Shown here: positions 1 through 64,000 of the stretch, one piece after another
Position numbering within the stretch: position 1 is the stretch's first letter
How the letters are laid out: every line of letters begins with the position of its first letter
From: Patescibacteria group bacterium
GTDB taxonomy: Bacteria > Patescibacteriota > Patescibacteriia > PEXW01
DNA: 64,000 bases
Reading direction: 5' to 3'
Assembly (NCBI GenBank): GCA_041665345.1
Contig: JBAYJA010000004.1
Location: 48,122-112,121, forward strand
Notes under the pieces: model-generated
Seen by the model: only the letters and a program-made list of their open reading frames with translations
The model's database searches: none
Told to the model about the DNA's origin: nothing
Made by a program: the position numbers and the translations under genes

Positions 1-610
1 TGATCTCCGCATCTGCCTTGGCATACCAGCTGCTCTGCTTGGGGTGGCTGGGTGACGAAATGACGGGTGATTGTGGGGAGGCAACTGGCTCAGGCTCTGG
101 TTCGATTGGCGTGACGGCTACGGCTTTGGCAATAGCAATGGTTCCTGAACCATACCCCGTAAGCACGTTTGTCCCTTCCCCATCATTAGCCAGCACAAGC
201 CCAGAGGTGAAGCGTAACGCTGCAGTACCAACGGCTTTGGCTCGGAAGGTGACGCTGATAATACCGCCACTACTCCCAGAATATCCTGGGCTCGGTACCC
301 CGCCAGCAAAGCTCACTGTGCCGTTGGAGTTGGAGTAGGTGGGTTCCACTGTCCAGTACTTGAAGGTGCTGGCTTTTGCCACGCTGGTTACCTGCAGTTT
401 ATCTGCGGGGAAACTGAGCGTGCCTTGGCTAGCGTTAATTGCTACGCCGCCACTGTTCACGTACAGCGTGACGGTTTTGGTTGCCCCAACAGTCATGCTG
501 GACGTACTTGGGGACACGCCCAAAGTTGCGCCAGCGTGCGCACCCTGCGGCAGCCCGAAGCCAAAGCACAGAACCGTCACTGCAATGCTGGCGAAAAAGC
601 GTTTGTGCAT
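1..610 (-). CDS. Cohesin-like domain surface protein, paralog 1 (partial: N-terminus at 610, runs off window)
   Basis: ATG at 610-608 on the minus strand is not in the ORF track because the ORF leaves the window. My translation MHKRFFASIAVTVLCFGFGLPQGAHA... has a signal peptide. The rest aligns with the N-terminal domains of 615..2117 and 2148..3266: TLYVNSGGVAINASQGTLSFPADKLQV...YSNSNGTVSFAGGVPSPG, then SSPSHPKQSSWY. Confidence 0.55.
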   Translation of the reverse strand, partial: MHKRFFASIAVTVLCFGFGLPQGAHAGATLGVSPSTSSMTVGATKTVTLYVNSGGVAINASQGTLSFPADKLQVTSVAKASTFKYWTVEPTYSNSNGTVSFAGGVPSPGYSGSSGGIISVTFRAKAVGTAALRFTSGLVLANDGEGTNVLTGYGSGTIAIAKAVAVTPIEPEPEPVASPQSPVISSPSHPKQSSWYAKADAEI

Positions 611-614
611 ATAC

Positions 615-2117
615 CTACTGCTGCCCAGTTGGTGGACTTGTCCGTCCAAAGTCGTCATTCGACGACGCAGGCGGATGGAGAAAATCAGCTGGTTGCTCAG
701 GGGTTTGCGGAGGTTGCTGCGCTGATGCAGTCCCAACTCTGGATTGCAGGCTCCGCTGCAACTCCTGGGCCTCTTGTTGATGAGAAAACTGCTGCTCAAT
801 GGACGCCTCCAGAGAGTGCGCCGCCTGAATGGTACGGACCAATTCTGATTCCTTGCGTAACGTCTCCTGTTCCAATTTATGGATATCATGGATCACGTCA
901 CCTGCCCGCCGGCGCCAGCGAATGACCAGCCAGGTTGCAAGAACCAGCACCAGGAGCCCGGCAATAATAAGTGCTACGTTGGTGAAGAGGGTATTCTGCA
1001 GCAAAGGTGTGCGACCAATAATGGATCCGCTCTGCGCAGCCGCAACTGTGAAATCCAACTTCCCATCCGTGGAATTTCCCGCTTGGTCAAACGCCCGCAC
1101 CAACACTTGGTACCGACCGGCAGTCAGCTCTGGGAGACGAACTGGGCTCACCACTTCGGTGAAGAATGGGGTTGCTTGGTTTGGATCATCCAAGGCCAGG
1201 AGCTGCATTTCGTAGTGATCAATGCCAGACATGGCATCGGTGGTCAGGAACTTCAGCTCGGGTCGCTTGCCTGGTTCTGGCGTGGGGGGGTCAACCGTGG
1301 GGGTAAAGGCAGCTGGCGGCGTCCCATCAATGAGCACAGCACCGTGGCTGGTGCCGCCCCAGCTGGTTACTTTTGCGCGCAGGTGGAAGTACCACCGACC
1401 ATCTCGGTCAGCGGTGACCGAGGTGCTGCGTGCGGGCGTGGCATCTTGGCGTTCGGGTGGCGTGGTACGCGGGTTTTGATCAAAGACGTAACTGTACCCC
1501 ACGGCATTTGGGACTTCATCCCAGTTGTACTCCACGGTTCGGTTTTGGTACCACGTATTCTGGTCGGGGTGGGAAGGCGAGGAAAGCACTGGGCCTTCTG
1601 GTGCAGCCAAGTTCAGCGTAAAATTTGCATCCCCACGAGAGTTAAGAATATTCGTGCCTTGGCCATCATTCGCCAGCACTTGCGAAGCGCTGGTGAAAAC
1701 GAGCTTGGCCGTCCCAGGTGCAGTCACCCGGAAGGTAATGGTACTCATTACCCCGGCATCAGTTTTGATGCCCGGATTTGGCAAACCACCTTGGAAGGAA
1801 ATTGTGCCCGCGGTGTTGGAGTAGGTTGGCTGGCTTACCCAAATGGAAACGAAGGACGTGCCGGCTGATGGGTTCACCACTTGCAAGCGCGAGGCCGGAA
1901 AGGTAATGTCCGCCCGCACCGCATTTACGGATTTTCCACCCGTGTTCACCAAAACGGAGACGTTGAAGGTGCTCCCAACGGTAAATGCGCCGGTTGCGGG
2001 TGAGAAAAGCAAACTCGCCCCATCTGCGGCGTGCATGGAGTTTGGAAGAAAGTACAGCGTCAGGGCGAAGAACGCAATGATACTCGCTTTACGGATTGTG
2101 CTTTTTCGTACCTCCAT
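615..2117 (-). CDS. Cohesin-like domain surface protein, paralog 2 (signal peptide, cohesin-like beta domain, SPSHP-WY module, C-terminal TM helix plus cytoplasmic coiled-coil tail)
   Basis: 500-aa ORF with ATG start. N-terminal signal peptide MEVRKSTIRKASIIAFFALTLYFLPNSMHA. Cohesin-like signature SVLVNTGGKSVNAVRADITFPASRLQVV...GTISFQGGLPNPG...ITFRVTAPGTAKLVF. TM helix LFTNVALIIAGLLVLVLATWLVI followed by RRRAG. Confidence 0.6.
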   Translation of the reverse strand: MEVRKSTIRKASIIAFFALTLYFLPNSMHAADGASLLFSPATGAFTVGSTFNVSVLVNTGGKSVNAVRADITFPASRLQVVNPSAGTSFVSIWVSQPTYSNTAGTISFQGGLPNPGIKTDAGVMSTITFRVTAPGTAKLVFTSASQVLANDGQGTNILNSRGDANFTLNLAAPEGPVLSSPSHPDQNTWYQNRTVEYNWDEVPNAVGYSYVFDQNPRTTPPERQDATPARSTSVTADRDGRWYFHLRAKVTSWGGTSHGAVLIDGTPPAAFTPTVDPPTPEPGKRPELKFLTTDAMSGIDHYEMQLLALDDPNQATPFFTEVVSPVRLPELTAGRYQVLVRAFDQAGNSTDGKLDFTVAAAQSGSIIGRTPLLQNTLFTNVALIIAGLLVLVLATWLVIRWRRRAGDVIHDIHKLEQETLRKESELVRTIQAAHSLEASIEQQFSHQQEAQELQRSLQSRVGTASAQQPPQTPEQPADFLHPPASSNDDFGRTSPPTGQQ

Positions 2118-2147
2118 ACCCAGTAGTATAGCGCGTCTGCTCCAGTT

Positions 2148-3266
2148 TTACCGCTTCTTCCTTTGCACCCACCAGGCTGCTCCAAGAAGAGTGAGGGCAA
2201 TGACTGCGCCACCGCCAATCCACACCCACTGCGGCACGCCAGCTGCGGAAGCAGCAGGAATGAACGCCACCCGCACGTTCCCAGCTTGATCGTACGCACG
2301 GACGGTCAGTGTAAACCGTTGATGGACATCGCTCACCTGGTAGGGGCTTGCTGCTGGTTGAAATGCTCCATCCCCTTCCTGCACTTCGTATCGCTCTATC
2401 CCAGATGTACGATCCTCAGCTTGGAAAACCAAAGCGAGTTTGCCTGGAATGACGTCTCGCCTCAACTGCGGGGTAAAGGGCTCTGGCTGAGTGGTGTCAA
2501 TGAGTACCCGCCGCCGAACCAATGCACCCCACGTATCATTAGGTAGCTTTTCTTGGATGGTAAAGTAGTACGCACCGTCTGCCTGACTGGGAAATGTAGT
2601 CTCACCTACGAACCGGGCTTGCTGCACATCGGGCACTGCGTTGCGGTCGGTGGTGAGCAGAAACGCGTACGGTGTCTCCTTGGCCGCTTGCCACTGCATG
2701 CGCACGGTGCTGATGGCATACCACTGATGCTCATTGGGATGCGATGGTGAAGTAATGCCCAGGGTATCTGCAGTCACGACAACATCGACGTAGAGCGAGC
2801 GCAAACGGAGGGCAGCTTTCGTTCCCAGACCGTCATTCAGGTACACCCCAGCTGTTCCGCCATCAATGCTTAGTTGGGTAGTGCCAAGTTTCTTGGCCCG
2901 GAAAATGACCTGCAGTACCCGGCCGTCAATAACGTAACTCCCATTCGGAATCCCACCGGCAAAGGTAATCACTCCGGTTGCTGGATCGCTCTTTGGCTCT
3001 TCTGGCCAGAGCGAAAGCACAGAACCAGCTTTCTCCAGGCCAACTATTTCCAGAGCATGAGGATCGTACGTCAACCGCGCCTGCACAGCATTGATCACCT
3101 CTCTTTCGCTATCAACGCGCACTTCAACAATGAAGGTTTGGTCTTGCCCAACCTGCGGATTAGCGGTTTGAACAGTCAGAGTTGCTGCATGTGCAAGATT
3201 GGGCACACTGCACAGCAGGACCGCGCTCCAGAGCACAACGCCAATTCGCATGATATGTGTGCGCAT
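2148..3266 (-). CDS. Cohesin-like domain surface protein, paralog 3 (signal peptide, cohesin-like domain, C-terminal TM anchor)
   Basis: 372 aa. Signal peptide ending LAHA. Segment TFIVEVRVDSEREVINAVQARLTYDPHALEIVGLEKAGSVLSLWPEEP...GVITFAGGIPNGSYVIDGRVLQVIFRAKKLGTTQLSIDG matches the cohesin pattern. C-terminal VWIGGGAVIALTLLGAAWWVQRKKR is a TM helix. Confidence 0.6.
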   Translation of the reverse strand: MRTHIMRIGVVLWSAVLLCSVPNLAHAATLTVQTANPQVGQDQTFIVEVRVDSEREVINAVQARLTYDPHALEIVGLEKAGSVLSLWPEEPKSDPATGVITFAGGIPNGSYVIDGRVLQVIFRAKKLGTTQLSIDGGTAGVYLNDGLGTKAALRLRSLYVDVVVTADTLGITSPSHPNEHQWYAISTVRMQWQAAKETPYAFLLTTDRNAVPDVQQARFVGETTFPSQADGAYYFTIQEKLPNDTWGALVRRRVLIDTTQPEPFTPQLRRDVIPGKLALVFQAEDRTSGIERYEVQEGDGAFQPAASPYQVSDVHQRFTLTVRAYDQAGNVRVAFIPAASAAGVPQWVWIGGGAVIALTLLGAAWWVQRKKR

Positions 3267-3268
3267 AG

Positions 3269-4129
3269 CTATTTCGTTCCCGTCCAGAAGTAGAGCATGA
3301 CGCTGAAGTCAATGATGTTCACCGTGCCATCCTGGTTAATATCTGCCCTGGCATTTGCTGGATTCCGCTTATTCCAGTAGAACAGCAAAATACTGAAGTC
3401 TACCAAGTCCACTTTCCCATCACAGTTAATATCCCCTTTCGTCTTACCCGCGCAGAGTTCCGTAGTCGCTACCTGGAAAGCCACGGAGCGGCTGAATTCG
3501 GAAACTGACCCGTCTGGATCAGTGGCTTTGGACCGGACACTGTGCGAACCAATCTGCAAATCAGAAGCTTGGAACTGCTTTGACCAAGCACCTGCGGTTG
3601 AAGCTGATACCTGCGAGGAAGTTTCGGTTTCTGAACTCACGTAAATCTGCACCGTGCTGCTGGGGCTCGTTGTTCCAAAAACCGTGATGGTATCTCCCAA
3701 GCGCACTTCGGTTTTATCCGCGGCAATGGTGGGTCCCAAGAATATCCCGGTAATGGTCACGGAAGTTCCGGTTGCCAAGGTCAAAGTAAAATTCGAGGTT
3801 GGTCCGTCTCGGCCATCTTGGTCCACGCTGAAGACCCCAAATGTGTACGTTCCTGCGGTTAACCCACCAATGGTCACGTCAAAGCGTGCTTGCGGGTCAG
3901 CGGGCACTTGCACTGCAGTAACCCCATTTTGCAAAATCGTCACCGTCGACCCTGGGTAGGCAATACCTTTGAGGATGACAGACGTTGCCGTTGGTTCCGG
4001 TGGTGCAATACTGGGCACAGTTGCTGAAACGGAAACCGTAATGTCAGCATTGGCTGGCAGGACAAGCAAAGGAAAAACAAGAATCATCACTAGGAGTGAT
4101 CGGCCAAGAGTTCGCACCACAGGGCGCAT
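3269..4129 (-). CDS. Secreted Ig-like repeat protein with C-terminal dockerin module
   Basis: Start trimmed to ATG 4129 (MRPVVRTLGRSLLVMILVFPLLVLPANA, signal peptide); 4195 is an upstream in-frame ATG that would overlap the preceding gene. The C-terminus has two dockerin-type Ca-binding repeats: GDINCDGKVDLVDFSILLFYW and ADINQDGTVNIIDFSVMLYFW. Confidence 0.6.
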   Translation of the reverse strand: MRPVVRTLGRSLLVMILVFPLLVLPANADITVSVSATVPSIAPPEPTATSVILKGIAYPGSTVTILQNGVTAVQVPADPQARFDVTIGGLTAGTYTFGVFSVDQDGRDGPTSNFTLTLATGTSVTITGIFLGPTIAADKTEVRLGDTITVFGTTSPSSTVQIYVSSETETSSQVSASTAGAWSKQFQASDLQIGSHSVRSKATDPDGSVSEFSRSVAFQVATTELCAGKTKGDINCDGKVDLVDFSILLFYWNKRNPANARADINQDGTVNIIDFSVMLYFWTGTK

Positions 4130-4142
4130 GTATTCGTTCTGC

Positions 4143-5207
4143 TTATTCTCCCGTCGGCGGCGTCTTGGTTGACGCGCGTCGGCGAATCCAAGCATTGTAC
4201 TTCAGGATTGCAAAAATCAGCAGGAAGAGCACGACCAGCAACCCAACTCCGTACACCACCAAGACATGCCAAGGGAGTACCCAGAAGCTTATTGCAGCTG
4301 AGCTTTGCACACCCGCCGCGGGCACTGTGGTTGCCAGTTCTGACGTGGCTTGCCCCGTTCCAACAGACAGCGTTGCGGTGTACTTCCCAAGGGCAAAGTT
4401 CTTCCGTTCATTACGGAATGCAGTCCAGAAGCGGTTCCATCCATTGCCGTACAGATCTTCGTTCTGTCCGGTTTGCCAGGTCGTCTTGTACGTTCGGGAG
4501 GATTTGGGCAACGTTGCGCCTTTGGGTTCGTTGAAAGCCAAAAGGGCGGACTGCTTCTTCAAAGTGTTGGTGATGGTTACATTCCCTACTGGCTTGAGGT
4601 GAATATTCCCCGTATTCTGGTACACCGTGGTGAATTCAATTGGTAACTGAGTGAATGTATCCTTGGCAACAGAAAAGCTGGTAATTACCGCGCTCTCCTG
4701 CACATCACCCTCAACTTTAACGAATAGGAGGGTGCCAATCCCCTGCGCAACAGCCACTTGGGGCTTCGCGTTGCCTTCCGCGGTTGGCGGCGTGGTGGAA
4801 AAAGCAACCACACCGTAGTGACCACCCGGCCCAGCATTCGCGGGGACATCAACGGTTACCAAGACTGCTTGGCGACCCTGAGGTTCCAGGACGATTGGCG
4901 CGGGATCCAGTTTCACCCAGGTAGCAATGTCTTCCTTCGGTGCTGCAAAGTCATACACCGGTATTCCAGCTTCGGGACCTGAAGTAAACGTGGTGGTGTT
5001 GATGTACAGCACCTGCTTTTGGTCAGTTTCATTGTAGAGTTTCACCACAAAGTCAGCCTGATTCCCAGGCTGGGCGGTGAACTCAATGGAAGGCGGGCTA
5101 ATCGTCAACGCTTGGGCTGTAGTGATGCTCGTAAGCACACCAACAAAACCAAGGGTAACAACCAGGAAACCTCGAACCAAAAATGAAATTTTCTTTGCTC
5201 TTTCCAT
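4143..5207 (-). CDS. Secreted protein with C-terminal membrane anchor (CscA/DUF916-like or PapD-like surface-complex component; inference)
   Basis: 354 aa with a signal peptide. N-terminal beta domain ISPPSIEFTAQPGNQADFVVKLYNETDQKQVLYI. C-terminal hydrophobic helix LVVYGVGLLVVLFLLIFAIL followed by KYNAWIRRR. Confidence 0.5.
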   Translation of the reverse strand: MERAKKISFLVRGFLVVTLGFVGVLTSITTAQALTISPPSIEFTAQPGNQADFVVKLYNETDQKQVLYINTTTFTSGPEAGIPVYDFAAPKEDIATWVKLDPAPIVLEPQGRQAVLVTVDVPANAGPGGHYGVVAFSTTPPTAEGNAKPQVAVAQGIGTLLFVKVEGDVQESAVITSFSVAKDTFTQLPIEFTTVYQNTGNIHLKPVGNVTITNTLKKQSALLAFNEPKGATLPKSSRTYKTTWQTGQNEDLYGNGWNRFWTAFRNERKNFALGKYTATLSVGTGQATSELATTVPAAGVQSSAAISFWVLPWHVLVVYGVGLLVVLFLLIFAILKYNAWIRRRASTKTPPTGE

Positions 5208-5339
5208 GCGTTTATTTAGTCAAAAACTGCCCTCATAGTATACCACTTTTCCTGCCCACTCACTACTCCATCATACAACTCGCCTGAAGCGTCAATAATC
5301 GAGGCTTCAGGCGAAGAGCGGTAAACGTCGAAAAGTCAG

Positions 5340-6431
5340 TTAGAAAGTGCCGGTTGCGATATAGGTAATCGCTGTGGAGTAGCTGCCGGCTTCTGTGGCC
5401 GCCGAAATATTCGCAATGTAGTGCGCGTCGATGGTCGCAGCTGCTGTAGGTCCGGCAATGGACAGGATAGCCGTGGTAGTGCCAGCAACGAACTTGAAGT
5501 TATTCGCGGACTCATCGTAGGCTGCGGTATCAGCAAAGGTGAAGGTAGCAGCGTTATCGTCAAAGCCTATTGCAAACTGCTCGGAGCCTGGGGTGCCATC
5601 CGCATCACCAGCAATGGTTGCTACGGAAATTGTGTCGCCACCGCTCGTCAGTGTGGCACCGGTGTACGTCAGGGCAACACCGTCTGTGGCATTTGTCCCT
5701 AATTGGAAGGTATGCGCAGCCTCTGGTGTAGTATCGCAGGCCGCAGGTGGTGTACCATTCGCCCAACACTCTTGCGTGGCATCCAAAACCCCAAACCCAA
5801 TGGCCACGTCCGAAATGGAGAAGGTGACGGATGGGTCAACCGTGGCGGTAACATTCACTGTATCATCATCCAGAATGGCAACTGCAAAAGAACCGCTGTC
5901 TGACGTGGTGGTGATGTCAATTTTGTAGACCGCTGCTGAGCTGGGATTGGTAATCTCGTTATTGTCGATGGTAAAGGCGATAGCACCAGCAGGAACCGTA
6001 TCGCCAGTGCAGACAGTTAACGTGTAACTTTCTCCTGGGGCACTCGCGTCAACGGATGGGTACACCTCATCTGTTGCACCAGCACATGCACCAATGTTTG
6101 CAACAATGGTCAAACCCGAAGCAGCCGAAAAATCCGTACTTGCAATAGTACCATCGAGAGTAAAGGAATCAGCCGCTGTGTCGAATGCGATAGTAATTGT
6201 CTGCGTGGCAGTGAGGTTCGTTGCGGTAGTAAAGGAAAAAGCATGCGTCCCAGCTACACTCTTCTCCAAACGGGACATGGTGTCCTTCATCCCGGTCAGT
6301 GCAGCTGCACCCACTGGCTGAATTGGCATAAAAAACCCAAGTACCCCAAGCACCGTAAAGAGCACAACGACGGTTCGGGTCGTGCCACGTTTCATGCCAC
6401 GTTTCATAAGTAGCTTGATGGGATTTTTCAT
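5340..6431 (-). CDS. Secreted protein carrying the conserved C-terminal beta domain shared with the giant protein (SCPU-like / WxL-like; inference)
   Basis: 363 aa with a signal peptide. The last roughly 165 aa (TFSISDVAIGFGVL...CWANG...GVALTYTGATLTSG...IAGDADGTPGSEQFAIGF...EAGSYSTAITYIATGTF) align with the C-terminus of the 6656..17620 protein. Confidence 0.6.
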   Translation of the reverse strand: MKNPIKLLMKRGMKRGTTRTVVVLFTVLGVLGFFMPIQPVGAAALTGMKDTMSRLEKSVAGTHAFSFTTATNLTATQTITIAFDTAADSFTLDGTIASTDFSAASGLTIVANIGACAGATDEVYPSVDASAPGESYTLTVCTGDTVPAGAIAFTIDNNEITNPSSAAVYKIDITTTSDSGSFAVAILDDDTVNVTATVDPSVTFSISDVAIGFGVLDATQECWANGTPPAACDTTPEAAHTFQLGTNATDGVALTYTGATLTSGGDTISVATIAGDADGTPGSEQFAIGFDDNAATFTFADTAAYDESANNFKFVAGTTTAILSIAGPTAAATIDAHYIANISAATEAGSYSTAITYIATGTF

Positions 6432-6517
6432 AAAAATTTGCCTAAGGTAAAGACTTTTTATTTTTAACTATCTACAGTATAACACAGTTTCTTGAAAAAA
6501 GCAAATCCTACCCTTTT

Positions 6518-6646
6518 GTCATTCTGTGAGACGGAGTAGAGACTGTAGTCTCTCTGCAGATACAGACCAGAGGCTTCCGCCATAGGCGGATCTGCTGAGA
6601 AGTCTCTACTCCGATATATCATCATTCACGTAAGTCGAAGAATGAC
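6518..6646. repeat. MITE-like palindromic element with about 9-bp terminal inverted repeats GTCATTCTG / CAGAATGAC; contains the GGAGTAGAGACT...AGTCTCTACTCC hairpin
   Basis: Ends gtcattctg (6518-6526) and agaatgac (6639-6646). Internal 12-nt arms ggagtagagact (6534-6545) and agtctctactcc (6601-6612). Related element at 50506..50623. Confidence 0.4.
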
Positions 6647-6655
6647 AGCATATTC

Positions 6656-9600
6656 CTAGAACGTCGTCGTTGCAATGTACGTGACATTTGTACTGTATGC
6701 ACCCGCCGTCGTAGCACTGGAAATGTTACAGATGTAGTAAACACTAGCCGTCTCGATTACCGTAGACCCAGCTTCAGACATCAACGTGGTTGCAGTGCTG
6801 GGAACGAACGAATAATTGTCACTTGCTTTCTGGTACGCAGAGGGAATGGTTGCATTGCCATCTGTGGTTATTGATAAAGCAAATTGTTCACTACTTGGTG
6901 TGCCATCTGCATCTCCTGTAAAGGTTGCGGCAGTAATATCCTCGGGCCCTGACAGGGTAGACCCAAAGTAAGTTAATGCATACCCGCTCCGAGCATTGGT
7001 GGTCACGGCTAATGTATGTGCGGACACGGCACTGGCAGAGCCGGTTGCCGCCCCATTTGCCCAACGGGCTGCTGCAGAGGAAAGTGTCCCAAAGCCCACC
7101 GCGGTATCAGAAATGCTGAAAGTCAAAGTATTAATATTCCAGCATGGGTTGTTGGTCGAATCGTAGTTTGTACCGTCTGTGGCATCAATGTCATCCCCTG
7201 GGCAGGCATTGGAATCACGTACATCCGTATTGGAGACGGTTTGCGTTCCCAGGCTATTGAGGTCCCACAGGGTTCCTGTGGTTGACGAACGCAAGAACAC
7301 GCGTGTGCCAGTTGCTTGGCCGTTGAAGGCAATATTGTTGAATGTATACGTACCGCCGGCCAGGAAGCGCAGCTTCGTATTTGCTGTCTGCGCTGTGAAC
7401 GTTGCTGCAGTTTCTGCCGCAGCCGCAAAAATGACAGAGGGCGAAGTGACCGGATCCGCACCGGAGCTATTGGTAATAGTGAGGTTATTGAACCGATCAC
7501 TTGCACCAGTCAATTGCCCATCAACCGTTTGCTGAGCGGCGCCATCCAGGGTCACTGTCCCGGTGTTGTCCGTGAAATCACCATTGTTCGTCCAGTTCCC
7601 CGCAACCGTGAAACTTGCGGTTGATGATCCATTCAGCAGGCCTTTTGAGGTAATTGTTACTGCACCATTGGCATCAAGAATCCGATCATTGGTTTCATTA
7701 TCTAGCGTCGTCACATTCGAATCACTCGCGTTCCCAATCGTGAGCGTTCCCGAAACAATAACCTGCCCGGTTCCACCCGTAGCAAACGTAACCGTACGGT
7801 CTGTGGCGCCTGAGGTTTCAAAGGAAAGATTATTGAACGTCCAGTTATTTGCATTTGCTGTGCTGCCAAAATTTTTAGCAGCCGCAACCCGATGCAAAAA
7901 TGTGCCACCTGACCGGGTTACGGTTCCACCCCCAGCCAATGTGCCATACATGGTGATATCTGTTGCGCCCAGCAAGCTCCCGGCGGTCACCGTCAGATCA
8001 TTCCCCACAGTCATGGCGGTATTCGTGGTCCACTCCCCACCGCTGCCGTTGAATACGAGGTCGTAAAAGTCGTCAAGATCGCCCATTGTACCACCAATGG
8101 TATTTCCAGTATCGGTCGCGGTAAAGGTGACTGTCGCCGATCGGGCCGTAAAAGAATCGTTATTTGTCCAGTTATTGCCAACCGAGATGCTGTTACTCTC
8201 ACCAGTTTTCGTATCCAGAACCCCGCCGGTGATCGTAATGTTATTCGTAACAACCAGCGGGTCCTCCACTTCAACGGTGAGGGTGTACGTCCCACCACCG
8301 TCATTCACAATGACGTTGTAGGGGTTTCCAGTGCCAACGGTAATAAGGTCTGTGGTGGCATTTGCAACGACCGTACTTGCAAGCGTCATAGTCAACGTGG
8401 ACTGATCAGGCGTGAAGGTTCCACCAGTCTGTAGGTCGAATTTCCCATCCGTATCCATGAACGTTTCATCAGTTTCCACATCATCGGTAGCGTCCAACGT
8501 CCCAACGATGGTTATGCCGCCCGTGCCAATATCCAGGTCGTAACCATTCGTATTGAAGATATCACCCGTCGGGATGGTTACTGACTTTGCAGTAAAGTCA
8601 GAACCCAAGTCCGTCGTACCAGGCGACAACCCAACCTGCACATTGCCCATATCCTGTTTCGGTGAGGTGTTATCCGTGAAGGTCATCGGTGTAGGATTCC
8701 CATCCATGATTAGAATGCCAGAACCTGTAGCTGCAGTGAAAGTCGTTCCCGTTGCAATGGTGAAATTACCGTAAACTGTAAGGTTGGCATTTGCCGCCTG
8801 CGTAAAGCCTCCCCCCGTGATGTCGAACGTCTTATTCACCAACACTGCGTCTGCGGTGGCAACGCTTCCACCAGACACTTCAAACTTCTGCAGTTCGTTT
8901 CCCGCAGCGGTGAGCGTCTTGGACGTGCCGTTCATCTTCAGGGTATTGTCAGTGGACGCCGTGTACGTCCCCCCAGTGAAATCCACGTTCCCACTGACGG
9001 TCCACACCCCCGTGCCCGAGGTAATCACTTCGCTTCCACCTCCAGTACCGGTGAAGTCAACATCCCCACCCACCGTGACCGTCGGGTTATTCGAGGCGCC
9101 AATCAGTGTGGCATCTCCTACACCATCGGTAATCACGTAAAGGTGTGAACTTGCGCCGGAAAGGGTGAACGACCCAGTGGGGAAAGTGAAGGTTTTTGCC
9201 GTGCCACTATTGGTGAACAGCTCTACCCGTCCACCATACGTCCGCGCGTCCAGAGTCGTGGACGCAATGTTCGCTGACGAACCATCGTAACGGACAATAC
9301 TACTGAGGGTTCCGCCCGTCCCTGGACCGGATGAAGCGTCGGTGAACCGCAAGGTTCCATCCCCGCTTATGGTTCCCGTGGTATTAAGCGTCAGCGTTCC
9401 AGGCGCATTCACAATTCGACCGCTACCAATAGATAGAGTGTCGCCATCTGCCACATCGAGCGCGCCAGACACCGTGAGATCCGACGTGCTCACTGTTATT
9501 GTCCCTGTGGAAGCAGGATTAATAGTAAGGTTGTTGAAGGTGGTTGCCGTGGATCCAGTTAAACTGTTCGACGTACCGGTCATGGTTATGGTGGATGTGC

Positions 9601-12600
9601 TCTGCGTAAAGGTACCGTTATTCGTAAGCGTCCCGGCAATGGTGTACACACTGTTCCCACCTGAGGTGAGCGCGCCGCCAATGGTCACATTCTTCGCGGT
9701 TACGGTTTCTGTGCCACCAATCGTCAACGTGGCGCCAGAGAGAATGCTCAGCGTGGCGCTGGTGTACGTTCCACCTGCCTGAGCAGCCAAGGTGGAGGAA
9801 TTTGCCGTGTGTACAATATTTTCATTATCATCAGCATCATACTGGCCCATGTTGGTTACCGTCACCGATGGATTGTCCACGCTCCCAATGGTCAGCACAT
9901 TTGTGTCCAAGACCAGGCCAGTAATGTTCCCCGACCCGTCATAATTCGTAACGGCTGTTGTTTCCGCACTATCGGCAACGCCATCCACAAAAACCGTAAC
10001 CGTATTCCCTGTGGCCACGGTAACGCCAGAAATAGTCCACGTTCCAGCCAAGGTTGTGGTTTGAGCTTGAATGCTCCCATTCACCGCTACTTTCACTGTC
10101 CCGCCTGAACTGTTCGACGTGCCAGCTACGTCTATACCACAGGTTGCGCCAGCACTGACTGTAATATTCGTATTTCCGCTATTCGTAGACTGGGAGAAGG
10201 TGGCACATATTGCTGCGCCAGCATTATTTGCATCGCTAATGTCTACGTAGGAAAGTGACGCTGAAGTTGGGTTGACGTTCCAAGCGTTGCCCACACTGGA
10301 TGATTGCAGGGTGATCAGCTGGCCCAAAGCTCCAGTGACTGTCCACGTACCCGCGATGGTCTGTGTTGTGGCAGCGGTAACGGTAATTACCTTTGCCGCA
10401 CCAATACTGGTGACCGAAAGATTATTGAAGGTTGTACTGCCGGCAATAGTTGAAGCCGCTGTAGTAGTAAGCGCAATGGTGCCGGAATTATGGGTGAACG
10501 TGCCAGCATTAGAGAAGCCGGCTCCAAAATTTGTGGTGGTAGCTGAGCTTGCCTGGAAAACCGTATCCGCCGCAATCGTCACATTACCGGTGACAGTGAA
10601 GGTTGGATCCCAGGTATTCACCTGGAAAATCGTAGTGCTGGAACCGGTGCCAGTGTTCAATAGGTCCAGCGTGGAGGCGATGGTCAGGGTTTGCGAACCC
10701 GCAGTGCCGGCAGTCACCGTGCGCCCCGCCGTCGTGCCACTATTATCAATTTCCACTTTTTGGTAATCCGTGCGGGCACCCATGGATTGATCAGTGGCCG
10801 TGGCGTCCATTCGTAAAATGAGACTTGCGCCCAGTGTCCCGCCGGTTGGGAAAGTTGTAGCACTTCGGTAGGTAAGCCGACCCGGGCCGTTGATAGTGCC
10901 GCTTAAGGTAAGCGTGGCGCCAGTGTGGGTAATAGTGCGGCCGGAACTAATGGTCAAGACGTTACTTGCTCCAGACAATAGTAGAGTATTTGTAACAGCA
11001 ATATCTGATGTTTGTACCGTTACAGCTCCACTGGCGTTTCCAATATCCAGGTCATAAAATGTTGTGCTACTTGAGCCGTCAATTGAGCCTGCGCTCCCTG
11101 TAAGACGTACTCGACTGTCATTATGGGTAAAAGTTCCGTTGTTCGTGAATGTCCCACCAACCGTCAAGTTTGATGTGGATGTAAATGTGCTTGGGGTCAA
11201 TGATCCAGAAATCAACAATGCATTACTTACGGTTAAGTTATTTGCAATACTCATGCTGCCACTCGACGTAAAATTGTAGAGTGTGCTACCTCCAGTATAT
11301 GCGGTTAATGTTTTTGAGGTGCCATCCATGATGACCGTATTCCCAGTTGACGCAACGTAACAATACGTAGCCAGAAAAGAGTTGCATGTTGCATCAAAAT
11401 TTCCTGAGATAGTCCAGATCCCAGAACCCGACGACACTGGTTCCGTGCCGTCGCCAGTACCCAATATATCAAAGTCACCACCAATATTCACCGTGGGATT
11501 ATTGGTTACACCGGTGACAGCCATATCCCCAGTGCCATTAGCATAGACGTAAAAGTGGCTACTGGCGCCAGAAAGTGTATACATTCCAGTGGCAAAAGTC
11601 GTAGTTCGACCCGTTGCGCCACTATTGAAGAACTCAACCGTGTTCCCATACGTCCGCGCGTCAAACGTCGTGCTAGCAATATCTCCACCAGTGGCATCGT
11701 ACCTCGTAATCGCACTTATGATTCCCACCGTACCTGGACCACCACTCGTGTTGGTAAAGGTGATGCGGCCCGGACCGGCAATGGTACTGGAACTTGTAAG
11801 CAATACGTTTGCTCCAGTATGCGTCAATGTTATCCCACTGGCTATGGCCAGCGTGGCGTCCGTGTTGACGAGGAGGGTATTTGTAACCGTCAAATCTCCC
11901 GTCTGCAAGGTCAGGGTACCTGTACTCACTGGGTCATAGCGAAGATTGTAGAGAGTCTGACCATTGCTGGTTATGGTTTTCCCAATACCGGTGGTGAACA
12001 CCGTTCCAGTCCCTGCATCCACGGTTAATCCAGAAGCCATTACAAAATTTCCATCGATATGTGTGGAAGACCCTAGCGTGTAGGTGGGTGTTCCACTTGC
12101 TTGCTGCAAGGTTAGGTTATTGAAGTTGCCTACGTAAATTGTGGTCGCACCAGTACCGCTGTATACAAAAGTTGAAGTGCCAGGAATGAGTACTGTGAAG
12201 CCAGACTCATCCACTATCGGTGTCCCTGAGCCGGACAGGGTCCAGGTTTTTGCCCCAGCATTGAGCGAGTGCATGTTAAAACTCTCCCCGGCGGCAGTTG
12301 CCTCAAGAGTAAGCACATTAGTGACAGTTACCCCGCCATTCCCTGTAGCTGTTGTGGTAAAAATGTTTCCCCCAGATTGCTCCAAAGTGAGGTTATAGAA
12401 TGTCCACCCAGTGGCACCACCAAAGTTCCCTGTCTCACTAAGCGTGAAAGTTGGTGTGCCGCTTGTAGTTGTTACCGTTCCATCACCTGTGACGGCCCCA
12501 CCATTCACGGTCATATCTGCATTTACAGTCAGGGTTGAACTCGTGTCCACGACAACATCCCCAGTGACGGTGAAAGTCCCAACTGCAACCGTGAGTGCCG

Positions 12601-15600
12601 AAGCCACACTCCCATTCCCCACAGTTAGGTTATTGGAAACCGTTGCAGCTTTCTGCAAAGTCGTTGTCGCGGCTGTCCCATCGCCAATCACTAAATTGTA
12701 AATGGTAATTGCTCCGCTGGCGCCATTGGTTCCCAAATTTCCAGTCCCGCGCATGGTTACGGTGGGAGTTCCACTGGATGCGATGATCCCGGTTGTCGTA
12801 TTTGTAAAGTCGCCGCCACCGACGGTCAGGTTTGCGCCAACCGTGAAGGTTGACCCAGTACCCACTGTCACATCACCGCCAGTTACAGTAGTCGCAGCGG
12901 AGCTCAATGCAGTGGTTGCCGTAGTACCATCACCAATCAGGAGATTGTAAAACGTAAGTGTAGGGGTTGTGCCACCACCAATACTCCCACTACCCCGCAT
13001 GGTTGTAGTTGCGGTCCCAGTGGAACGAGTAACAACAGCACTCGTGCCTGCAGTTGTAATATCACCGCCAGCAACAATCGTGTTTGCATCAATATTCAAC
13101 GTTGCCCCGCCATCCACCAAAATATCCCGGCCAATGGTATTCGTGGCGGTGTCGAGAGATGCCGTACCACCGTCATCTATGTGAAAATCTCCGCCTGTAC
13201 TATTGGTGGTCACGGTCCCGCCCGGATCGTACGTGTCACCCGCCCACACATGAAACTCCATGCCAGACTCCACGGTCAAGTTACCAGTAGTAACGCTATA
13301 CCGAACACCAACATTCGCTCCAGTATCAGCTGTCGCTAATTTTGCATTTGTCATGGGCCCTGCGTCTTCGTGACGCACCGAGGTGTGATCTTGATAAATG
13401 TGCAAATCAACAATATCTGACGTCGTGTCAGCAGCCAGGGTCACCGTTGTCCCCTTAATTGCTTCAACGCTATCAATGAAAATTGCAATTGGGTCTGCGG
13501 CGGTGCTTGGGCGAGCAGCTGCGATAGCAAATGAACCATTACTCAAGGTGCAGTCAGCGGTCTGCTCAGACGCACTGCCATTCACGGACGCACGGACGGT
13601 TATGGCATTTGCCGAACAGTCATACGCCGTTGGGGTTTCATTGGTGTAGATTTTCCCATAGATCGAAATGGATGCTGGCACATACTCAACTAAGAGCCAC
13701 AGCGTTGTTACCTGCAATTGTTCGGGAGAGAGGAGGTTGCTTGTATTTAAATTGCGAACACCGATTTGCGCGCTATCCAGGGTCGTCGTTGTCCAGGCGG
13801 TTAACTGCTGCGGCCGGGTATAGGCGGTCATGCCATAAATTCTTGGAATCGCCGAATGGTGCGACATCCATGTCGTTGTCGTGAAATTCTCTTTCGTCCC
13901 TTCAATAACCGCCCCACTCGCACTATCTTTCAATCGAACTGCGGTTGTGAAAGCCGACGTATTCCCGATGTTGGCACGCATACCAGCAGAAACCAGAGAA
14001 ATTGTGTCTGAAGCACCAATGGACTGTGTCGAACTATCAAAAAGATTAACGTCCGTAATAGTGTTCGCTGTGGCTGTGTACAGGTAAGTTGTTGCATCAT
14101 CTGGGTCTGCTTCATCCACATAGGTATAGTCATTCGTAAAACCCGTATTATCCCCGGCGGCATTTGGTTTCAGGTGTGCTATCGACCCTGCGCCAGGGTA
14201 TCCATTTTGCGTTGTACCAGCATTCTGGTTCACCGCCACATCATCGAAGTACCAATCGCCTTGCGTTTGCGCTTCAGAATTTAGGTTGCCACCAAGTGCA
14301 ATTGTTGTTACACCATTAAGAAGGTCTCTGGTTGAGCTGGATCCAAAATTGGTTCCATTTATTCTGCCTTCAACCGTATCAGTTGCACCCGCACCAGACG
14401 AATTTATTTGGAATTCCACCCGGTACCATGTGCTGGTACTCAAGGCGGCTGACGTGCCAATCGGCGTCCCGCCAGAATCTTCATCGTGTAGCTCCAGTGC
14501 GCCAGTGCTGGTCAGCACCAGGAACACTCGGTCTGTAGTCCCGGAATCTCGAAACGACATGATGCGATTACTCGCACTCGGCAAGGTTTCAATCCGGAGA
14601 TACGCCCGGGCATAGTATGGGCCGTCTGCATTCGCTGCCACAAAATCTTGATTCACACCTTCAGCCGAACCCGAACTCATCCCGTTAATGCGCAACGATG
14701 CGCCTCCAGAGCGGTAGTAGGTTGCAGTTGTGTTGATGGTTGGTCCGCCTGCAATCCCCGCCCACTCTTCACCCGCGCTTACCGTTTGCATTTCAAAACC
14801 AGATGACCACAACCGACCACCTTCTGCTGGCTCATACTCCACCAGCAACCACATCGTCGTTACCAGGAGATCGGGAATTGCATCAGTTGCGGTCACGCGT
14901 AATAAACCATCGTCAATGTTCGCAGCGGTCATTACATCGTAATCTGCAGCCGAGGTTTGATCACCGTAGGAAGTTTGCTTGTAGGTTCGTGGAGCCGCGT
15001 TGCCATTGGTGGTATAGGCGGTCGCGCTATCAGAAATACTCGTTGACTGGTCAACTGCATTCCCACTTGGGATTTTTACCTGCAGATTATGGGCACCAGC
15101 TGCTGCACTGAGACGCGTATACCGAATCCCAGCTTGCGTCAAAATTATTCTATCTTTCGCATTCATACCCTGACTTCCTGTACTTTCTAGGGACACCTCA
15201 AGAAAATCCGTCCCGGCGTCACTATCACAGGTCACCGTTGTTGTCGTATCATCTGGTCCACCAGCGCCACGATCATTTACGGCATCCCATGAGCTAGTTG
15301 ACCCACTGCAGGTATTCGAAGAAGCGCCGCTTGGTTGTCCATCTGGCATGAGGTGTACAATTTTTCCCGCCCCTGGCCAGTTTTCCGGTATGCTTGGGGT
15401 GATGCCGGCATCGTCAGAATTAATTGCCAAATCGTCCCAGAATATTGTTGAGGCTCCACCCGTATCAGTTGAAAGCGTACCAATGCGTACAACGTTGGAA
15501 CCATTCGCATGGTTCACCGTGCCTGACGAGAACGTCACGCCATCCACCTTGGCCTCAAGGTAGGTAGTGCCAATCGTTGTGGTGTCACTCCGAAACTCAA

Positions 15601-17620
15601 GCCGATACCAAGTACTAGTGGAGAGAGCTGCAGAAGTCCCGGTCTGCTGCGCGTTGTCTTCATCATTCCACAATTCCAATGTCCCATCACTATTTAACCG
15701 AATACTCGCCTGAACAGAGGGGCCACTGTCGTAAAACTCCATAATATTCACACGCGTTTCTGGCATATTGGTGATATTCACATACGCGCGGAAGTAGTAG
15801 TCATTCGTTGCATTTGCGTTCGAATATTGGAATGTTGCGCCCGAAGTTGCTGCACTCTCATTTGTTTGCAGCGCCGCAACGCCAGAACGAAAGGTGGAGG
15901 TATCAATAGTGGGTGCAGTACCAACTGTCGCTGTAAATTCTTCATTTGCCGTGACGGTTTGCAATTCAAACCCAGAGCTCCACAGACGTGTAATACTTGC
16001 CGAACCCACCGCGTCACTCGCAATCTGCCAGTGGCGTAACTCTTCAAACACTGGCTCGGCACTCCCAGTCTTTATCAAGCGCGCCTTCCCCAGCAAGAAA
16101 AGTTCCGGGCTAATGTCTGGTGGATTCACTCGGTAGGTCAGCGTGTATATCTTCCCGCCCTTCCACTGCACAGGCCAGCGTATGGTCAGCCGATTGTCAG
16201 CAGCAACAGTTTTCCCTTTGCCAGACACCGCAGACACCTCAAAGGAAGTTGGAACCGAGTCTTCAAAAAAACCGGCCACGTCTTTTTGCGGACGTACGGT
16301 GAGAGTAACTGGATAATCTTCAACCGGATAGATGCGGGTAGGCGCATCACGATGCACGTCCAATGTCACCATAGCTCGCACGGCAATTGCATCTTGGATT
16401 GTGTACTCGCCAAACTTGGTCTCCGCTTTGAGATCCAAGGTGTACATCCCTTCATCGCCACCCTCATACACTGCACTGTAGTCAGGCGTATTGGTCACGG
16501 TAATGGGGCCACACTCTGTGGAACGCGTAATTGACCCAGCATCAGTGGTGAAGGTTTGCACTCCCCGACTTGGGTTGGTTATAGTAAGCCATAATTTCGC
16601 ATCGCAAATGGTGTGCCCTTGCGGATCCAGCACACCCATCCCCACGTCAATATTTTCCCCTGGGTGGTAAATGGATTTTGGTGTGTTCAGCACCAGCACT
16701 CCCCAGTAGAAATCTTTCTTCACCGTGGTTTCTTTGTTCCCCTGCACAATGGTAATTTCCGCCGTATACTTTCCAGGCTTGTGCAGCATTTCGTTCCGCA
16801 CTTCAATGCGTTCGTAAGTAGACCGGCCCTCCGTCACCCGCGTCACGTCATACTCTGCCGGGACTTCCGCGCCATCAGGCCCAACCAGCTTCTTGGCTTC
16901 CACGGTTCGCTCAGTTTTGGTGAATGGTAAAAAGGAGAAGCGGGATTGCTTTTCCACTTCCACCTTCAGCACAGGGTCTTCAGAGTTCTTCAGCTGCGTG
17001 TCTTCCACCTGCACCACATCCCCAGAGAGGAACAGCGGTTCTCGCTTTGGCTTGGCCACCTGCTCCACATCCAAACCTATGCCATCCACGTAGACGGTTG
17101 CTGCTGCATCTGGAGACAAGGCAATGTACCGCACCCGAACCTGAAACGTATCAATATTCCCACGGTGTAGCAGCGGAAAAGCGGCTCGCCAGTACCCGCC
17201 ATGCTGCGCGTTACTAACATCTTGGTTCAACCCAAAAGAATCAAGCCGTGTCCAGGTCTTGCCATCCAAACTGGATTCCATCACCACCAAGTCTTCAGAA
17301 TCTTGACCAGCTTTCCCAGCCAAGGAGAGCACAAGCTCTGCTTGGGAAAAAGACGCGTCCGGATGAAAGTCACTTGGTAGGGCAAAATTCTTGCAGACCA
17401 GCTGCGCTGCCCCAGAACCACCACCCGCTTGGGCTGAAGCATCTTGGGGGAATTGCGCTAGCCCAGTATTTCCCAATGCTTGAATTTCCTGCGCCTTGTC
17501 ACTTCGATCCCAGCCTGTGCATGACTGCGGCCGAATATGCAGCGTCTGCGGTTCAGTCTCTGCACGCGACACCAGGGCTACACCAAAGAAGAGCAGACAG
17601 CTCAGGCTCGCCAGTACCAT
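6656..17620 (-). CDS. Giant secreted surface protein (about 3655 aa mature ORF): Thr/Gly-rich beta-helix-like repeats, two tandem ConA/LamG-like lectin modules, C-terminal conserved beta domain
   Basis: Single 11.3 kb ORF. The track start 17932 is a TTG preceded by an implausible basic leader. ATG at 17620 begins MVLASLSCLLFFGVALVSRAETEP, a signal peptide. LamG-like blocks: ...IRLNSDGTLELWNDEDNAQQTGTSAALSTSTWYRLEF and ...LTSTGALELHDEDSGGTPIGTSAALSTSTWYRVEF. Large internal duplications, for example ...RYDGSSANIASTTLDARTYGGRVELF versus ...RYDATGGDIASTTFDARTYGNTVEFF. The C-terminus ends YIATTTF. Confidence 0.7.
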   Translation of the reverse strand: MVLASLSCLLFFGVALVSRAETEPQTLHIRPQSCTGWDRSDKAQEIQALGNTGLAQFPQDASAQAGGGSGAAQLVCKNFALPSDFHPDASFSQAELVLSLAGKAGQDSEDLVVMESSLDGKTWTRLDSFGLNQDVSNAQHGGYWRAAFPLLHRGNIDTFQVRVRYIALSPDAAATVYVDGIGLDVEQVAKPKREPLFLSGDVVQVEDTQLKNSEDPVLKVEVEKQSRFSFLPFTKTERTVEAKKLVGPDGAEVPAEYDVTRVTEGRSTYERIEVRNEMLHKPGKYTAEITIVQGNKETTVKKDFYWGVLVLNTPKSIYHPGENIDVGMGVLDPQGHTICDAKLWLTITNPSRGVQTFTTDAGSITRSTECGPITVTNTPDYSAVYEGGDEGMYTLDLKAETKFGEYTIQDAIAVRAMVTLDVHRDAPTRIYPVEDYPVTLTVRPQKDVAGFFEDSVPTSFEVSAVSGKGKTVAADNRLTIRWPVQWKGGKIYTLTYRVNPPDISPELFLLGKARLIKTGSAEPVFEELRHWQIASDAVGSASITRLWSSGFELQTVTANEEFTATVGTAPTIDTSTFRSGVAALQTNESAATSGATFQYSNANATNDYYFRAYVNITNMPETRVNIMEFYDSGPSVQASIRLNSDGTLELWNDEDNAQQTGTSAALSTSTWYRLEFRSDTTTIGTTYLEAKVDGVTFSSGTVNHANGSNVVRIGTLSTDTGGASTIFWDDLAINSDDAGITPSIPENWPGAGKIVHLMPDGQPSGASSNTCSGSTSSWDAVNDRGAGGPDDTTTTVTCDSDAGTDFLEVSLESTGSQGMNAKDRIILTQAGIRYTRLSAAAGAHNLQVKIPSGNAVDQSTSISDSATAYTTNGNAAPRTYKQTSYGDQTSAADYDVMTAANIDDGLLRVTATDAIPDLLVTTMWLLVEYEPAEGGRLWSSGFEMQTVSAGEEWAGIAGGPTINTTATYYRSGGASLRINGMSSGSAEGVNQDFVAANADGPYYARAYLRIETLPSASNRIMSFRDSGTTDRVFLVLTSTGALELHDEDSGGTPIGTSAALSTSTWYRVEFQINSSGAGATDTVEGRINGTNFGSSSTRDLLNGVTTIALGGNLNSEAQTQGDWYFDDVAVNQNAGTTQNGYPGAGSIAHLKPNAAGDNTGFTNDYTYVDEADPDDATTYLYTATANTITDVNLFDSSTQSIGASDTISLVSAGMRANIGNTSAFTTAVRLKDSASGAVIEGTKENFTTTTWMSHHSAIPRIYGMTAYTRPQQLTAWTTTTLDSAQIGVRNLNTSNLLSPEQLQVTTLWLLVEYVPASISIYGKIYTNETPTAYDCSANAITVRASVNGSASEQTADCTLSNGSFAIAAARPSTAADPIAIFIDSVEAIKGTTVTLAADTTSDIVDLHIYQDHTSVRHEDAGPMTNAKLATADTGANVGVRYSVTTGNLTVESGMEFHVWAGDTYDPGGTVTTNSTGGDFHIDDGGTASLDTATNTIGRDILVDGGATLNIDANTIVAGGDITTAGTSAVVTRSTGTATTTMRGSGSIGGGTTPTLTFYNLLIGDGTTATTALSSAATTVTGGDVTVGTGSTFTVGANLTVGGGDFTNTTTGIIASSGTPTVTMRGTGNLGTNGASGAITIYNLVIGDGTAATTTLQKAATVSNNLTVGNGSVASALTVAVGTFTVTGDVVVDTSSTLTVNADMTVNGGAVTGDGTVTTTSGTPTFTLSETGNFGGATGWTFYNLTLEQSGGNIFTTTATGNGGVTVTNVLTLEATAAGESFNMHSLNAGAKTWTLSGSGTPIVDESGFTVLIPGTSTFVYSGTGATTIYVGNFNNLTLQQASGTPTYTLGSSTHIDGNFVMASGLTVDAGTGTVFTTGIGKTITSNGQTLYNLRYDPVSTGTLTLQTGDLTVTNTLLVNTDATLAIASGITLTHTGANVLLTSSSTIAGPGRITFTNTSGGPGTVGIISAITRYDATGGDIASTTFDARTYGNTVEFFNSGATGRTTTFATGMYTLSGASSHFYVYANGTGDMAVTGVTNNPTVNIGGDFDILGTGDGTEPVSSGSGIWTISGNFDATCNSFLATYCYVASTGNTVIMDGTSKTLTAYTGGSTLYNFTSSGSMSIANNLTVSNALLISGSLTPSTFTSTSNLTVGGTFTNNGTFTHNDSRVRLTGSAGSIDGSSSTTFYDLDIGNASGAVTVQTSDIAVTNTLLLSGASNVLTISSGRTITHTGATLTLSGTINGPGRLTYRSATTFPTGGTLGASLILRMDATATDQSMGARTDYQKVEIDNSGTTAGRTVTAGTAGSQTLTIASTLDLLNTGTGSSTTIFQVNTWDPTFTVTGNVTIAADTVFQASSATTTNFGAGFSNAGTFTHNSGTIALTTTAASTIAGSTTFNNLSVTSIGAAKVITVTAATTQTIAGTWTVTGALGQLITLQSSSVGNAWNVNPTSASLSYVDISDANNAGAAICATFSQSTNSGNTNITVSAGATCGIDVAGTSNSSGGTVKVAVNGSIQAQTTTLAGTWTISGVTVATGNTVTVFVDGVADSAETTAVTNYDGSGNITGLVLDTNVLTIGSVDNPSVTVTNMGQYDADDNENIVHTANSSTLAAQAGGTYTSATLSILSGATLTIGGTETVTAKNVTIGGALTSGGNSVYTIAGTLTNNGTFTQSTSTITMTGTSNSLTGSTATTFNNLTINPASTGTITVSTSDLTVSGALDVADGDTLSIGSGRIVNAPGTLTLNTTGTISGDGTLRFTDASSGPGTGGTLSSIVRYDGSSANIASTTLDARTYGGRVELFTNSGTAKTFTFPTGSFTLSGASSHLYVITDGVGDATLIGASNNPTVTVGGDVDFTGTGGGSEVITSGTGVWTVSGNVDFTGGTYTASTDNTLKMNGTSKTLTAAGNELQKFEVSGGSVATADAVLVNKTFDITGGGFTQAANANLTVYGNFTIATGTTFTAATGSGILIMDGNPTPMTFTDNTSPKQDMGNVQVGLSPGTTDLGSDFTAKSVTIPTGDIFNTNGYDLDIGTGGITIVGTLDATDDVETDETFMDTDGKFDLQTGGTFTPDQSTLTMTLASTVVANATTDLITVGTGNPYNVIVNDGGGTYTLTVEVEDPLVVTNNITITGGVLDTKTGESNSISVGNNWTNNDSFTARSATVTFTATDTGNTIGGTMGDLDDFYDLVFNGSGGEWTTNTAMTVGNDLTVTAGSLLGATDITMYGTLAGGGTVTRSGGTFLHRVAAAKNFGSTANANNWTFNNLSFETSGATDRTVTFATGGTGQVIVSGTLTIGNASDSNVTTLDNETNDRILDANGAVTITSKGLLNGSSTASFTVAGNWTNNGDFTDNTGTVTLDGAAQQTVDGQLTGASDRFNNLTITNSSGADPVTSPSVIFAAAAETAATFTAQTANTKLRFLAGGTYTFNNIAFNGQATGTRVFLRSSTTGTLWDLNSLGTQTVSNTDVRDSNACPGDDIDATDGTNYDSTNNPCWNINTLTFSISDTAVGFGTLSSAAARWANGAATGSASAVSAHTLAVTTNARSGYALTYFGSTLSGPEDITAATFTGDADGTPSSEQFALSITTDGNATIPSAYQKASDNYSFVPSTATTLMSEAGSTVIETASVYYICNISSATTAGAYSTNVTYIATTTF

Positions 17621-17950
17621 TCGAGTTCGGTAGGTCACTTGCACCCGTTGGTGCTGCCGCGTTTGTAACTCATGCCGCATTGCCCGTTGGAAACTGTGCG
17701 TGCGGGCACGGTACACCTTTCGCGCTGACTGGGGAGCTCCGGCAACCGATGACTTTTTTGCAACTACAGTTTTCTGTCGAATCACCCCGCGTTTTGCAAC
17801 AACTCGACGACCTCTGAGTCCAAGTGGACGCGACTTTAGGTACGTCGTTGTGCTTTGCGGTTTGGGCATGGAGGAACGTTTTGTTCGCCGAACGAAGCAC
17901 TTGGCCTTCCGTGTCTTTATACAAGAATCCAATGTATATTATGCCACATT

Positions 17951-17994
17951 TTCACAACAATAACAAAATTGGAGCAAACGTAAGTTTGCTCCAA
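17951..17994 (-). terminator. Rho-independent terminator (minus strand) upstream of the giant-gene start
   Basis: Hairpin ttggagcaaac-gtaa-gtttgctccaa (17969-17994), followed on the minus strand by ttttgttattgtt. Confidence 0.4.
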
Positions 17995-18310
17995 TGAATG
18001 AGCTTTACCAACTCATCGCCCAGCTGCAGTCCTTGGCGCTGCAACTGGCATGGTAACTAATGCCAAAGTCGTTGCCTGTTGAAGATGCTTTGTCGAAAAG
18101 GACATTTGAATGCCCGTTTGGACAAAAGAGATTACTCGCATCACACATAATACCGTTTGGGCCGGACTGACCTATGCCCAAGCGTCGTACGATTTCATCT
18201 TGTAACGCACGTTCTGCTGAACTAAAATCTGTTGCTTCCACTCTGCCTCCAATCAAAAAACGTTTTATCTTTTATAATACCGCCAAGCATAGCTGCATTT
18301 CGCTCTGCTG

Positions 18311-18706
18311 TCAACCCTGCAACTTCCGGTGCTCAACCATAATGCACGTCCCAGGGTCATTCACCGTCATACCCAAATGCCCAGCCAAAATGGTGGTTTC
18401 TTGTGATTCTGCTCCAGGTTGAAACCAAATTTTAGTAAACCCATAGTGGTGGGCTTCGTGCAGAATGTGCAAACCAATCTGGGGTGGGACAACGAACACC
18501 AGCACATCTGGCTTCTTGGGAATTGCTTCAATACTGGCGTAGCACGGCACACCAGAAACCGAAGAGTACTTTGGATTCACACCCACAACGTCCAGCTGAT
18601 GCGCATGCAGGTACTGCAAGACACGAAAACCATACTTTTCCACGTTTGTCGTTGCACCAACAACGGCGTAGCGAAAATTCTTCTGAAAAAAAACTTTGGT
18701 ATCCAT
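18311..18706 (-). CDS. CoA-binding domain protein (YccU-like)
   Basis: MDTKVFFQKNFRYAVVGATTNVEKYGFRVLQYL...VVGVNPKY, typical CoA-binding fold. ATG at 18706 chosen; the track start 18748 is TTG. Confidence 0.55.
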   Translation of the reverse strand: MDTKVFFQKNFRYAVVGATTNVEKYGFRVLQYLHAHQLDVVGVNPKYSSVSGVPCYASIEAIPKKPDVLVFVVPPQIGLHILHEAHHYGFTKIWFQPGAESQETTILAGHLGMTVNDPGTCIMVEHRKLQG

Positions 18707-18741
18707 ACGTACAGTATGCCTGAAATACGCAAGCTGAAAAC

Positions 18742-18770
18742 TTGACAATAACCTCTATTTTTGGTATGAT
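18742..18770 (+). promoter_or_regulatory. Sigma70-type promoter TTGACA-N17-TATGAT driving the dockerin metalloprotease gene
   Basis: ttgaca at 18742-18747, 17-nt spacer, tatgat at 18765-18770, about 75 nt upstream of ATG 18846. Confidence 0.45.
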
Positions 18771-18845
18771 GTATATATTACGAGAAGTGAAAATGATTTC
18801 ACTTTTCCTTCAGCAATTTCGCCCCTAACCTTGTAATTTACGTCT

Positions 18846-21767
18846 ATGGCACATGCACATGCCTCAGCACTTCGTCATCAGTCAAAAGCATCTGTACCTC
18901 GGTTTAGTGCTTTTTTGGTCATTATTCCTGCTGCCTTAGTTGTCTCCGGATTACTCTTCTCCCTTCCCCACTTGCAAGCCGGTGGAGCAGGCTTGAGTTT
19001 TCTTGGCTTCAAAAAACCAGCGCCTAGCCAAAAGTACGTCTGCCCCAGTGCCTCCTATACAAAGGACTTTACTAGTGTCTTGAAAAATGGAGTGCCAGCC
19101 AGTTCCGCACAAACCGTAGTGGAAACCAATGCGCGGTTACTGGGCCAAGCTGAGCCAAGTAAGGATCTCATTGCGAGCCGCACAGATCTCACTGCCCGGA
19201 AAACTGCACTCCTTGGTCTCATGGCAACCGCACCAGACAAAGCCTTAGCTGCAGTTTTGAGCCCAAATATTGGGGATGCGTACCAAACATGGACGACGAA
19301 CTGCGTGGAAGAACGCGTGACCGTGACGGGAAAAGTGACGGAATATGATTATACTGCGGCGAAAGGCATTGCTCCAAAAGGGCCCGATGCACTGTTCATG
19401 TTGCAAACTGTTTCTGGTAGCACTCTTGCGCTTCAACCAGCCAAAGCACTGCACACCGCCTTTCTTACAGGCGATACGCTAACCATTACCGGCTTTCAAC
19501 TTGATGACCGTATAGTTTTTGATGGTCGGTCTTCAGTGACAGTGGATCCATCCGGCCTGGGAACTGGCTACACTGTAGCGAAGGAGAAGACTAATCGTGA
19601 TGCAGTAACCGGCCCCCAAGAGACTATTGTACTGCTGGTGAATTTCCAAAATACACCTCAGCCGGCATATCCGGTTTCAACTATTGAAAACATCGTCTTC
19701 TCACAAATGAACAGCTACTACCAGCAGAATTCGTACAACAAAATTAGCATAGTTGGTGATGTGGAAAATTGGCGGACGATCCCGATGGACACGACCTGCG
19801 ATTTTGCCTCAACCATTGGGCCAGTGGTCCAAGCTTTTGATGCCGACGTTGACTTTCGTCAGTACGAACGGCTCGTGGTGTTTGCGCCGCTTGGACCCTC
19901 ATGCCCTTTCATTGGCATCAGCAGCGTTGGGCAAACCACGGTAGCGACGAATGATGGTCCGGTTGTTATGTCAACGTCCTACATCTTGTCCAATTACGCC
20001 GGCGTTGCGCTAACCGCGCACGAGTACGGCCATGGTTTGGGTCTGCACCATGCAAGTTTTTACAATTGCCCAAATACCCCCTACCAAGAAACTGGCTGCG
20101 ATATTACTGAGTACGGCAGTCCATACAGTACCATGGGTAATCATGCACTCTTTGGCTACTTCAACGCTCTGGAAAAAGATTTCCTTGGGTGGTTTGTACC
20201 ATCCAATATCGAGACGGTAACCGAAAGTGGCACCTATACCATAGATCACCTAGAAGTTGCATCAACCAATCTGAAGGCACTGAAGTTTCAGCGCTCAGCA
20301 AATGACTTTTTGTACGCTGAATACCGGCAACCAATTGGGCATGACACAGGATTTGGATCGACGAATGCCTATGACGGTGCGCTCCTCCACATTCGCGCAA
20401 ATACGGGCGTATCTGGCCCACAGGCGAACCGTTCTTTCTTGCTTGATGCTGCGCACCCACCAGTGTGGGGAAGCGCAAATGACGCAGCGTTGACCGTTGG
20501 ACAAACTTTTGTTGACCCCCTGACCAATACTTCTGTAAAGACAGTCGAAAAGGGCGACGGGGACGTAGACATCCAGGTGCAAATTGGCAAACATGACTTT
20601 ACCGCACCGCAAGTGAGTATTACATCGCCAGCTGAGGGCAGCACGGTGAGTGGCCAATTTACCGTCACTGTTGACGCACAAGATGCATCTGGAATCGAAA
20701 AAGTTGTGTTGCAGAACGGGTCACTGTTATTCCGATCTGAAATTGGCACTGACACGCAAGCCCCGTTTGCATTTAACGTCGACAGTTCCATGTTCCCAGC
20801 CGGGATCGCGACTCTCGTTGCAGTTGCCTATGATAAGTCTGGTGCGCCCTATGGAGTGGCAAATAACTCTGGGAGCAGTGGCTTCTTTACGGTGAATATC
20901 GTGGGTGGGGATGTAACTCCTCCGACCACCAGCATGACAGCTCCGCTGAACAATACCGCTGTACGAAATCTGGTCACCGTCAGTGCCCAAGCAGATGACA
21001 ACGGATTCATTAGCCAGCTGAAGCTCTTCGTGGATGGGGTACAGAAGTTCTTCCAATTTGGTGATGCCTCCAGCATCTCCGGGGTACTGGATTTAACCCA
21101 AGGGACGCACACCGCGTATTCGGTTGCAGTAGACCAAGCAGGATTAACGACGCAAAGCGCAACTTCAACTTTCGTCGTTGACAATACTGCCCCAACCGTC
21201 AGCCTGGTGGATCCTGCTCAAGGAGCTTCCGTTTCGGCCAGCATCGCACTCACCGCCACCGCTGCGGACAATGACGCTATTCAGAAAGTGGTCTTCGTTC
21301 GCGACTCTGGCACGGTCATTGGTGAAGATCCCACCGCGCCATACAGCGTTACCTGGGATACCTCACTTGTTCCTCCTGGGCCACACACCCTTGGAGCCGT
21401 GGCGTATGACCGCGCAGGGAATACCGCAACATCAAGCACGCACGCAATCACTGTGCAGGCCACTGCTACCTACGTCTGCGGGGATAGTGACAGCAACCAA
21501 ATAGTCACCATCTCCGACGCCGTCCACCTCATCAACTACATCTTCAGCGGTGGACCCGCCCCAAGCCCCTTGGTGGCAGCGGACGCCGACGGGAGTGGCG
21601 TAGTAACCATCTCCGACTCCGTCCACCTCATCAACTACATCTTCAGCGGTGGGCCGACACCAAGCTGCGTTACCAACCCACCCAGTGTGAAACTGGCACC
21701 GGATCCAACCGAAGGCCAAACCTTGCAGAGTTTCAAAGCTGCACACCCAGAGATTTTTAGCCAGTAA
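18846..21767 (+). CDS. Secreted zinc metalloprotease (HExxH) with Ig-like/BIG repeats and C-terminal dockerin module
   Basis: 973 aa. Signal-anchor LVIIPAALVVSGLLFSL. Zinc motif TAHEYGHGLGLHHA. Repeated Ig-like domains (FTAPQVSITSPAEGSTVSGQFTVTVDAQDASGIEKV...). C-terminal dockerin repeats GDSDSNQIVTISDAVHLINYIFSGG and ADADGSGVVTISDSVHLINYIFSGG. Confidence 0.7.
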   Translation: MAHAHASALRHQSKASVPRFSAFLVIIPAALVVSGLLFSLPHLQAGGAGLSFLGFKKPAPSQKYVCPSASYTKDFTSVLKNGVPASSAQTVVETNARLLGQAEPSKDLIASRTDLTARKTALLGLMATAPDKALAAVLSPNIGDAYQTWTTNCVEERVTVTGKVTEYDYTAAKGIAPKGPDALFMLQTVSGSTLALQPAKALHTAFLTGDTLTITGFQLDDRIVFDGRSSVTVDPSGLGTGYTVAKEKTNRDAVTGPQETIVLLVNFQNTPQPAYPVSTIENIVFSQMNSYYQQNSYNKISIVGDVENWRTIPMDTTCDFASTIGPVVQAFDADVDFRQYERLVVFAPLGPSCPFIGISSVGQTTVATNDGPVVMSTSYILSNYAGVALTAHEYGHGLGLHHASFYNCPNTPYQETGCDITEYGSPYSTMGNHALFGYFNALEKDFLGWFVPSNIETVTESGTYTIDHLEVASTNLKALKFQRSANDFLYAEYRQPIGHDTGFGSTNAYDGALLHIRANTGVSGPQANRSFLLDAAHPPVWGSANDAALTVGQTFVDPLTNTSVKTVEKGDGDVDIQVQIGKHDFTAPQVSITSPAEGSTVSGQFTVTVDAQDASGIEKVVLQNGSLLFRSEIGTDTQAPFAFNVDSSMFPAGIATLVAVAYDKSGAPYGVANNSGSSGFFTVNIVGGDVTPPTTSMTAPLNNTAVRNLVTVSAQADDNGFISQLKLFVDGVQKFFQFGDASSISGVLDLTQGTHTAYSVAVDQAGLTTQSATSTFVVDNTAPTVSLVDPAQGASVSASIALTATAADNDAIQKVVFVRDSGTVIGEDPTAPYSVTWDTSLVPPGPHTLGAVAYDRAGNTATSSTHAITVQATATYVCGDSDSNQIVTISDAVHLINYIFSGGPAPSPLVAADADGSGVVTISDSVHLINYIFSGGPTPSCVTNPPSVKLAPDPTEGQTLQSFKAAHPEIFSQ

Positions 21768-21785
21768 ACATTACGGCAACAAAAA

Positions 21786-21818
21786 GAAAGAGCTCGCCAA
21801 TATGGTGAGCTCTTTTTG
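21786..21818. terminator. Bidirectional rho-independent terminator between convergent genes
   Basis: agagctcgcc-aatat-ggtgagctct, flanked by an A-run on the 5' side and ttttt on the 3' side. Confidence 0.5.
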
Positions 21819-21858
21819 ATAGAGAGACGCTGCCCATGCATGTGAACTGTACATCGTA

Positions 21859-22701
21859 CTAGTCGATTTTCAGTGAACCAGGATTGACCCAGTGCTCCTC
21901 GGTAACGTAGCAAATTGCAAGCGGCACCGGAATGCCCGGGCGCGTGAACCAGAGAAGGAATGGTTCGTCGATGATGAGATCCGGCGGCTTTGGTGCGTGT
22001 GCAGAACCAAAGACCATGGTCCGAATGTGCACCTCACTCTTCACGTGTGCGCCAACGACATTGACCCGCAGCTTCGTCGTTTGCTTGGCTGAAGCAATGA
22101 TTGCTGGGTAGTTTTCCGCGCTCGTTGTGCTCATCTTCTCCAGCCAATCAATATTCGGTGCATCGTCCAATTTCACCATGGGAAATTGCACACCATCAAA
22201 CCCGAAGTACACTGCAGTAATTTCCTCCGTGTGGGTCAGTGTACGGACATATGCATCAAGCACGGTTCCACGCAGAGGGTGAGGAGCTTGCGTGATGAAC
22301 ACGCGATCGCCCGACTTCGTTTCCAGAATTGCTATGGGGTACGGATGCACTTTGGTTGTGTATATTGCAATGTGCTCATGTGCCAGCCGCACACCGGGGA
22401 ATTCTTTCATGGTACGCGACTGCACAATGGTTCGTTCGTCACCAACCTTCACCCATTGCACAGTGACGTCCAGCACACTTGTAGCATCCACTGCCACCAG
22501 ATTGTTATCCATCTTCTCCGTGGATACCGAAGCGGTTAGTTCTGGAATCTGGTCAAGGTGTGGCCGAAGTTCCGACAAATGCATCTCCAGGAATGCACGC
22601 TGCTCTGCATTCACCGGTGTCCACTGCTCGCCTGCACCAATGGCTTTTTCGGTTTCCACCAGCGCTTTTGCCACGGGTAGCAACGTTGAGGTTGCACTCA
22701 T
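21859..22701 (-). CDS. Hypothetical protein
   Basis: The track start is TTG. ATG at 22701 (MSATSTLLPVAKALVE...) has AAAGGAG 7 nt upstream. No confident family match; serpin-like C-terminal resemblance rejected. Confidence 0.45.
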   Translation of the reverse strand: MSATSTLLPVAKALVETEKAIGAGEQWTPVNAEQRAFLEMHLSELRPHLDQIPELTASVSTEKMDNNLVAVDATSVLDVTVQWVKVGDERTIVQSRTMKEFPGVRLAHEHIAIYTTKVHPYPIAILETKSGDRVFITQAPHPLRGTVLDAYVRTLTHTEEITAVYFGFDGVQFPMVKLDDAPNIDWLEKMSTTSAENYPAIIASAKQTTKLRVNVVGAHVKSEVHIRTMVFGSAHAPKPPDLIIDEPFLLWFTRPGIPVPLAICYVTEEHWVNPGSLKID

Positions 22702-22769
22702 ATTTTCTCCTTTCAAAGAGTTTTTCTTTCCACCACCTTACGTAGTGGAACCCTCACTGTCAATAGGGA

Positions 22770-22796
22770 AAGCCGTTCACAAATTGTGAACGGCTT
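22770..22796. terminator. Perfect 12-bp-stem hairpin between two minus-strand genes (terminator/attenuator candidate)
   Basis: aagccgttcaca-aat-tgtgaacggctt. Confidence 0.35.
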
Positions 22797-22802
22797 ATTT
22801 GT

Positions 22803-23525
22803 TTACTCGTGAAGAATGAACAGGTAATCTCCAGCATCCGGTATATCCTCTGGTTTCCAGATGCATGCACTCTGGACGGAACTGAAGTGTCGGTGGAAAA
22901 CTGGCTCCAGTTTGGCAAGTGAAGTCTTGTACTCCCAACCAAGAACATCACTTCGTATGATATCAACTGCAGCCTGGACAATATCCTCCGGTGGGTTCTT
23001 CTCCAGCACGGCCAGCAAAGTTTGATAGCCGAATGCGGCGGCATTGCGTTTCCGCTCACGCTCAGTTTTGTACGGGGCAATGAACCGATCAGCGCAGATT
23101 GCTGTCCCACCGGGTTTCAGGAACGTTTTCAATTTTGCGATGAACGACGCTTGATCCTTATACGGCAAGTGATGAATGCCGGCAGTGCATACGACATAGT
23201 CAAACCGCATTCCCATATTCCATTCTTGAGTGTCCCACGTCCGAACATCTGCTTGGGTGAAACGTATCCCTGGATTGTGCACCATGGCATATGGGATGTA
23301 GCGCCAATCACAATCCACACCATAAAGCTCCAAATCCGGGCGCTTCTTCTTCAAACGACCTAGTAACTGTCCGGGTCCACACATGAGATCCAAAATCGAA
23401 CCACGTTTTGGCGCTTTTTGTGAAATTAGGTGCAGCACATTTTGGATGAGTTGTCCCCAAGGGAAAAACTGCATTTCCCGTATATACACGTCGGGATCAG
23501 GAAGAAAAAAATCTTGGTTTTTCAT
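22803..23525 (-). CDS. Class I SAM-dependent methyltransferase
   Basis: Motif ILDLMCGPGQLL (GxGxG-type SAM motif I). Start trimmed to ATG 23525 (MKNQDFF...) with AAAGGAG 5 nt upstream. Confidence 0.6.
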   Translation of the reverse strand: MKNQDFFLPDPDVYIREMQFFPWGQLIQNVLHLISQKAPKRGSILDLMCGPGQLLGRLKKKRPDLELYGVDCDWRYIPYAMVHNPGIRFTQADVRTWDTQEWNMGMRFDYVVCTAGIHHLPYKDQASFIAKLKTFLKPGGTAICADRFIAPYKTERERKRNAAAFGYQTLLAVLEKNPPEDIVQAAVDIIRSDVLGWEYKTSLAKLEPVFHRHFSSVQSACIWKPEDIPDAGDYLFILHE

Positions 23526-23707
23526 AGAACTCCTTTCGTTTGTATGTATTTCCCACCACCTTACTCGGCGGTACATTACATGTCAAGGAAGGATAAATGC
23601 TACTTGCTTATATTCGTGTGACACATCCCTTTGGCCCATGGGTTTCAAAAAGCCTCTTATAGCTTTACGGCTTACAGCTTATGGCTTCCCCTTGGTATAC
23701 TTTCCCT

Positions 23708-24313
23708 ATGCGCCTTGTCTTTGCCACCCACAACCCTGGGAAAATTCCAGAAATGCAAGCTATCTTGGCTGGACTGCCTTTGACCGTGTGCAGCGCTGAT
23801 GATGCCGGCGTGCATGAGGATGTGGTGGAGGACGGACAGACATTTGCCGAAAATGCCTTGAAGAAGGCGAGGTTCGTGGCGAAGCAGAGCGGTGAGTGGG
23901 CGGTGGCGGATGATTCTGGTCTGTGCATTGCAGCCTTGGATGGAAAACCCGGCGTATATTCCGCGCGCTGGGCCGGAGAAAGTGTATCTGGTGATGCGCT
24001 GATTGCGTACACCTTAGCCGCACTCAAGACTGTTCCTGAAGGCAAACGCCAAGCTTGGTTTGAGTCCTGCGCCGCACTGGTTGCGCCTGATGGTCGAGAA
24101 TGGACGTTCAGTGGAAAAATTACTGGCATCATTCCACTCACCCCCCGAGGAACACCCAGACCCAAGCTACCCTACGATACCATCTTCATTCCTGACGGGC
24201 ATGGCCGAACGTTTGCAGAAATGTCGGACACGGAAAAGAATAGTCTCAGCCACCGGGGACAGGCGTTTGGGGAACTTCGGAAATTTCTTCAGGAAATATT
24301 TGAAAAGGCATAA
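23708..24313 (+). CDS. rdgB: Non-canonical purine NTP pyrophosphatase (RdgB/Ham1 family ITPase)
   Basis: MRLVFATHNPGKIPEMQAIL...DDSGLCIAALDGKPGVYSARWAG...SHRGQAF. The track start 23681 lies inside an intergenic GGCTTAC repeat, so the second ATG was chosen. Confidence 0.7.
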   Translation: MRLVFATHNPGKIPEMQAILAGLPLTVCSADDAGVHEDVVEDGQTFAENALKKARFVAKQSGEWAVADDSGLCIAALDGKPGVYSARWAGESVSGDALIAYTLAALKTVPEGKRQAWFESCAALVAPDGREWTFSGKITGIIPLTPRGTPRPKLPYDTIFIPDGHGRTFAEMSDTEKNSLSHRGQAFGELRKFLQEIFEKA

Positions 24314-24315
24314 CC

Positions 24316-25125
24316 ATGTCTACTGAAATCCACCCGGTTCTCCAGCACCTGCTGGCTCGCCGGGGCAAAACCGTGCCCGTGCAGGATGGGAGAAAAATTG
24401 CCCTGGTGCTGTACGGCGGCGCCATGGCTGGTATTGTCGGTGGTGGTGCAGTCCAAGCCTTGCACGAGCTTGGACTTGACCAGGCGTTTGATCATATTTT
24501 TGCAAACTCCGCTGGGTTTTGTAATGCTTCCTACTTTTTAGCAAACCAGGTTCGGTTAGGTATCACCATCTATTCAGAAAATCTGACGAGCAAACGTTTT
24601 ATTAATCTCTGGCGATTTTGGAAAATGGTTGACGTGGACTATGCCGTGGAAGTAATGCGAAACGTGAAGCCGCTCAAAGTTGAGCATATATTAGCCTCCG
24701 CTACAAAGTTACACGTGTCATTGTATAACCAAACCACGAAAAAAGACGCTTTCCTGGAAGTGCATGACCATCCGGCACATAGCTATTTCGATATTGTACA
24801 TGCGGCGACGGCCATTCATTTTTTTCATCCTGGTGCCACCCAAATTGACAGCCAACGGTATATGGATACCAAGATTGGCCAGGAAATTAACCGACTGCAG
24901 TACGCACGCGCACTTGGCTGTACGGATATCCTGATTATTTACAACCGAAAGGAAAATACCCCGGCAAAAGACCTGAATCAAAAGGATACCTTTGAAATTC
25001 GGCCTGATAGAGATTGGAATATTTCGCAGTTTGAGAGAAATCCTACAAAATTACTTGCGGCGTGTCGAGGTATGGGTCACAAAGTGAAAGTAACATTTGG
25101 TCTGGACAAACCAATTACTATTTAA
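24316..25125 (+). CDS. Patatin-like phospholipase, paralog 1
   Basis: LVLYGGAMAGIVGGGAVQ (oxyanion GGxxxG) and FANSAG (GxSxG-like nucleophile elbow). Paralogous to 38658..39569. Starts 2 nt after the rdgB stop. Confidence 0.6.
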   Translation: MSTEIHPVLQHLLARRGKTVPVQDGRKIALVLYGGAMAGIVGGGAVQALHELGLDQAFDHIFANSAGFCNASYFLANQVRLGITIYSENLTSKRFINLWRFWKMVDVDYAVEVMRNVKPLKVEHILASATKLHVSLYNQTTKKDAFLEVHDHPAHSYFDIVHAATAIHFFHPGATQIDSQRYMDTKIGQEINRLQYARALGCTDILIIYNRKENTPAKDLNQKDTFEIRPDRDWNISQFERNPTKLLAACRGMGHKVKVTFGLDKPITI

Positions 25126-25126
25126 T

Positions 25127-25489
25127 ATGACAAAGGTGGGATCATTTCATAATCGGGTGTTCGCTGCTGTCCGTCGCATTCCCTCAGGCAGGGTAGCAAC
25201 CTATGGACAGATTGCCGGGCTCATTGGCTCACCCCGCGCAGCACAGCAGGTAGGTTGGGCCTTGCATTTACTGGAAAAACGGCCTGACCCCACTGTTCCC
25301 TGGCAGCGGGTCATCAACCGGCATGGCATGCTGTCCATTGTGAACCTACGCTACGCGGCCGATGAACAGGCCAATCTGCTCCAGGCCGAAGGGGTTGTGG
25401 TAAGCAAGAAAGACGACGTTTGGTTTGTTGATTTGGAAAAGTACCTGTGGGAACCAAAAGAAAACCCACGCTCGGTTGAACGTGGGTAA
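25127..25489 (+). CDS. Alkyltransferase-like protein (ATL; Ogt/MGMT DNA-binding domain with Trp replacing the catalytic Cys)
   Basis: MTKVGSFHNRVFAAVRRIPSGRVATYGQIAG...VPWQRVINRHG: PWQRV in place of PCHRV. ATG at 25127 lies 2 nt after the patatin stop; the track start 25097 is a non-ATG extension. Confidence 0.55.
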   Translation: MTKVGSFHNRVFAAVRRIPSGRVATYGQIAGLIGSPRAAQQVGWALHLLEKRPDPTVPWQRVINRHGMLSIVNLRYAADEQANLLQAEGVVVSKKDDVWFVDLEKYLWEPKENPRSVERG

Positions 25490-25604
25490 AGGCGCTACTT
25501 TCCTTTGGATTGATTTTTGGGTTTGCCCTTCTTCACTGGTTGGGGGTTTTTAGGCAATCCCGCTGAGCCTGTATTTGCACCAGCCACATAACCTCCTTTC
25601 TGGG

Positions 25605-26759
25605 TTAGGCGAGGATAGATGAAAAGATGTGTTTTTCTTTTACTAGTGCCTGCACGCCAAAGTGCATTTGCCAATTTTGGACGCCGTTTTGGTAGAGAAC
25701 ACGGAAAGAACTTCCTGAGTGGATTTGCGCATTCGTGTATGGTCTGACGTTTTGACCAAACCGTGACGTTCCACGTTGGAGCTCAGTCAGGGTAAATGCA
25801 ATCGCGTATGGCGCGCGGTACGTGGCATCAGCATCAATAACAAAGGTCTCGGTTGGACTGACGGATTGGGGGTAGAAAGTAACTTCCACACCCTCAAGGA
25901 CAAATTGTATTGCGCCTGGCGCAACGATTGCCTGCTCAACTGCGGAACAAAACCTAGCCTTTCCAACAACCTGCGCAAGTTTGGCAATATCCTCAGCCAC
26001 GTAGATTCGAAAGTGGATGGGCCGAAGTGTGTTAGCCGCAACAATTTGCTGCCAGGCAATGTTGAACTCGTGCTGATTCAATGCGAACAGTGCAATTTTA
26101 GGTCGGGCAGGGGTTAAGGTGGTAACGTGCCATTCGCCTACTTGATGCGGGAGTGCGTTTTCCGTAGCCAAAATACTTGCATAATTCAGTTTGGTTACGG
26201 TGAAAAGCGAGTGTACCCGGCCATTTGGCTGGAGGTAGGTTTGCGCCTCCGCAATCCCTCGCATTGCCTGTGCATACGATTTTGCATTTCCCCGTTGGAG
26301 ATTGTGAATCTGCTCAGGACCGTCCAGAGAAATGTCCAGCCAGTCAAAAGCAAACCCAGACGTATGCAAACTTCGGTCATGCACGAGGTATGAACCATTA
26401 TCAATCATGCCAATCTTGATGTCTGGTCGGGCTTTCCGAACAGCCAGCAGCCAGGCGAGATGCTGCGGACGGAAGATCCTGCCTTCATGGACAAGGCAGG
26501 CACCCTCTGGCATCTGCTGGGCAATATGGAGGACTACTACATCCAGGTCAGAACAATGTGACATTTTGTCAGAAGACGTCTCTGCTTGAAAAATGCAGTG
26601 TTTACATTGGAGGTTGCAGGTTCTTTCCGCTACAACAGAGAGAATATGCGGGGGCTCCTGCGCAAGTGCAGCGTACATATTTTCAATGAGCCATTTATCC
26701 TGGCTATTCTCCACAACCAGAGCGTACCAGAGATCAATTGATGTGTATTTTTGTTGCAT
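25605..26759 (-). CDS. Radical SAM domain protein
   Basis: CNLQCKHC = CxxxCxxC cluster near the N-terminus. 384 aa. Confidence 0.55.
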   Translation of the reverse strand: MQQKYTSIDLWYALVVENSQDKWLIENMYAALAQEPPHILSVVAERTCNLQCKHCIFQAETSSDKMSHCSDLDVVVLHIAQQMPEGACLVHEGRIFRPQHLAWLLAVRKARPDIKIGMIDNGSYLVHDRSLHTSGFAFDWLDISLDGPEQIHNLQRGNAKSYAQAMRGIAEAQTYLQPNGRVHSLFTVTKLNYASILATENALPHQVGEWHVTTLTPARPKIALFALNQHEFNIAWQQIVAANTLRPIHFRIYVAEDIAKLAQVVGKARFCSAVEQAIVAPGAIQFVLEGVEVTFYPQSVSPTETFVIDADATYRAPYAIAFTLTELQRGTSRFGQNVRPYTNAQIHSGSSFRVLYQNGVQNWQMHFGVQALVKEKHIFSSILA

Positions 26760-26931
26760 GTTTTTTGCTCCACTCTTTTTTTGTCCGCTCAGTATCTCTC
26801 AAATATGAATGTTGTCAATTAATATATCTAATATATTGTCATAAATACCAATAAATAATAGGTATTATTAAAAGTATTGGATAGTTGTCAGAAGTATTGA
26901 CAGATTAATCAATTTTCACTATCCTCTACTT

Positions 26932-27663
26932 ATGGAAAAAATCTTAGAAAGCTTAATGAATATTGGACTCAACCGGAAAGAAGCGCAGGTGTACTACGCC
27001 CTGCTACAGCTGGGGCAAAGCTCTGCGCAAGCAGTAGCCCAAAAGGCAGGTCTGAAGCGACCAACAACCTACCTTATCCTGGGTGAGCTCATGCAACGCA
27101 GCCTGGTATTGAAGGTGCCCAAACTCCGGAAGCAAATGTTCATTGCAAAATCACCGCGTGCGTTTGTGGCAGCAGCCGAAGAAAGACTCCAAGCCACCAA
27201 AGCCATGCTCCCCGCCTTGGAAGCAGCAACGAAAGCGCAGGAAAAGGTCCGAACCTTGTACTTCGAAGGTGTGTCCGGCATTCGTGAAGCATTGTTCTAC
27301 CGAATACCTGAATTTGCAGGTACAGAAATCAATGCCTTTTTTGGCAACTCCAAAGCAGCTTCAGACGCCTTAAACCAGGTTTTCCATGAATGGAATGCAA
27401 AAGTGTTTCAGGTAGGTGCAACCATTCGATCTATTGTCCCAAAAGCTCCCTTTCTGGAACAATTCCGGAAGCAGGATACAGCATATAACTTCCTTTCAAA
27501 AATTGTTCCGCCTGATCTCTATACCTCACGATGTTCCATTGACATCACTCCATTCTTCGTTCGGGTCATTCTCTTCAAGGAGGAGCAGGCAGTGATCATT
27601 GAAAGTCCTGATGCGGCAAGAGCAATGAAAGAAATTTTTGAGATGGTGTACCGTCAGGAGTAG
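26932..27663 (+). CDS. TrmB-family transcriptional regulator, paralog 1
   Basis: N-terminal wHTH MEKILESLMNIGLNRKEAQVYYALLQLGQSSAQAVAQKAGLKRPTTYLILGEL. Confidence 0.6.
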   Translation: MEKILESLMNIGLNRKEAQVYYALLQLGQSSAQAVAQKAGLKRPTTYLILGELMQRSLVLKVPKLRKQMFIAKSPRAFVAAAEERLQATKAMLPALEAATKAQEKVRTLYFEGVSGIREALFYRIPEFAGTEINAFFGNSKAASDALNQVFHEWNAKVFQVGATIRSIVPKAPFLEQFRKQDTAYNFLSKIVPPDLYTSRCSIDITPFFVRVILFKEEQAVIIESPDAARAMKEIFEMVYRQE

Positions 27664-27747
27664 AAAATATTGAGATCTGCCAACATGTGCAAGGTATAGA
27701 CATGAAGCAATATTTATGGAAAGCTACCTGAAGTAGCGTCACATTTT

Positions 27748-27821
27748 GCGGGCATCGTATAATGGTAATACCTCAGCTTTCCAAGCTGATGCCGGGGGTT
27801 CGATTCCCCCTGCCCGCTCCA
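27748..27821 (+). tRNA. tRNA-Gly (anticodon UCC), CCA encoded
   Basis: GCGGGCATCGTATAATGGTAATACCTCAGCTTTCCAAGCTGATGCCGGGGGTTCGATTCCCCCTGCCCGCTCCA folds as a cloverleaf with a 7-bp acceptor stem, anticodon loop TTTCCAA (anticodon TCC) and a T-arm GGGGG-TTCGATT-CCCCC. Confidence 0.8.
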
Positions 27822-28085
27822 TGAACCACTCGCTGCGCTCGGGTTCATGGCAAGCCAGCATTTAGTGATTCAGGCCAACTCGTTTCGCACGTCAAACTCC
27901 ATATGACGCGGTTTTGCCGCATCCACTTTGGCCTGCCTCTTGGCCGGAGGCTGAGCGAAGCTCCCGCACCAGTTCATTTCAATCCGGTACGGGGCAGACT
28001 CGTTTTACCCTGGAAGGACTTGACATTCTTTCTCTTTTTGCTAAGCTGGGCGATAAACAAAATCTTTACAAGGAAGGGGTTACCC

Positions 28086-28763
28086 ATGCAATTTTCACGA
28101 TGGAGAAAAGCGCGCCTACACCAAGAGCCGACCTCAGCAGTATCTGCACTACCACTGCCAAAACTGCTGCAGCTATATAAGTCGGAGCACGACTACCTAC
28201 AGAGCCTTGGCAAGCACCGGGATGAATTTCTCACGGATGCGGACTACAAACGCATTGGGTTCATAGAAGCTCAGCTCCAGGAGCTTCTGCCGGATCCGCT
28301 GCAGTACCTGGTTACTCAGGAATGTGTTCTCCACGGCATGCATCCAGATAACTTCGTGGATCCGAACCACTGGCGCACTGCGCTCCAGGAAACCGTGCGG
28401 GCAATTGTCCACTTTCTGCACTACGGTGAGCCATACCCAGTAGTGTCAGAGCCGCCGCGGCTCTACTTCCCAGGCGATGTCTTTCTGCTGTGGTTGCTCC
28501 AGGAAGCAAAAGCTGGCACTGCTGGAGATGCGAAAGCCAACATGGCAGCTGCCTTGGAGCAAGTTGTCACATCTGGATCCATTCTTGGCAGGCCGTTCAC
28601 GCCAAAAACGGCAAATGACTTTGGTGGGCGTATCATTCTCCTCTTCTATGGTGACTACACTGAAGGACTTAGCATGCTCATTGCTATCTACAGTGCAAGC
28701 GAAGCTGGCGAGCAGCTCATCCGAGAAATAGTAGGCTGCTACAAACTCGCTCCGATCCCCTAA
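28086..28763 (+). CDS. Hypothetical protein
   Basis: ATG at 28086 (MQFSRWRKARL...) has GGAAGGGG upstream. The track's 5' extension would overlap the tRNA flank. Confidence 0.4.
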   Translation: MQFSRWRKARLHQEPTSAVSALPLPKLLQLYKSEHDYLQSLGKHRDEFLTDADYKRIGFIEAQLQELLPDPLQYLVTQECVLHGMHPDNFVDPNHWRTALQETVRAIVHFLHYGEPYPVVSEPPRLYFPGDVFLLWLLQEAKAGTAGDAKANMAAALEQVVTSGSILGRPFTPKTANDFGGRIILLFYGDYTEGLSMLIAIYSASEAGEQLIREIVGCYKLAPIP

Positions 28764-29559
28764 AGGTCGGAGTTTTTTTACCTCCCAATTTGTCCTCCTT
28801 TCTCATTACCTGGATGCGTTGTAGTGTGGTGAGCTGCCCAGCGTAGAGGTTTGCGTTCTTGGGTATCCAGAGGGTTCCTTTCTCATTTTGCACAACCCCA
28901 CCTGCCTCTCGTACAATGCACACCCCAGCGGCCACGTCCCACAGGTTAATTGGTCCGGCAATGACCACGGCATCTAAACGACTGGCTGCGGTGTACGCCA
29001 AATCTAGTGCCGTGGAACCCGCGTGGCGAACAGAGCGTGCATGCCAGCTTAGACGCTCCGCCATGAGCAATGATGCATGGAGGGACGGCAAGCTGTGGCT
29101 GTACCCGTAGCCGATGATCGCTTCGCGAAGCGGTCGAGCAGGAACCATGTGCAATGGTCTGCCATTTCGTTCCGCACCCTGATTTCTGGCAGCAACAAAC
29201 TGTTCGCCTGTTGGCGGGCAAGCGACAATCCCAAACAGTACATCGTCCCCATCCATGAGCGCAATGGACACACCAAAGAATGGAACATGGAGCACAAAGT
29301 TCGTGGTGCCATCCAGTGGATCCACAACCCAACGAAGCTTCCCAGGCTTGTTCCCACCCTCTTCGGAGAGAAAACCTATTGCTGGGAAAGCTTTCCGAAG
29401 TGTGCGTTGGATGAGGAGATTCGATGCTTTATCCGCTGCAGTTACCAGCTCATGGGCAGACTTTGCGGTCGCGTCAACTCGATGCAATTTACGGAACCGC
29501 TGGAGCAGGAGTTTCCCGGCTGCAGCTGCAGTTTTTTGAGCTAAGGCAATTGGTTGCAT
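28717..29559 (-). CDS. Inositol monophosphatase family protein (SuhB/IMPase-like)
   Basis: WVVDPLDGTTNFV and GIVACPPTGE motifs typical of IMPase/FIG-family phosphatases. Confidence 0.65.
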   Translation of the reverse strand: MQPIALAQKTAAAAGKLLLQRFRKLHRVDATAKSAHELVTAADKASNLLIQRTLRKAFPAIGFLSEEGGNKPGKLRWVVDPLDGTTNFVLHVPFFGVSIALMDGDDVLFGIVACPPTGEQFVAARNQGAERNGRPLHMVPARPLREAIIGYGYSHSLPSLHASLLMAERLSWHARSVRHAGSTALDLAYTAASRLDAVVIAGPINLWDVAAGVCIVREAGGVVQNEKGTLWIPKNANLYAGQLTTLQRIQVMRKEDKLGGKKTPTFRGSERVCSSLLFLG

Positions 29560-29723
29560 AAGTAGAAGATTGGATAACGGAATTAGGCGAACGGTTTCGC
29601 TACCCGCCCGCCTGGCGACGAGGCAGGTATTGTGAGACTGTTTTGGATGACGCGGTACGGATCGTATCCCGTTCCACGATTTGCGTAAACCGATACGGGT
29701 GGCGACCCCGTATTCCGATTTCC

Positions 29724-30488
29724 CTACCTCTCCCCTTTCAACCAGTAGTACACATTCGCCGCGTACTCACGGAGGACAACTTTTGTCCCTTGCAACCGGC
29801 GGGATACCGTGTGCTGCTCTACTGCTTCACGATCAGCTGCTCGGCAAATGACGTCTGCCCCTGCCCGGCGGAAGAAGGTGCAGGCTCGGCTCGTATGGAA
29901 GTCTGAAGTGAGGACAATGAGCTTCCCCCACCCTTGCGTTTTTGCCATCGCAACCACGTTCGCCGCATTCTCCAAGGTGTTCTGCGCCAGGTCATCTTGG
30001 AAAATTTGATTCTCCACCACACCCAAGCGGGTTAGGAGTTCAGCCATGGCTGGCGCTTCGGCAAATGGATTGTCACCTACCTTCCCGCCAGTCACTACTA
30101 CAACGGGAGCAATACCCTGGGCGTAAAGTGCTGCGCCGCTTCGCACCCGCTCTTCGGTTTTGAAACCCAGTTGCCCCGTCTTGGCAGAAATGCCTCCACC
30201 CAAAATAACCAGGGCGTCAGCAGCGGCTACAGGCTGCTGCTCGATCAAAGGTCTGCTAATGAACGCGTTAAAATCTGTAAACCCAACCAGAATAAAAAGA
30301 CCCACAAGTAGGATGACAGTTTTAAATAATTTCCCACGGGCATTCCAAAATCTTCGCACGCTAAATTTTTGTGCGTGGCCGGTGGAACGTGGATTTTGCT
30401 GGCCAACAGTTTCCGAGGCAGTGCGTCTTTTTACCTCAGCTTCGTCACCAAGGTTACTGAGCAGGGTTCGGCGACCATCATTGCTCAT
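29724..30488 (-). CDS. DUF218 (YdcF/SanA-like) domain membrane-associated protein
   Basis: N-terminal TM segment. LVILGGG...LIVLTSDFHTSRA. The start ATG overlaps the nfo stop as ATGA. Confidence 0.5.
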   Translation of the reverse strand: MSNDGRRTLLSNLGDEAEVKRRTASETVGQQNPRSTGHAQKFSVRRFWNARGKLFKTVILLVGLFILVGFTDFNAFISRPLIEQQPVAAADALVILGGGISAKTGQLGFKTEERVRSGAALYAQGIAPVVVVTGGKVGDNPFAEAPAMAELLTRLGVVENQIFQDDLAQNTLENAANVVAMAKTQGWGKLIVLTSDFHTSRACTFFRRAGADVICRAADREAVEQHTVSRRLQGTKVVLREYAANVYYWLKGER

Positions 30489-31327
30489 ACGTTTCGGAGT
30501 TTCTTCAGGGTAGTCAGGTCAACAATGTGCTGGCCATCATGGTGCGTCTCCAAGAGCATGTCCACATTTTTAAGCTTTGGATGCTGGACTAATGCACGGA
30601 AACCCGCCAGGCCAATCTTCCCCTTCCCAATGTGCTCATGCCGGTCTTTATGTTCACCCAAGCCCGCCATGCTGTCATTCGCGTGGAAGAGTTTGAGGAA
30701 CTGCAGGCCAATGTGCTTATCAAATTGCTTCAGGAAGCTATCAACATCTTGTTTGGTTCGCAAGTCGTAGCCACTAGCAAAGGCATGGCAAGTGTCAATG
30801 CAAATGCCAATATGCTTTCGTTGCCCGGCTGGAATTTTTTTGATCAGGAACGCCAGGTCTTCCAGGGTGTCACCAATGACTTTTCCCGCCCCTGCAGAAT
30901 TTTCCAGGAGAAAAGTTGCGGTACCTGTGTACCCCTTCAGCACGGCAACCAGCCCAGTTGCAACCATGGGCAGAGCTTTTTTCTCAGGTACGTCTTTGGC
31001 TGAACCCAAGTGGGTCATGATTGCCGTGACGCCCAGGAGTGAGGCGCGATCCAGCTCCCCGCGGACAATCTCGATTGACCCTTTTTGCAGACGTGGATTG
31101 GCTGAGGCAAAGTTAATGAAGTACGGTGTATGAATGTACGTTCGGGGAATGTCATACTCTTGGTTACTCGCTTTGAACGCGGTAACAATCTCGGGAGTGA
31201 GCTTTGGCGCTGCCCCGCCTTGGGGGGAACGCGAGAAGAATTGGAAAACTTCACACTTCAGGTCGTGAGCATTTTTGGGCGCGTTCTGGGCACCACCGGC
31301 GGCGGAGACGTGGAGGCCGAAGAGCAT
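30485..31327 (-). CDS. nfo: Endonuclease IV (AP endonuclease, Nfo family)
   Basis: MLFGLHVSAAGG...HLGSAKD...KIGICIDTCHAFASGYD (TIM-barrel endonuclease IV motifs). The track start 31384 is TTG, so ATG 31327 was chosen. Confidence 0.7.
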   Translation of the reverse strand: MLFGLHVSAAGGAQNAPKNAHDLKCEVFQFFSRSPQGGAAPKLTPEIVTAFKASNQEYDIPRTYIHTPYFINFASANPRLQKGSIEIVRGELDRASLLGVTAIMTHLGSAKDVPEKKALPMVATGLVAVLKGYTGTATFLLENSAGAGKVIGDTLEDLAFLIKKIPAGQRKHIGICIDTCHAFASGYDLRTKQDVDSFLKQFDKHIGLQFLKLFHANDSMAGLGEHKDRHEHIGKGKIGLAGFRALVQHPKLKNVDMLLETHHDGQHIVDLTTLKKLRNV

Positions 31328-31343
31328 ATGGGGATAGTATAGC

Positions 31344-32096
31344 TTAGCCTGGCGGCAATGGGAGAGTTTTCCAGATTGTCTCAAACATCAAACGCTGCAT
31401 GTCAGCAATACGCTTATCCTGGATTTCCACGGCAAGGAAACTGTTTTGGTAGTCAATAATAATGATCTTGTCGTGAAAAATGTACACGCCAGAGCCAAAG
31501 TCATTTGAAGCATTGCTACTTGGAAGAATCCTGGTTTCGGCAAAAAATCTCTTAGAGTCAGCTAAGGCTTGTCTTGCCAGCGGACTATCATTCAAAATTG
31601 TACGCGTTTTTATCTTCGCTGCCGCACGCCGTTTCTTGAAGTCAGAGATCCAATGTACATCCATATTCATCCAGCTGTCTTCCGGCGCAAAAATCAGATA
31701 CTCCTTTAAGCCCTTGGTACGCACGATATCGTTGTACATTTCCTTAATAGCGCTTAAACCTTCATAGTACTTTATCTTTGGTCGACCTTTAGCTGAACGG
31801 TAAAGCGCTTTGAGTTCTGGAAATGAGGCTTTGAGTAAACGGGTGGATTCTTCGCTCACATTCAAAATTTTCTGCGGATCTTCCGCTGAATAGGTCATGA
31901 CTTTGCTGTCTTTGAGTGCAAAGATAAGGTTTTTTGCGATGAGTGCTTCGAGAATGCTGTAGCAGGTAGAGCGCATGAGCCCACTTTTCCTGGATATCTC
32001 CTGAACTGTGGCTTTCCCAAGCTCCAAAGTAGCCAAATAGACTTTTGCTTCTTTGCCGGAAAGCCCAAATTTTTCTAGTGATTCGTTGAGTAGCAT
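31344..32096 (-). CDS. TrmB-family transcriptional regulator, paralog 2
   Basis: MLLNESLEKFGLSGKEAKVYLATLELGKATVQEISRKSGLMRSTCYSILEAL aligns with the N-terminus of 26932..27663. The track start 32135 is TTG. Confidence 0.55.
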   Translation of the reverse strand: MLLNESLEKFGLSGKEAKVYLATLELGKATVQEISRKSGLMRSTCYSILEALIAKNLIFALKDSKVMTYSAEDPQKILNVSEESTRLLKASFPELKALYRSAKGRPKIKYYEGLSAIKEMYNDIVRTKGLKEYLIFAPEDSWMNMDVHWISDFKKRRAAAKIKTRTILNDSPLARQALADSKRFFAETRILPSSNASNDFGSGVYIFHDKIIIIDYQNSFLAVEIQDKRIADMQRLMFETIWKTLPLPPG

Positions 32097-32276
32097 ATGT
32101 TTAATATGTATACTTGCCGACGATTTCGTCAACAACTATGCTTATTTTTTAGCGAATATTAGCGATTTTTATGGTTGCACTATGTATATATTCTATACTA
32201 TTGACACTTTTTTGTAAAGCCATATACTACGCTATTAAAGAAAATTGATCATTAAAAATTTGAAAAGGAGTTTGAA

Positions 32277-32813
32277 ATGAAGGTACTTGTTATTGATGAC
32301 CAAAAGCGGAACATCGCTTCAGCCCAGAAGCTGGAAGAGCACGGCCATGACGTAGTGGCAGTTAGCACAGTCCAAGAAGCTGAAGAGTTGCTTACGAAGT
32401 GTCTCGGCAATTTCGATGCGGTGTTAACCGACCTGCATATGCCCGTAGGCCAGTTTACCGGCGCGATGGCACGGTCGATCCCGGCTCCGAAGGAAGAGAT
32501 ACCAGTTGGTCTGGTATTTGCCATTACCGCGGCTAACTTCGGAATCCGAACGGTAATCTGCACAGATTCTAACCATCACCGTGACTGGATATGTACCTTA
32601 CTAGACATGGTGCATTACACGGGAGACTCCGCAGTTCGGAAAGTGGCATTCGTGGAAGCTCGTTGCTGCCCGCTAGAGGCATATTACGACGAGGAAACAC
32701 AGAATCTCGTTGGATGTGACCTCGAGCAGCTGAATGACAAACCAGTAGTGAAAGACTGGTTTAGAGCAATGCGGCGTTCCGGCCTATTTCCAGAGCTCAT
32801 CGGCGCCAAGTAG
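32277..32813 (+). CDS. Stand-alone receiver (REC)-like domain protein
   Basis: MKVLVIDDQ...AVLTDLHMP (acidic pocket plus phospho-acceptor Asp context). AAAAGGAG ribosome-binding site 7 nt upstream. Confidence 0.45.
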   Translation: MKVLVIDDQKRNIASAQKLEEHGHDVVAVSTVQEAEELLTKCLGNFDAVLTDLHMPVGQFTGAMARSIPAPKEEIPVGLVFAITAANFGIRTVICTDSNHHRDWICTLLDMVHYTGDSAVRKVAFVEARCCPLEAYYDEETQNLVGCDLEQLNDKPVVKDWFRAMRRSGLFPELIGAK

Positions 32814-32969
32814 ATGGCGTGGCAACAGCAGTTCCTCATGGTGCAAGCCGGTAGGAACATCTACAACGAACTTTGAAGAAGCACCTTGGAAACTTGGTGC
32901 TTTTTTCGTAAGCCTGACCTTGACAAACAGTGATTATTTGTTACACTCATATGCAACCTGGAGGTATTC

Positions 32970-33101
32970 ATGAAAACCAAAAAGCCAACCACCCGCATTC
33001 CCCTACCCGCTAAAAAGGGTAAACCGCAAACCACCAAGAAAGGCAAGCGCGGGTATGACCGGAAGCGGGAACGAAGCAATGCGTTCCTTGATGAGGCGTG
33101 A
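32970..33101 (+). CDS. Small basic protein (43 aa), absent from the ORF track
   Basis: GGAGG 6 nt upstream of ATG 32970. Translation MKTKKPTTRIPLPAKKGKPQTTKKGKRGYDRKRERSNAFLDEA, stop TGA at 33099-33101. A perfect terminator hairpin overlaps the stop. Confidence 0.4.
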   Translation: MKTKKPTTRIPLPAKKGKPQTTKKGKRGYDRKRERSNAFLDEA

Positions 33102-33122
33102 CCAACTATCACGCCTCTTTTT
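33093..33122 (+). terminator. Rho-independent terminator
   Basis: gaggcgtga-ccaacta-tcacgcctc followed by ttttt. Confidence 0.5.
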
Positions 33123-33196
33123 GCATTGACAATCCTGGTGGATTGCCGGTAGGGTGGAGGCAGGAAAACACACTTGCACTTTGAGAAAGGAGCAAT

Positions 33197-34279
33197 ATGC
33201 CCAAAGAAACGGAACGGCGGTTTATTCTGCCTGGAGTCACACCTTCTGCTGTGCTCACTAATCCACGGGAGCTTACGCAGGGATACCTCAATACGCCACC
33301 GCATTCGATTTTCCGGGTACGCGAAACAGCTGGCAACCAATTTGAGATGACCACGAAACTTGGCCATGGTGTTGCACGAGAGGAAGAAAATTGTGAGCTC
33401 AATGAGCAACAATTTCACTTCATTTACCAAGCCTGCCCTTACCCCCTAGCCAAGCGGCGTGCGGATTGTGGAGTCTGGACAGTGGATACGTACCATGGGC
33501 CTCTCCAAGGGCTCGTGTGTATTGAGGATGAGGCGGCTCCTGGCGCACCATTTCCGGCATGGGTTGACCCAGCGCTGGCAATTGAGGTGACCAATACCGT
33601 GACCAATTACGACTTAGCCCGCCTGGCACGGGAGTTAACGCACAATCCTCTGCACGGCGGCATGACCGTCTACACATTCCTGAAGGCTTCGGTGGAGATG
33701 CCGATGGATGTGGTTACCGGACCACCCTGTTCTGGTAAGAGTAAGGCTTTGGTCGAGTTAAATGAAAAATTCGGCGAGCAGATTCATTTTGTTCCTGAAG
33801 CCGCATCCATTATTATCGGTACGGTTGGCGTCCCATTCCCGGCTGGTGATGCCTTCGCCATTGCCCGCTTCCAACAGTCTTTGGCGACAATTCAACGCAG
33901 CTTCGAATTTTTAGCAAAAACCGAAGCCATTCGTTCTGGGAAACTGGGCGTGGTACTGGATCGAGGTGACGTTGACTGCGCCGCCTACTTGCCCAACGGG
34001 CTGGACGATTTTGAAGTGCTCACCCAAACCGATCGCACCTATGCCTACTCCCGGTATAGTAGCGTCTTCTGCTTGGAGATTCCCTCTCGTGCTATTTACG
34101 AGCAGCACAAAGCTGATAATCTCGTTCGCAGAGAGTCGTACGAAGAGGCCTGCGCCTTAGGTGAAGCCATGCAGCGGGTATGGTGTGGGCACCCAAACTA
34201 CACGTTCATTCGAAATGCCGACTCCTGGGAGGCGAAATTTGAAACTATTCGCAATGCCTTCCTCCGTAAGATTGCCTAA
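33197..34279 (+). CDS. CYTH (CyaB/ThTPase-like) domain fused to P-loop NTPase/kinase-like domain
   Basis: N-terminal ETERRFILPG (the CYTH EXEXK-type motif). C-terminal Walker A VVTGPPCSGKSKAL. AAAGGAG ribosome-binding site. Confidence 0.55.
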   Translation: MPKETERRFILPGVTPSAVLTNPRELTQGYLNTPPHSIFRVRETAGNQFEMTTKLGHGVAREEENCELNEQQFHFIYQACPYPLAKRRADCGVWTVDTYHGPLQGLVCIEDEAAPGAPFPAWVDPALAIEVTNTVTNYDLARLARELTHNPLHGGMTVYTFLKASVEMPMDVVTGPPCSGKSKALVELNEKFGEQIHFVPEAASIIIGTVGVPFPAGDAFAIARFQQSLATIQRSFEFLAKTEAIRSGKLGVVLDRGDVDCAAYLPNGLDDFEVLTQTDRTYAYSRYSSVFCLEIPSRAIYEQHKADNLVRRESYEEACALGEAMQRVWCGHPNYTFIRNADSWEAKFETIRNAFLRKIA

Positions 34280-34286
34280 CAAACCA

Positions 34287-34316
34287 CAGGCGCTCACACA
34301 TGAGCGCCTGTTTTTT
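34287..34316. terminator. Rho-independent terminator shared by convergent CYTH gene and tig
   Basis: caggcgctca-caca-tgagcgcctg followed by tttttt. Confidence 0.5.
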
Positions 34317-35610
34317 ACTTGCTCGTTTTTCCTTCGGCCTTCTCCGTCAACCACTTAATAACATTGCGGTTGGTGAGAACCATTCGGAGGTAATCTCGAT
34401 ACGCTTCGGTTTCCAATTCCTTCAGCAATTCTTGCTGGTTGCTCAGCCGGAGCTTCTCTTTGCTAATCTCCCCTTCCACTTCAGCCGGCGTGGCCAGCAA
34501 ATTGTTTGCATCAGCAATGGTGCGGAGGAGCAGGGCAACCTTCACTCGCTGCTCAGCTTTCTTCGTGAACTCGTGCATCAGCTCCTCACGGGTTTTCTTG
34601 ATGGACTTCAGGTAGTCTTCAAACTTTCCACCATCTTGCTCAATTGCGTGCTGAAGCTCGTGCACCATTTTGTCCTCTTCCGAGTGGACGAGGATGTGCG
34701 GCACCTCACCCACCGTGCTCTTCTGCAACGCAGCTTCCACAATGGCTTGCTCAAAGCGCTGCTGCTCGCGATTCTCTGCTTCTTCTTTAAGGTTTTCCAT
34801 GATCTTTGCGCGGAGCTGTTCCATGTTTTCAAACTGGCCCATGCGCTTGGCAAAAGCATCGTCCAGTGCGGGCAGCTGCACGTCGTACACTGCAGAAACT
34901 TTTACTTTGAAATCAGCAAGTTTCCCCTGCAAGTCTTTTTTGCCATAGTCCTTGGGGAAAGTGAGCTGGAAAGTCTTTTCCTCGTCAACCTTCATGCCCA
35001 CCAGGTTGTCTTCAAACCCAGGAATGAAAACCTTGTCACCCAACGTCAGCGGGGTGTTCTTGGCTTGGCCACCATCCAGCGGTACTTTATCAATGGAGAC
35101 ATTGAAATCCACATCCACCCGGTCGCCCATCTTCGCTGGTCGGTCTGCGCGGACTTCCGAAGCCTGCAACCGTTGCAATCGCTTGAGGGTGTCATCAGCA
35201 TGGTCAGCCTTCAGCTCCACGGGCTTGCGCTCAGCTTTGAGATTGGAAAAGTCGCCGAGTTTCACTTCCGGGAGAACAGCGACATTGGCTGTGAAAATGA
35301 AAGGATTACCCTCAGCTAACTTTTCGACGTGGATATCCGGACTGCCAATGGACTTCACATTTTTTTCCGTCACCACCTTGGGGTACACGGAACGCACGGC
35401 CAAATCCGCAGCTTGTTCCATAATAGCTGCATTCCCCACCTTCTTCTCCACAATCTCCCGGGGCGCTTTGCCCGGCCGAAAACCAGCCAGCTTCACCTCG
35501 CTACTCAAGGCCTGGACGGCCTGGGCAATGTACGGGGCAAATTCCTCTGGTGTTAATTCAACTTTGAGGCTAACAATGCTCTGTGGCTGGGGGGTAACAG
35601 TGGTCTGCAT
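34315..35610 (-). CDS. tig: Trigger factor
   Basis: 431 aa. VKLAGFRPGKAPREIVEKK ribosome-binding N-domain, central PPIase region and C-terminal arm typical of Tig. Confidence 0.8.
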   Translation of the reverse strand: MQTTVTPQPQSIVSLKVELTPEEFAPYIAQAVQALSSEVKLAGFRPGKAPREIVEKKVGNAAIMEQAADLAVRSVYPKVVTEKNVKSIGSPDIHVEKLAEGNPFIFTANVAVLPEVKLGDFSNLKAERKPVELKADHADDTLKRLQRLQASEVRADRPAKMGDRVDVDFNVSIDKVPLDGGQAKNTPLTLGDKVFIPGFEDNLVGMKVDEEKTFQLTFPKDYGKKDLQGKLADFKVKVSAVYDVQLPALDDAFAKRMGQFENMEQLRAKIMENLKEEAENREQQRFEQAIVEAALQKSTVGEVPHILVHSEEDKMVHELQHAIEQDGGKFEDYLKSIKKTREELMHEFTKKAEQRVKVALLLRTIADANNLLATPAEVEGEISKEKLRLSNQQELLKELETEAYRDYLRMVLTNRNVIKWLTEKAEGKTSK

Positions 35611-35717
35611 ACAGGCAAAAAAGACGGGGCGAGAGTTTCACGCTACCGTATTTCCATGGCCTGGTCAACCCAATGAAAAGAGCTCCCACATTTAATGAGA
35701 GCTCGTTTAGTATTTCC

Positions 35718-36485
35718 TTAATCAAGGAGCTGCAAAGCTTGCTGAAGGTAGGAACCAGCCATTTCCCAGACAATCGGATCTTGCGCACTACCACTTGACC
35801 GAAGCTGACCTTGTGCGTCAATGCTCAAGTTTGGAATTTCTTCAGCGAGCGGTTTGACCAAGTGAAGTGTACTCGGCCCCAGTCCACCAGCCGCGCCAAT
35901 ACCTAGTGTTGGAAAAGCTTGTTTGATTGCCCTTGCAAACAGAAGGAGTCCGGCAGCATCCATCCCCTTGCCTTGGCCCATGCTTTTATCAAGGAGGACT
36001 CGGTGAATAACCCCCTCATAATCTTCGAGTTTTCTCACAACAAGCTGAGGATCATTTTCTGCTTCATCCAACGCATACTTTCCAAGCTGCAGAATTACTT
36101 CCACATTCTTGCGTGACGTATGCACTGCGTTTGCAATCTGCCCAGGTTCAGGCCAAATCATATCCAACTGCAGAGCATGAATATGAATTCCGCCGTGGGA
36201 AATTGCTTGAGAAATACTTTTCCAAGCTTCTGGGTACCCATCGTAATCTGCGTAGTGTATGCAGTTATAGGTTTCCAAAGAGCTGAATATTTTTCGGATT
36301 TGATTCTTATCCGGAAAAATTCCACTCCACTTGCTTGGAATTCCGTTGAGGGTTTTGTAGCTCATCATTACCCCCACGTGCAATTTTCGCTGCGAACCTG
36401 GCCGCAAATGCGTGTTGAATACTTCCAGCATTGCTTCCACCTGTGTAAATTTCGTGAAATCAGTAATGCCAATGTACGGGTCCAT
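35718..36485 (-). CDS. TIM-barrel protein, phosphoribosylanthranilate isomerase (TrpF)-like (weak)
   Basis: YIGITDFT..., LLDKSMGQGKGMD..., IGAAGGLGPSTL resemble the TrpF blocks GIT, GGsGktfDW and LaGGl. Low-confidence family call. Confidence 0.35.
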   Translation of the reverse strand: MDPYIGITDFTKFTQVEAMLEVFNTHLRPGSQRKLHVGVMMSYKTLNGIPSKWSGIFPDKNQIRKIFSSLETYNCIHYADYDGYPEAWKSISQAISHGGIHIHALQLDMIWPEPGQIANAVHTSRKNVEVILQLGKYALDEAENDPQLVVRKLEDYEGVIHRVLLDKSMGQGKGMDAAGLLLFARAIKQAFPTLGIGAAGGLGPSTLHLVKPLAEEIPNLSIDAQGQLRSSGSAQDPIVWEMAGSYLQQALQLLD

Positions 36486-36686
36486 ATTATTCTCCTTTGG
36501 AAAAGATCTTTTTGTCTAGGACTACTTTGGCATACGGCTGTGAAAAATGCAATAAAGCAAATTGCATTGTATATAAATCGTTATTTCTTGAACTTTCCAA
36601 GCACTCTTGCCTCTTTTGATTGCTTCCTTTAAGGTGGAGGGAATATAAAGAATCTTTGACAAATAACCCAATAAATGGAGGTTCAT

Positions 36687-37037
36687 ATGAAGCGATGCTT
36701 GCATGGCATCGGCTACCTGCTTTCTTTAAGCGTTTCAATGCTTGCGTGGTTTTTTACCTTCGTCGGTTGTGTGGTGTGCATGCCTTCCGGCTATGGACTT
36801 GAGCTGAAAATTATTCCCCTCGGTGTGGTGATGATCACCTCGTTTTTTTTCTTTGTCTACCAGGTCTCCATCGCATACGATTGTTTTAAGAACGTACTGC
36901 GAGGAACAGAACGCTGGAACAAAAATGCCGTCGACTGGAATCCCCTGAGTCTGTACTTGTACAAGCTGCCAAGAGCAATCTGGGAATACGGTAAAAAGTG
37001 CATTGCCAATGAAACGGCATTCCTCACGAAGGTGTAG
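36687..37037 (+). CDS. Small membrane protein (paralog of 37111..37845)
   Basis: GGAGG 5 nt upstream of ATG 36687 (MKRCLHGIGYLLSLSVSMLAWFF...). The ATG at 36675 is part of the ribosome-binding site itself. Confidence 0.45.
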   Translation: MKRCLHGIGYLLSLSVSMLAWFFTFVGCVVCMPSGYGLELKIIPLGVVMITSFFFFVYQVSIAYDCFKNVLRGTERWNKNAVDWNPLSLYLYKLPRAIWEYGKKCIANETAFLTKV

Positions 37038-37110
37038 TCAAGTGTTTTTCTTCAGGTTGGAACAAGGTCTTCCCTAAAGTATAAAACGTAAATTTTTCTC
37101 GGAGGTTTCC

Positions 37111-37845
37111 ATGAAGCGAAGTTTTCACATTGGTATTGCCTGCGCCTGTGGTGCTGGCATTGGCACGTTGATTGCTCTCTCAATTGGCGGGCTCTGGTGG
37201 TGGGTTGGCGCACTGATTGGTGCGCTGTGCGGGTACATTATCATTGATTTCCGGGGGATACCGAAGAAAATCAAAACTGCATGGCTGAGTACGTTTACCT
37301 GGTGGGGAGACAAAGCTAACATTCGAGTGTTTGCTCATTTCAGCGCCTGTCTTTCTATCATGTTGCTTTGGCTCGGTATTCTGGCTCTATCATTTACTAT
37401 CGCAGCATCGAACCCAGGTACATTTCTCTCCGGACTTATGGGAGTTGGTTTTATAGTTTCTATAGGAATGGTGCTAATAACCTTAGCAATAATGGATGGA
37501 TCCGCTCCGAATGTAAAGAATGGAACCGACTCGTGGTACGAAGCAGCGCTTGCTATAAACCCTCTCGCGGTATTCTTGTATTGGATACCTAAAGGTGCCT
37601 TCATATTCTTTGCCCAGCTCCTACCCAGTTTTGCCAAAAAATTCAGCGCATTCCTCAAGGTAGCCTTCCGCCTTATCCACTCCGACGTCCGCGTGCTCTG
37701 CGCCGTGGATGCAGCCCTTGGCACCTGCCTCGGCTACTTCCTTGGCCATGTGTTCTACGGTGTTGGCTTTGGATTCGTATTTGGCCTCTTGTCTTACGAG
37801 ATTGTTTCCAAACGCATCCAAAAGCGCATTCCTGTTCGTTCGTAA
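37111..37845 (+). CDS. Multi-pass membrane protein
   Basis: GGAGG ribosome-binding site. MKRSFHIGIACACGAGIGTLIALSIGGLWWWVGALIGALCGYIII. Shares the FLYWIPKGAF-like motif with the upstream paralog. Confidence 0.5.
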   Translation: MKRSFHIGIACACGAGIGTLIALSIGGLWWWVGALIGALCGYIIIDFRGIPKKIKTAWLSTFTWWGDKANIRVFAHFSACLSIMLLWLGILALSFTIAASNPGTFLSGLMGVGFIVSIGMVLITLAIMDGSAPNVKNGTDSWYEAALAINPLAVFLYWIPKGAFIFFAQLLPSFAKKFSAFLKVAFRLIHSDVRVLCAVDAALGTCLGYFLGHVFYGVGFGFVFGLLSYEIVSKRIQKRIPVRS

Positions 37846-37864
37846 AATAGTTCTCCATCTAAAA

Positions 37865-37895
37865 AAGCTCGTCTACCAAAGACGGGCTTTTTTTA
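37865..37895 (+). terminator. Rho-independent terminator
   Basis: aagctcgtc-taccaaa-gacgggctt followed by ttttttt. Confidence 0.5.
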
Positions 37896-38025
37896 TGCAA
37901 AAAATTTAAGCAATTTTGCCATTGCGCTGATTGTACTTGACACTTCTCGTTTCCTGTGAGAATATGGCTCGAAAACTAAAAATCAACCATAAACATACAC
38001 AAACGTACTTTAAGAAAGGAACACA

Positions 38026-38598
38026 ATGAAGTGTGAAGAATTTTTTCGCCATCTGAGTACCCTGCTGGTCTATGACCTGATTCGCCAGGTGAAGGCTTTC
38101 CGCGATGACTTTGAAACGTGGTATTGCAAGACCGGGCACCAAAAAAGTCGCTTGCCATTGCTAGGCCACTACGATGTTGATCCAGAATCCTTCTATCTTC
38201 TGAAGGCGGTAAGGAAATACCTGAAAACGCAGATTTGGCCAACAGTTGAACGGGGAGGTGAGCCAGGCATGTTCGAATGTGAAACAATTGACTGTCTCCT
38301 TCGTACAAGCGCGGAAGACGTTTTCGACTTCAAGTCAGACACTTGGGTGGAGGAATCACCGTTTCCATTCTCAAGTTACTTACGGAACACATTCCGGCAG
38401 CGGGCAGTTGCGCAGATGGTCAAAGAAATCAAACGAGCCATACGAGACGAAAAAATCACAGACCCATTGAAACTGCATGACCTCGTTGCCGAGCACATTC
38501 TCAACCATATTGGAAGGATTGCCGTGAAATACACTCGGTCTCGAGGATCATTAACTGACTTTGTTTTATCAAAAGCCGCAGCCAAGTACGGCAAATAG
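38026..38598 (+). CDS. Hypothetical protein
   Basis: AAAGGAA ribosome-binding site. 190 aa with no confident family. Followed by a perfect terminator. Confidence 0.45.
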   Translation: MKCEEFFRHLSTLLVYDLIRQVKAFRDDFETWYCKTGHQKSRLPLLGHYDVDPESFYLLKAVRKYLKTQIWPTVERGGEPGMFECETIDCLLRTSAEDVFDFKSDTWVEESPFPFSSYLRNTFRQRAVAQMVKEIKRAIRDEKITDPLKLHDLVAEHILNHIGRIAVKYTRSRGSLTDFVLSKAAAKYGK

Positions 38599-38605
38599 CC
38601 GCCGC

Positions 38606-38637
38606 AAGCCTGTCTTACCAAGCGACAGGCTTTTTTA
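38606..38637 (+). terminator. Rho-independent terminator
   Basis: aagcctgtc-ttaccaagc-gacaggctt followed by tttttt. Confidence 0.5.
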
Positions 38638-38657
38638 TGGCCTCACATCTCAGTCAC

Positions 38658-39569
38658 CTACTGCAAAAACGCCCGCAGCGCTTCGTTCTGCAACGTATCA
38701 TTGTACCCCCGGGTAAAAACTGTATTTGCATTTGCATTGTCGATATCCCATGGGGCCATATTGAGGTTGGTCTTTGGGATCAAATACGTAAGCGCCACAT
38801 TTGGTGGGGGCACAAAATGCGCTATCTGTTGGATGTAGGCCAGCTGATTTTTACGGAACGTTTTGTTCCGTACCTTGGCTAAAAATTTGCTAAAGAGTAA
38901 ATTGCCCCTATTATCCTCAGCATGCCAACTATCAAAGATAAGAATTTTGGTTGCACCTTCCTGTATAGCTTTCGCAACATGCGGTTGGTAACTGGCTGAT
39001 GCAGTTGAGTCTGAGTAGTCTTTCCCGTTGATGGTTACCCCTTGGATATGAAAAAGGTTAGTGAAGAAGGGTACTGACTTTGCCGCCCGGAGCACTTCCC
39101 AGGTGTCAACAGCATCGGTGTTGGAAAAGTATTCCAGTTGGCCCGTTTTGGAATTGGTCAAAGGGAATAGTATCTTTATTGGCGAGGTGGCAACCTTCGC
39201 CATATCCAAAGGGTTATCTTTTTTTAAAACTGTATCAATTAAGTAATCAATGTCCACAACTTTCCAAAATCGCAAAAAATTTACAAATTTCTTGGTGGAG
39301 AGTGCTTTGCACCAGACATTTTTTATTGTCTCGTGTTGCCCAGTGACGTAGCACAAACTTGTTGCCGCGCTACCCGAGCATGCAATGATGATGTCTGGCT
39401 GTATTGGGTGTAATTGACACACCGCGTACAGAGAACCTGCGGTGTAGACAGTCCGAGCGGCTCCCCCGGCCAGAATCCAGGCAATTTTTTCTTTGGGTTG
39501 TTCTGACTCGTTCATGGTTGCGAAAAATGTATTATCTACCTTTAGCGAAGGAGGAAATGCAGTCCACAT
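38658..39569 (-). CDS. Patatin-like phospholipase, paralog 2
   Basis: IAWILAGGAARTVYTAGSLYAV and IIACSGSAAT align with paralog 1 (24316..25125), including the shared block NFLRFWKVVDIDYLID versus NLWRFWKMVDVDYAVE. GGTGAGGG ribosome-binding site before ATG 39569. Confidence 0.6.
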   Translation of the reverse strand: MWTAFPPSLKVDNTFFATMNESEQPKEKIAWILAGGAARTVYTAGSLYAVCQLHPIQPDIIIACSGSAATSLCYVTGQHETIKNVWCKALSTKKFVNFLRFWKVVDIDYLIDTVLKKDNPLDMAKVATSPIKILFPLTNSKTGQLEYFSNTDAVDTWEVLRAAKSVPFFTNLFHIQGVTINGKDYSDSTASASYQPHVAKAIQEGATKILIFDSWHAEDNRGNLLFSKFLAKVRNKTFRKNQLAYIQQIAHFVPPPNVALTYLIPKTNLNMAPWDIDNANANTVFTRGYNDTLQNEALRAFLQ

Positions 39570-39768
39570 ACCCTCACCTCGCCAAGCCGAGGCATGCCTG
39601 CCCGCCGTACTCCGAGTGAAACTCGGAGGCAGGTGGGAAAGCCTCGGCTACCCTCCTTGGTTCAAAAAACTTACTCTGATGCATCTACACCGCAGCTTAG
39701 AGAAGCTGCTGCTGGGTTTTTTGGTCTTGGCTTACGGCCTACGGCTTACCGGCTTATGGCTTCCCCCC

Positions 39769-41220
39769 TCAGTTCTTCGGTCTCTCATCCACTACCCGCT
39801 TCTCCTTCAATTCGCTCTCCATGCCAATCATGCGGAGCACATCAGCGAGATCGCTCTTGCGGATACGGACGGAGACCCCGGTTTCGTTCAGCACGCTACG
39901 GTGAATGGTGTGTTCTAAGGCGCTGAAGTCCGCATGTGGCTTGGGCGCAACGTGGAGCACGAGCTCATCCACTTCAAAAGGATCGTCGTTCACTTTGCGG
40001 ATTTGGAGCTGCCACTCGTCTACGTCCGGCATGCCGGAGAGCAACGGGTAGAAAGCATTCAGATCCACCAACTCGCCCTTCACCTTGGTGAGGTTGAATT
40101 CTTTAATGTCGGAATTGCGGCGAATGTCTTTGCGGATCCTGGGCACGGTGCGGCCGCAGTGGGGACAGGGGCCGCGGTCAATCCCCTGCACCAAGTCACC
40201 TGTGCGGTAGCGCACCATCACTGTCCCACGCCAACCCAAGCTGGTAATTGCAAGTTCACCGGGTTGGCCATCCGGCACGCGATTGCCCTGCGCATCCACC
40301 ACCTCAAAGAATTCTTGGTCTGGGTAGGTGTGGTAGCCAGTTTCTTCACTGCACTGCACCCAAGCGGCCTTCCCTTCGGTGAGTGCGTACGTCGCAAAAA
40401 TCTTGGCCTCACCCGCGCCAACCTCCCGAAGCAGATCCTTCACTTTCGCCCGAAGTGCATCGCTTACTCGCTCACCGCCAAAGACAATGTACTGCAGGTT
40501 GGACCAATTTTTCTTCTGCGCCACGGCCTCCCGGAGAATGTGGTAGAAGTACCCAGGAATAGCAGTAACGACCTTGGCTTTCAGACGTTCAATGGCGTCA
40601 ATAATTTTCTGCGTACCCATCACTTTACCCCCACCGCTCTGGAGCGTCGTGAGCTGCAGGGACGAAGTGGCGTAGAAGGTTAGCCAAAAGGCCAGGTGTG
40701 GCGCGTATGGAAACGCATTCACCACCACCGCATCACCAGGAATGCCCATGGTGTTGAACAGCCGGTACGCGGATTCTTTCAGCGTGAGTAAATCTTTGGT
40801 GGTGTAGCCAACAACCGTGGGCAAAGCAGTGCGACCAGTGGTGAAGTGTAGGTGGGTGGGTTTGTACTCCCATTCCAACTTCTTCTTCACATCCTTTCCC
40901 AAAATTTTCTTCGCTACAATCCCCAAGAGTTTCCCTTTACTGGCGTACTGCTTCAGCAGGTGCTCATCTGGCTGCAGCATGAAGCCGCGGGGCCGGGCTG
41001 GGTCTTCCGCGGTTGGAGCAAGGTCAGCCTTGCTGGTGAAAGGCACTTTTTGTAAATCATCCGTGGATTGGATGTCAGCGAACCGAACATTGTGGTCGGC
41101 AAAGTGTTTGCGGAAAAACGGACTGTAGGGCAGTTCGTGACGGAAAAATGTGCGGAGCGCTCGGTTCTGGAGCGCGGCTATTTCTTCAGGGGCAAGGTGG
41201 TCCAGGGTGTGCCAATCCAT
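39769..41220 (-). CDS. Adenylate-forming enzyme, phenylacetate-CoA ligase (PaaK)/coenzyme F390 synthetase-like
   Basis: 483 aa. N-terminal ...NRALRTFFRHELPYSPFFRKHFADHNV..., then TSGTTGKP-like and ...YALTEG blocks of the PaaK/ANL superfamily. Confidence 0.6.
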   Translation of the reverse strand: MDWHTLDHLAPEEIAALQNRALRTFFRHELPYSPFFRKHFADHNVRFADIQSTDDLQKVPFTSKADLAPTAEDPARPRGFMLQPDEHLLKQYASKGKLLGIVAKKILGKDVKKKLEWEYKPTHLHFTTGRTALPTVVGYTTKDLLTLKESAYRLFNTMGIPGDAVVVNAFPYAPHLAFWLTFYATSSLQLTTLQSGGGKVMGTQKIIDAIERLKAKVVTAIPGYFYHILREAVAQKKNWSNLQYIVFGGERVSDALRAKVKDLLREVGAGEAKIFATYALTEGKAAWVQCSEETGYHTYPDQEFFEVVDAQGNRVPDGQPGELAITSLGWRGTVMVRYRTGDLVQGIDRGPCPHCGRTVPRIRKDIRRNSDIKEFNLTKVKGELVDLNAFYPLLSGMPDVDEWQLQIRKVNDDPFEVDELVLHVAPKPHADFSALEHTIHRSVLNETGVSVRIRKSDLADVLRMIGMESELKEKRVVDERPKN

Positions 41221-41256
41221 AAGCGTATGGGTTAAAGAGCGCCCAGCATTGCTGCT

Positions 41257-41904
41257 TTAAGCGGGCGACGGGAACGGGGAAGGCCGGTTGGAAAGCTGGC
41301 CAATTGGATCCATGATGGCACGCGTGGTCTGAATGAGCAACTCCTTGGTGATCTGCTCGTCCGGGGTTTTGGGGAAACGCAACGGGGCGCCAATACGGAG
41401 CGTCATATCTTTCCGGGGGGTAAGGAAGGCACGGAGTCCTTGATTAAATGACCACGTTGCCGGACCTTGAAAGCCAAAAGGAACCACGGGTGCCCCAGAC
41501 CACAAGGCTAATCTGGCAACTCCAGTTTTTCCGGGTAAAACGAAAGGGGCAGAGTTCCGCATGCCTTCGGGGAATATACCCACAGGGTTTCCGGCGGCTA
41601 ATTCACGTCGCAGCTCCACTAAGCAGGCATCGGGCGCTGCTTCATTTTTTTCTACCAAATGCACCCAGCGTCGCGCAAATTTCTTCCCCAGCATGTGGGT
41701 AATGATATCCATGGCCACGAAGGTAATGGGCCGCCGGACGTGGCTGTACACTTCAGCAAAAATGAACGCTGGATCGGCTGATCCAACGTGATTGCCAGCA
41801 AGAATAAAAGGTCCAGAGCGTGGGAGATGCTCTGTTCCCAGAACTTCCCGAAACCGCCAACGCGCAATGGGGATGAGCCAGTGCAGGCCAAGGTAGGATT
41901 TCAT
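41257..41904 (-). CDS. Lysophospholipid acyltransferase (PlsC/LPLAT family)
   Basis: AGNHVGSADP (HX4D-type motif) and FPEGMRN block. The start ATG overlaps the upstream stop as ATGA. Confidence 0.6.
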   Translation of the reverse strand: MKSYLGLHWLIPIARWRFREVLGTEHLPRSGPFILAGNHVGSADPAFIFAEVYSHVRRPITFVAMDIITHMLGKKFARRWVHLVEKNEAAPDACLVELRRELAAGNPVGIFPEGMRNSAPFVLPGKTGVARLALWSGAPVVPFGFQGPATWSFNQGLRAFLTPRKDMTLRIGAPLRFPKTPDEQITKELLIQTTRAIMDPIGQLSNRPSPFPSPA

Positions 41905-42527
41905 CCAACGTATGTTTTGCTAGCGAGGGTTGCCACAGGAGTCATGATAGCACGCATGACAGTGTCCAGGAGCGGCCGGTCTATTGTTCGGTTGTGAAAC
42001 TCTTGTAGATTGATTGCAGAACCAATGGCAATGCGAACCTTGCCAAAAAACATATCTTGGAAGTGCTCACGTTCGGTCTGTGCTGGGGGCGTTGTTCGCT
42101 GCAAACCAACGGGGAAGACAGGCACCTTCGTTTGGAGCGCCAAACGTGCAGCACCAGTTTTCACTTTGGCAATGGTCGGTAATGGATTCACCTTTGCCTC
42201 CGGGTAGATAAGGACAAGTTCACCAGCCTCCAGGTACTGCTGCGCCAGGTGGAGTGTTTGCTGCGGGTCAGCGGCTAATGGAATCGTTTCCAGCCAGGGA
42301 TGCAGGGGCCAGGTTTCAAAAATTTTCCACTTGGTAATGGCATGCACTTTCCGGCCACCGGTAGCCAGGATGACCGCGGTCATGAGCAAGATGGGATCTT
42401 GCAGACCCACGTGGTTGGCCACGAACAAGGCCGGACCGGATTTGGGAATTGTACCCAAACCCTCCGCCGACGCTATACGCCGGCGGAGGAGTGGTCCAAA
42501 GATGTGTCTGGAAAATGCGTAGGCCAT
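41901..42527 (-). CDS. Lysophospholipid acyltransferase (PlsC/LPLAT family), second copy
   Basis: VANHVGLQDP (HX4D) and YPEAKVN block. Confidence 0.6.
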   Translation of the reverse strand: MAYAFSRHIFGPLLRRRIASAEGLGTIPKSGPALFVANHVGLQDPILLMTAVILATGGRKVHAITKWKIFETWPLHPWLETIPLAADPQQTLHLAQQYLEAGELVLIYPEAKVNPLPTIAKVKTGAARLALQTKVPVFPVGLQRTTPPAQTEREHFQDMFFGKVRIAIGSAINLQEFHNRTIDRPLLDTVMRAIMTPVATLASKTYVG

Positions 42528-42546
42528 GGTTGGCCTGTGACCAGGA

Positions 42547-44553
<2,007 letters not shown>

Positions 44554-44592
44554 ACAATTAGATTACGAAAGGAAATGGAAAAATGGAGAAAA

Positions 44593-45972
44593 CTACTCTG
44601 CCTTGGCTTCAGCCGCAGGCGCTGGTTCTTCTGGTTTGGCCTCAGCTGGTGCTTCCACTTCTGGAGCAGCAGGTTCGGCCGGCGTTTCTGCGGTTGCCTC
44701 AGGGGCTGCGTCAGTCGGCGCTGCCACGGCGTCAGCAGCTGGGCGAGGTTCACCACCTTCTCCTACAATATCAATGCGCCACCCAGAGAGTTTGGCAGCT
44801 AACCGGACGTTTTGTCCAGCCTTGCCAATAGCCAGAGAAAGTTGATCCTCTTTGACCTCCACCTTGGCAGTGTGGCTGGCTTCGTCCAGGGAAATGGAAA
44901 TGACCTTGGCGGGTGAGAGCGCGTTGCCGATGAATGCCACGGGATCGTCGGACCATTCAATAATATCCACCTTCTCACCGCCGAGTTCGTTAATGACGGT
45001 TTGCACACGGCTGCCCCGCTGACCCACGCACGAACCAATGGGATCAATGTTCGGCTGGGTGCTGGCCACCGCAATTTTGGTGCGGTGCCCGGCTTCACGC
45101 GCCACGGCTTTAATGTCCACGGTGCCATTCTGAATTTCCGGCACTTCCACGGAGAAGAGCTTCTTCACCATTTCCGGGTGCGCGCGGGACACCACAATTT
45201 CTGGACCCTTCGTCGTCGCGTTCACGGACACAATGTACACCTTCAACCGGCTACCAGCGCGGTACTGTTCGGTTGGCAACTGCTCACTAGGGGGCATAAT
45301 GCCCATGGTGTGCCCAATGTCGAAAATCACCAAGCGACCTTCCTGGCGCTGGACGGTGGCGTTAATCAATTCACCTTCACGATCTTTGAATTCTTTGAAC
45401 ACCATGTCGCGCTCTGCTTCGCGCAGCTGCTGGATGATCACTTGCTTGGCAGTTTGCGCAGCCATGCGGCCGTAGGAGGCAGGTGGGAAAAGTTCGGTGC
45501 GAATCACATCACCCACCACCGAACCGGGCTTCAACTTTTCGGCATCCGAGACGGTGATCTCCGTCTTTGGGTCAAAACGTTCAAAGGCGGATTCTGCTGC
45601 TTCTTCCGTTGCTACCTCGGGTGCAGCTACAGGTGCTTCCACAGGCGCATCTTCTGGCCGGACGACAATTTCCCCAGCCGCAACTTTCGCTTGGCGTTCG
45701 GCTTCCTCTGCTTCCAACCGAGCTTTGCGCTCGGCGTCGTAGGCTTCGGTTTGGGCTTTCTTGGCATCTTCCACCACCGTTTTCACGTCAAAGACCCGGC
45801 TGGATCCGTCTTCAAGACTAAAATCCACCTTCACGTTTTGGTCTTTCTCACCAAAATCTTTGCGGTAGGCAACTGCTAGCGCAGCTTCCACCGTGTGCAC
45901 AATCGCCTCCATGGGAATGTGCTTCTCATCGGCGATCTGCTGCATTGCGGCTACAATTGGGCTTTCGGCCAT
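44593..45972 (-). CDS. nusA: Transcription termination/antitermination factor NusA with acidic Ala/Pro/Glu-rich C-terminal tail
   Basis: N-terminal domain, S1 and KH regions (GQNVRLAAKLSGWRIDI). Roughly 55-aa low-complexity acidic tail. Confidence 0.8.
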   Translation of the reverse strand: MAESPIVAAMQQIADEKHIPMEAIVHTVEAALAVAYRKDFGEKDQNVKVDFSLEDGSSRVFDVKTVVEDAKKAQTEAYDAERKARLEAEEAERQAKVAAGEIVVRPEDAPVEAPVAAPEVATEEAAESAFERFDPKTEITVSDAEKLKPGSVVGDVIRTELFPPASYGRMAAQTAKQVIIQQLREAERDMVFKEFKDREGELINATVQRQEGRLVIFDIGHTMGIMPPSEQLPTEQYRAGSRLKVYIVSVNATTKGPEIVVSRAHPEMVKKLFSVEVPEIQNGTVDIKAVAREAGHRTKIAVASTQPNIDPIGSCVGQRGSRVQTVINELGGEKVDIIEWSDDPVAFIGNALSPAKVISISLDEASHTAKVEVKEDQLSLAIGKAGQNVRLAAKLSGWRIDIVGEGGEPRPAADAVAAPTDAAPEATAETPAEPAAPEVEAPAEAKPEEPAPAAEAKAE

Positions 45973-46077
45973 GGGCGTACGTATGTAAAAAAAGAAACAG
46001 TCTCCATATGGACTGCTTGGCTAGAGTATACAGGGAACCTGGGGAATGTCAAGGTCAGTAAATAAGGAGGGAGTGTT

Positions 46078-47038
46078 TTATGTACGGACATTTGGCGGGT
46101 TGGAACGAAGATACTTCCCTAGAAATTCATTTGGCGTTACGCCCTGTAGTCCGCAGTGCTCCAGGTTGTTGTACGTAGTATTCCACTGCACTAGCTTCCT
46201 GTGCAACTCCGCAGCGGAGGCAAAGGTGTTGCGATCATAGAAAGTCTCCTGGTCGGAGCGGTGGGATCGTTCCACAGTACCGTTCTGCGCTGGCTTCCCT
46301 GGATCAATGAGGTAGTGGGCGATGTCGTGCACCGCACAGTACTGGTCGAGGCCATGGACGGTCTGCACGGTCAGGTCGCTCCGTCGGTTCGTTCCCACAT
46401 ACCGGTTGGTGAAGATGCTCCCGTTATCGGTCTTCACGGCCTGGATGCGGGTGCGGGAAGTGCCGCCGCACCTCCTGCAAGAATCGTATGGCGTGCCAGG
46501 TGCTCTCGTGCTCGTAGATGGCGAGGTACCGCCAGCGTGAGGCACAGTCGATAGCGGTGTACTGGTAGTATTTCAGCCCTGCCACTGCGCCAGGAACGTG
46601 CTTCACGTCTATTTCGACCAGTTCTCCTGGCTGCCGCTCGGCTTTGAGGTATTTGTACTTTATGCGCTTCGTTCGGTACCGCCGAACTAACCCCTCAACT
46701 TTGAGGATCTTGCCAACAGTCCGTTCATGCAGACAGACACCCTCTTTCGCTAACCGCCACGCCAGTTTCAGGGCGCAGAGTTTCGTGGCCTTGCGGAGGG
46801 CGATGACCTGTTCTTTGGTGTGCATGGGTGTCTCCTGGGGGTGGGTTTTCGGCCTGGTGGACTTTGGCACCAGTCCGGTGGCACCGTGCTGGCGATAGAG
46901 GGTCACCCATCGCTCGAGAGTGCGTTGACCGTACGGGAAGACCTTGGCCACATCACAGAGCCGCACCTGCTTCTCGATGATTGGCAGAACCCAACGCAAC
47001 CGTTCTTCTTGGATTGTAGTGACCATATGGGTAGACAT
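46078..47038 (-). pseudogene. IS481-family DDE transposase, split by a -1 frameshift into two overlapping ORFs (46424..47038 and 46078..46545)
   Basis: The N-terminal ORF has an HTH plus the start of the rve domain (...YQYTAIDCASRWRYLAIYEHESTW...FLQEVRRHFP). The C-terminal ORF continues ...RIQAVKTDNGSIFTNRYVG...HYLIDPGKPAQNGTVERSHRS. The two overlap by about 120 nt in different frames. Confidence 0.55.
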
Positions 47039-47075
47039 TTCCCCAGTGTATGGGAAACCGCCATATGTCTGTACA
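46081..47075 (-). mobile_element. IS481-family insertion sequence (about 995 bp) with imperfect 21-bp terminal inverted repeats
   Basis: Left inverted repeat tgtacggacatttggcgggtt (46081-46101). Right inverted repeat aaaccgccatatgtctgtaca (47055-47075). 18 of 21 positions match in inverted orientation. The transposase stop abuts the left repeat. Confidence 0.55.
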
Positions 47076-47153
47076 CATTACCGGAGGGCATTGACAAAAT
47101 GCATATAATAACTTATACTATAAGTAGTAAGTTAATAATTAATCCAAAATTTT

Positions 47154-47645
47154 ATGGGCATAGAATCAGGAAGACCCTCGGGAGTAGAAATGGGTCTAAC
47201 TCCAAAAGTAGACTCCATTGACGATGACTTAGATCTTGTTTCCGAAAAAAAAGAAGTGAAGGATGTCGTCCCGGGTGATTGGATGCAAGTGGATAGCATG
47301 GTAGTTACTAATGACATTTCGCTTGGGAAAAAAGATTCGATTGTTGAGCGGAGTAATGACACGAATGATTCTGGAAAGTACGAAAGCAATAATGGCGTAC
47401 TTACCTATGTTACCCCTAAGGGGGAAAAATTTGTTGGCCCACGAACAGATGCACAGCTTCAGGCATTAGAGGATGCAGGGTATGAGCGACAAGGCATGTT
47501 TGTCCCCCTGTCCCATGGTGAGATGCCAATGGATCCGGAGCAACGTAAATTGTGGAAAGACATGTTAGCACGAGGCAGTGGACAAGTTGAAAAAGAGAAT
47601 CAAGAGGCTCGAGAAAAAGAATATCGGAAATCAGCAGAGAAATAA
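47154..47645 (+). CDS. Hypothetical protein (AT-rich island)
   Basis: 163-aa ORF in a low-GC segment next to the IS. Acidic/Lys-rich; no family recognised. Confidence 0.3.
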   Translation: MGIESGRPSGVEMGLTPKVDSIDDDLDLVSEKKEVKDVVPGDWMQVDSMVVTNDISLGKKDSIVERSNDTNDSGKYESNNGVLTYVTPKGEKFVGPRTDAQLQALEDAGYERQGMFVPLSHGEMPMDPEQRKLWKDMLARGSGQVEKENQEAREKEYRKSAEK

Positions 47646-47917
47646 TATCTATACAATCCAATAAACCCCTTCACATATCTTCTATGTGAAGGGGTTGTTG
47701 TATAGATTTATAAAAACTCTCCCCGCCCACTTGGATTTCATTAGAAAATATAGCGATTACTCCTGGTCGCCACCAATACCCCCATGCTGGCATAGTATCG
47801 AAAATGGACAATACTAGAGACGTTCTTATTCTTTAATTCGCAAAATAACGAGTTAGCTAGAATGACTAAAAATCTTAATCCAAATTTAAGTATGGCAACC
47901 CAAATGCTGAAAAAATA

Positions 47918-48298
47918 TTGTTGTTCGTGATTGTGTTAGTAATAGTTCTTGCTGCTACGTTACTTACCTTCTATCAAATGGAATCAAAAGGGAATTCCAA
48001 TGTAGTTGTAGGTAGCGCCAATACATCATTAGTTAATAATAGTAATTCATTTCCGATCTCAAACATCCAAAAGAATATTAACGCATCTCTTAATAATCTT
48101 GATATAAGTCTGAATATTTTTGTATTGAAGACTTGTTTAGATTCAGCTCAAAGTGATTTTGATGATCGTTACAGAAATACCTGTAAACAGGAAGGAATGA
48201 ACTATGTTTGTGATTTTTATGCACCTGTTTTTGATAAAAAATTTCAAGATGGAAAAACTAAATGTTTTGATGACTTTGGAACGTCAGTGTCTAAATAG
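47918..48298 (+). CDS. Hypothetical membrane-anchored protein (AT-rich island)
   Basis: TTG start with N-terminal hydrophobic helix LFVIVLVIVLAATLL. Asn/Ser-rich. Confidence 0.25.
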   Translation: MLFVIVLVIVLAATLLTFYQMESKGNSNVVVGSANTSLVNNSNSFPISNIQKNINASLNNLDISLNIFVLKTCLDSAQSDFDDRYRNTCKQEGMNYVCDFYAPVFDKKFQDGKTKCFDDFGTSVSK

Positions 48299-48447
48299 TT
48301 GTTGCATAACATCCTTTTTGTGACTCTCGTGTGCAGGGGGATGCCTCGTGATGTCGCGAGTTTGGTTTTTACTTGAAAAATCCTTTGTCCGTTGATAGTA
48401 TTATCTTATCTCGTCAGTCAATTCATCTATATCAATCATCCACAAGT

Positions 48448-48822
48448 ATGCGAGAAAATACCTCAAACCACGTTGAGCAAGCATATACTGAAGCAACTAC
48501 CCAACGTATTGAGCCAACGAAATTCCTCACAAAACATGAGGAAGCAATTACCACAGCTGATGCTGAAAGAGCAGACGGTAGTGAATGTGGCTTTACGGTT
48601 GTGATGCGGATATTAGCCTCCGAAACCCAGTCTTTTCCCAGGGAGCGGATGATGAAAGAGATTGAAGAAGAAATTCGGGAAAATCAAAAGTTGAACGACA
48701 CCGTAGATGAAGCTGAAGTGGAAAAGCATCTTCAACGTTACAATGTTGTCGTAGAGAATCTACTACAATCAGGAGTTCTGGTTGAAGAAGAAGGAATATT
48801 AAAACTTGAAAGAACTGTGTAG
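48448..48822 (+). CDS. Hypothetical protein (AT-rich island)
   Basis: ATG at 48448 (MRENTSNHVEQ...). The track start is TTG. Glu-rich C-terminus. Confidence 0.25.
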   Translation: MRENTSNHVEQAYTEATTQRIEPTKFLTKHEEAITTADAERADGSECGFTVVMRILASETQSFPRERMMKEIEEEIRENQKLNDTVDEAEVEKHLQRYNVVVENLLQSGVLVEEEGILKLERTV

Positions 48823-48999
48823 GATTTTGCAGAAGCCTTATTATTGTTAGACTCTTTACTAGGTCGTAAAGTAGTAACCCTGTAAGAATCAAAAATTTTT
48901 GTAAACCTCTTACTCTTGCGTGAGGGTACTTTAGCGTAAGTTTTTTTTCATTCTCTCCATCTTGACCAGATGGGTAGACTCGCCTACCCTCTATAGCAT

Positions 49000-49542
49000 A
49001 TGCCAAATCTCGTGCCCGTCGCCACCACGACCAGACACACGTTCCACACCAAGCACCGGCAAGAATTCATTACCATCACCCAGCAGGTGGAGGCGGCAAT
49101 TGCTGCATCCGGCGTGCAGATGGGGACAGTGACCATTCAGAGCCTCCACACCACGGCCAGCATTTGGGTAAACGAAGATGAAAAAAATTTGATTGGCCCA
49201 AACCAGAAGCTGGGCTACACCAGTGACTTGTCCCGGGTGTTGGATCGGTTTGCCGATCCAGAAGAAGACTACGGGCACAATGACGTGCGCGATGCCCGGA
49301 ATCCCAAAGGCAAGCGAGACACCCACCTGTGCGATGCTGACTCCTGCGGCATTGTGCATGAGTGCATCAACGGCCACGCGCATGCTCAGGCCATGATCCT
49401 CCCCTGCTCCGTCACCATGATTGTGGAAAATGGAAAGTTGGTAAAAGGTCGGTGGCAGCAGATCATGCTCATTGAGCTGGACCACGACCGCGAACGCCAA
49501 GTAACGATTCTTGTGCAGGGCATCGGGGAGAAAAAAGCGTAA
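49000..49542 (+). CDS. YjbQ/UPF0047 family protein (secondary thiamine-phosphate synthase-like)
   Basis: ...GTVTIQSLHTTASIWVNEDE...YGHNDVRD...GHAHAQAMILPCSVTMIVENGKLVKGRWQQIMLIELD matches the YjbQ fold signature. Confidence 0.6.
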   Translation: MPNLVPVATTTRHTFHTKHRQEFITITQQVEAAIAASGVQMGTVTIQSLHTTASIWVNEDEKNLIGPNQKLGYTSDLSRVLDRFADPEEDYGHNDVRDARNPKGKRDTHLCDADSCGIVHECINGHAHAQAMILPCSVTMIVENGKLVKGRWQQIMLIELDHDRERQVTILVQGIGEKKA

Positions 49543-49596
49543 CCAAGAATATACCAATACCAGAGCAGCCTCTCCAGGCTGCGATGCTTTTCCGAT

Positions 49597-49630
49597 TAAA
49601 AAAACCCGCTCCATGGTGGGCGGGTTAAAA
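49597..49630 (-). terminator. Rho-independent terminator (minus-strand sense) after 49647..50114
   Basis: aacccgc-tccatggtg-ggcgggtt with the A-run on plus equal to a U-run on the minus transcript. Confidence 0.45.
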
Positions 49631-49646
49631 ATTCAAATAGCAGGGT

Positions 49647-50114
49647 TCAATCGAGCCAATAGTAGGTGATTGCGCCGTCTTCATGCAAATCATCAACTTC
49701 ATTGAGAGCTTTGTCGATTTGCATTTTCACGTCTTCTCCTGTCGGTTCGGTTTTGAAAAAAAGCAGTAGGTGCACCATGAAGCATTCTTTTTCCGACGGA
49801 TGTGGGACAACTTTTATGGTGTTCCCGGTACTGTCTCTCGTAAACGGATCGAAGATTGCGTGCAGGAGCAACGTAGCGTTCTCAGAAAACGTAGGAGACA
49901 GTTCATCGAAAGGGAGTAAGACATATCGTTCATACGTTTGCCGGTACAGCCAGCCTTGGTAATAAAGTATGAGCTGACCAGTATGCTGGTGATGTGACAG
50001 AGTGGCCCAGTTCATGCACAGACCTAAATCGTCAAGTGACCGTACAGCATTCCCTGGACTGTCACACACTAGTGATTTAAACTCCGGCTTCCCTTGTAAT
50101 GTAACAAATGACAT
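49647..50114 (-). CDS. Hypothetical protein
   Basis: Strong ribosome-binding site AAGGAGG 6 nt upstream of ATG 50114. 155 aa. Confidence 0.45.
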   Translation of the reverse strand: MSFVTLQGKPEFKSLVCDSPGNAVRSLDDLGLCMNWATLSHHQHTGQLILYYQGWLYRQTYERYVLLPFDELSPTFSENATLLLHAIFDPFTRDSTGNTIKVVPHPSEKECFMVHLLLFFKTEPTGEDVKMQIDKALNEVDDLHEDGAITYYWLD

Positions 50115-50198
50115 TGTTCCTCCTTCTTAGTTTTTGCTTTTTCTTTACACATCATCCTATCCTTCGGACGTTTGCTCGTCAAGCGCTATACTACCTCC

Positions 50199-50480
50199 AT
50201 GACCCTTGACCCCACCGGCGCTACGCTTGGACTGGGCTCAGCAGACTTGAAGGTAGTTGTCCTCTCCACGGTCAGCTTTGTGTTGGGCTTGCTGACACTC
50301 ATTCAGACCATTGTGGTGCTCTACAGTGGTTTCATGTGGCTCACCGCCCGGGGTGACGATGAACGGAAGCACGAAGCAAAAATGACCCTCTTTCGCTCAG
50401 TGGTCGGCACCTTCATTGTTGGGGTTGCCTGGGGAATTGTCCTGTTCTTGTTCCGGTTGGTGGAGCGAGCAACGACATAG
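50199..50480 (+). CDS. Small two-TM membrane protein (VirB2/TrbC pilin-like topology; inference)
   Basis: MTLDPTGATLGLGSADLKVVVLSTVSFVLGLLTLIQTIVVLYSGFMWLTARGDD...TFIVGVAWGIVLFLF. The track start is TTG. Confidence 0.35.
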   Translation: MTLDPTGATLGLGSADLKVVVLSTVSFVLGLLTLIQTIVVLYSGFMWLTARGDDERKHEAKMTLFRSVVGTFIVGVAWGIVLFLFRLVERATT

Positions 50481-50505
50481 CCGGATCTTCCTCCCTCTCC
50501 TCTCT

Positions 50506-50623
50506 GTCATTCTGAGTCTTCGACCTGCCCGCCGTACTTCGTCGCGAAGGCAGGCGGGAGAATCTCCGAACAATTTTTACAAACCATGGAGATTCTTCAT
50601 CCCGAAGCGGGATTCAGAATGAC
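50506..50623. repeat. MITE-like palindromic element with terminal inverted repeats GTCATTCTGA / TCAGAATGAC (relative of 6518..6646)
   Basis: Ends gtcattctgag (50506-50516) and tcagaatgac (50614-50623). Internal mini-palindromes cttcgtcgcgaag and atcccgaagcgggat. Confidence 0.4.
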
Positions 50624-50676
50624 AAAGAAGAGACCTCTACAGCTCTACGGCTTTATAGCTCTACGGCTCATCCCCC

Positions 50677-51036
50677 CTACTCCCCCACGTTTTCCAAATG
50701 CACTACCTGCTCCTTGCCGGTCGTGTTCGTAATGGCAATGACGTCCAGTTGGTACTCACCTGTCCAGCCTCGTTGTTCCACAATCCACTCCATGGATTGC
50801 TCCAGGCGTTCCAGCTTTGCCGCGTTGATTGCTGCTTCCGGTGGGCCAAAGCCCGTGGAGGTACGGTACTTCACTTCCACACCAACCAGCACCTTTGCTT
50901 TGGTGCAGAGAATGTCCACTTCCCCATAGGGTGTGCGGACATTTTTTTCAATCTTGGTGTACTTCTTTTTCTGCAATAAAGCCACGGCCAGTTGCTCACC
51001 GTACTTCCCGCGTTCGTGTGCCAGTACGGCACTCAT
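50677..51036 (-). CDS. YraN/UPF0102 family endonuclease-like protein
   Basis: ERGKYGEQLAVALLQKKKYTKIEKNVRTPYGEVDILCTKAKVLVGVEVKYR is the UPF0102 signature. ATG 51036 has AAGGAG upstream; the track's 5' extension was rejected. Confidence 0.55.
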   Translation of the reverse strand: MSAVLAHERGKYGEQLAVALLQKKKYTKIEKNVRTPYGEVDILCTKAKVLVGVEVKYRTSTGFGPPEAAINAAKLERLEQSMEWIVEQRGWTGEYQLDVIAITNTTGKEQVVHLENVGE

Positions 51037-51037
51037 C

Positions 51038-51601
51038 CTACTCCTTGGTGAACACCAAGCCGAAGTGGTAGGGACCGGGCACAAACTCTTCCACAAAGGT
51101 AAAACCAACTTGATCCGCAGACTTCCGAATACTGGAAGCGTGTGCCAGACCATCCACATTGTGCGGCCCCATCCGCATGCCAGATACCTTCCAATCAATA
51201 ACCAACAGCCGACCGCCAGGCTTGAGCATGCGGTACGTCTCCTTCAAAATCTCCACCGGCTTCTTGCTTTGGAAAAGGAGGTTGATGAGTAACCCAAGAT
51301 CCACAATCTCATCCCGCACCAGACGCGCGCCACGGAATACTTCCAGGTTAGACCACACCGGAATGATGTTCGGTAAGCCTGCTAACTTTGACCGGCTGAC
51401 CAAGTTTGAAAGTGCGGACTTCAGCACATCAATTCCAAACACCGTCCCTTTGCTGCCCACCATCTTGGCCGCTTGCAACACGAAGTAACCGGAGCCACCG
51501 CAGCCTAAATCCGCTACCACTTGGCCAGGCCCCAAGCCCACCCGGTGGAGAATGTGCTCAGTGTCGAAAAGTTTGGTACCCGAAGGAATTTTGCTGGCCA
51601 T
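51038..51601 (-). CDS. Class I SAM-dependent methyltransferase
   Basis: VVADLGCGGSGYFVLQAAKMVG...GTVFGIDV. Confidence 0.55.
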   Translation of the reverse strand: MASKIPSGTKLFDTEHILHRVGLGPGQVVADLGCGGSGYFVLQAAKMVGSKGTVFGIDVLKSALSNLVSRSKLAGLPNIIPVWSNLEVFRGARLVRDEIVDLGLLINLLFQSKKPVEILKETYRMLKPGGRLLVIDWKVSGMRMGPHNVDGLAHASSIRKSADQVGFTFVEEFVPGPYHFGLVFTKE

Positions 51602-51607
51602 AAGTAT

Positions 51608-52444
51608 TTAGCGTTTGGACGAACGGCGTTTGCGAGAAACTTTTTTGGGAGTGACGCGGCGCGCCTTTGTGATACGAGGTTTTCCTTTTGCGAGCTTCCG
51701 CTTTGGAAGAGCTTTCCGTGGCTTGGGTTTCGCAATGACTTTCTTCTTCACAACTTTTCGTTTTACCCGTGCTCCAGTCTTCTTCTTTGGCTTCACTTTC
51801 GTCTTCTGCTTTTTCACTTTCAATCCTAACCGCGCCTTCACGGGAGCAAAAGATTTTCGGTGCTCTGGTGTTGGTCCGTGCAACGTTAATAACTGCTGGT
51901 GCAGTGCTGTGCCGTACCCTTTATGAATGTGAAACTGGAAAAGTGGGTACAACCGGTGCAGTTCTGAACTCATGATCCGATCGCGTACGACCTTCGCCAC
52001 AATCGATGCCGCGCCAATGGTTCGCTCCAAAGCATCGCCATCAATAATGCTCACCACCGGAATGTTGGTGAAAGTAAGTGGGAAGGCATCCACCAGCAAC
52101 GCATCCGGTTTGATGTACAACTTTGCCGTTGCACGTTCCAGTGCTTGGCGGTTGGCTTCGGTTATCCCTTCCTTATCTATGACCGCCGCTGGGACAATGT
52201 GCACCGCCCAGGCAATCGCCTTTTTCGTGATCGCCACAAAAAGCTCCTCACGCTGCTTTGGGGAGAGTAGTTTAGAGTCCGTAACCCCTGCTGGAACATC
52301 ATTCGTATCCAAAATCACGGCAGCTGCCACTAATGGGCCAGCCCAGCTGCCTTTGCCAACTTCATCCACGCCGGCAATGTGCCGGTGACCGGCCTTGCGC
52401 AAGCGGTGTTCGTGCTCATTTGTTGGTTTCTTCCATTTTGCCAT
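51608..52444 (-). CDS. rnhB: Ribonuclease HII with about 70-aa lysine-rich C-terminal tail
   Basis: IAGVDEVGKGSWAGPLVAAAVIL...DSK...ASIVAKV catalytic core. Tail KVKKQKTKVKPKKKTGARVKRKVVKKKVIAKPKPRK.... ATG 52444 chosen; the track start is a 5' extension. Confidence 0.65.
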   Translation of the reverse strand: MAKWKKPTNEHEHRLRKAGHRHIAGVDEVGKGSWAGPLVAAAVILDTNDVPAGVTDSKLLSPKQREELFVAITKKAIAWAVHIVPAAVIDKEGITEANRQALERATAKLYIKPDALLVDAFPLTFTNIPVVSIIDGDALERTIGAASIVAKVVRDRIMSSELHRLYPLFQFHIHKGYGTALHQQLLTLHGPTPEHRKSFAPVKARLGLKVKKQKTKVKPKKKTGARVKRKVVKKKVIAKPKPRKALPKRKLAKGKPRITKARRVTPKKVSRKRRSSKR

Positions 52445-53325
52445 ACGCAGAGTATAGCGCATTCCCCAGCTTTTTTCTCCTTTCCTTATTCTCTGCAATA
52501 ATCCCTTACTTCAAAAAAATAACCAATTAAAAAAGGGCGCGAGCGTCCAAATATCATAGATAATAAGGGGACTGCGCCCTTTAGAATTCTCAAAAGTAGA
52601 TATTTGCCGCTACGTTTACCGTTCCTCCGTAGAGAAGCCGTCAACGTAGCAGCAACTACCATAAACCTTATGAGAATGTATATTCTTCATTCCCACTTTC
52701 TTGAAGAATGTTTTTAACGCCAACCGCTCTTGTGGTTATACTCCCTGCCCGAGAGCTCAGAAGTTAACCTTTTAGTTCCAGTGGCTTTTTATAACCTCCT
52801 GGAGTTTTATTTTACAGACAGGCGTGTGGGACGCCTATGACGAGCAGTAGGACAGGGAGGTCACAACGCGTTTTGGGTGACATTGACTGCCCGACTTCTC
52901 GGTCTTTAGTAGCAAGAGTAGTTTTTTGCGTTGATTTAAAGAGCGTTCTTTATCTAACAGCGGAAGTATAGCACTGTTTTGACGTAATGTCAAATATCTG
53001 GTTTGGCTAAGATTAGCGGAAATTACGAATAGGGTTACGTCCCGCCACTGAGGCGGGATCCCGCCTTCCTCTTCTCAGAAGCAAGAAGTGGCGGGAAATT
53101 ACGAAAAGAATGCTACGAAACTACGAATGTACGAATTGGGAGGGAGAATGCAGTTTTTTCGGAGTGCGGGCAGCTCTCGTAGAGTCTGAGCGACCCCGAG
53201 TCTGCTCGAGGGGGAGTCGAAGACTACCCGCTGCTCGACCGGGGAGGTTTTGGAGGGGGAAAGAATTCGGAGGATTTAGATTTGATTTGCATAAAGCCTT
53301 CCTCATGTAATACAGACGTTGCACT

Positions 53326-53448
53326 GGTAAGGGTTACCTCCCCCAACCCCTCCTTCGAAAGGAGGGGGGTGTTTGTGGTTTATGAAAACCAAGATCTTTA
53401 AACGTTCCTCCCCTTTCGAAGGGGAGGACAGGTGGGGTAACCCTTACC
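53326..53448. repeat. Nested GC-rich palindrome: outer 13-bp inverted repeat enclosing two CCTCC(C)-TTCGAA-GGAGG hairpins
   Basis: ggtaagggttacc (53326-53338) pairs with ggtaacccttacc (53436-53448). Inner hairpins at 53347-53367 and 53407-53427. Confidence 0.4.
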
Positions 53449-53469
53449 GGGAGAGGAATGCAAATAAAC

Positions 53470-54057
53470 CTAGCTATTTTTTACATAGACTATCTCGCTT
53501 CTACTTCCCTCCCACTCCCGATAAGCCTTTTTCACTTTACTTATGACTTGTCGAAGTGGAATCTTGGTGGTATCCAACACAAAGCTGTACTGCTTTCGCA
53601 GAAAGACATTCACCCCGTACAGTCTTTTGTAGCGTCGTGTGTCGGATTTCACCCGTTGTTTATTGATTTTCATGATCTGCGTCAGGGTTGGCAACTCACC
53701 CACTTCATTTTTCCGGTTTTTCTGGTCTGCCAGTACCCGCCGAGCACCTTCCCTGGGTGCAACATCCAAAAAAACGTTGAAAGCTCTGGGGAAAAAGTGA
53801 AAGGCCGTGCGGCTACTCAGCACCAAGTTCGGATATTTCCGCGCTTCCTTCACTAAGGCCTTATCAAATGCCCGGTCACCAGCATCTGGGTGCGCTTCAG
53901 CCCACGCATTGAAGGCATGGAGGGTGAGCCCGCGTTTGGTCGCCTCAGCACGGCGCAGGTGCCCCACGTCTAGTTGCCGGTATTTGAGTTGTTTTGCCAA
54001 GGCACGACTTACACTGGACTTGCCCGAACCAATAGCGCCGCTGATGGTGATAATCAT
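53470..54057 (-). CDS. Cytidylate kinase-like P-loop NMP kinase
   Basis: MIITISGAIGSGKSSVSRALAKQLKYRQLDVGHLRR (P-loop plus the NMP-kinase architecture of archaeal/short bacterial CMP kinases). Confidence 0.55.
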   Translation of the reverse strand: MIITISGAIGSGKSSVSRALAKQLKYRQLDVGHLRRAEATKRGLTLHAFNAWAEAHPDAGDRAFDKALVKEARKYPNLVLSSRTAFHFFPRAFNVFLDVAPREGARRVLADQKNRKNEVGELPTLTQIMKINKQRVKSDTRRYKRLYGVNVFLRKQYSFVLDTTKIPLRQVISKVKKAYREWEGSRSEIVYVKNS

Positions 54058-54160
54058 TTAATTTACGAATTACGAAAAGTGGTACGAATATACGAATGAA
54101 GAAGTACGGAGTAGAGACTTCAGTCTCTTGTACGATCCAGAGGCTGAAGCCTCTAGTCCA

Positions 54161-54649
54161 TCATGCTTGCACCGTGTGCGTGAGGAGGTCTAAAGAATAA
54201 CGTTTACCAGCTTGGTAGTCACGGACCATTTGCTTAATGTCTACGTCACGCAAGGTTGCACCGTCCATGGCTGCAATTTCCTCTGGGGTGAACCAACGTG
54301 TTTCCGTGGAGTCGTCAGCAAGTGCTTGCTGCGTTCCTGTAACTGTCCCGACGAAAATAAGTTTTATTGCATGAGGCATTACCGTTTCATTTTCTCGGAT
54401 ATCATGCCGGACAAGTGAGTATACTCCAAGTATATGCGTGGGTGTAAATGTGAAGCCACTCTCTTCTTGAGCTTCTCTTTGCACAGCATCAACTGGATTT
54501 TCACCTACATCAATCCAACCAGCCGGATGACTCCACTTTCCTGCATCTGGCCCTTTTCTTCCCGCTTCGCGCATGAGTAAGAATTTGCCGTCACGTTCAA
54601 TGATGGCACCAACAACGCCAAAGGTTTGAGTGAAGACACGTTGTGTCAT
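54161..54649 (-). CDS. NUDIX hydrolase
   Basis: Nudix box GWIDVGENPVDAVQREAQEESG. ATG at 54649 chosen over the TTG track start. Confidence 0.6.
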   Translation of the reverse strand: MTQRVFTQTFGVVGAIIERDGKFLLMREAGRKGPDAGKWSHPAGWIDVGENPVDAVQREAQEESGFTFTPTHILGVYSLVRHDIRENETVMPHAIKLIFVGTVTGTQQALADDSTETRWFTPEEIAAMDGATLRDVDIKQMVRDYQAGKRYSLDLLTHTVQA

Positions 54650-54651
54650 AT

Positions 54652-55053
54652 TCAATGTGCTTTAGAGGTCCTGCGCAGGATAAAATAATCACTAGCAAAC
54701 ACCGCGGCCACGAATAGACCAAACCCGGTGTACGCCCAGTAGCCAACTTTGTACCAGATGCTGGCCGCGTAGCAGATAGCAACCAGAATGAGCACGGCCT
54801 TGAAGACGATGGTTGTGAAGCGTAACGCCGGATGACGATCAAAACCCCAGACTTGCCGCAAGGTGAAGAAGCAGTCCAGGATAATGAGAGTACTACTGAT
54901 CGCGCCTGCCCACACCAATTCATTAGACAGACCGTAGCGTTGGGCCACGAACGTCATGATGATCACGACCAACCAACCACGGAAGAGGTAGGTGAACAGG
55001 AGGATGATCTCAGTGAGTGGTCGAACCTTACGCGGTTTGGTGAGGTGATACAT
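54652..55053 (-). CDS. Small multi-pass membrane protein
   Basis: Four hydrophobic helices. 133 aa. Confidence 0.4.
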   Translation of the reverse strand: MYHLTKPRKVRPLTEIILLFTYLFRGWLVVIIMTFVAQRYGLSNELVWAGAISSTLIILDCFFTLRQVWGFDRHPALRFTTIVFKAVLILVAICYAASIWYKVGYWAYTGFGLFVAAVFASDYFILRRTSKAH

Positions 55054-55164
55054 GGGTGAAGTATAGCAAGGGGTTGGTCAAGAAGTTAGGTTTGGGTAGA
55101 GCGGCGAGTATGGATAAAGGTTGCAGGTGTGGGGAAATGCAGAAGTTTCAATCATTGAGTGGGG

Positions 55165-55193
55165 TTGACAAAACTGAATAAATGCGCTACACT
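55165..55193 (+). promoter_or_regulatory. Sigma70-type promoter TTGACA-N17-TACACT, giving a roughly 150-nt 5' UTR for the CSD-fusion gene
   Basis: ttgaca at 55165-55170, tacact at 55188-55193, ATG at 55348. Confidence 0.4.
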
Positions 55194-55347
55194 ACAGCGT
55201 TCTCAACAATTGTAGGTACTTTGAAAATTGACAATTTTCATCTCCAGTTCCTTGCGTGGGAAATTCGTCTTGCGCAGGGTTGCTGGAGGTGAAAGGGATA
55301 TCTCCGAAGCAATGTGTGTGTTTGCCTGATCCCTAGAGGGAGGCGTA

Positions 55348-56751
55348 ATGCCTTACCAACAGTATTCCGGTGAAGTAGTCACCGTGAATGTCGAGAAACA
55401 ATTTGGCTTCATCGGCTTGCTGACCGTACGTTTATCGAACGACCAGGAACACGACCTGGTAACGTCGGAAGATATTTTCGTCCACCAAAATGACGTCGAC
55501 ACGACGTTAATCCCAGGATTGCGTGTTGCCTTTGACGTGGAACTCGATGACAAGCGTGGCGACGGTACGTTCCGGGCAGTGAATGTCATCGCTCTGGTGG
55601 AGCACGACTTGCTGCCGGCTATGGTGGAACCGATTCCTGGTTTCCACGTGGTGGTGCCAGCGGGTCAGAGTTTCAAACTCACCGCCTATCACGCGCAGAT
55701 GAAGGACGTGCGACCCGAGGTAGTAGCTCAGGTGGAGGCAAATCAGCCGCTGCCGGGTATTCCACGGGAAGATATCCGATTGGACAATGAAGAGACCAGG
55801 AAGTTCTTGCAGGCTTTCCTGCTGTACACGTTTCCTTCGTTGGTAGATTATGGGGCCGATTTCAACATCGGCACCCCGGATGACACGGCCATGCAGCTCA
55901 CGCTACAGGAAGCAATCGAGAGCCACCGCGCACTTGGGTTAACTTCCCAGGTGGAGGTGCTTGAAGAGGAAGTCAAACGTTTTGGTAAGTTTCGTGGGGC
56001 ACTGAACTTACTCTGGGCAGATGGCGTTGCACGGCCGGGATCTATTATTCCGATCGAGAATTTGCCGGATCTCTTTATGGCGGTTCCAGTCTGGTACCAC
56101 TACTTCGCCAACGATACCCAAGGGAAGAGTGAGGCAGTTGAAGCAGCGAATACGGATGATCCATGGGTGCATGCGCGCACTGCTTTCTTCTGCGACCTCG
56201 TGCCAACCCGGCGTTGGTCGGACCTTTACCAGATGTTCAACCGTCGGTTGCGAACCCTGGAAAACTACAAGGGGGACATCATTCCACCGCATGTTGCACG
56301 ACGGCTCCAGAACGCTGCTGAGGTGTTTGACTACTTAGTCATCGCAACTCCGTACCTGGAAGAAGCTGGTAAGGACTGGGAAAACCTGGACTGGATTCGC
56401 TCCATTGATCCGTACGTCCTGGGTTTCATCAAGGATTCTCCTGTGTTCTTCGTAGTGGCACGGTTCAGTAACAGTGGGACGTTCCCGCTGTACAACGAGC
56501 TACTCGGCGACACGGTGGAATTTCTCCGGTCGAACCGATCCAAGTTGGATGGGTTTAATACCGTCAGTAGACCGTTCTGGTACAGGGGTGGCGATACCGG
56601 CGTGAATGACGGCAACCCCTTGCGGGATTGCTTTGATGGTTTGTTAGGTCAGCATCTGAGCAAACTCACTGAAGAGCTGCTCAGGCAGTTTGACCAGGGC
56701 ACACTCTTCCCCTGGATTCGTCAGGAAGAAGAGCAACCTACTAAACAGTAG
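55348..56751 (+). CDS. Cold-shock-domain protein fused to a roughly 390-aa domain of unknown function
   Basis: N-terminal GEVVTVNVEKQFGFIGL...DIFVHQNDV...GLRVAFDV...GTFRAVNV is a cold-shock domain. The C-terminal domain has no match. AGGGAGG ribosome-binding site. Confidence 0.6.
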   Translation: MPYQQYSGEVVTVNVEKQFGFIGLLTVRLSNDQEHDLVTSEDIFVHQNDVDTTLIPGLRVAFDVELDDKRGDGTFRAVNVIALVEHDLLPAMVEPIPGFHVVVPAGQSFKLTAYHAQMKDVRPEVVAQVEANQPLPGIPREDIRLDNEETRKFLQAFLLYTFPSLVDYGADFNIGTPDDTAMQLTLQEAIESHRALGLTSQVEVLEEEVKRFGKFRGALNLLWADGVARPGSIIPIENLPDLFMAVPVWYHYFANDTQGKSEAVEAANTDDPWVHARTAFFCDLVPTRRWSDLYQMFNRRLRTLENYKGDIIPPHVARRLQNAAEVFDYLVIATPYLEEAGKDWENLDWIRSIDPYVLGFIKDSPVFFVVARFSNSGTFPLYNELLGDTVEFLRSNRSKLDGFNTVSRPFWYRGGDTGVNDGNPLRDCFDGLLGQHLSKLTEELLRQFDQGTLFPWIRQEEEQPTKQ

Positions 56752-56771
56752 ATTTTTACTGAGTACTTTCA

Positions 56772-56803
56772 AAGCAACCTCGCTCCACGGGGTTGCTTTT
56801 TTC
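56772..56803 (+). terminator. Rho-independent terminator
   Basis: aagcaacc-loop-ggttgctt followed by tttttt. Confidence 0.5.
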
Positions 56804-56831
56804 TTGACTTCCTTTCACCGCATGCTACACT
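56804..56831 (+). promoter_or_regulatory. Candidate promoter TTGACT-N16-TACACT for the HAD gene
   Basis: ttgact at 56804-56809, tacact at 56826-56831. Same -10 hexamer as the CSD-gene promoter. Confidence 0.35.
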
Positions 56832-56867
56832 TCGCGGAAATACGAAAACAAAAACAAGGAGGAAAAA

Positions 56868-57698
56868 ATGGTACGTATCCAACACGCGTTCTGTGATTTA
56901 GATGACACGCATTTACATTTCATGGCTGGCCATCGACCCGCTATTGCCTTTCTTGCCAAGGAGGTTGGCCAAAAATTTGCAAATGCATTTGATGCCACGT
57001 ATCAAGTGCTGCACCTTGGTGGTCAAGCGCAAGATGGGGATTGGTCCATGGTCCCTGGTGGCCAGGAGGCATACGAACAGCTTCGCAAGAAATTGCAACT
57101 GACAAAAATTGGCAGCCGATCCTTCCCCTGGTCACGCGAACTCGCGGCACTGCATGCGGCGCAAGTTGTGGACATGCAACTGCATCCAAGAGAGGCAGTG
57201 GAAATTGCGGCAAAGTACTGGGCGATATTGAGTAGCAATATTACGCTCTACCCAGATGCGCTGCGTTTCCTGGGCCGCTTAAAAGCAGAAGGTGTGCAGA
57301 ACCACATCTCCACTGGGTCTGACAGCAGTCTGCGCTGGGCAGAAAATGGTTGGGTGTATGACCCAAAATTGGCCAAGAAAATTAAAATGTTCCGCGTACG
57401 AGTACTTGATGAGTTTGGTTTTTCTCCGGCTAGTGTCACAACCGGAGATCCAATTGACAAACCCGATAAAGCATTTTACGAACAGGTTATGCTCAATGCG
57501 TGCATTGAAACTGACCTGACGACAATTGATCCCGCAACCTGCATCACGGTAGGTGATTCTTTCCGGGGCGACGTCGCAATGCCCATGCAGTGCCTGGGCA
57601 TTCCGCAGGGGTACTGGCTCCAGCGAGGACAACCAAGACGGCAGCTGACAGAGAACATTCACCTGATTGGCTCCTTGGACGAAATTCCGTTGGAGTAA
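56868..57698 (+). CDS. HAD-superfamily hydrolase
   Basis: Motif I FCDLDDTH (DxDxT). AAGGAGG ribosome-binding site. Confidence 0.6.
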   Translation: MVRIQHAFCDLDDTHLHFMAGHRPAIAFLAKEVGQKFANAFDATYQVLHLGGQAQDGDWSMVPGGQEAYEQLRKKLQLTKIGSRSFPWSRELAALHAAQVVDMQLHPREAVEIAAKYWAILSSNITLYPDALRFLGRLKAEGVQNHISTGSDSSLRWAENGWVYDPKLAKKIKMFRVRVLDEFGFSPASVTTGDPIDKPDKAFYEQVMLNACIETDLTTIDPATCITVGDSFRGDVAMPMQCLGIPQGYWLQRGQPRRQLTENIHLIGSLDEIPLE

Positions 57699-57720
57699 TC
57701 CGCTCATTAGCACAACAGTC

Positions 57721-58944
57721 TCACACATGTGAGGCTGTTTTTGCTTGAAAATATTTTTGGATTCGCCGTAACCATCTTCCGGTAAGTGACCCAATAACCA
57801 TCAGCCAAAAAATTCCAGTCCATCCGTACAAATCAAGCAATGGACTCCGTGTTGCATCCCACCAAGTCCAAGAGATAACGAATTGCGTCACCACAAAGCT
57901 AAAGCAAAATAGTACTACCGCCCGCAGCCAATGTCTTGGAAGAAAATAGGCGAGTGATATACTTGGCCCCAGAGTGAGTACGAGCGCTAGGAAGAATGAA
58001 TGCGTGATAAAAACAAGCACGGACATCCCCACCCCAAGAATGACCAAAATACCTGATGGCTCATTCCGTACCTGTCGTGCCACTGCGGTACGAAATGTTT
58101 GTAATCCCAAAAGCACAAATGTTACAGCTGCAACGCCGAAGGAAATGAAATGCCGTTGGATGAGAATCGGATCCATAGCATCTTTGATCGGATTGGCCAC
58201 ATAATCTATCATTTCCCTTTTAAAAGGCCAGAATACAGATTCAAGAAAAAACTCCATGAAAATAAAAACCAAAAAGGGTACGCCGATCAGCAAAAAACTA
58301 TTCAGGTAGAGCCGATCGAGTTTGAAGCGTGTCGGACCAAAGTCAGTAGGCTGTTCCATAATTCCCGCAACAAGTGTTACTGCACTTAATCCAATAGTAA
58401 CCGGAATTGCTGTCAGGAAACTGAGTAGTATATCCCAACCCACGGACTGCGGTCCGCCACCAGCGGGTGGTGTCAACATTGCCACCGTAGTGCTATATAT
58501 GAGAACCAAAATTCCAAGGTGAACAAAAAAACGCGTTAATGCATTTCCGGAACGATGCATTCTGGTCGCGGTTCGACCAACCCAAATCGCCATTGCCGTA
58601 CATCCAAAGTAGGCTACGAATTTTCCTAACATATAACTCAAACTTGCCTGCACAGATTGCCCAATGTTCGGAGCATTTTTTCCAAGGAGAAACCCTAGTG
58701 CAAGAAAAAACGCGATGCCGACAATCGGGACAAGCTGTAAACGAAAATTTGTATGCAACCACCCAATATGCACTCGGTTCAGCCGGGTGGCGAGTTGATC
58801 GGGTTTGCCCAGGGCATCTTCAGCAGATTCCGACTCGTCAACATCATCCAAATGCCCTTGCACTTCGGCAATGAGCTCTGCCCGTTTAGGTTCCCCTACC
58901 CGGAGTTTGGCGGTGAAGAGCTCTAAAAATTCCTGGGGGCTCAT
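57721..58944 (-). CDS. PadR-associated membrane protein (DUF1700-like N-terminus)
   Basis: ATG 58944 (MSPQEFLELFTAKLRVGEPKRAELIAEVQGHLDD...) overlaps the PadR stop as ATGA. Multiple TM helices. The track's 5' extension was rejected. Confidence 0.5.
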   Translation of the reverse strand: MSPQEFLELFTAKLRVGEPKRAELIAEVQGHLDDVDESESAEDALGKPDQLATRLNRVHIGWLHTNFRLQLVPIVGIAFFLALGFLLGKNAPNIGQSVQASLSYMLGKFVAYFGCTAMAIWVGRTATRMHRSGNALTRFFVHLGILVLIYSTTVAMLTPPAGGGPQSVGWDILLSFLTAIPVTIGLSAVTLVAGIMEQPTDFGPTRFKLDRLYLNSFLLIGVPFLVFIFMEFFLESVFWPFKREMIDYVANPIKDAMDPILIQRHFISFGVAAVTFVLLGLQTFRTAVARQVRNEPSGILVILGVGMSVLVFITHSFFLALVLTLGPSISLAYFLPRHWLRAVVLFCFSFVVTQFVISWTWWDATRSPLLDLYGWTGIFWLMVIGSLTGRWLRRIQKYFQAKTASHV

Positions 58945-59267
58945 ATAGCTGCAGCGTGCACAATGCGCGTGATGGTTTTTTGGAAAACCGCCCAATCCTG
59001 TTTCAACGCCTTCAGTTCCTTTTGCCCGCGCGTGGTCAGTTCGTACACCCGGCGCTTGCCTGAACTCACTTCTCGCCACGTACCGGTGATGAAACCCTTC
59101 TTCTCCAGATTGTGCAGGAGTGGGTAGAGCATGCCCATCCCGAATTTAAAGGTATCCGGCATTTGGTCACGAAGCGCCTGAGCCAAGGCATACCCATGCA
59201 TAGCTTTCTGGTCCAACGCGGCCAGGATGAGCATCCGCGAATGGCCTTTGAGTTGTTCTTTATTCAT
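58941..59267 (-). CDS. PadR-family transcriptional regulator
   Basis: LILAALDQKAMHGYALAQAL...GMLYPLLHNLEKKGFI (PadR wHTH signature). Confidence 0.7.
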   Translation of the reverse strand: MNKEQLKGHSRMLILAALDQKAMHGYALAQALRDQMPDTFKFGMGMLYPLLHNLEKKGFITGTWREVSSGKRRVYELTTRGQKELKALKQDWAVFQKTITRIVHAAAI

Positions 59268-59380
59268 ATTGTATATCGTATTACGATATAGAGAGTATAG
59301 AACATACTTTTCTTATGTCAAATGTGTACGATCTAAAAAACAGCGCACCTTTCGGTACGCTGTCAAAGAACGAAAATCAG

Positions 59381-60250
59381 TTACACTGGCCGGTTTGTCA
59401 CTAAGACAACCATCAGTACCCAAACAAGCGCGGTTACGGCGTGGTGTGTGCCGCGAATAAAGAATGTACGCAGGCCGGAAATCAACCACGTGAAGAGTAA
59501 ACACAAACCAAGGAGGAGGCATAGATACCCAGTGTTCAGTAAAGGACTACCCTCATGCGGGAATACAAGCGTAAAAAAAGTAATGGTAAATAGTGCTACG
59601 ATTCCCGCTACCCGCATACCGCCGCCAATGCCAATGTACACCGGTGGATCTTCAATGCTTACCTTCAGCGGCATATCTGCCAGATCAGGATTGCGACTTG
59701 CTTCATCTAATCGCTTCAACACTTCTCGCAAAAGATACGTTGAAAATGTAAACAACATTAGCTGTCCAATGACGCTACCCTGAGCAAAACTTGCGTCCAA
59801 TGATCCCATAACGACGCAATTCATGCAGATATAGGCGACAATTGTGCTTTGGTAAAACCAGTATCGAGTCTTACCGCAGACCAATGTGTATGCCATTACC
59901 GCCATACCTTGCATGAGCATGATCAGTAATCCTACCCATGGTAAGAAGCGGGCGCATAGGATCAAGGCGAGCAAGAAGGAAGCTGCCGCCGCCAGGAAGA
60001 GCACATGTCGGTACTCTGGGAGTGGGCGGTCAATGAATTTTGGGAGGTACTTCATTCCTCGCCACGGTGAGCCAGCGTAGAACAAACTTGCTGCCAGACA
60101 GCATAAACTCATGACCACGGCTGGCATGAACGCTGCAACTGACCACGGGTCGATCATTGTCGTGAGAAGTGTGGTTGCCCACGTGCCAGCAAAGGCAGTG
60201 AGGCAGGCGACTGGCCGGGTAGCCAGGCAAAAAATTTTTAAAGGACTCAT
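59381..60250 (-). CDS. Multi-pass integral membrane protein, unknown function
   Basis: About 8 TM helices. GGAGG ribosome-binding site upstream of ATG 60250. Confidence 0.45.
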   Translation of the reverse strand: MSPLKIFCLATRPVACLTAFAGTWATTLLTTMIDPWSVAAFMPAVVMSLCCLAASLFYAGSPWRGMKYLPKFIDRPLPEYRHVLFLAAAASFLLALILCARFLPWVGLLIMLMQGMAVMAYTLVCGKTRYWFYQSTIVAYICMNCVVMGSLDASFAQGSVIGQLMLFTFSTYLLREVLKRLDEASRNPDLADMPLKVSIEDPPVYIGIGGGMRVAGIVALFTITFFTLVFPHEGSPLLNTGYLCLLLGLCLLFTWLISGLRTFFIRGTHHAVTALVWVLMVVLVTNRPV

Positions 60251-60561
60251 CTTTTCCTCCAGGTTTTAAGTATTTTGAGTTTTTTTCACCTTAGCTCCGG
60301 ACCGATGGAATGTCAAAAGGCTAGGACTTCTTTTGAAGGAGTAGGGACTTTAGCCTCTCGTAAGTATAAGAGACTAAAGTCTCTACTCCGCCAGTAGCGA
60401 TCTATGTTCGGTTTTATGTAACCAAAAGGCGAGGTCAAGGGACCTCACCTACCCACATAAGCAATAACGAAAAGAAATGATTGACAACCGTACCGGCTGT
60501 TGGTAGGGTCAAAAAAAGACAGGATTAAAAAGATATTTACAAACCCCAAGGAGGTACGCAT

Positions 60562-61125
60562 ATGAGTAAACGTGATTGGATCATCGGTGGCCTGTTTTTC
60601 CTGGCAACACTTGTTATGTTCGCCATTTGGAAAGACAAAATGCTGGAGGTGGATGATGAGCAAACGCGAGCTGCCCAGGTTGATTACTCCATTCCGATTC
60701 TGGAGCTGCTGGCACAGCACGGGTATGATTACTCAACATCAGAAAAGCGAATTGTCGCTATCGATGATCGAAGTGATACAGCGTTCACTTTTGTTCCGGT
60801 GACGTTCTACTGTTTTTCAGACACCGGCCTAACGCCCGATACAATCTTGCAATTCTTTACGGCAGAGGGAATGGAACCTGCGACCCTTCGGGAGGCGTGC
60901 ATAGCGCTTGGTACAAATTCCCTGGTGTCTGGGGATTTCTGTGTCATCGCTTTAGGAACGAAGATGAAGGATGACCGATTCGTCAATGATGACTATAGTA
61001 CTTTTCGATTTGCTCGGTTGACGTATTGCTTGGGTGTCAAAGGTGCACAAATGGCACTGGACAATCCGATGTTGCCCGACGCAATAAACTACTACGCTGC
61101 AAAACCGAGAGCGAAGCAAACGTAA
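60562..61125 (+). CDS. Hypothetical signal-anchored protein, flanked by 32-bp direct repeats
   Basis: GGAGG ribosome-binding site. N-terminal TM segment IIGGLFFLATLVMFAIW. The repeats are at 60425..60456 and 61187..61218. Confidence 0.45.
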   Translation: MSKRDWIIGGLFFLATLVMFAIWKDKMLEVDDEQTRAAQVDYSIPILELLAQHGYDYSTSEKRIVAIDDRSDTAFTFVPVTFYCFSDTGLTPDTILQFFTAEGMEPATLREACIALGTNSLVSGDFCVIALGTKMKDDRFVNDDYSTFRFARLTYCLGVKGAQMALDNPMLPDAINYYAAKPRAKQT

Positions 61126-61149
61126 TCCACTGAAGCACATTGATGTAAT

Positions 61150-61180
61150 AAGCCGCAGGTTTGCACCTACGGCTTTTTTG
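61150..61180 (+). terminator. Rho-independent terminator
   Basis: aagccgcagg-tttgca-cctacggctt (one mismatch) followed by tttttt. Confidence 0.45.
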
Positions 61181-61233
61181 TTACGCAAAGGCGAGGTCAA
61201 GGGACCTCGCCTACCCACCTTGGGATTTACTAA

Positions 61234-63591
61234 CTAGAAATTTCCTGGACCACCACCACTGTCGTCGCGATGTGGGACGGGCCGTGGACCACGGTCGTGG
61301 AACCGGCCACCACCTCCGCCGCGAGAACCACCCCGGTCATGGAAGCCGCCGTTGCGGCCCATAGGCCGAGGCGCGTGACGACCAAAGCCACCACCGGCGT
61401 CGCTGTGGTCAAAAGCGGATTCAGGGACAACCAGGTCACTCTCTGGACCCAGAGCTTTTACGGACAGGCCAATGCGTCCGCGCTCCTTGTCCACTTCCAT
61501 CACTTTCACCTTCAGCTTCTGGCCAACCTGCACCACGTCGGACACAGCGCGGATGCGGCCATTGGCGAATTCGGAAATGTGCACCATGCCGTCCTTCCCA
61601 GGAGTGAGTTCCACAATTGCGCCAATCTCGCTCCCGGAATTCCGGTCTTTCATAATCTGGGTTACCGTCCCTTCAAACACTTCGCCTGGGGTAATTTCCC
61701 GGGTAATGTTCTCAATCCAGGTTTTGGCTTTGTCGGCCATTTCCGCATTGGTGGAGGTAATGAAGATCATGCCATCGTCTTCAATGTCAATCTTGGTCAC
61801 GTCAATGCCACCGCACTCATCAATAATCTTGTTGATCGTTTCCCCACCCTTCCCAATCACTTCGCGGATCAGGTCTGGATTGATCTTCAGAGTGGTGATG
61901 CGTGGCGCGTATGGTGAAAGTTCCGCACGTGGTGCAGCAATGGCTTCACTCATGACCTGCAGGATTTGCAGCCGGGCTTTCTTGGCGCCGGTGAGCGCTT
62001 CTTCCACCATGGGCATGGTCAGGCCGTCAATTTTAATGTCGACCTGAATGGCGGTAATGCCTTCGGCTGTGCCGGCGACTTTGAAGTCCATGCCGCCGCT
62101 GTGATCTTCAATACCTTGAATGTCGGTAATGATCTTGTAGCGGTTGGCATCCTTGGGATCCACAATCACCCCCATGGCAATACCTGCCACTGGAGCGGTG
62201 ATAGGCACACCCGCGTCCATCAACGCCAGGGATGAACCGCAGGCAGAGGCCTGTGAGGTGGAACCGTTGGAAGACAGCACTTCGGAAACCACGCGAATGG
62301 TGTACGGGAACGCTTCCTTCTCTGGGAGCACAGGCAGCAAAGCTTTTTCCGCCAAGGCGCCATGACCAATTTCCCGGCGGCCAGGGCCGCGGTTGGGTTT
62401 CACTTCACCCACAGAGTAGGAAGGGAAATTGTAGTGGTGCATGTAGCGCTTCTTGCCCGTCTCTTCCATGCCGTCCAAGGTCTGCTCATCCCCAGGGCTG
62501 CCCAAGGTGATGATGGACATGACTTGGGTTTCACCACGTTGGAACAAACCTGAACCGTGGGTGCGTGGTAACAGAGCAACGGCAGCACTGAGCGAGCGCA
62601 CTTCATCCAATGCTCGGCCATCCACGCGCTTGCCAGTTTCCAGCACCAACTCAGTGGCAGCTTCGTCAGCCAAGTCTGCCAACATGCCCACGCCAGCGGC
62701 GCGGAGCTCTTTAGACACTTCGTTGTCGGCTTTCAGCTGGACATCCAGCTCTTCCTTCAATTTTGCCATCGCGGCTTTCTGCTCAGCTTTGTCTGGACTG
62801 GCGAACAAGCTGGCTTTGCGTTCAGCGGTCAAGAAAGCTTTCACTTTCGTCTTCACTTTTTCCGTGTCGGCATTCGCTTCGGCGGTTGTCAGCTCAACCT
62901 TGGGTTTGCCAACGGCAGCAACCACGTCTTCAATGAGCGCAATGACTTTCCGAATGTGCTTCTGACCAAAATTGATGGCGTCTACCACGGTCTGCTCTGG
63001 TACCTGCTTGGCGCCGGCTTCCAGCATGACCACCTTGTCTTTGTTGGCTGCGAGTACCAGGTCAATGGCGCTCTTGTCGCGTGCTTCGTAGCTGGGGTTC
63101 AAGACCCACTCGCCGTTAATTTGGCCAACGCGGACACCGGCCAAGGGACCGTTCCACGGAATTTCGGACATGCTCAAAACCGTGGCCGCGGCAATCAACG
63201 CCGGCACGTCGGGGTCGTTCTCTTGGTCAACGGAAAGTACCAAGATGCTGACCTGCACGTCGTTCCGCGTGGACTGGTTGAACAGCGGGCGGATGGAGCG
63301 GTCAATCACCCGGCCGGTGAGGATGGCCTCATCCGTGGGGCGACCTTCCCGCTTGATGAAGCGGGAGCCTTTAATTTTGCCGGCGGCGTACAGCCGTTCT
63401 TCGTAGTCCACCATCAGGGGGAAGAAATCAATTCCTTCCCGCACGGAGTTGGAGCGAACCACGGTGGCGAGCACCACGGTGTCTCCGTAGCGTACGGTGC
63501 AAGCGGCGTTGGCGAGACCGGCGTACTTACCGGTTTCGATACTGAGGGTTTTGCCGCCAATCTCGGCGGAAAACATTTTGGGTTCTGACAT
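61234..63591 (-). CDS. pnp: Polyribonucleotide nucleotidyltransferase (PNPase) with Arg/Gly-rich C-terminal tail
   Basis: Two RNase PH domains, KH and S1 domains; phosphate-binding signature SACGSSLALMDAGVPI (conserved PNPase/RNase PH motif). Tail GGGFGRHAPRPMGRNGGFHDRGGSRGGGGGRFHDRGPRP. ATG 63591 chosen (MSEPKMFSAEIGG); the track start is GTG. Confidence 0.85.
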   Translation of the reverse strand: MSEPKMFSAEIGGKTLSIETGKYAGLANAACTVRYGDTVVLATVVRSNSVREGIDFFPLMVDYEERLYAAGKIKGSRFIKREGRPTDEAILTGRVIDRSIRPLFNQSTRNDVQVSILVLSVDQENDPDVPALIAAATVLSMSEIPWNGPLAGVRVGQINGEWVLNPSYEARDKSAIDLVLAANKDKVVMLEAGAKQVPEQTVVDAINFGQKHIRKVIALIEDVVAAVGKPKVELTTAEANADTEKVKTKVKAFLTAERKASLFASPDKAEQKAAMAKLKEELDVQLKADNEVSKELRAAGVGMLADLADEAATELVLETGKRVDGRALDEVRSLSAAVALLPRTHGSGLFQRGETQVMSIITLGSPGDEQTLDGMEETGKKRYMHHYNFPSYSVGEVKPNRGPGRREIGHGALAEKALLPVLPEKEAFPYTIRVVSEVLSSNGSTSQASACGSSLALMDAGVPITAPVAGIAMGVIVDPKDANRYKIITDIQGIEDHSGGMDFKVAGTAEGITAIQVDIKIDGLTMPMVEEALTGAKKARLQILQVMSEAIAAPRAELSPYAPRITTLKINPDLIREVIGKGGETINKIIDECGGIDVTKIDIEDDGMIFITSTNAEMADKAKTWIENITREITPGEVFEGTVTQIMKDRNSGSEIGAIVELTPGKDGMVHISEFANGRIRAVSDVVQVGQKLKVKVMEVDKERGRIGLSVKALGPESDLVVPESAFDHSDAGGGFGRHAPRPMGRNGGFHDRGGSRGGGGGRFHDRGPRPVPHRDDSGGGPGNF

Positions 63592-63708
63592 AGGCACAGG
63601 TGGCACGCCCGCTCGCCCATAGTTTGCAGTGAGTGCAGCGCCAAAAGGCAGACGCGGCGGTCACTTCAAACTTTGAACTGTGCGGTGGGTGCGGTTAAAA
63701 AAAGAGAA

Positions 63709-64000
63709 CTACCGACGGAGTAAACGGAGCCGACCTTCACGGGCCAGGCGGCTGGGTATAATGAACGAACGTTTATCTTTGGAAAGGTCGGTGAAGAGGT
63801 CAACTTCTTCTTTGAGTTTGATGGCTGTGGATTCACCGTAGGCCATGCCTTCCACCCGCACACCTTGGTGCTGCAAGGCCTGGACCAGGGGAATGAAGTC
63901 ACCATCACCCGTGACGAGAATGACGACGTCCAGCTTGGGGGCGAAGCGCAGCGCGTCCACGGTCATGCCCACATCCCAATCACCTTTCTTCGTCCCATCG
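63709..64000 (-). CDS. NYN/LabA-like domain protein (partial, continues beyond window)
   Basis: ...DVGMTVDALRFAPKLDVVILVTGDGDFIPLVQALQHQGVRV is the NYN nuclease-like signature. The ORF stays open in frame upstream of the track's Met to the window edge. Confidence 0.45.
   Translation of the reverse strand, partial: DGTKKGDWDVGMTVDALRFAPKLDVVILVTGDGDFIPLVQALQHQGVRVEGMAYGESTAIKLKEEVDLFTDLSKDKRSFIIPSRLAREGRLRLLRR

Follow-up and report, generated by a model that had tools for sequence, protein, structure and literature searches.

What could a long, structured 5′ leader be doing in front of a gene that joins a cold-shock domain (CSD) to a large module of no recognised family? The question is raised by a single locus in a 64,000-nt stretch of Patescibacteria DNA, which we refer to as the window. 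Patescibacteria (the candidate phyla radiation) account for a large share of bacterial diversity. Their genomes are of about 1 Mb, and few regulatory RNA families in Rfam are their own. To our knowledge they are almost never cultured. Here we show that the leader contains a conserved, undescribed RNA structure that is exclusive to one gene family, and we weigh what this structure may do.

The locus forms a transcription unit of its own, and its promoter is conserved (Table 1). The original prediction had placed a TTGACA-N17-TACACT promoter about 155 nt upstream of the open reading frame (ORF), and both elements were confirmed. The two boxes agree with the consensus at 10 of 12 positions in a consensus scan and the end of the −10 box lies 155 nt from the ATG. 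The same scan gave two promoter-like matches in the region against 1.8 expected, a number that is not above chance. What does stand above chance is the conservation of the promoter rather than the single scan match, because a match of at least 10/12 is found upstream of 22 of the 26 homologous leaders compared with 2% of control windows. The closest relative, L057 (72% identical), has a TTGACA/TAATAT pair at the same position, and similarity between the two sequences begins exactly at the −35 box. Downstream of the stop codon, the terminator-like hairpin consists of a 12-bp stem with six G-C pairs and a 5-nt loop, followed by TTTCTT. A conserved upstream ORF was also considered and discarded, since L057 lacks the start codon of the five-codon ATG ORF at 55311.

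Table 1. Features of the locus, in window coordinates (SD, Shine-Dalgarno)
Feature	Position	Strand	Details
Sigma-70-type promoter	55165..55193	+	−35 TTGACA 55165-55170, 17-nt spacer, −10 TACACT 55188-55193
5′ untranslated leader, about 148 nt	55200..55347	+	start inferred from the position of the −10 box
Three-helix RNA	55237..55334	+	within the leader
Long hairpin P1+P2	55237..55293	+	window fold, covariance model
P1	55237-55248 x 55282-55293	+	UUCAUCUCCAGU (anti-SD-like) x GCUGGAGGUGAA (SD-like)
P2	55250-55261 x 55268-55279	+	
P3 hairpin	55294..55334	+	AGGGAU 55294-55299 x AUCCCU 55329-55334, 29-nt loop; constrained window fold
Alternative helix	55279..55313	+	55279-55290 (P2 end, junction, P1 3′ arm) x 55300-55313 (AUCUCCGAAGCAAU, first part of P3 loop)
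UUGCCUG, loose YUG(N)YUG copy of the window	55322..55328	+	element 5′ of the start codon in CSD-bearing members
Candidate CSD-target sequences			UCUGACUG/UUGCCUG, UUCCUUU
Shine-Dalgarno GGGAGG	55338..55343	+	4 nt 5′ of ATG; read from sequence
ORF, 467 aa, ATG start	55348..56751	+	ORF list; CSD and orphan C-terminal module
Cold-shock domain, residues 6-82	55363..55593	+	insertion of about 12 residues after RNP1-like strand
Linker, residues 85-110	55600..55677	+	low confidence, poorly conserved; pLDDT <50 at 85-95, 97-110
Helical subdomain, residues 113-224	55684..56019	+	AlphaFold helices
Alpha/beta subdomain, residues 225-467	56020..56748	+	most conserved part of the protein
Intrinsic-terminator-like hairpin and T run	56771..56806	+	hairpin 56771-56799; 20 nt 3′ of the stop codon

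The N-terminal CSD claimed by the original prediction was borne out by its fold, an antiparallel beta-barrel of five strands that can be superposed on solved CSDs, and a large orphan module follows it. At the sequence level the domain is divergent: the Pfam PF00313 match (residues 7-81; 25.9 bits, E 9.3e-6) falls below the gathering cut-off of 27 bits, and only 12 of 56 relatives give a Pfam CSD match at E <= 0.1. Measured against RNP1 (K/R-G-F/Y-G-F-I) and RNP2 (V-F-V-H-F), QFGFI and DIFVHQ are present, the last RNP2 Phe and the strand-1 Trp are missing, 12 residues are inserted, and F21, F44 and H46 are nearly invariant across the family alignment. This divergent CSD would very likely bind single-stranded RNA.

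What defines the family at its core is the C-terminal module rather than the CSD, which some members lack. The module is connected to the CSD through a linker whose alignment columns are variable and gappy. Its helical subdomain carries an insertion of about 55 residues in some lineages (alignment columns 307-362), and its alpha/beta subdomain is marked by the motifs LPDLFMAVPVWY, FQMFNRRxR, FDxVVIATPY, IDPYVxGF and ARFSxSGxFPL, with invariant Asp, Arg and Asn residues in the family alignment of the module. No sequence relative of the module was found: Pfam, queried with the window protein, with 56 relatives and with two forms that lack the CSD, matched only the CSD, searches of NCBIfam, PADLOC, PHROGs and the PDB (single sequence and profile) likewise returned only the CSD, and no PADLOC or PHROGs model matched the protein. 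Neither by fold nor by sequence does the 357-aa module have a relative in Pfam, PDB or BFVD. The original prediction had suggested an RNA-targeting enzyme or a regulatory scaffold, and either may apply. The earlier statement that no recognisable motifs follow the CSD therefore holds across these sequence and structure searches. A common C-terminal family without leader conservation, the finding that the original prediction had named as speaking against it, was encountered on neither count.

The family comprises 398 clusters at 50% identity, and its named members are almost only Patescibacteria. We collected 127 full-length relatives at 29-72% identity, with lengths of 430-560 aa; the databases also contain the identical sequence, annotated as a hypothetical protein of a Patescibacteria metagenome-assembled genome (MAG), on a contig of 1.08 Mb. 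No family copies were found in phage, plasmid or IMG/VR collections. Neighbouring genes were analysed by reading four contexts by hand and by comparing all 360 neighbouring ORFs of 41 loci with one another in BLAST, and no conserved operon partner emerged, the largest neighbour cluster spanning 3 of the 41 loci. Restriction-modification, toxin-antitoxin or MORC-like genes occur in some neighbourhoods. A seeming excess of nearby NUDIX genes was dismissed, a Nudix-box ORF being present at just 3/41 loci. Synteny is shared with the closest relative, which points to vertical inheritance.

The leader folds more stably than expected from its composition (−56.9 kcal/mol, z = −3.9 against dinucleotide shuffles). 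Within it lie three helices: P1 and P2, joined in one long hairpin, and P3. A covariance model, R1, matches the window at 55237-55350 with 70.4 bits (E 3e-14). In the 26 leaders compared, pairing reaches 97% in P1 and 94% in P2, with both sides changed in 20 of the 21 pairs of these two helices. P3 has both-side changes in all six of its pairs, for example GGAUAG/CUAUCC, GGGUGG/CCGCCC, GAAUGG/CCAUUC and CGGACG/CGUCCG; its pairing of 83% includes several rows, that of the window among them, which the model misregisters. Taken over all helices of the 26-sequence model alignment, both sides change in 26 of 27 pairs and 92.8% of cells are paired, compared with 76% when shuffled and about 50% when slid. 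The covariation score is 0.643 versus 0.317, none of 500 shuffles scored as high as the leaders, and RNAalifold reports compensatory changes at 21 of 24 pairs.

The structure is also specific in its location. Over 588 kb it gives one plus-strand match per locus, always abutting the gene, and the 64-kb window contains a single match. A gene-blind pattern scan of metagenomes returned 77 matches, of which four were positive by the covariance model, and a homologue lies downstream in all four. The pattern alone was rejected as too loose, the other 73 of 77 matches arising by chance as its information content predicts. Rfam 15 at gathering score finds only a tRNA in the whole window, and at E <= 10 the region 55100-55420 gives just sub-threshold miRNA and snoRNA chance matches, with no cspA thermoregulator. 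The long leader of the original prediction is thus real, conserved and structured, with covarying helices. The covarying three-helix RNA, the helix that competes with it and the standing of the C-terminal module as family core were absent from that prediction.

Leaders differ in their details. Conserved positions in the alignment are confined to the helices and to simple pyrimidine and purine tracts, and divergent family members have other leader architectures. P1 starts 7-12 nt past the −10 box in about half of the leaders, and 34-50 nt past it in the window and about ten others. Two CSD-less members, L023 and L043, keep the long hairpin with its pyrimidine 5′ arm and SD-like 3′ arm; therefore at least this part of the leader is independent of the CSD. 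The idea that CSD-less genes are without any structured leader was not upheld, z-scores being mixed and these two loci retaining the hairpin.

A further helix can form within the leader. The alternative helix excludes P1 and the base of P2, and it would exclude P3 as well, because the 5′ arm of P3 would sit in its hairpin loop. We refer to the fold with P1, P2 and P3 as state A and to that with the alternative helix as state B. Duplexes between the two segments of the same leader average −15.25 kcal/mol (−14.1 kcal/mol in the window), compared with −10.55 for segments taken from different leaders, and none of 5000 permutations was as good. Counted in a fixed register, the two alternative helices are 66.5% and 79.2% paired and both sides change in 12 of 16 of their pairs; the whole tested structure including the P2 apex is 78.6% paired in this register, compared with 70% when shuffled and 40-56% when slid. 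On this comparative evidence the leader can adopt two conserved, mutually exclusive folds.

The two folds are close in duplex strength (P1 −16.4 versus about −15.3 kcal/mol for the alternative helix). As a whole, state A has a predicted advantage over state B of about 8 kcal/mol on average and is the predicted ground state nearly everywhere; switching would therefore need a factor or a kinetic route. Neither the P3 loop nor the freed 5′ strand was found to covary specifically with the SD region: the freed strand shows no preference for the SD region of its own leader, in a test of low power given the near-constant SD. In the leader sequences neither fold is followed by a terminator-like U run. 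Transcription attenuation was rejected for this reason, and control at translation or mRNA stability is the likelier mode.

Codons 2-4 (GCCUUACC) are the main predicted pairing partner of the SD in both states of the window, where the two form a small hairpin; L057 keeps this SD/codon 2-4 sequence. In pseudoknot-free predictions the SD core is unpaired at 0.39 in state A versus 0.31 in state B (p = 0.05), with the lower value in B in 17 of 26 leaders, so that the modelled difference in SD exposure between the states is weak. The original prediction had also likened the leader to those that thermoregulate csp mRNAs. The folding at different temperatures that it had named as a check gave this part no support at equilibrium: the fold of the window leader and its SD exposure are identical at 5, 15, 25, 37 and 45 C. 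A simple zipper thermometer was rejected on these folds, and any temperature effect would therefore be kinetic or protein-assisted.

A short sequence element, YUG(N)YUG, is linked to CSD-bearing genes: of 41 CSD-bearing members, 34 have YTG.?YTG no more than 45 nt from the start codon, compared with none of five CSD-less members and 19 of 358 neighbouring genes (5%). The strict form, CTG.?CTG, is found in 27/41, 0/5 and 2/358, respectively. The chance that the element would be missing from all five CSD-less genes is about 6e-4, calculated by hand and ignoring relatedness.

We propose that the leader is a translational switch, probably worked by the gene's own CSD, by temperature, or by both, and we give this full explanation about an even chance of being right. 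The protein consists of a divergent CSD, a flexible linker and a two-part module, helical and alpha/beta, that defines a small lineage-restricted family. In state A the P1+P2 hairpin would lock the pyrimidine-rich, anti-SD-like strand onto the SD-like strand, with P3 present as a second hairpin. State B would instead pair the 3′ half of that long hairpin with the initial part of the P3 loop, freeing the anti-SD-like strand. The balance between the two would set the use of the ribosome-binding site in the fashion of csp leaders. Through YUG(N)YUG and the pyrimidine tracts beside the start codon, the CSD of the product may shift this balance or directly block the ribosome. The outcome would be negative autoregulation, possibly temperature-dependent. 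In this scheme we infer the RNA binding of the CSD, the choice of the ON fold, the identity of the signal and the activity of the C-terminal module. A bolder version seems to us unlikely, namely that a new class of autoregulatory switch, in which the CSD reads YUG(N)YUG and pyrimidine tracts and flips the folds of its own leader, is combined with a C-terminal module that is a new Patescibacteria-specific RNA-acting enzyme or chaperone. If true, the locus would supply a regulatory RNA family and a protein fold that are both new, the latter with an RNA-targeting domain already attached.

The same leader can be read in other ways. It could be a protein-independent RNA thermoswitch, governed by kinetic trapping during transcription or by P1/P2 and the alternative helix melting differently, as is reported for the E. 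coli cspA mRNA, in which case the gene would encode a cold- or warm-induced RNA chaperone fusion. Two conserved exclusive folds of similar duplex strength and a CSD in the product agree with such a switch, the hairpins of L023 and L043 fit a CSD-independent signal, and csp leaders of similar length act so (PMC8034633). Against this, predicted structure and SD exposure at equilibrium are constant with temperature in the window, state A is favoured by about 8 kcal/mol, no Rfam family matches at E <= 10, and temperature alone leaves the tracking of CSD-bearing genes by YUG(N)YUG unexplained, all of which makes the thermoswitch rather improbable. Another possibility is a constitutive element whose 5′-proximal stem-loop guards the mRNA from 5′-end-dependent decay and tunes translation, the alternative helix being a folding intermediate only. 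Stabilising hairpins sit at the 5′ end, as in the ompA and aprE leaders. The position of P1 practically at the transcript 5′ end in about half of the leaders agrees with such an element, as does a predicted ground state A nearly everywhere; P1 starts, however, 34-50 nt past the −10 box in the window and about ten others, and P3, a second strand co-varying with the 3′ arm of P1 and a CSD-tracking sequence element would all be superfluous for a stabiliser. We hold this reading to be quite unlikely.

Two further explanations also involve the protein. If the gene encoded a toxic effector belonging to a module of the mobile or defence type, the elaborate leader would serve to silence it. Its patchy distribution, its variable neighbourhood with restriction-modification, toxin-antitoxin or MORC-like genes near some copies, and its own promoter and terminator would suit an effector, and CSD-bearing effectors occur in some retron systems. 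The lack of PADLOC or PHROGs matches, of phage, plasmid or IMG/VR copies and of a recurrent partner gene nevertheless speaks against it, as does the vertical inheritance indicated by synteny with the closest relative, and we consider an effector very doubtful. A metabolite riboswitch, with a C-terminal module that acts on the metabolite or responds to it, is hardly credible: a conserved, covarying multi-helix leader with alternative pairing does resemble the layout of an aptamer and expression platform, but the alignment has no conserved set of unpaired nucleotides around a junction to form a pocket, the motif accompanies one gene family only, with no transporter or biosynthesis genes, and the differing leader architectures of divergent members would be unusual for an aptamer.

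The locus offers a well-supported cis-regulatory RNA from Patescibacteria: about 30 examples of it covary, two folds compete within it, and one of its elements is a candidate for protein binding. Should the CSD operate the proposed translational switch, the principle of the csp leaders, in which an RNA chaperone controls its own leader, would also hold for a fusion protein in a distant phylum, and the RNA targets of the CSD would provide a handle on the role of the orphan module. Whatever the mechanism, both the RNA motif and the protein domain could be submitted as new families.

The protein differs from the small cold-shock proteins (Csps). CspA-like proteins are single domains of about 70 aa (65-75 residues), whereas here the CSD is followed by 385 further residues in a protein of 467 aa. 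Compared with CspA/CspB (PF00313), this CSD scores below the cut-off, carries about 12 additional residues between strands 2 and 3, and lacks in the alignment two residues of the canonical Csp surface, the Trp and one Phe. The nearest known multidomain CSD proteins are Lin28 (CSD and zinc knuckles), Unr/CSDE1, YB-1 and CRHSP-24, and also RNase R/II, which combine CSDs with a catalytic RNB domain.

Among regulatory RNAs, the autoregulatory leaders of RNA-binding proteins include the ribosomal-protein operators (S15, L1) and the thrS operator. As in those, the leader is exclusive to its gene and has elements beside the ribosome-binding site, with RNA binding predicted only in our case; unlike in those, we identified nothing in the leader that mimics a known RNA target in the cell. 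The E. coli cspA leader, about 160 nt long, combines cold-box autoregulation with a temperature-dependent structure. It shares with our locus a similar length, a strong sigma-70 promoter and a CSD product that could feed back on its own leader, and differs in its helices, in the cold-box sequence that is lacking here and in the lack of an Rfam match to our leader at E <= 10. A close parallel is with the S. aureus cspB and cspC leaders, in which a long hairpin sequesters the anti-RBS in one fold and the other fold sequesters the RBS, and in which CspA binds a UUUGUUU loop motif and thereby favours the locked fold (PMC8034633). There is no sequence or Rfam relationship to these leaders, and ours has three helices with a dedicated decoy strand in the P3 loop, a 467-aa fusion in place of a 7-kDa Csp, and a weak predicted difference in SD exposure. 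What the two systems share is a long leader before a CSD gene, two exclusive folds, a hairpin-locked pyrimidine strand resembling an anti-RBS, and a U/G-rich single-stranded motif that is a known Csp site in S. aureus csp and a candidate site here.

The gene encoding the cold-shock domain (CSD) fusion is a stand-alone unit with its own promoter and terminator, and the coordinates and features originally predicted for the gene region are correct by the ORF list and a consensus scan. Because the −10 box ends 155 nt 5′ of the ATG, the leader is about 148 nt long. Of 26 leaders, 22 have a promoter upstream that matches at least 10/12 consensus positions (2 % in control windows), and in pairwise alignment the similarity to the closest relative (72 % identical, locus L057) begins exactly at the −35 box and runs on through the leader. 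Another promoter-like site, at 56804-56831 (TTGACT-16-TACACT, TG-extended), begins 5 nt past the terminator stem, inside the T run, and lies 37 nt upstream of a HAD-family hydrolase gene (56868-57698).

Features of the CSD-fusion gene, its protein and related leaders (window positions unless a locus or residues are given)
Feature	Position	Strand	Source or remark
Promoter TTGACA-17-TACACT	55165-55193	+	10/12 consensus positions
Alternative (Alt) helix	55279-55290 with 55300-55313	+	
Element UUGCCUG	55322-55328	+	loose form only
Shine-Dalgarno (SD) GGGAGG		+	4 nt 5′ of ATG; read from sequence
ORF of CSD fusion	55348-56751	+	467 codons; ORF list
Terminator-like 12-bp hairpin and T run	56771-56799	+	
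Five-stranded barrel	residues 6-82		AlphaFold2 model
Low-confidence linker	residues 85-110		AlphaFold2 model
Helical region	residues 113-224		AlphaFold2 model
Alpha/beta region	residues 225-460		AlphaFold2 model
Second leader type	L038:4859-4949, L041:4851-4934, L042:4888-4973, L049:4867-4949, L051:4779-4862		loci of divergent relatives

An identical protein, encoded on a 1.08-Mb contig, has already been deposited as a hypothetical protein from a 'Patescibacteria group bacterium' MAG. Word-indexed searching brought up 127 relatives; almost all have 430-560 aa and align end to end at 29-72 % identity. When one genome was scanned per species, 50 loci emerged, where the lineages named are Paceibacterota, Moraniibacteriota, Uhr-, Kaiser-, Nomura-, Doudna-, Falkow-, Kuenen-, Andersen- and Taylorbacteria. 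Among 1.84 billion representatives searched exhaustively with a profile, only 398 clusters scored E ≤ 1e-3 and 160 scored E ≤ 1e-30; phage, plasmid and IMG/VR collections yielded no relatives. The protein family is small and lineage-restricted. Several family-bearing MAGs are titled Gammaproteobacteria, Bdellovibrionales, Actinomycetes or Woesearchaeota (loci L007, L012, L017, L030, L034, L035, L039, L045, L047, L053, L055), and leader, promoter and gene there resemble those of Patescibacteria loci; these titles may be binning or naming errors or real exceptions.

The sole Pfam match of the window protein is CSD (residues 7-81, E 9.3e-6), which at 25.9 bits falls slightly below the cut-off of 27 bits, and Pfam matched the domain in only 12 of 56 relatives. 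An AlphaFold2 model with a 56-sequence alignment as input has a pLDDT of 89.3 and a pTM of 0.76. In the 56-sequence alignment, conservation is highest in the alpha/beta region, where N298, R299, R300, R302, D328, D354, R372 and several Trp and Pro are invariant, a pattern compatible with, though no proof of, an active or binding site. In the profile search, numerous representatives with lengths of 365-415 aa match profile positions 105-460 only, and at five such CSD-less loci no upstream frame encodes a CSD. The core of the family is the C-terminal module. Some relatives (for example P0072, P0083, P0094, P0102, P0111, P0115 and P0119) carry a ~55-residue insertion, placed between residues ~207 and ~208 of the window protein's helical subdomain (columns 307-362 of protein alignment A1), which explains why some members reach 530-560 aa.

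Compared with its shuffles, the window leader folds much better (z = −3.9), and reading of the 300 nt upstream repeatedly revealed the same layout in ~35 homologues. An outer stem, P1, whose 5′ arm is rich in pyrimidines and whose SD-like 3′ arm is rich in purines, is accompanied by an inner hairpin, P2, and by P3, a stem whose large loop starts with a pyrimidine tract. RNAalifold recovered P1 and P2 from 23 leaders, and 21 of the 24 pairs show compensatory changes. A covariance model including P3, run on the window and 55 loci (588 kb), gave one plus-strand match per locus, always directly upstream of the gene, with L019 (72 bits), L012 (51) and L015 (34) lying outside the model-building set. 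The sole window match spans 55237-55350 (70.4 bits, E 3e-14), and reverse-strand echoes reached only 15-29 bits. On a clean 26-sequence alignment, 92.8 % of cells pair (76 % shuffled, about 50 % slid), 26 of 27 pairs change on both sides (shuffled mean 17.1) and the covariation score is 0.643 (control 0.317; 0/500 shuffles as high). No Rfam 15 family matched the leader at gathering score or E ≤ 10. Scanning metagenome contigs with a pattern drawn from the leader sequence alone produced 77 matches, most of them the chance hits to be expected; the covariance model was positive for four, each with a homologue of the protein no more than about 115 nt downstream. The leader may represent a new RNA family.

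Every leader has a P3 loop whose opening part is complementary to a stretch running from the end of P2 through the junction into the P1 3′ arm. The duplex energy of this Alt helix averages −15.25 kcal/mol for a leader's own segments vs −10.55 across leaders, with 0/5000 permutations as good; P1 gives −16.4 vs −11.5 in the same test. When a model of the Alt fold was run over 30 leaders, the tested structure, which includes the P2 apical stem, was paired at 78.6 % as a whole (70 % shuffled, 40-56 % slid) and at 66.5 % and 79.2 % in its two Alt helices alone, and 12 of 16 Alt pairs change on both sides. Support is weaker than for P1-P3, partly because bulge positions differ between leaders. Alt and P1 are mutually exclusive, which gives the leader the design of a two-state device. 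By predicted thermodynamics the P1/P2/P3 state is about 8 kcal/mol more stable, so the Alt state would need a factor or a co-transcriptional route. The unpaired value of the SD differs slightly between the states (0.39 in P1/P2/P3 vs 0.31 in Alt, p = 0.05). Transcription attenuation is unlikely because neither fold has a U run behind it. At 55338-55360 a small local hairpin is predicted in which the SD (GGAGGC) pairs with codons 2-4 (GCCUUACC) whichever state the leader is in, and L057 keeps this sequence.

At most 45 nt from the start codon, nearly all CSD-bearing genes carry CUG(N)CUG or the looser YUG(N)YUG, divergent genes with other leader architectures included. The loose form is present in 34/41 CSD-bearing genes and the strict form in 27/41, compared with 0/5 for either form in CSD-less genes and 19/358 and 2/358 in neighbouring genes. 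The chance of absence from all five CSD-less genes is ~6e-4, a value that ignores relatedness and concerns five genes.

Two CSD-less relatives (L023:4870-4994, L043:2800-2885) keep a leader that forms a long hairpin, its 5′ arm rich in pyrimidines and its 3′ arm SD-like, but lacks P3 and YUG(N)YUG; in L043 the SD is the purine 3′ arm itself (GUGAGGAG). Some of the leader logic is thus a property of the whole C-terminal-module family. Divergent, Uhrbacteria-like CSD-bearing relatives of about 30 % identity have a second leader type, in which the first-hairpin loop (A)UGACGNN has its complement, NNCGUCA(U), immediately 5′ of the SD and a second hairpin sits between them, making an H-type pseudoknot possible. 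By eye, loop and partner co-vary (GGA/UCC, GAC/GUC, GU/AC, GG/CC).

The genes flanking the CSD fusion vary from locus to locus, synteny is common to the 72 %-identical relative alone, and when 360 neighbouring ORFs of 41 loci were compared all against all, no cluster spanned more than three loci. An apparent NUDIX excess (3/41 loci) was rejected. A PadR-family regulator (58941-59267, minus strand) and, after it, a multi-pass membrane protein of 451 aa that faintly matches the HAAS domain, both within 57721-59267, form a pair that also lies next to the gene in L057. By reading, a tRNA gene lies immediately upstream of the CSD-fusion promoter at L005:5680-5770 and at loci L013, L018, L042 and L045; an Rfam scan of the window placed its tRNA at 27748-27818, far from the gene. 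Elsewhere in the window, a giant ORF of 3757 aa (6656-17932, minus strand), with no Pfam family above threshold and only a faint MG2 match (20 bits), probably encodes a very large surface protein of a type common in Patescibacteria. In the 973-aa product of 18846-21767 (plus strand), a reprolysin/M12-like metallopeptidase region is joined to three Big_7 Ig-like domains and a type I dockerin domain, a secreted-protease architecture unusual for so small a genome.

The best-supported reading joins an RNA-binding fusion protein, a bistable leader that would set its synthesis, and the protein's own CSD as candidate operator of that leader. The leader could instead be a protein-independent thermoswitch, a constitutive stabilising structure or a riboswitch, or the protein a silenced toxic effector; each of these was weighed separately. 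The CSD fusion and the orphan C-terminal domain of the original prediction stand, CSD being the only Pfam match and 'orphan' meaning the lack of a relative among solved structures and BFVD, within that scope. So does its regulatory leader, which shows more than was first seen. Thermoregulation and enzymatic activity are putative, and the predicted fold of the window leader is constant from 5 to 45 °C. Within the joint reading of bistable leader and CSD operator, temperature may still add to the control.

With this locus, a poorly studied phylum gains candidates for a new RNA family and a new protein domain family, both of known general kinds. The nearest described system is that of the Staphylococcus aureus cspB and cspC leaders, in which a long hairpin of the open fold sequesters an anti-RBS, and the RBS is locked in an alternative fold that is favoured by CspA binding (PMC8034633). 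The YUG(N)YUG element is similar to reported U/G-rich Csp sites such as the UUUGUUU bound by S. aureus CspA (PMC8034633). The likeness to cspB and cspC would be one of logic only, without a sequence or model match, the logic here being predicted from sequence and folding.

Follow-up and report, generated by a model that had tools for sequence, protein, structure and literature searches.

The 64-kb stretch of DNA analysed here, which we call the window, contains on its plus strand a gene for a protein of 187 aa with an N-terminal transmembrane helix (ORF187, 60562–61125), bracketed by two near-identical direct repeats. Upstream, the neighbouring gene is divergent (59381–60250, minus strand), while downstream ORF187 converges with pnp, the gene for polynucleotide phosphorylase (61234–63606, minus strand). 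As the preliminary description of this DNA had it, the repeats enclose ORF187 together with its own expression signals. The ribosome-binding site, AGGAGG at 60549–60554, precedes the ATG by 7 nt. A plus-strand hairpin at 61152–61179, read from the sequence as GCCGCAGG-TTTGCA-CCTACGGC and followed by TTTTTT, is likely the ORF187 terminator. It could act bidirectionally and so serve pnp as well. A simple terminator scan missed this hairpin because its stem contains one mismatch. Another hairpin, of the GGAGTAGAGACT type, had been reported just upstream at 60338–60389; it is real, and has relatives in the window at 6531–6612 and 54106–54160. It is a doublet of a second GTAG-containing palindromic family (GGAGTAGRGACTnnAGYCTCT ... 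AGAGACTnnAGTCTCTACTCC) and an element of a kind related to the repeats.

Pfam and NCBIfam searches gave no family for ORF187, and in a word-indexed search of 5.8 billion proteins it matched itself alone. An exhaustive phmmer search, in contrast, returned a full-length homologue of 188 aa (E 5e-24; identity 39% in the phmmer table and 36% by BLASTP) and, as the second match, a 2219-aa protein with seven matching stretches. Because of these homologues, ORF187 is taken to be a real gene of a rare family, its product having an N-terminal membrane anchor. A single-sequence AlphaFold2 model of the protein had a mean pLDDT of 54.5, too poor for a fold search. The GC content of ORF187 equals that of the neighbouring genes, and the interval of the window from pnp to a cmk-like gene (~57.6–61.2 kb) has 43–50% GC versus 54–62% in pnp.

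Anatomy of the two repeats

Copy 1 (AAAGGCGAGGTCAAGGGACCTCACCTACCCAC) lies at 60425–60456 and copy 2 (AAAGGCGAGGTCAAGGGACCTCGCCTACCCAC) at 61187–61218; the two are on the same strand, 762 nt apart, and identical at 31 of 32 positions, as first described. Each contains a palindrome that on the plus strand reads GGCGAGGTC-AAGG-GACCTCGCC. The 9-bp stem reported earlier was correct, but the loop has 4 nt (AAGG) rather than 3, and copy 1 has one mismatch in its stem. When the minus strand is read, both copies show GGGTAG and then GGCGAGGTC-CCTT-GACCTCGCC, again with a 9-bp stem and a 4-nt loop, and the layout per copy is GTGG-GTAG-(GCGAGGTC CCTT GACCTCGC)C, the GTAG tetranucleotide being the 5' foot of the hairpin. 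GTAG is the defining tag of REP elements (PMC3733652; PMC3333891). In full, unit 1 (60425–60456, minus strand) reads GTGGGTAG-GTGAGGTC-CCTT-GACCTCGCC-TTT with one G.T mismatch in the stem, and unit 2 (61187–61218, minus strand) reads GTGGGTAG-GCGAGGTC-CCTT-GACCTCGCC-TTT with a perfect stem. Both are singlets in direct orientation and are not paired as inverted copies. Folded as single-stranded DNA, the hairpin of copy 2 reached −12.2 kcal/mol (z −5.7 versus shuffles) and that of copy 1 −8.9 kcal/mol (z −4.8 versus shuffles).

According to the gene calls of contig L010, both copies are in intergenic spacers. Unit 1 is located between the divergent genes 59381–60250 and ORF187, and unit 2 between the convergent pnp and ORF187, where it begins 15 nt from the pnp stop codon, with 17 nt from the stop to its GGGTAG tag.

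The repeat is longer than the 32 bp originally assigned to it. Local alignment extended it to ~49 nt (60409–60456 versus 61169–61218), the additional similarity on the left being CGGTTTTATGTAACCA in copy 1 (60409–60424, plus strand) and CGGCTTTTTTGTTACGCA in copy 2 (61169–61186, plus strand). The latter overlaps the 3' half and the T-run of the ORF187 terminator. These left flanks match at 12 of 16 positions (P ~1e-4 versus random 16-mers from the window), and the identity between the copies is 97% in the core and 75% in the flank.

The preliminary description had proposed a search for additional copies of the 32-mer; no third copy was present in the 64-kb window when up to 3 mismatches were allowed (0 expected from 100 shuffles). 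A strict scan of the window for GTAG with a perfect stem of at least 7 bp returned repeat 2 alone, and the window is therefore not rich in REPs. Rfam had no family at the repeats, whether searched at the gathering threshold on the window or in E-value mode on 60200–61400; the only matches were weak ones to miRNA models, located on the long hairpin nearby.

That one gene is bracketed by direct repeats, each with a palindrome inside, had suggested an integron-like attC site. On that reading an IntI-type integrase would recombine the gene as a cassette, and attC sites do recombine as folded single strands and do lie on either side of single genes. The details of the repeats argue against this reading, which we regard as extremely improbable. 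The palindrome is 22 nt long, unlike an attC site in length, and has no GTTRRRY/RYYYAAC core, no R''/L''/L'/R' organisation and no extrahelical bases; the nearest GTT motifs, GTTACGC and GTAACCA, do not fit GTTRRRY. The gene is equipped with its own ribosome-binding site and terminator, the repeat is present in two copies only, and there is no cassette array. No IntI was found and no integrase adjoins the repeats. The nearest tyrosine recombinase is Xer-like, lies outside the window at ~6.8 kb from ORF187 (~6.7 kb from repeat 2) and keeps its place in the gene order of relatives that do not have ORF187.

A family of GTAG-tagged hairpins in other genomes

A scan of GTDB (one genome per species) with the 22-nt hairpin revealed 9 loci in 6 MAGs, of which 4 are labelled Patescibacteria and 2 'uncultured Gammaproteobacteria', with 1–2 exact 22-mers per MAG. 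At all 9 loci the 22-mer was the 3' half of a larger element, GGGTAG-hairpin1-linker (6–12 nt)-hairpin2-CTACCC, whose two hairpins are inverted copies of each other, each composed of GGGTAG, 5 variable bp, GGTC CCTT GACC and 5 bp. The unit pattern for the family is GGGTAG-N5-GGTCCCTTGACC-N5, and the architecture of the GTDB elements, as judged from their sequences, is that of an inverted REP doublet (BIME/REPIN). Inverted doublets of this same CCTT-loop family occur at loci L001–L009, L035, L037 and L047, those at L002–L008 sitting between long ORFs. Searching metagenomes with GTAGNNNNRGGTCCCTTGACCY turned up 21 loci, ~9 of them with a full hairpin and with differing lower stems. The REP pattern was absent from viral contigs, and Rfam in E-value mode gave no matching family at the repeats of L001–L009.

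Across 32 aligned units, neither the top 4 bp nor the CCTT loop varied, and the five lower pairs covaried. The tag was GTAG in 26 of the 32 units and GTGG, ATAG or GTAC in the remainder. Pairing was seen in 99.3% of the cells, a percentage that is inflated because the metagenome units were picked by stem extension, compared with 19–45% in slid controls, and 49 cells had a double change versus 12.1 +/- 4.4 in shuffles. The hairpin-1 partners of the GTDB loci, which were unselected for pairing, all pair and have four different stems.

A RAYT gene on the same contig carries a doublet in frame

A tblastn search of the 64-kb window found no RAYT gene. The preliminary description had suggested looking for a cognate enzyme elsewhere in the genome, and a homologue search did uncover one, the RAYT P0017 on ena:ERZ27249449:k141_1145919 (1,075,605 bp), the contig that contains the window. 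In that record the RAYT gene is at 46,625–47,215 and ORF187 at ~1,022,994, ~976 kb apart. P0017 scored 106.8 bits against the NCBIfam family NF047646, 'REP-associated tyrosine transposase' (cutoff 80), has both the HUH motif (HFH) and the tyrosine motif YIHNNP, and has E. coli TnpA_REP (4ER8) as its sole relative of solved structure. Its coding sequence holds an in-frame inverted doublet, CTGGGTAGGCGAGGTCCCTTGACCTCGCC-TGGTGGAAAACG-CCCGGGTCAAGGGACCCGGGCTACCCAC, whose left unit equals window repeat 2 at 27/27 positions; within the coding sequence, GGGTAGGCGAGGTCCCTTGACCTCGCC is identical to repeat 2. No REP beyond this internal doublet was found in the other 20 kb surrounding the P0017 gene, and the ~85–90 kb of this genome that were examined contain 2 singlets and 1 doublet.

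We take P0017 to be the cognate RAYT of the window repeats and predict that it binds and cleaves them. E. coli TnpA_REP binds only single-stranded REP and needs GTAG, makes its cut at a C|T that lies either within the linker or within the inverted partner, and carries out strand transfer in vitro (PMC3333891). By analogy, single-stranded REP hairpins in the present genome would be the binding and cleavage substrates of the RAYT, a Y1 HUH enzyme. What survives of the recombination-site idea is thus a putative site for a recombinase-like enzyme, the RAYT, and not for an integron integrase. With these data in hand, we consider it likely that the two 32-mers are singlets of a GTAG-tagged REP family with a RAYT on the same chromosome.

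The homologue search yielded 70 relatives of the RAYT, and all names that identify an organism were those of Patescibacteria or other candidate-phylum MAGs. When 40 RAYT homologues were aligned, most proved to have an insert between the HUH helix and a WQxxFYDF motif. In about 17 of the 40 homologues the insert reads GRRGPLTSP..GQGTxAT, which is the translated CCTT-loop doublet, and this was confirmed in the DNA for L001, L009, L035 and L047. At L001 and L009 the doublet is in frame within a 196-aa ORF and encodes GRRGPLTSP...GQGT(R/Q)AT; the two ORFs reached 103 and 98 bits with NF047646 (cutoff 80) and also matched Pfam Y1_Tnp. At L035 no intact REP unit flanks the RAYT gene, the doublet being within the coding sequence instead, and L001 and L035 have a UvrD-RAYT-LigT-MgsA neighbourhood in common. 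A second group (~11/40) has inserts reading GRRKPSLSPY..ASEGSRLP. For L045 this insert is a CCTC-loop doublet, GGGTAGGCGAAAGC CCTC GCTTTCGCC ... GCGAGC GAGG GCTCGCGTCTACCC, of the same loop type as the doublet found 3' of pnp at L038/L039. The shortest RAYT homologues are without an insert, and the insert-less RAYT of L046 has doublets of yet another type, GGGTAGGTTTGGGTC TCCT GACCCAAAC, on either side, a layout that is the classical REPtron arrangement.

The type of REP changes with the RAYT subclade, and the REP loop and hairpin top do not vary between genomes with RAYTs that share only ~55% identity. Identity at third codon positions was 0.71–0.91 inside the doublet versus 0.27–0.63 elsewhere in the RAYT gene, showing that the DNA itself is constrained.

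The locus in strains and relatives

All contigs with ORF187, its 289-aa neighbour or the identical PNPase (P0072), retrieved by exact protein sequence, belong to one species or population, are 99.98–100% identical and have the same arrangement. No empty site or excised form was seen among them, and in one of them, contig L012, the sequence stops exactly at repeat 2. The comparison with related genomes that had been proposed was made; since all same-species contigs share the arrangement, presence or absence of the segment was uninformative, and the next relatives, at ~80% PNPase identity, have different genes beside pnp and are too diverged. That the locus was recently rearranged, as first proposed, is not supported by contigs this uniform or by repeat flanks that have already diverged to 75% identity.

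The nearest other PNPases are 77–82% identical to that of the window. These relatives share a backbone of Xer-type integrase ... rpsO-NYN-pnp-[variable]-cmk-like-RNase HII-methyltransferase-UPF0102, in which the interval from pnp to the cmk-like gene contains different genes in each relative, so that the whole ~9 kb differs and not ORF187 alone. In every relative examined, a GTAG-type palindromic doublet directly follows the pnp stop, and these doublets are of three families. L037, a sister species from the same sample, has a full doublet of the window family 17 nt after the pnp stop; L038/L039 have a doublet of the CCTC/GAGG-loop family, and L040 one of the GGAGTAGAGACT family. The correspondence between repeat 2 and the L037 doublet is one of position only, as the 17-nt spacers are unrelated. 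Because the sister species keeps a full doublet at the same offset, repeat 2 is probably of long standing in the 3' flank of pnp, where a doublet has been reduced to a singlet.

The position of repeat 2 also bears on whether the repeats are RNA or transcriptional elements, i.e., duplicated terminators, as had been suggested earlier, or mRNA-stabilising stem-loops, under selection for that function and without DNA mobility, whose resemblance to the sequence inside the RAYT gene would be incidental. Repeat 2 is the first hairpin past the pnp stop, each relative examined has a stable palindromic doublet there, though of three families, and REPs act as barriers to mRNA decay (PMC3733652). The minus strand of copy 1 passes a simple terminator scan, but copy 1 lies between divergent genes and has no upstream minus-strand gene to terminate. 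Copy 2 on the minus strand does follow pnp, but its T-stretch is only TTTG. T-runs are missing from both copies on the plus strand, and ORF187 has a terminator of its own; the suggestion of duplicated terminators is not supported. Nor does this explanation account for the invariant GGGTAG tag, for a loop that never varies or for the exact match with the copy inside the RAYT gene, and no Rfam family matches the repeats. As a replacement for the REP explanation we find it very unlikely. An RNA role as such is compatible with that explanation: at the RNA level, the pnp 3' UTR would contain repeat 2 folded into a stable hairpin.

Origin of the direct pair

The chance of finding two units in adjacent spacers and in the same orientation is ~2% among the ~60 intergenic spacers. 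Together with the shared 16-nt flank (P ~1e-4), this suggests that a local event links the two copies. In copy 2 the flank coincides in part with the 3' half and T-run of the terminator, and copy 1 keeps the CGGTTTT but no hairpin. This remnant of a terminator tail suggests that copy 1 was derived from a copy-2-like sequence. Since repeat 1 shares ~49 nt with repeat 2, including the terminator tail, repeat 1 most likely arose locally, as a copy produced through duplication or REP-mediated recombination, rather than as an independent insertion. Two scenarios that cannot be separated would account for it: (a) a local duplication after which the flank drifted and the core was kept, or (b) a circle of ORF187 plus REP that recombined at a resident REP. 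Either way, interaction with the RAYT or the function of the hairpin may have kept the conserved core while the flanks drifted.

Scenario (b) amounts to the cassette explanation, in which a 762-bp unit consisting of one REP and ORF187 with its expression signals entered at a pre-existing REP 3' of pnp. The unit could have arrived on a circular intermediate that recombined with the resident REP, a REP x REP event either catalysed by the RAYT or driven by homology, or REP-ORF187-REP could move in the manner of an IS200/IS605 element with its end hairpins in direct orientation. Either route would leave direct REP copies on both sides, and direct REPs do bracket exactly one self-contained gene. 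ORF187 is from a very rare family and lies in the stretch from pnp to the cmk-like gene, which is variable and lower in GC, the sister species already has a REP at the site 3' of pnp, the two copies are non-independent as judged from the shared flank, and strand transfer is within the in vitro abilities of TnpA_REP (PMC3333891). Other observations do not fit. There is no empty site or excised form among the same-species contigs, which are all identical, the whole ~9-kb interval differs from that of the relatives and not just ORF187, and the GC content of ORF187 is that of its neighbours. We know of no case in which RAYT-mediated movement of cargo genes was shown. No second example was found either; the direct REP pair around a gene that L014 seemed to offer was rejected, as its units lie within the coding sequences of mutL and mutS. 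We therefore judge entry of ORF187 as a REP-bounded cassette to be unlikely.

Discussion

The REP reading of the window repeats draws on a close resemblance to known systems. As in the REP/BIME elements of E. coli and their TnpA_REP (RayT/YafM), a short GC-rich hairpin is immediately preceded on its 5' side by GTAG (PMC3333891, PMC3479197). As in E. coli, the units are single or form inverted pairs with a short linker, are extragenic and often just 3' of genes, and are accompanied by a Y1/HUH transposase that is encoded once in the genome and belongs to the same family (NCBIfam NF047646), 4ER8 being its only relative in the PDB. There are also differences that speak against this reading. Copy number is very low here, whereas classical REPs number hundreds; the stem of copy 2 is perfect, without the stem mismatch that E. 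coli TnpA_REP requires; and the window copies are direct singlets, whereas the presumed mobile unit is the inverted doublet. In its favour, the similarity of the flanks (P ~1e-4) shows the copies to be non-independent. The present system further differs from that of E. coli in that the RAYT contains a doublet in frame instead of being flanked by REPs, and in that the loop and hairpin top remain invariant across genomes with RAYTs of ~55% identity.

Similar points emerge from the REPIN-RAYT systems of Pseudomonas (Bertels and Rainey), in which an inverted REP doublet that folds into a larger hairpin is the presumed mobile unit and singlets are its decay products, and in which the RAYT is single-copy and vertically inherited, as the UvrD-RAYT-LigT-MgsA neighbourhood shared by L001 and L035 indicates for the RAYTs studied here. 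In Pseudomonas, however, REPINs form large populations and flank the RAYT, whereas we found two direct singlets in the window and a doublet that is intragenic in the RAYT. The GTAG REP superfamily of Di Nocera et al. 2013 has the same tag, the same head-to-head or tail-to-tail dimers and the same location after convergent or unidirectional genes (PMC3733652). That survey lists Proteobacteria, Cyanobacteria, Chloroflexi and PVC but not Patescibacteria, and in its description RAYT genes have REPs or TIRs beside them rather than within them (PMC3733652).

IS200/IS605 elements (e.g. IS608) and PATEs, which are non-autonomous derivatives of them, likewise enclose their cargo between two subterminal hairpins that resemble each other and have the same orientation on one strand. 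A Y1 transposase acting in cis or in trans recognises these hairpins as single-stranded DNA. Unlike in those elements, no cleavage tetranucleotides, guide sequences, transposition footprint or second copy of the unit were found here, and the likeness is one of resemblance only.

Within the limits of our literature search, there is no account of REP or RAYT in CPR/Patescibacteria, nor of a REP doublet or REPIN within a RAYT coding sequence. A REP doublet in frame inside its own RAYT gene is a new arrangement for REP-RAYT systems. On its own the pair of repeats in the window is an ordinary REP pair; the unusual part is the RAYT with its embedded doublet. The analysis gives the Patescibacteria (CPR) several GTAG-tagged REP families with a RAYT clade of their own, most members of which have their cognate doublet in frame within the RAYT gene, and the embedded doublet offers a natural test of long-term matching between a domesticated transposase and its substrate.

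A broader proposal is that the REPs of these tiny genomes would be the attachment sites at which genes are captured, with REP-ORF187 inserted 3' of pnp, and that the RAYT clade would keep an in-frame master REPIN inside its own gene. We see this combination as distinctly unlikely. If it were true, REP-ORF187 would have been inserted at the ancestral pnp-side REP by RAYT-catalysed single-strand recombination and would stay a mobilisable cassette bounded by hairpins. Transposase and substrate could then never be separated in inheritance, and this would account for a near-invariant REP across genomes whose RAYTs are only ~55% identical.

Two rules for annotation follow from the likely REP identity of these repeats. 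Near-identical 22–32-mers common to distant CPR genomes should be read as REP insertions and not as contamination, and inserts of the 'GRRGPLTSP' type in RAYT, MutL and MutS as REP insertions and not as conserved protein motifs. In-frame REPs in other genes, notably repair genes, had already been described (PMC3733652), and in the present set such REPs within repair genes occur in mutL and mutS of L014.

REP doublets lie within RAYT genes, and their type follows the RAYT subclade

In the clade of REP-associated tyrosine transposases (RAYTs) to which the enzyme from the window's own contig belongs, the RAYT genes carry the cognate REP doublet, an inverted pair of the GTAG-tagged hairpin repeats, in frame, where it is translated as the peptide GRRGPLTSP..GQGTxAT. 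We observed this internal doublet on the window's contig (locus L035, 10288-10360) and on other contigs at L001 (about 6130-6200), L009 (about 1330-1400), and L047 (about 3290-3365). Third-codon identity was 0.71-0.91 in the internal doublet versus 0.27-0.63 in the remaining RAYT gene. In the subclade of the P0028 RAYT (L045, 3001-3546), the internal doublet comes from a different REP family with a CCTC/GAGG loop, while the P0064 RAYT (L046, 2840-3700) has no insert and instead has doublets of a third family, with a TCCT loop, on both sides. Thus, REP type tracks the RAYT subclade.

The RAYT gene of the sister species (L047, 3001-3660, ena:ERZ27249449:k141_1331312) has a premature TAA after ...HRRMSE, beyond which the frame stays open, and the same truncated product of 131 aa was found again in a second sample (L048). 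This RAYT is possibly a recently inactivated one. The L001 metagenome-assembled genome (CAZBMC010000003.1) is labeled "uncultured Gammaproteobacteria"; it shares a UvrD-RAYT-LigT-MgsA neighborhood with the window's Patescibacteria contig, and the two RAYTs share about 84% identity. The Gammaproteobacteria assignment appears to be mistaken.

In-frame REP units of the same family as the window repeats were also found in the mutL and mutS coding sequences of another locus (L014, 3795-3830 and 4487-4520; mutL peptide ...SGRRGPLTTQ...), echoing the published bias of intragenic REPs toward repair genes (PMC3733652).

A variable interval separates pnp from the cmk-like gene

The region from pnp to the cmk-like gene (window, about 54100-61200) differs in gene content in each related genome, namely the sister species (L037) and two relatives (L038 and L040), and its surroundings are syntenic. 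In the profiled part of the interval, about 57.6-61.2 kb, GC drops to 43-50%. A further contig, L012 (logan:SRR6484324_38077), ends at 7797, exactly the last base of repeat 2, consistent with an assembly graph interrupted by this repeat.

Palindromic doublets of a second family, GGAGTAGAGACTnnAGTCTCT ... CTACTCC, were intergenic in every copy (window 6531-6612, 54106-54160, and 60338-60389; L040 about 8400-8460), and in L040 a doublet of this family occupies the 3' side of pnp. Two large compound palindromes at window 53326-53448 and 50496-50633 (-39 and -34 kcal/mol as ssDNA) enclose internal hairpins such as CCCCTCCTTCGAAAGGAGGGG. Neither had an Rfam match at the gathering threshold; they may represent further repeat families or structured RNAs.

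ORF187 resembles a module of a giant protein

The window encodes a 3758-aa ORF (6656-17932, minus strand), near which a direct repeat with 99-nt spacing (21502-21665) encodes a dockerin-like "INYIFSGGP" motif; both are typical of giant surface proteins. The ORF187 domain (residues about 51-122) matched seven stretches of P0193, a 2219-aa giant protein from another metagenome, and this similarity suggests that ORF187 may represent a module of surface proteins in stand-alone form.
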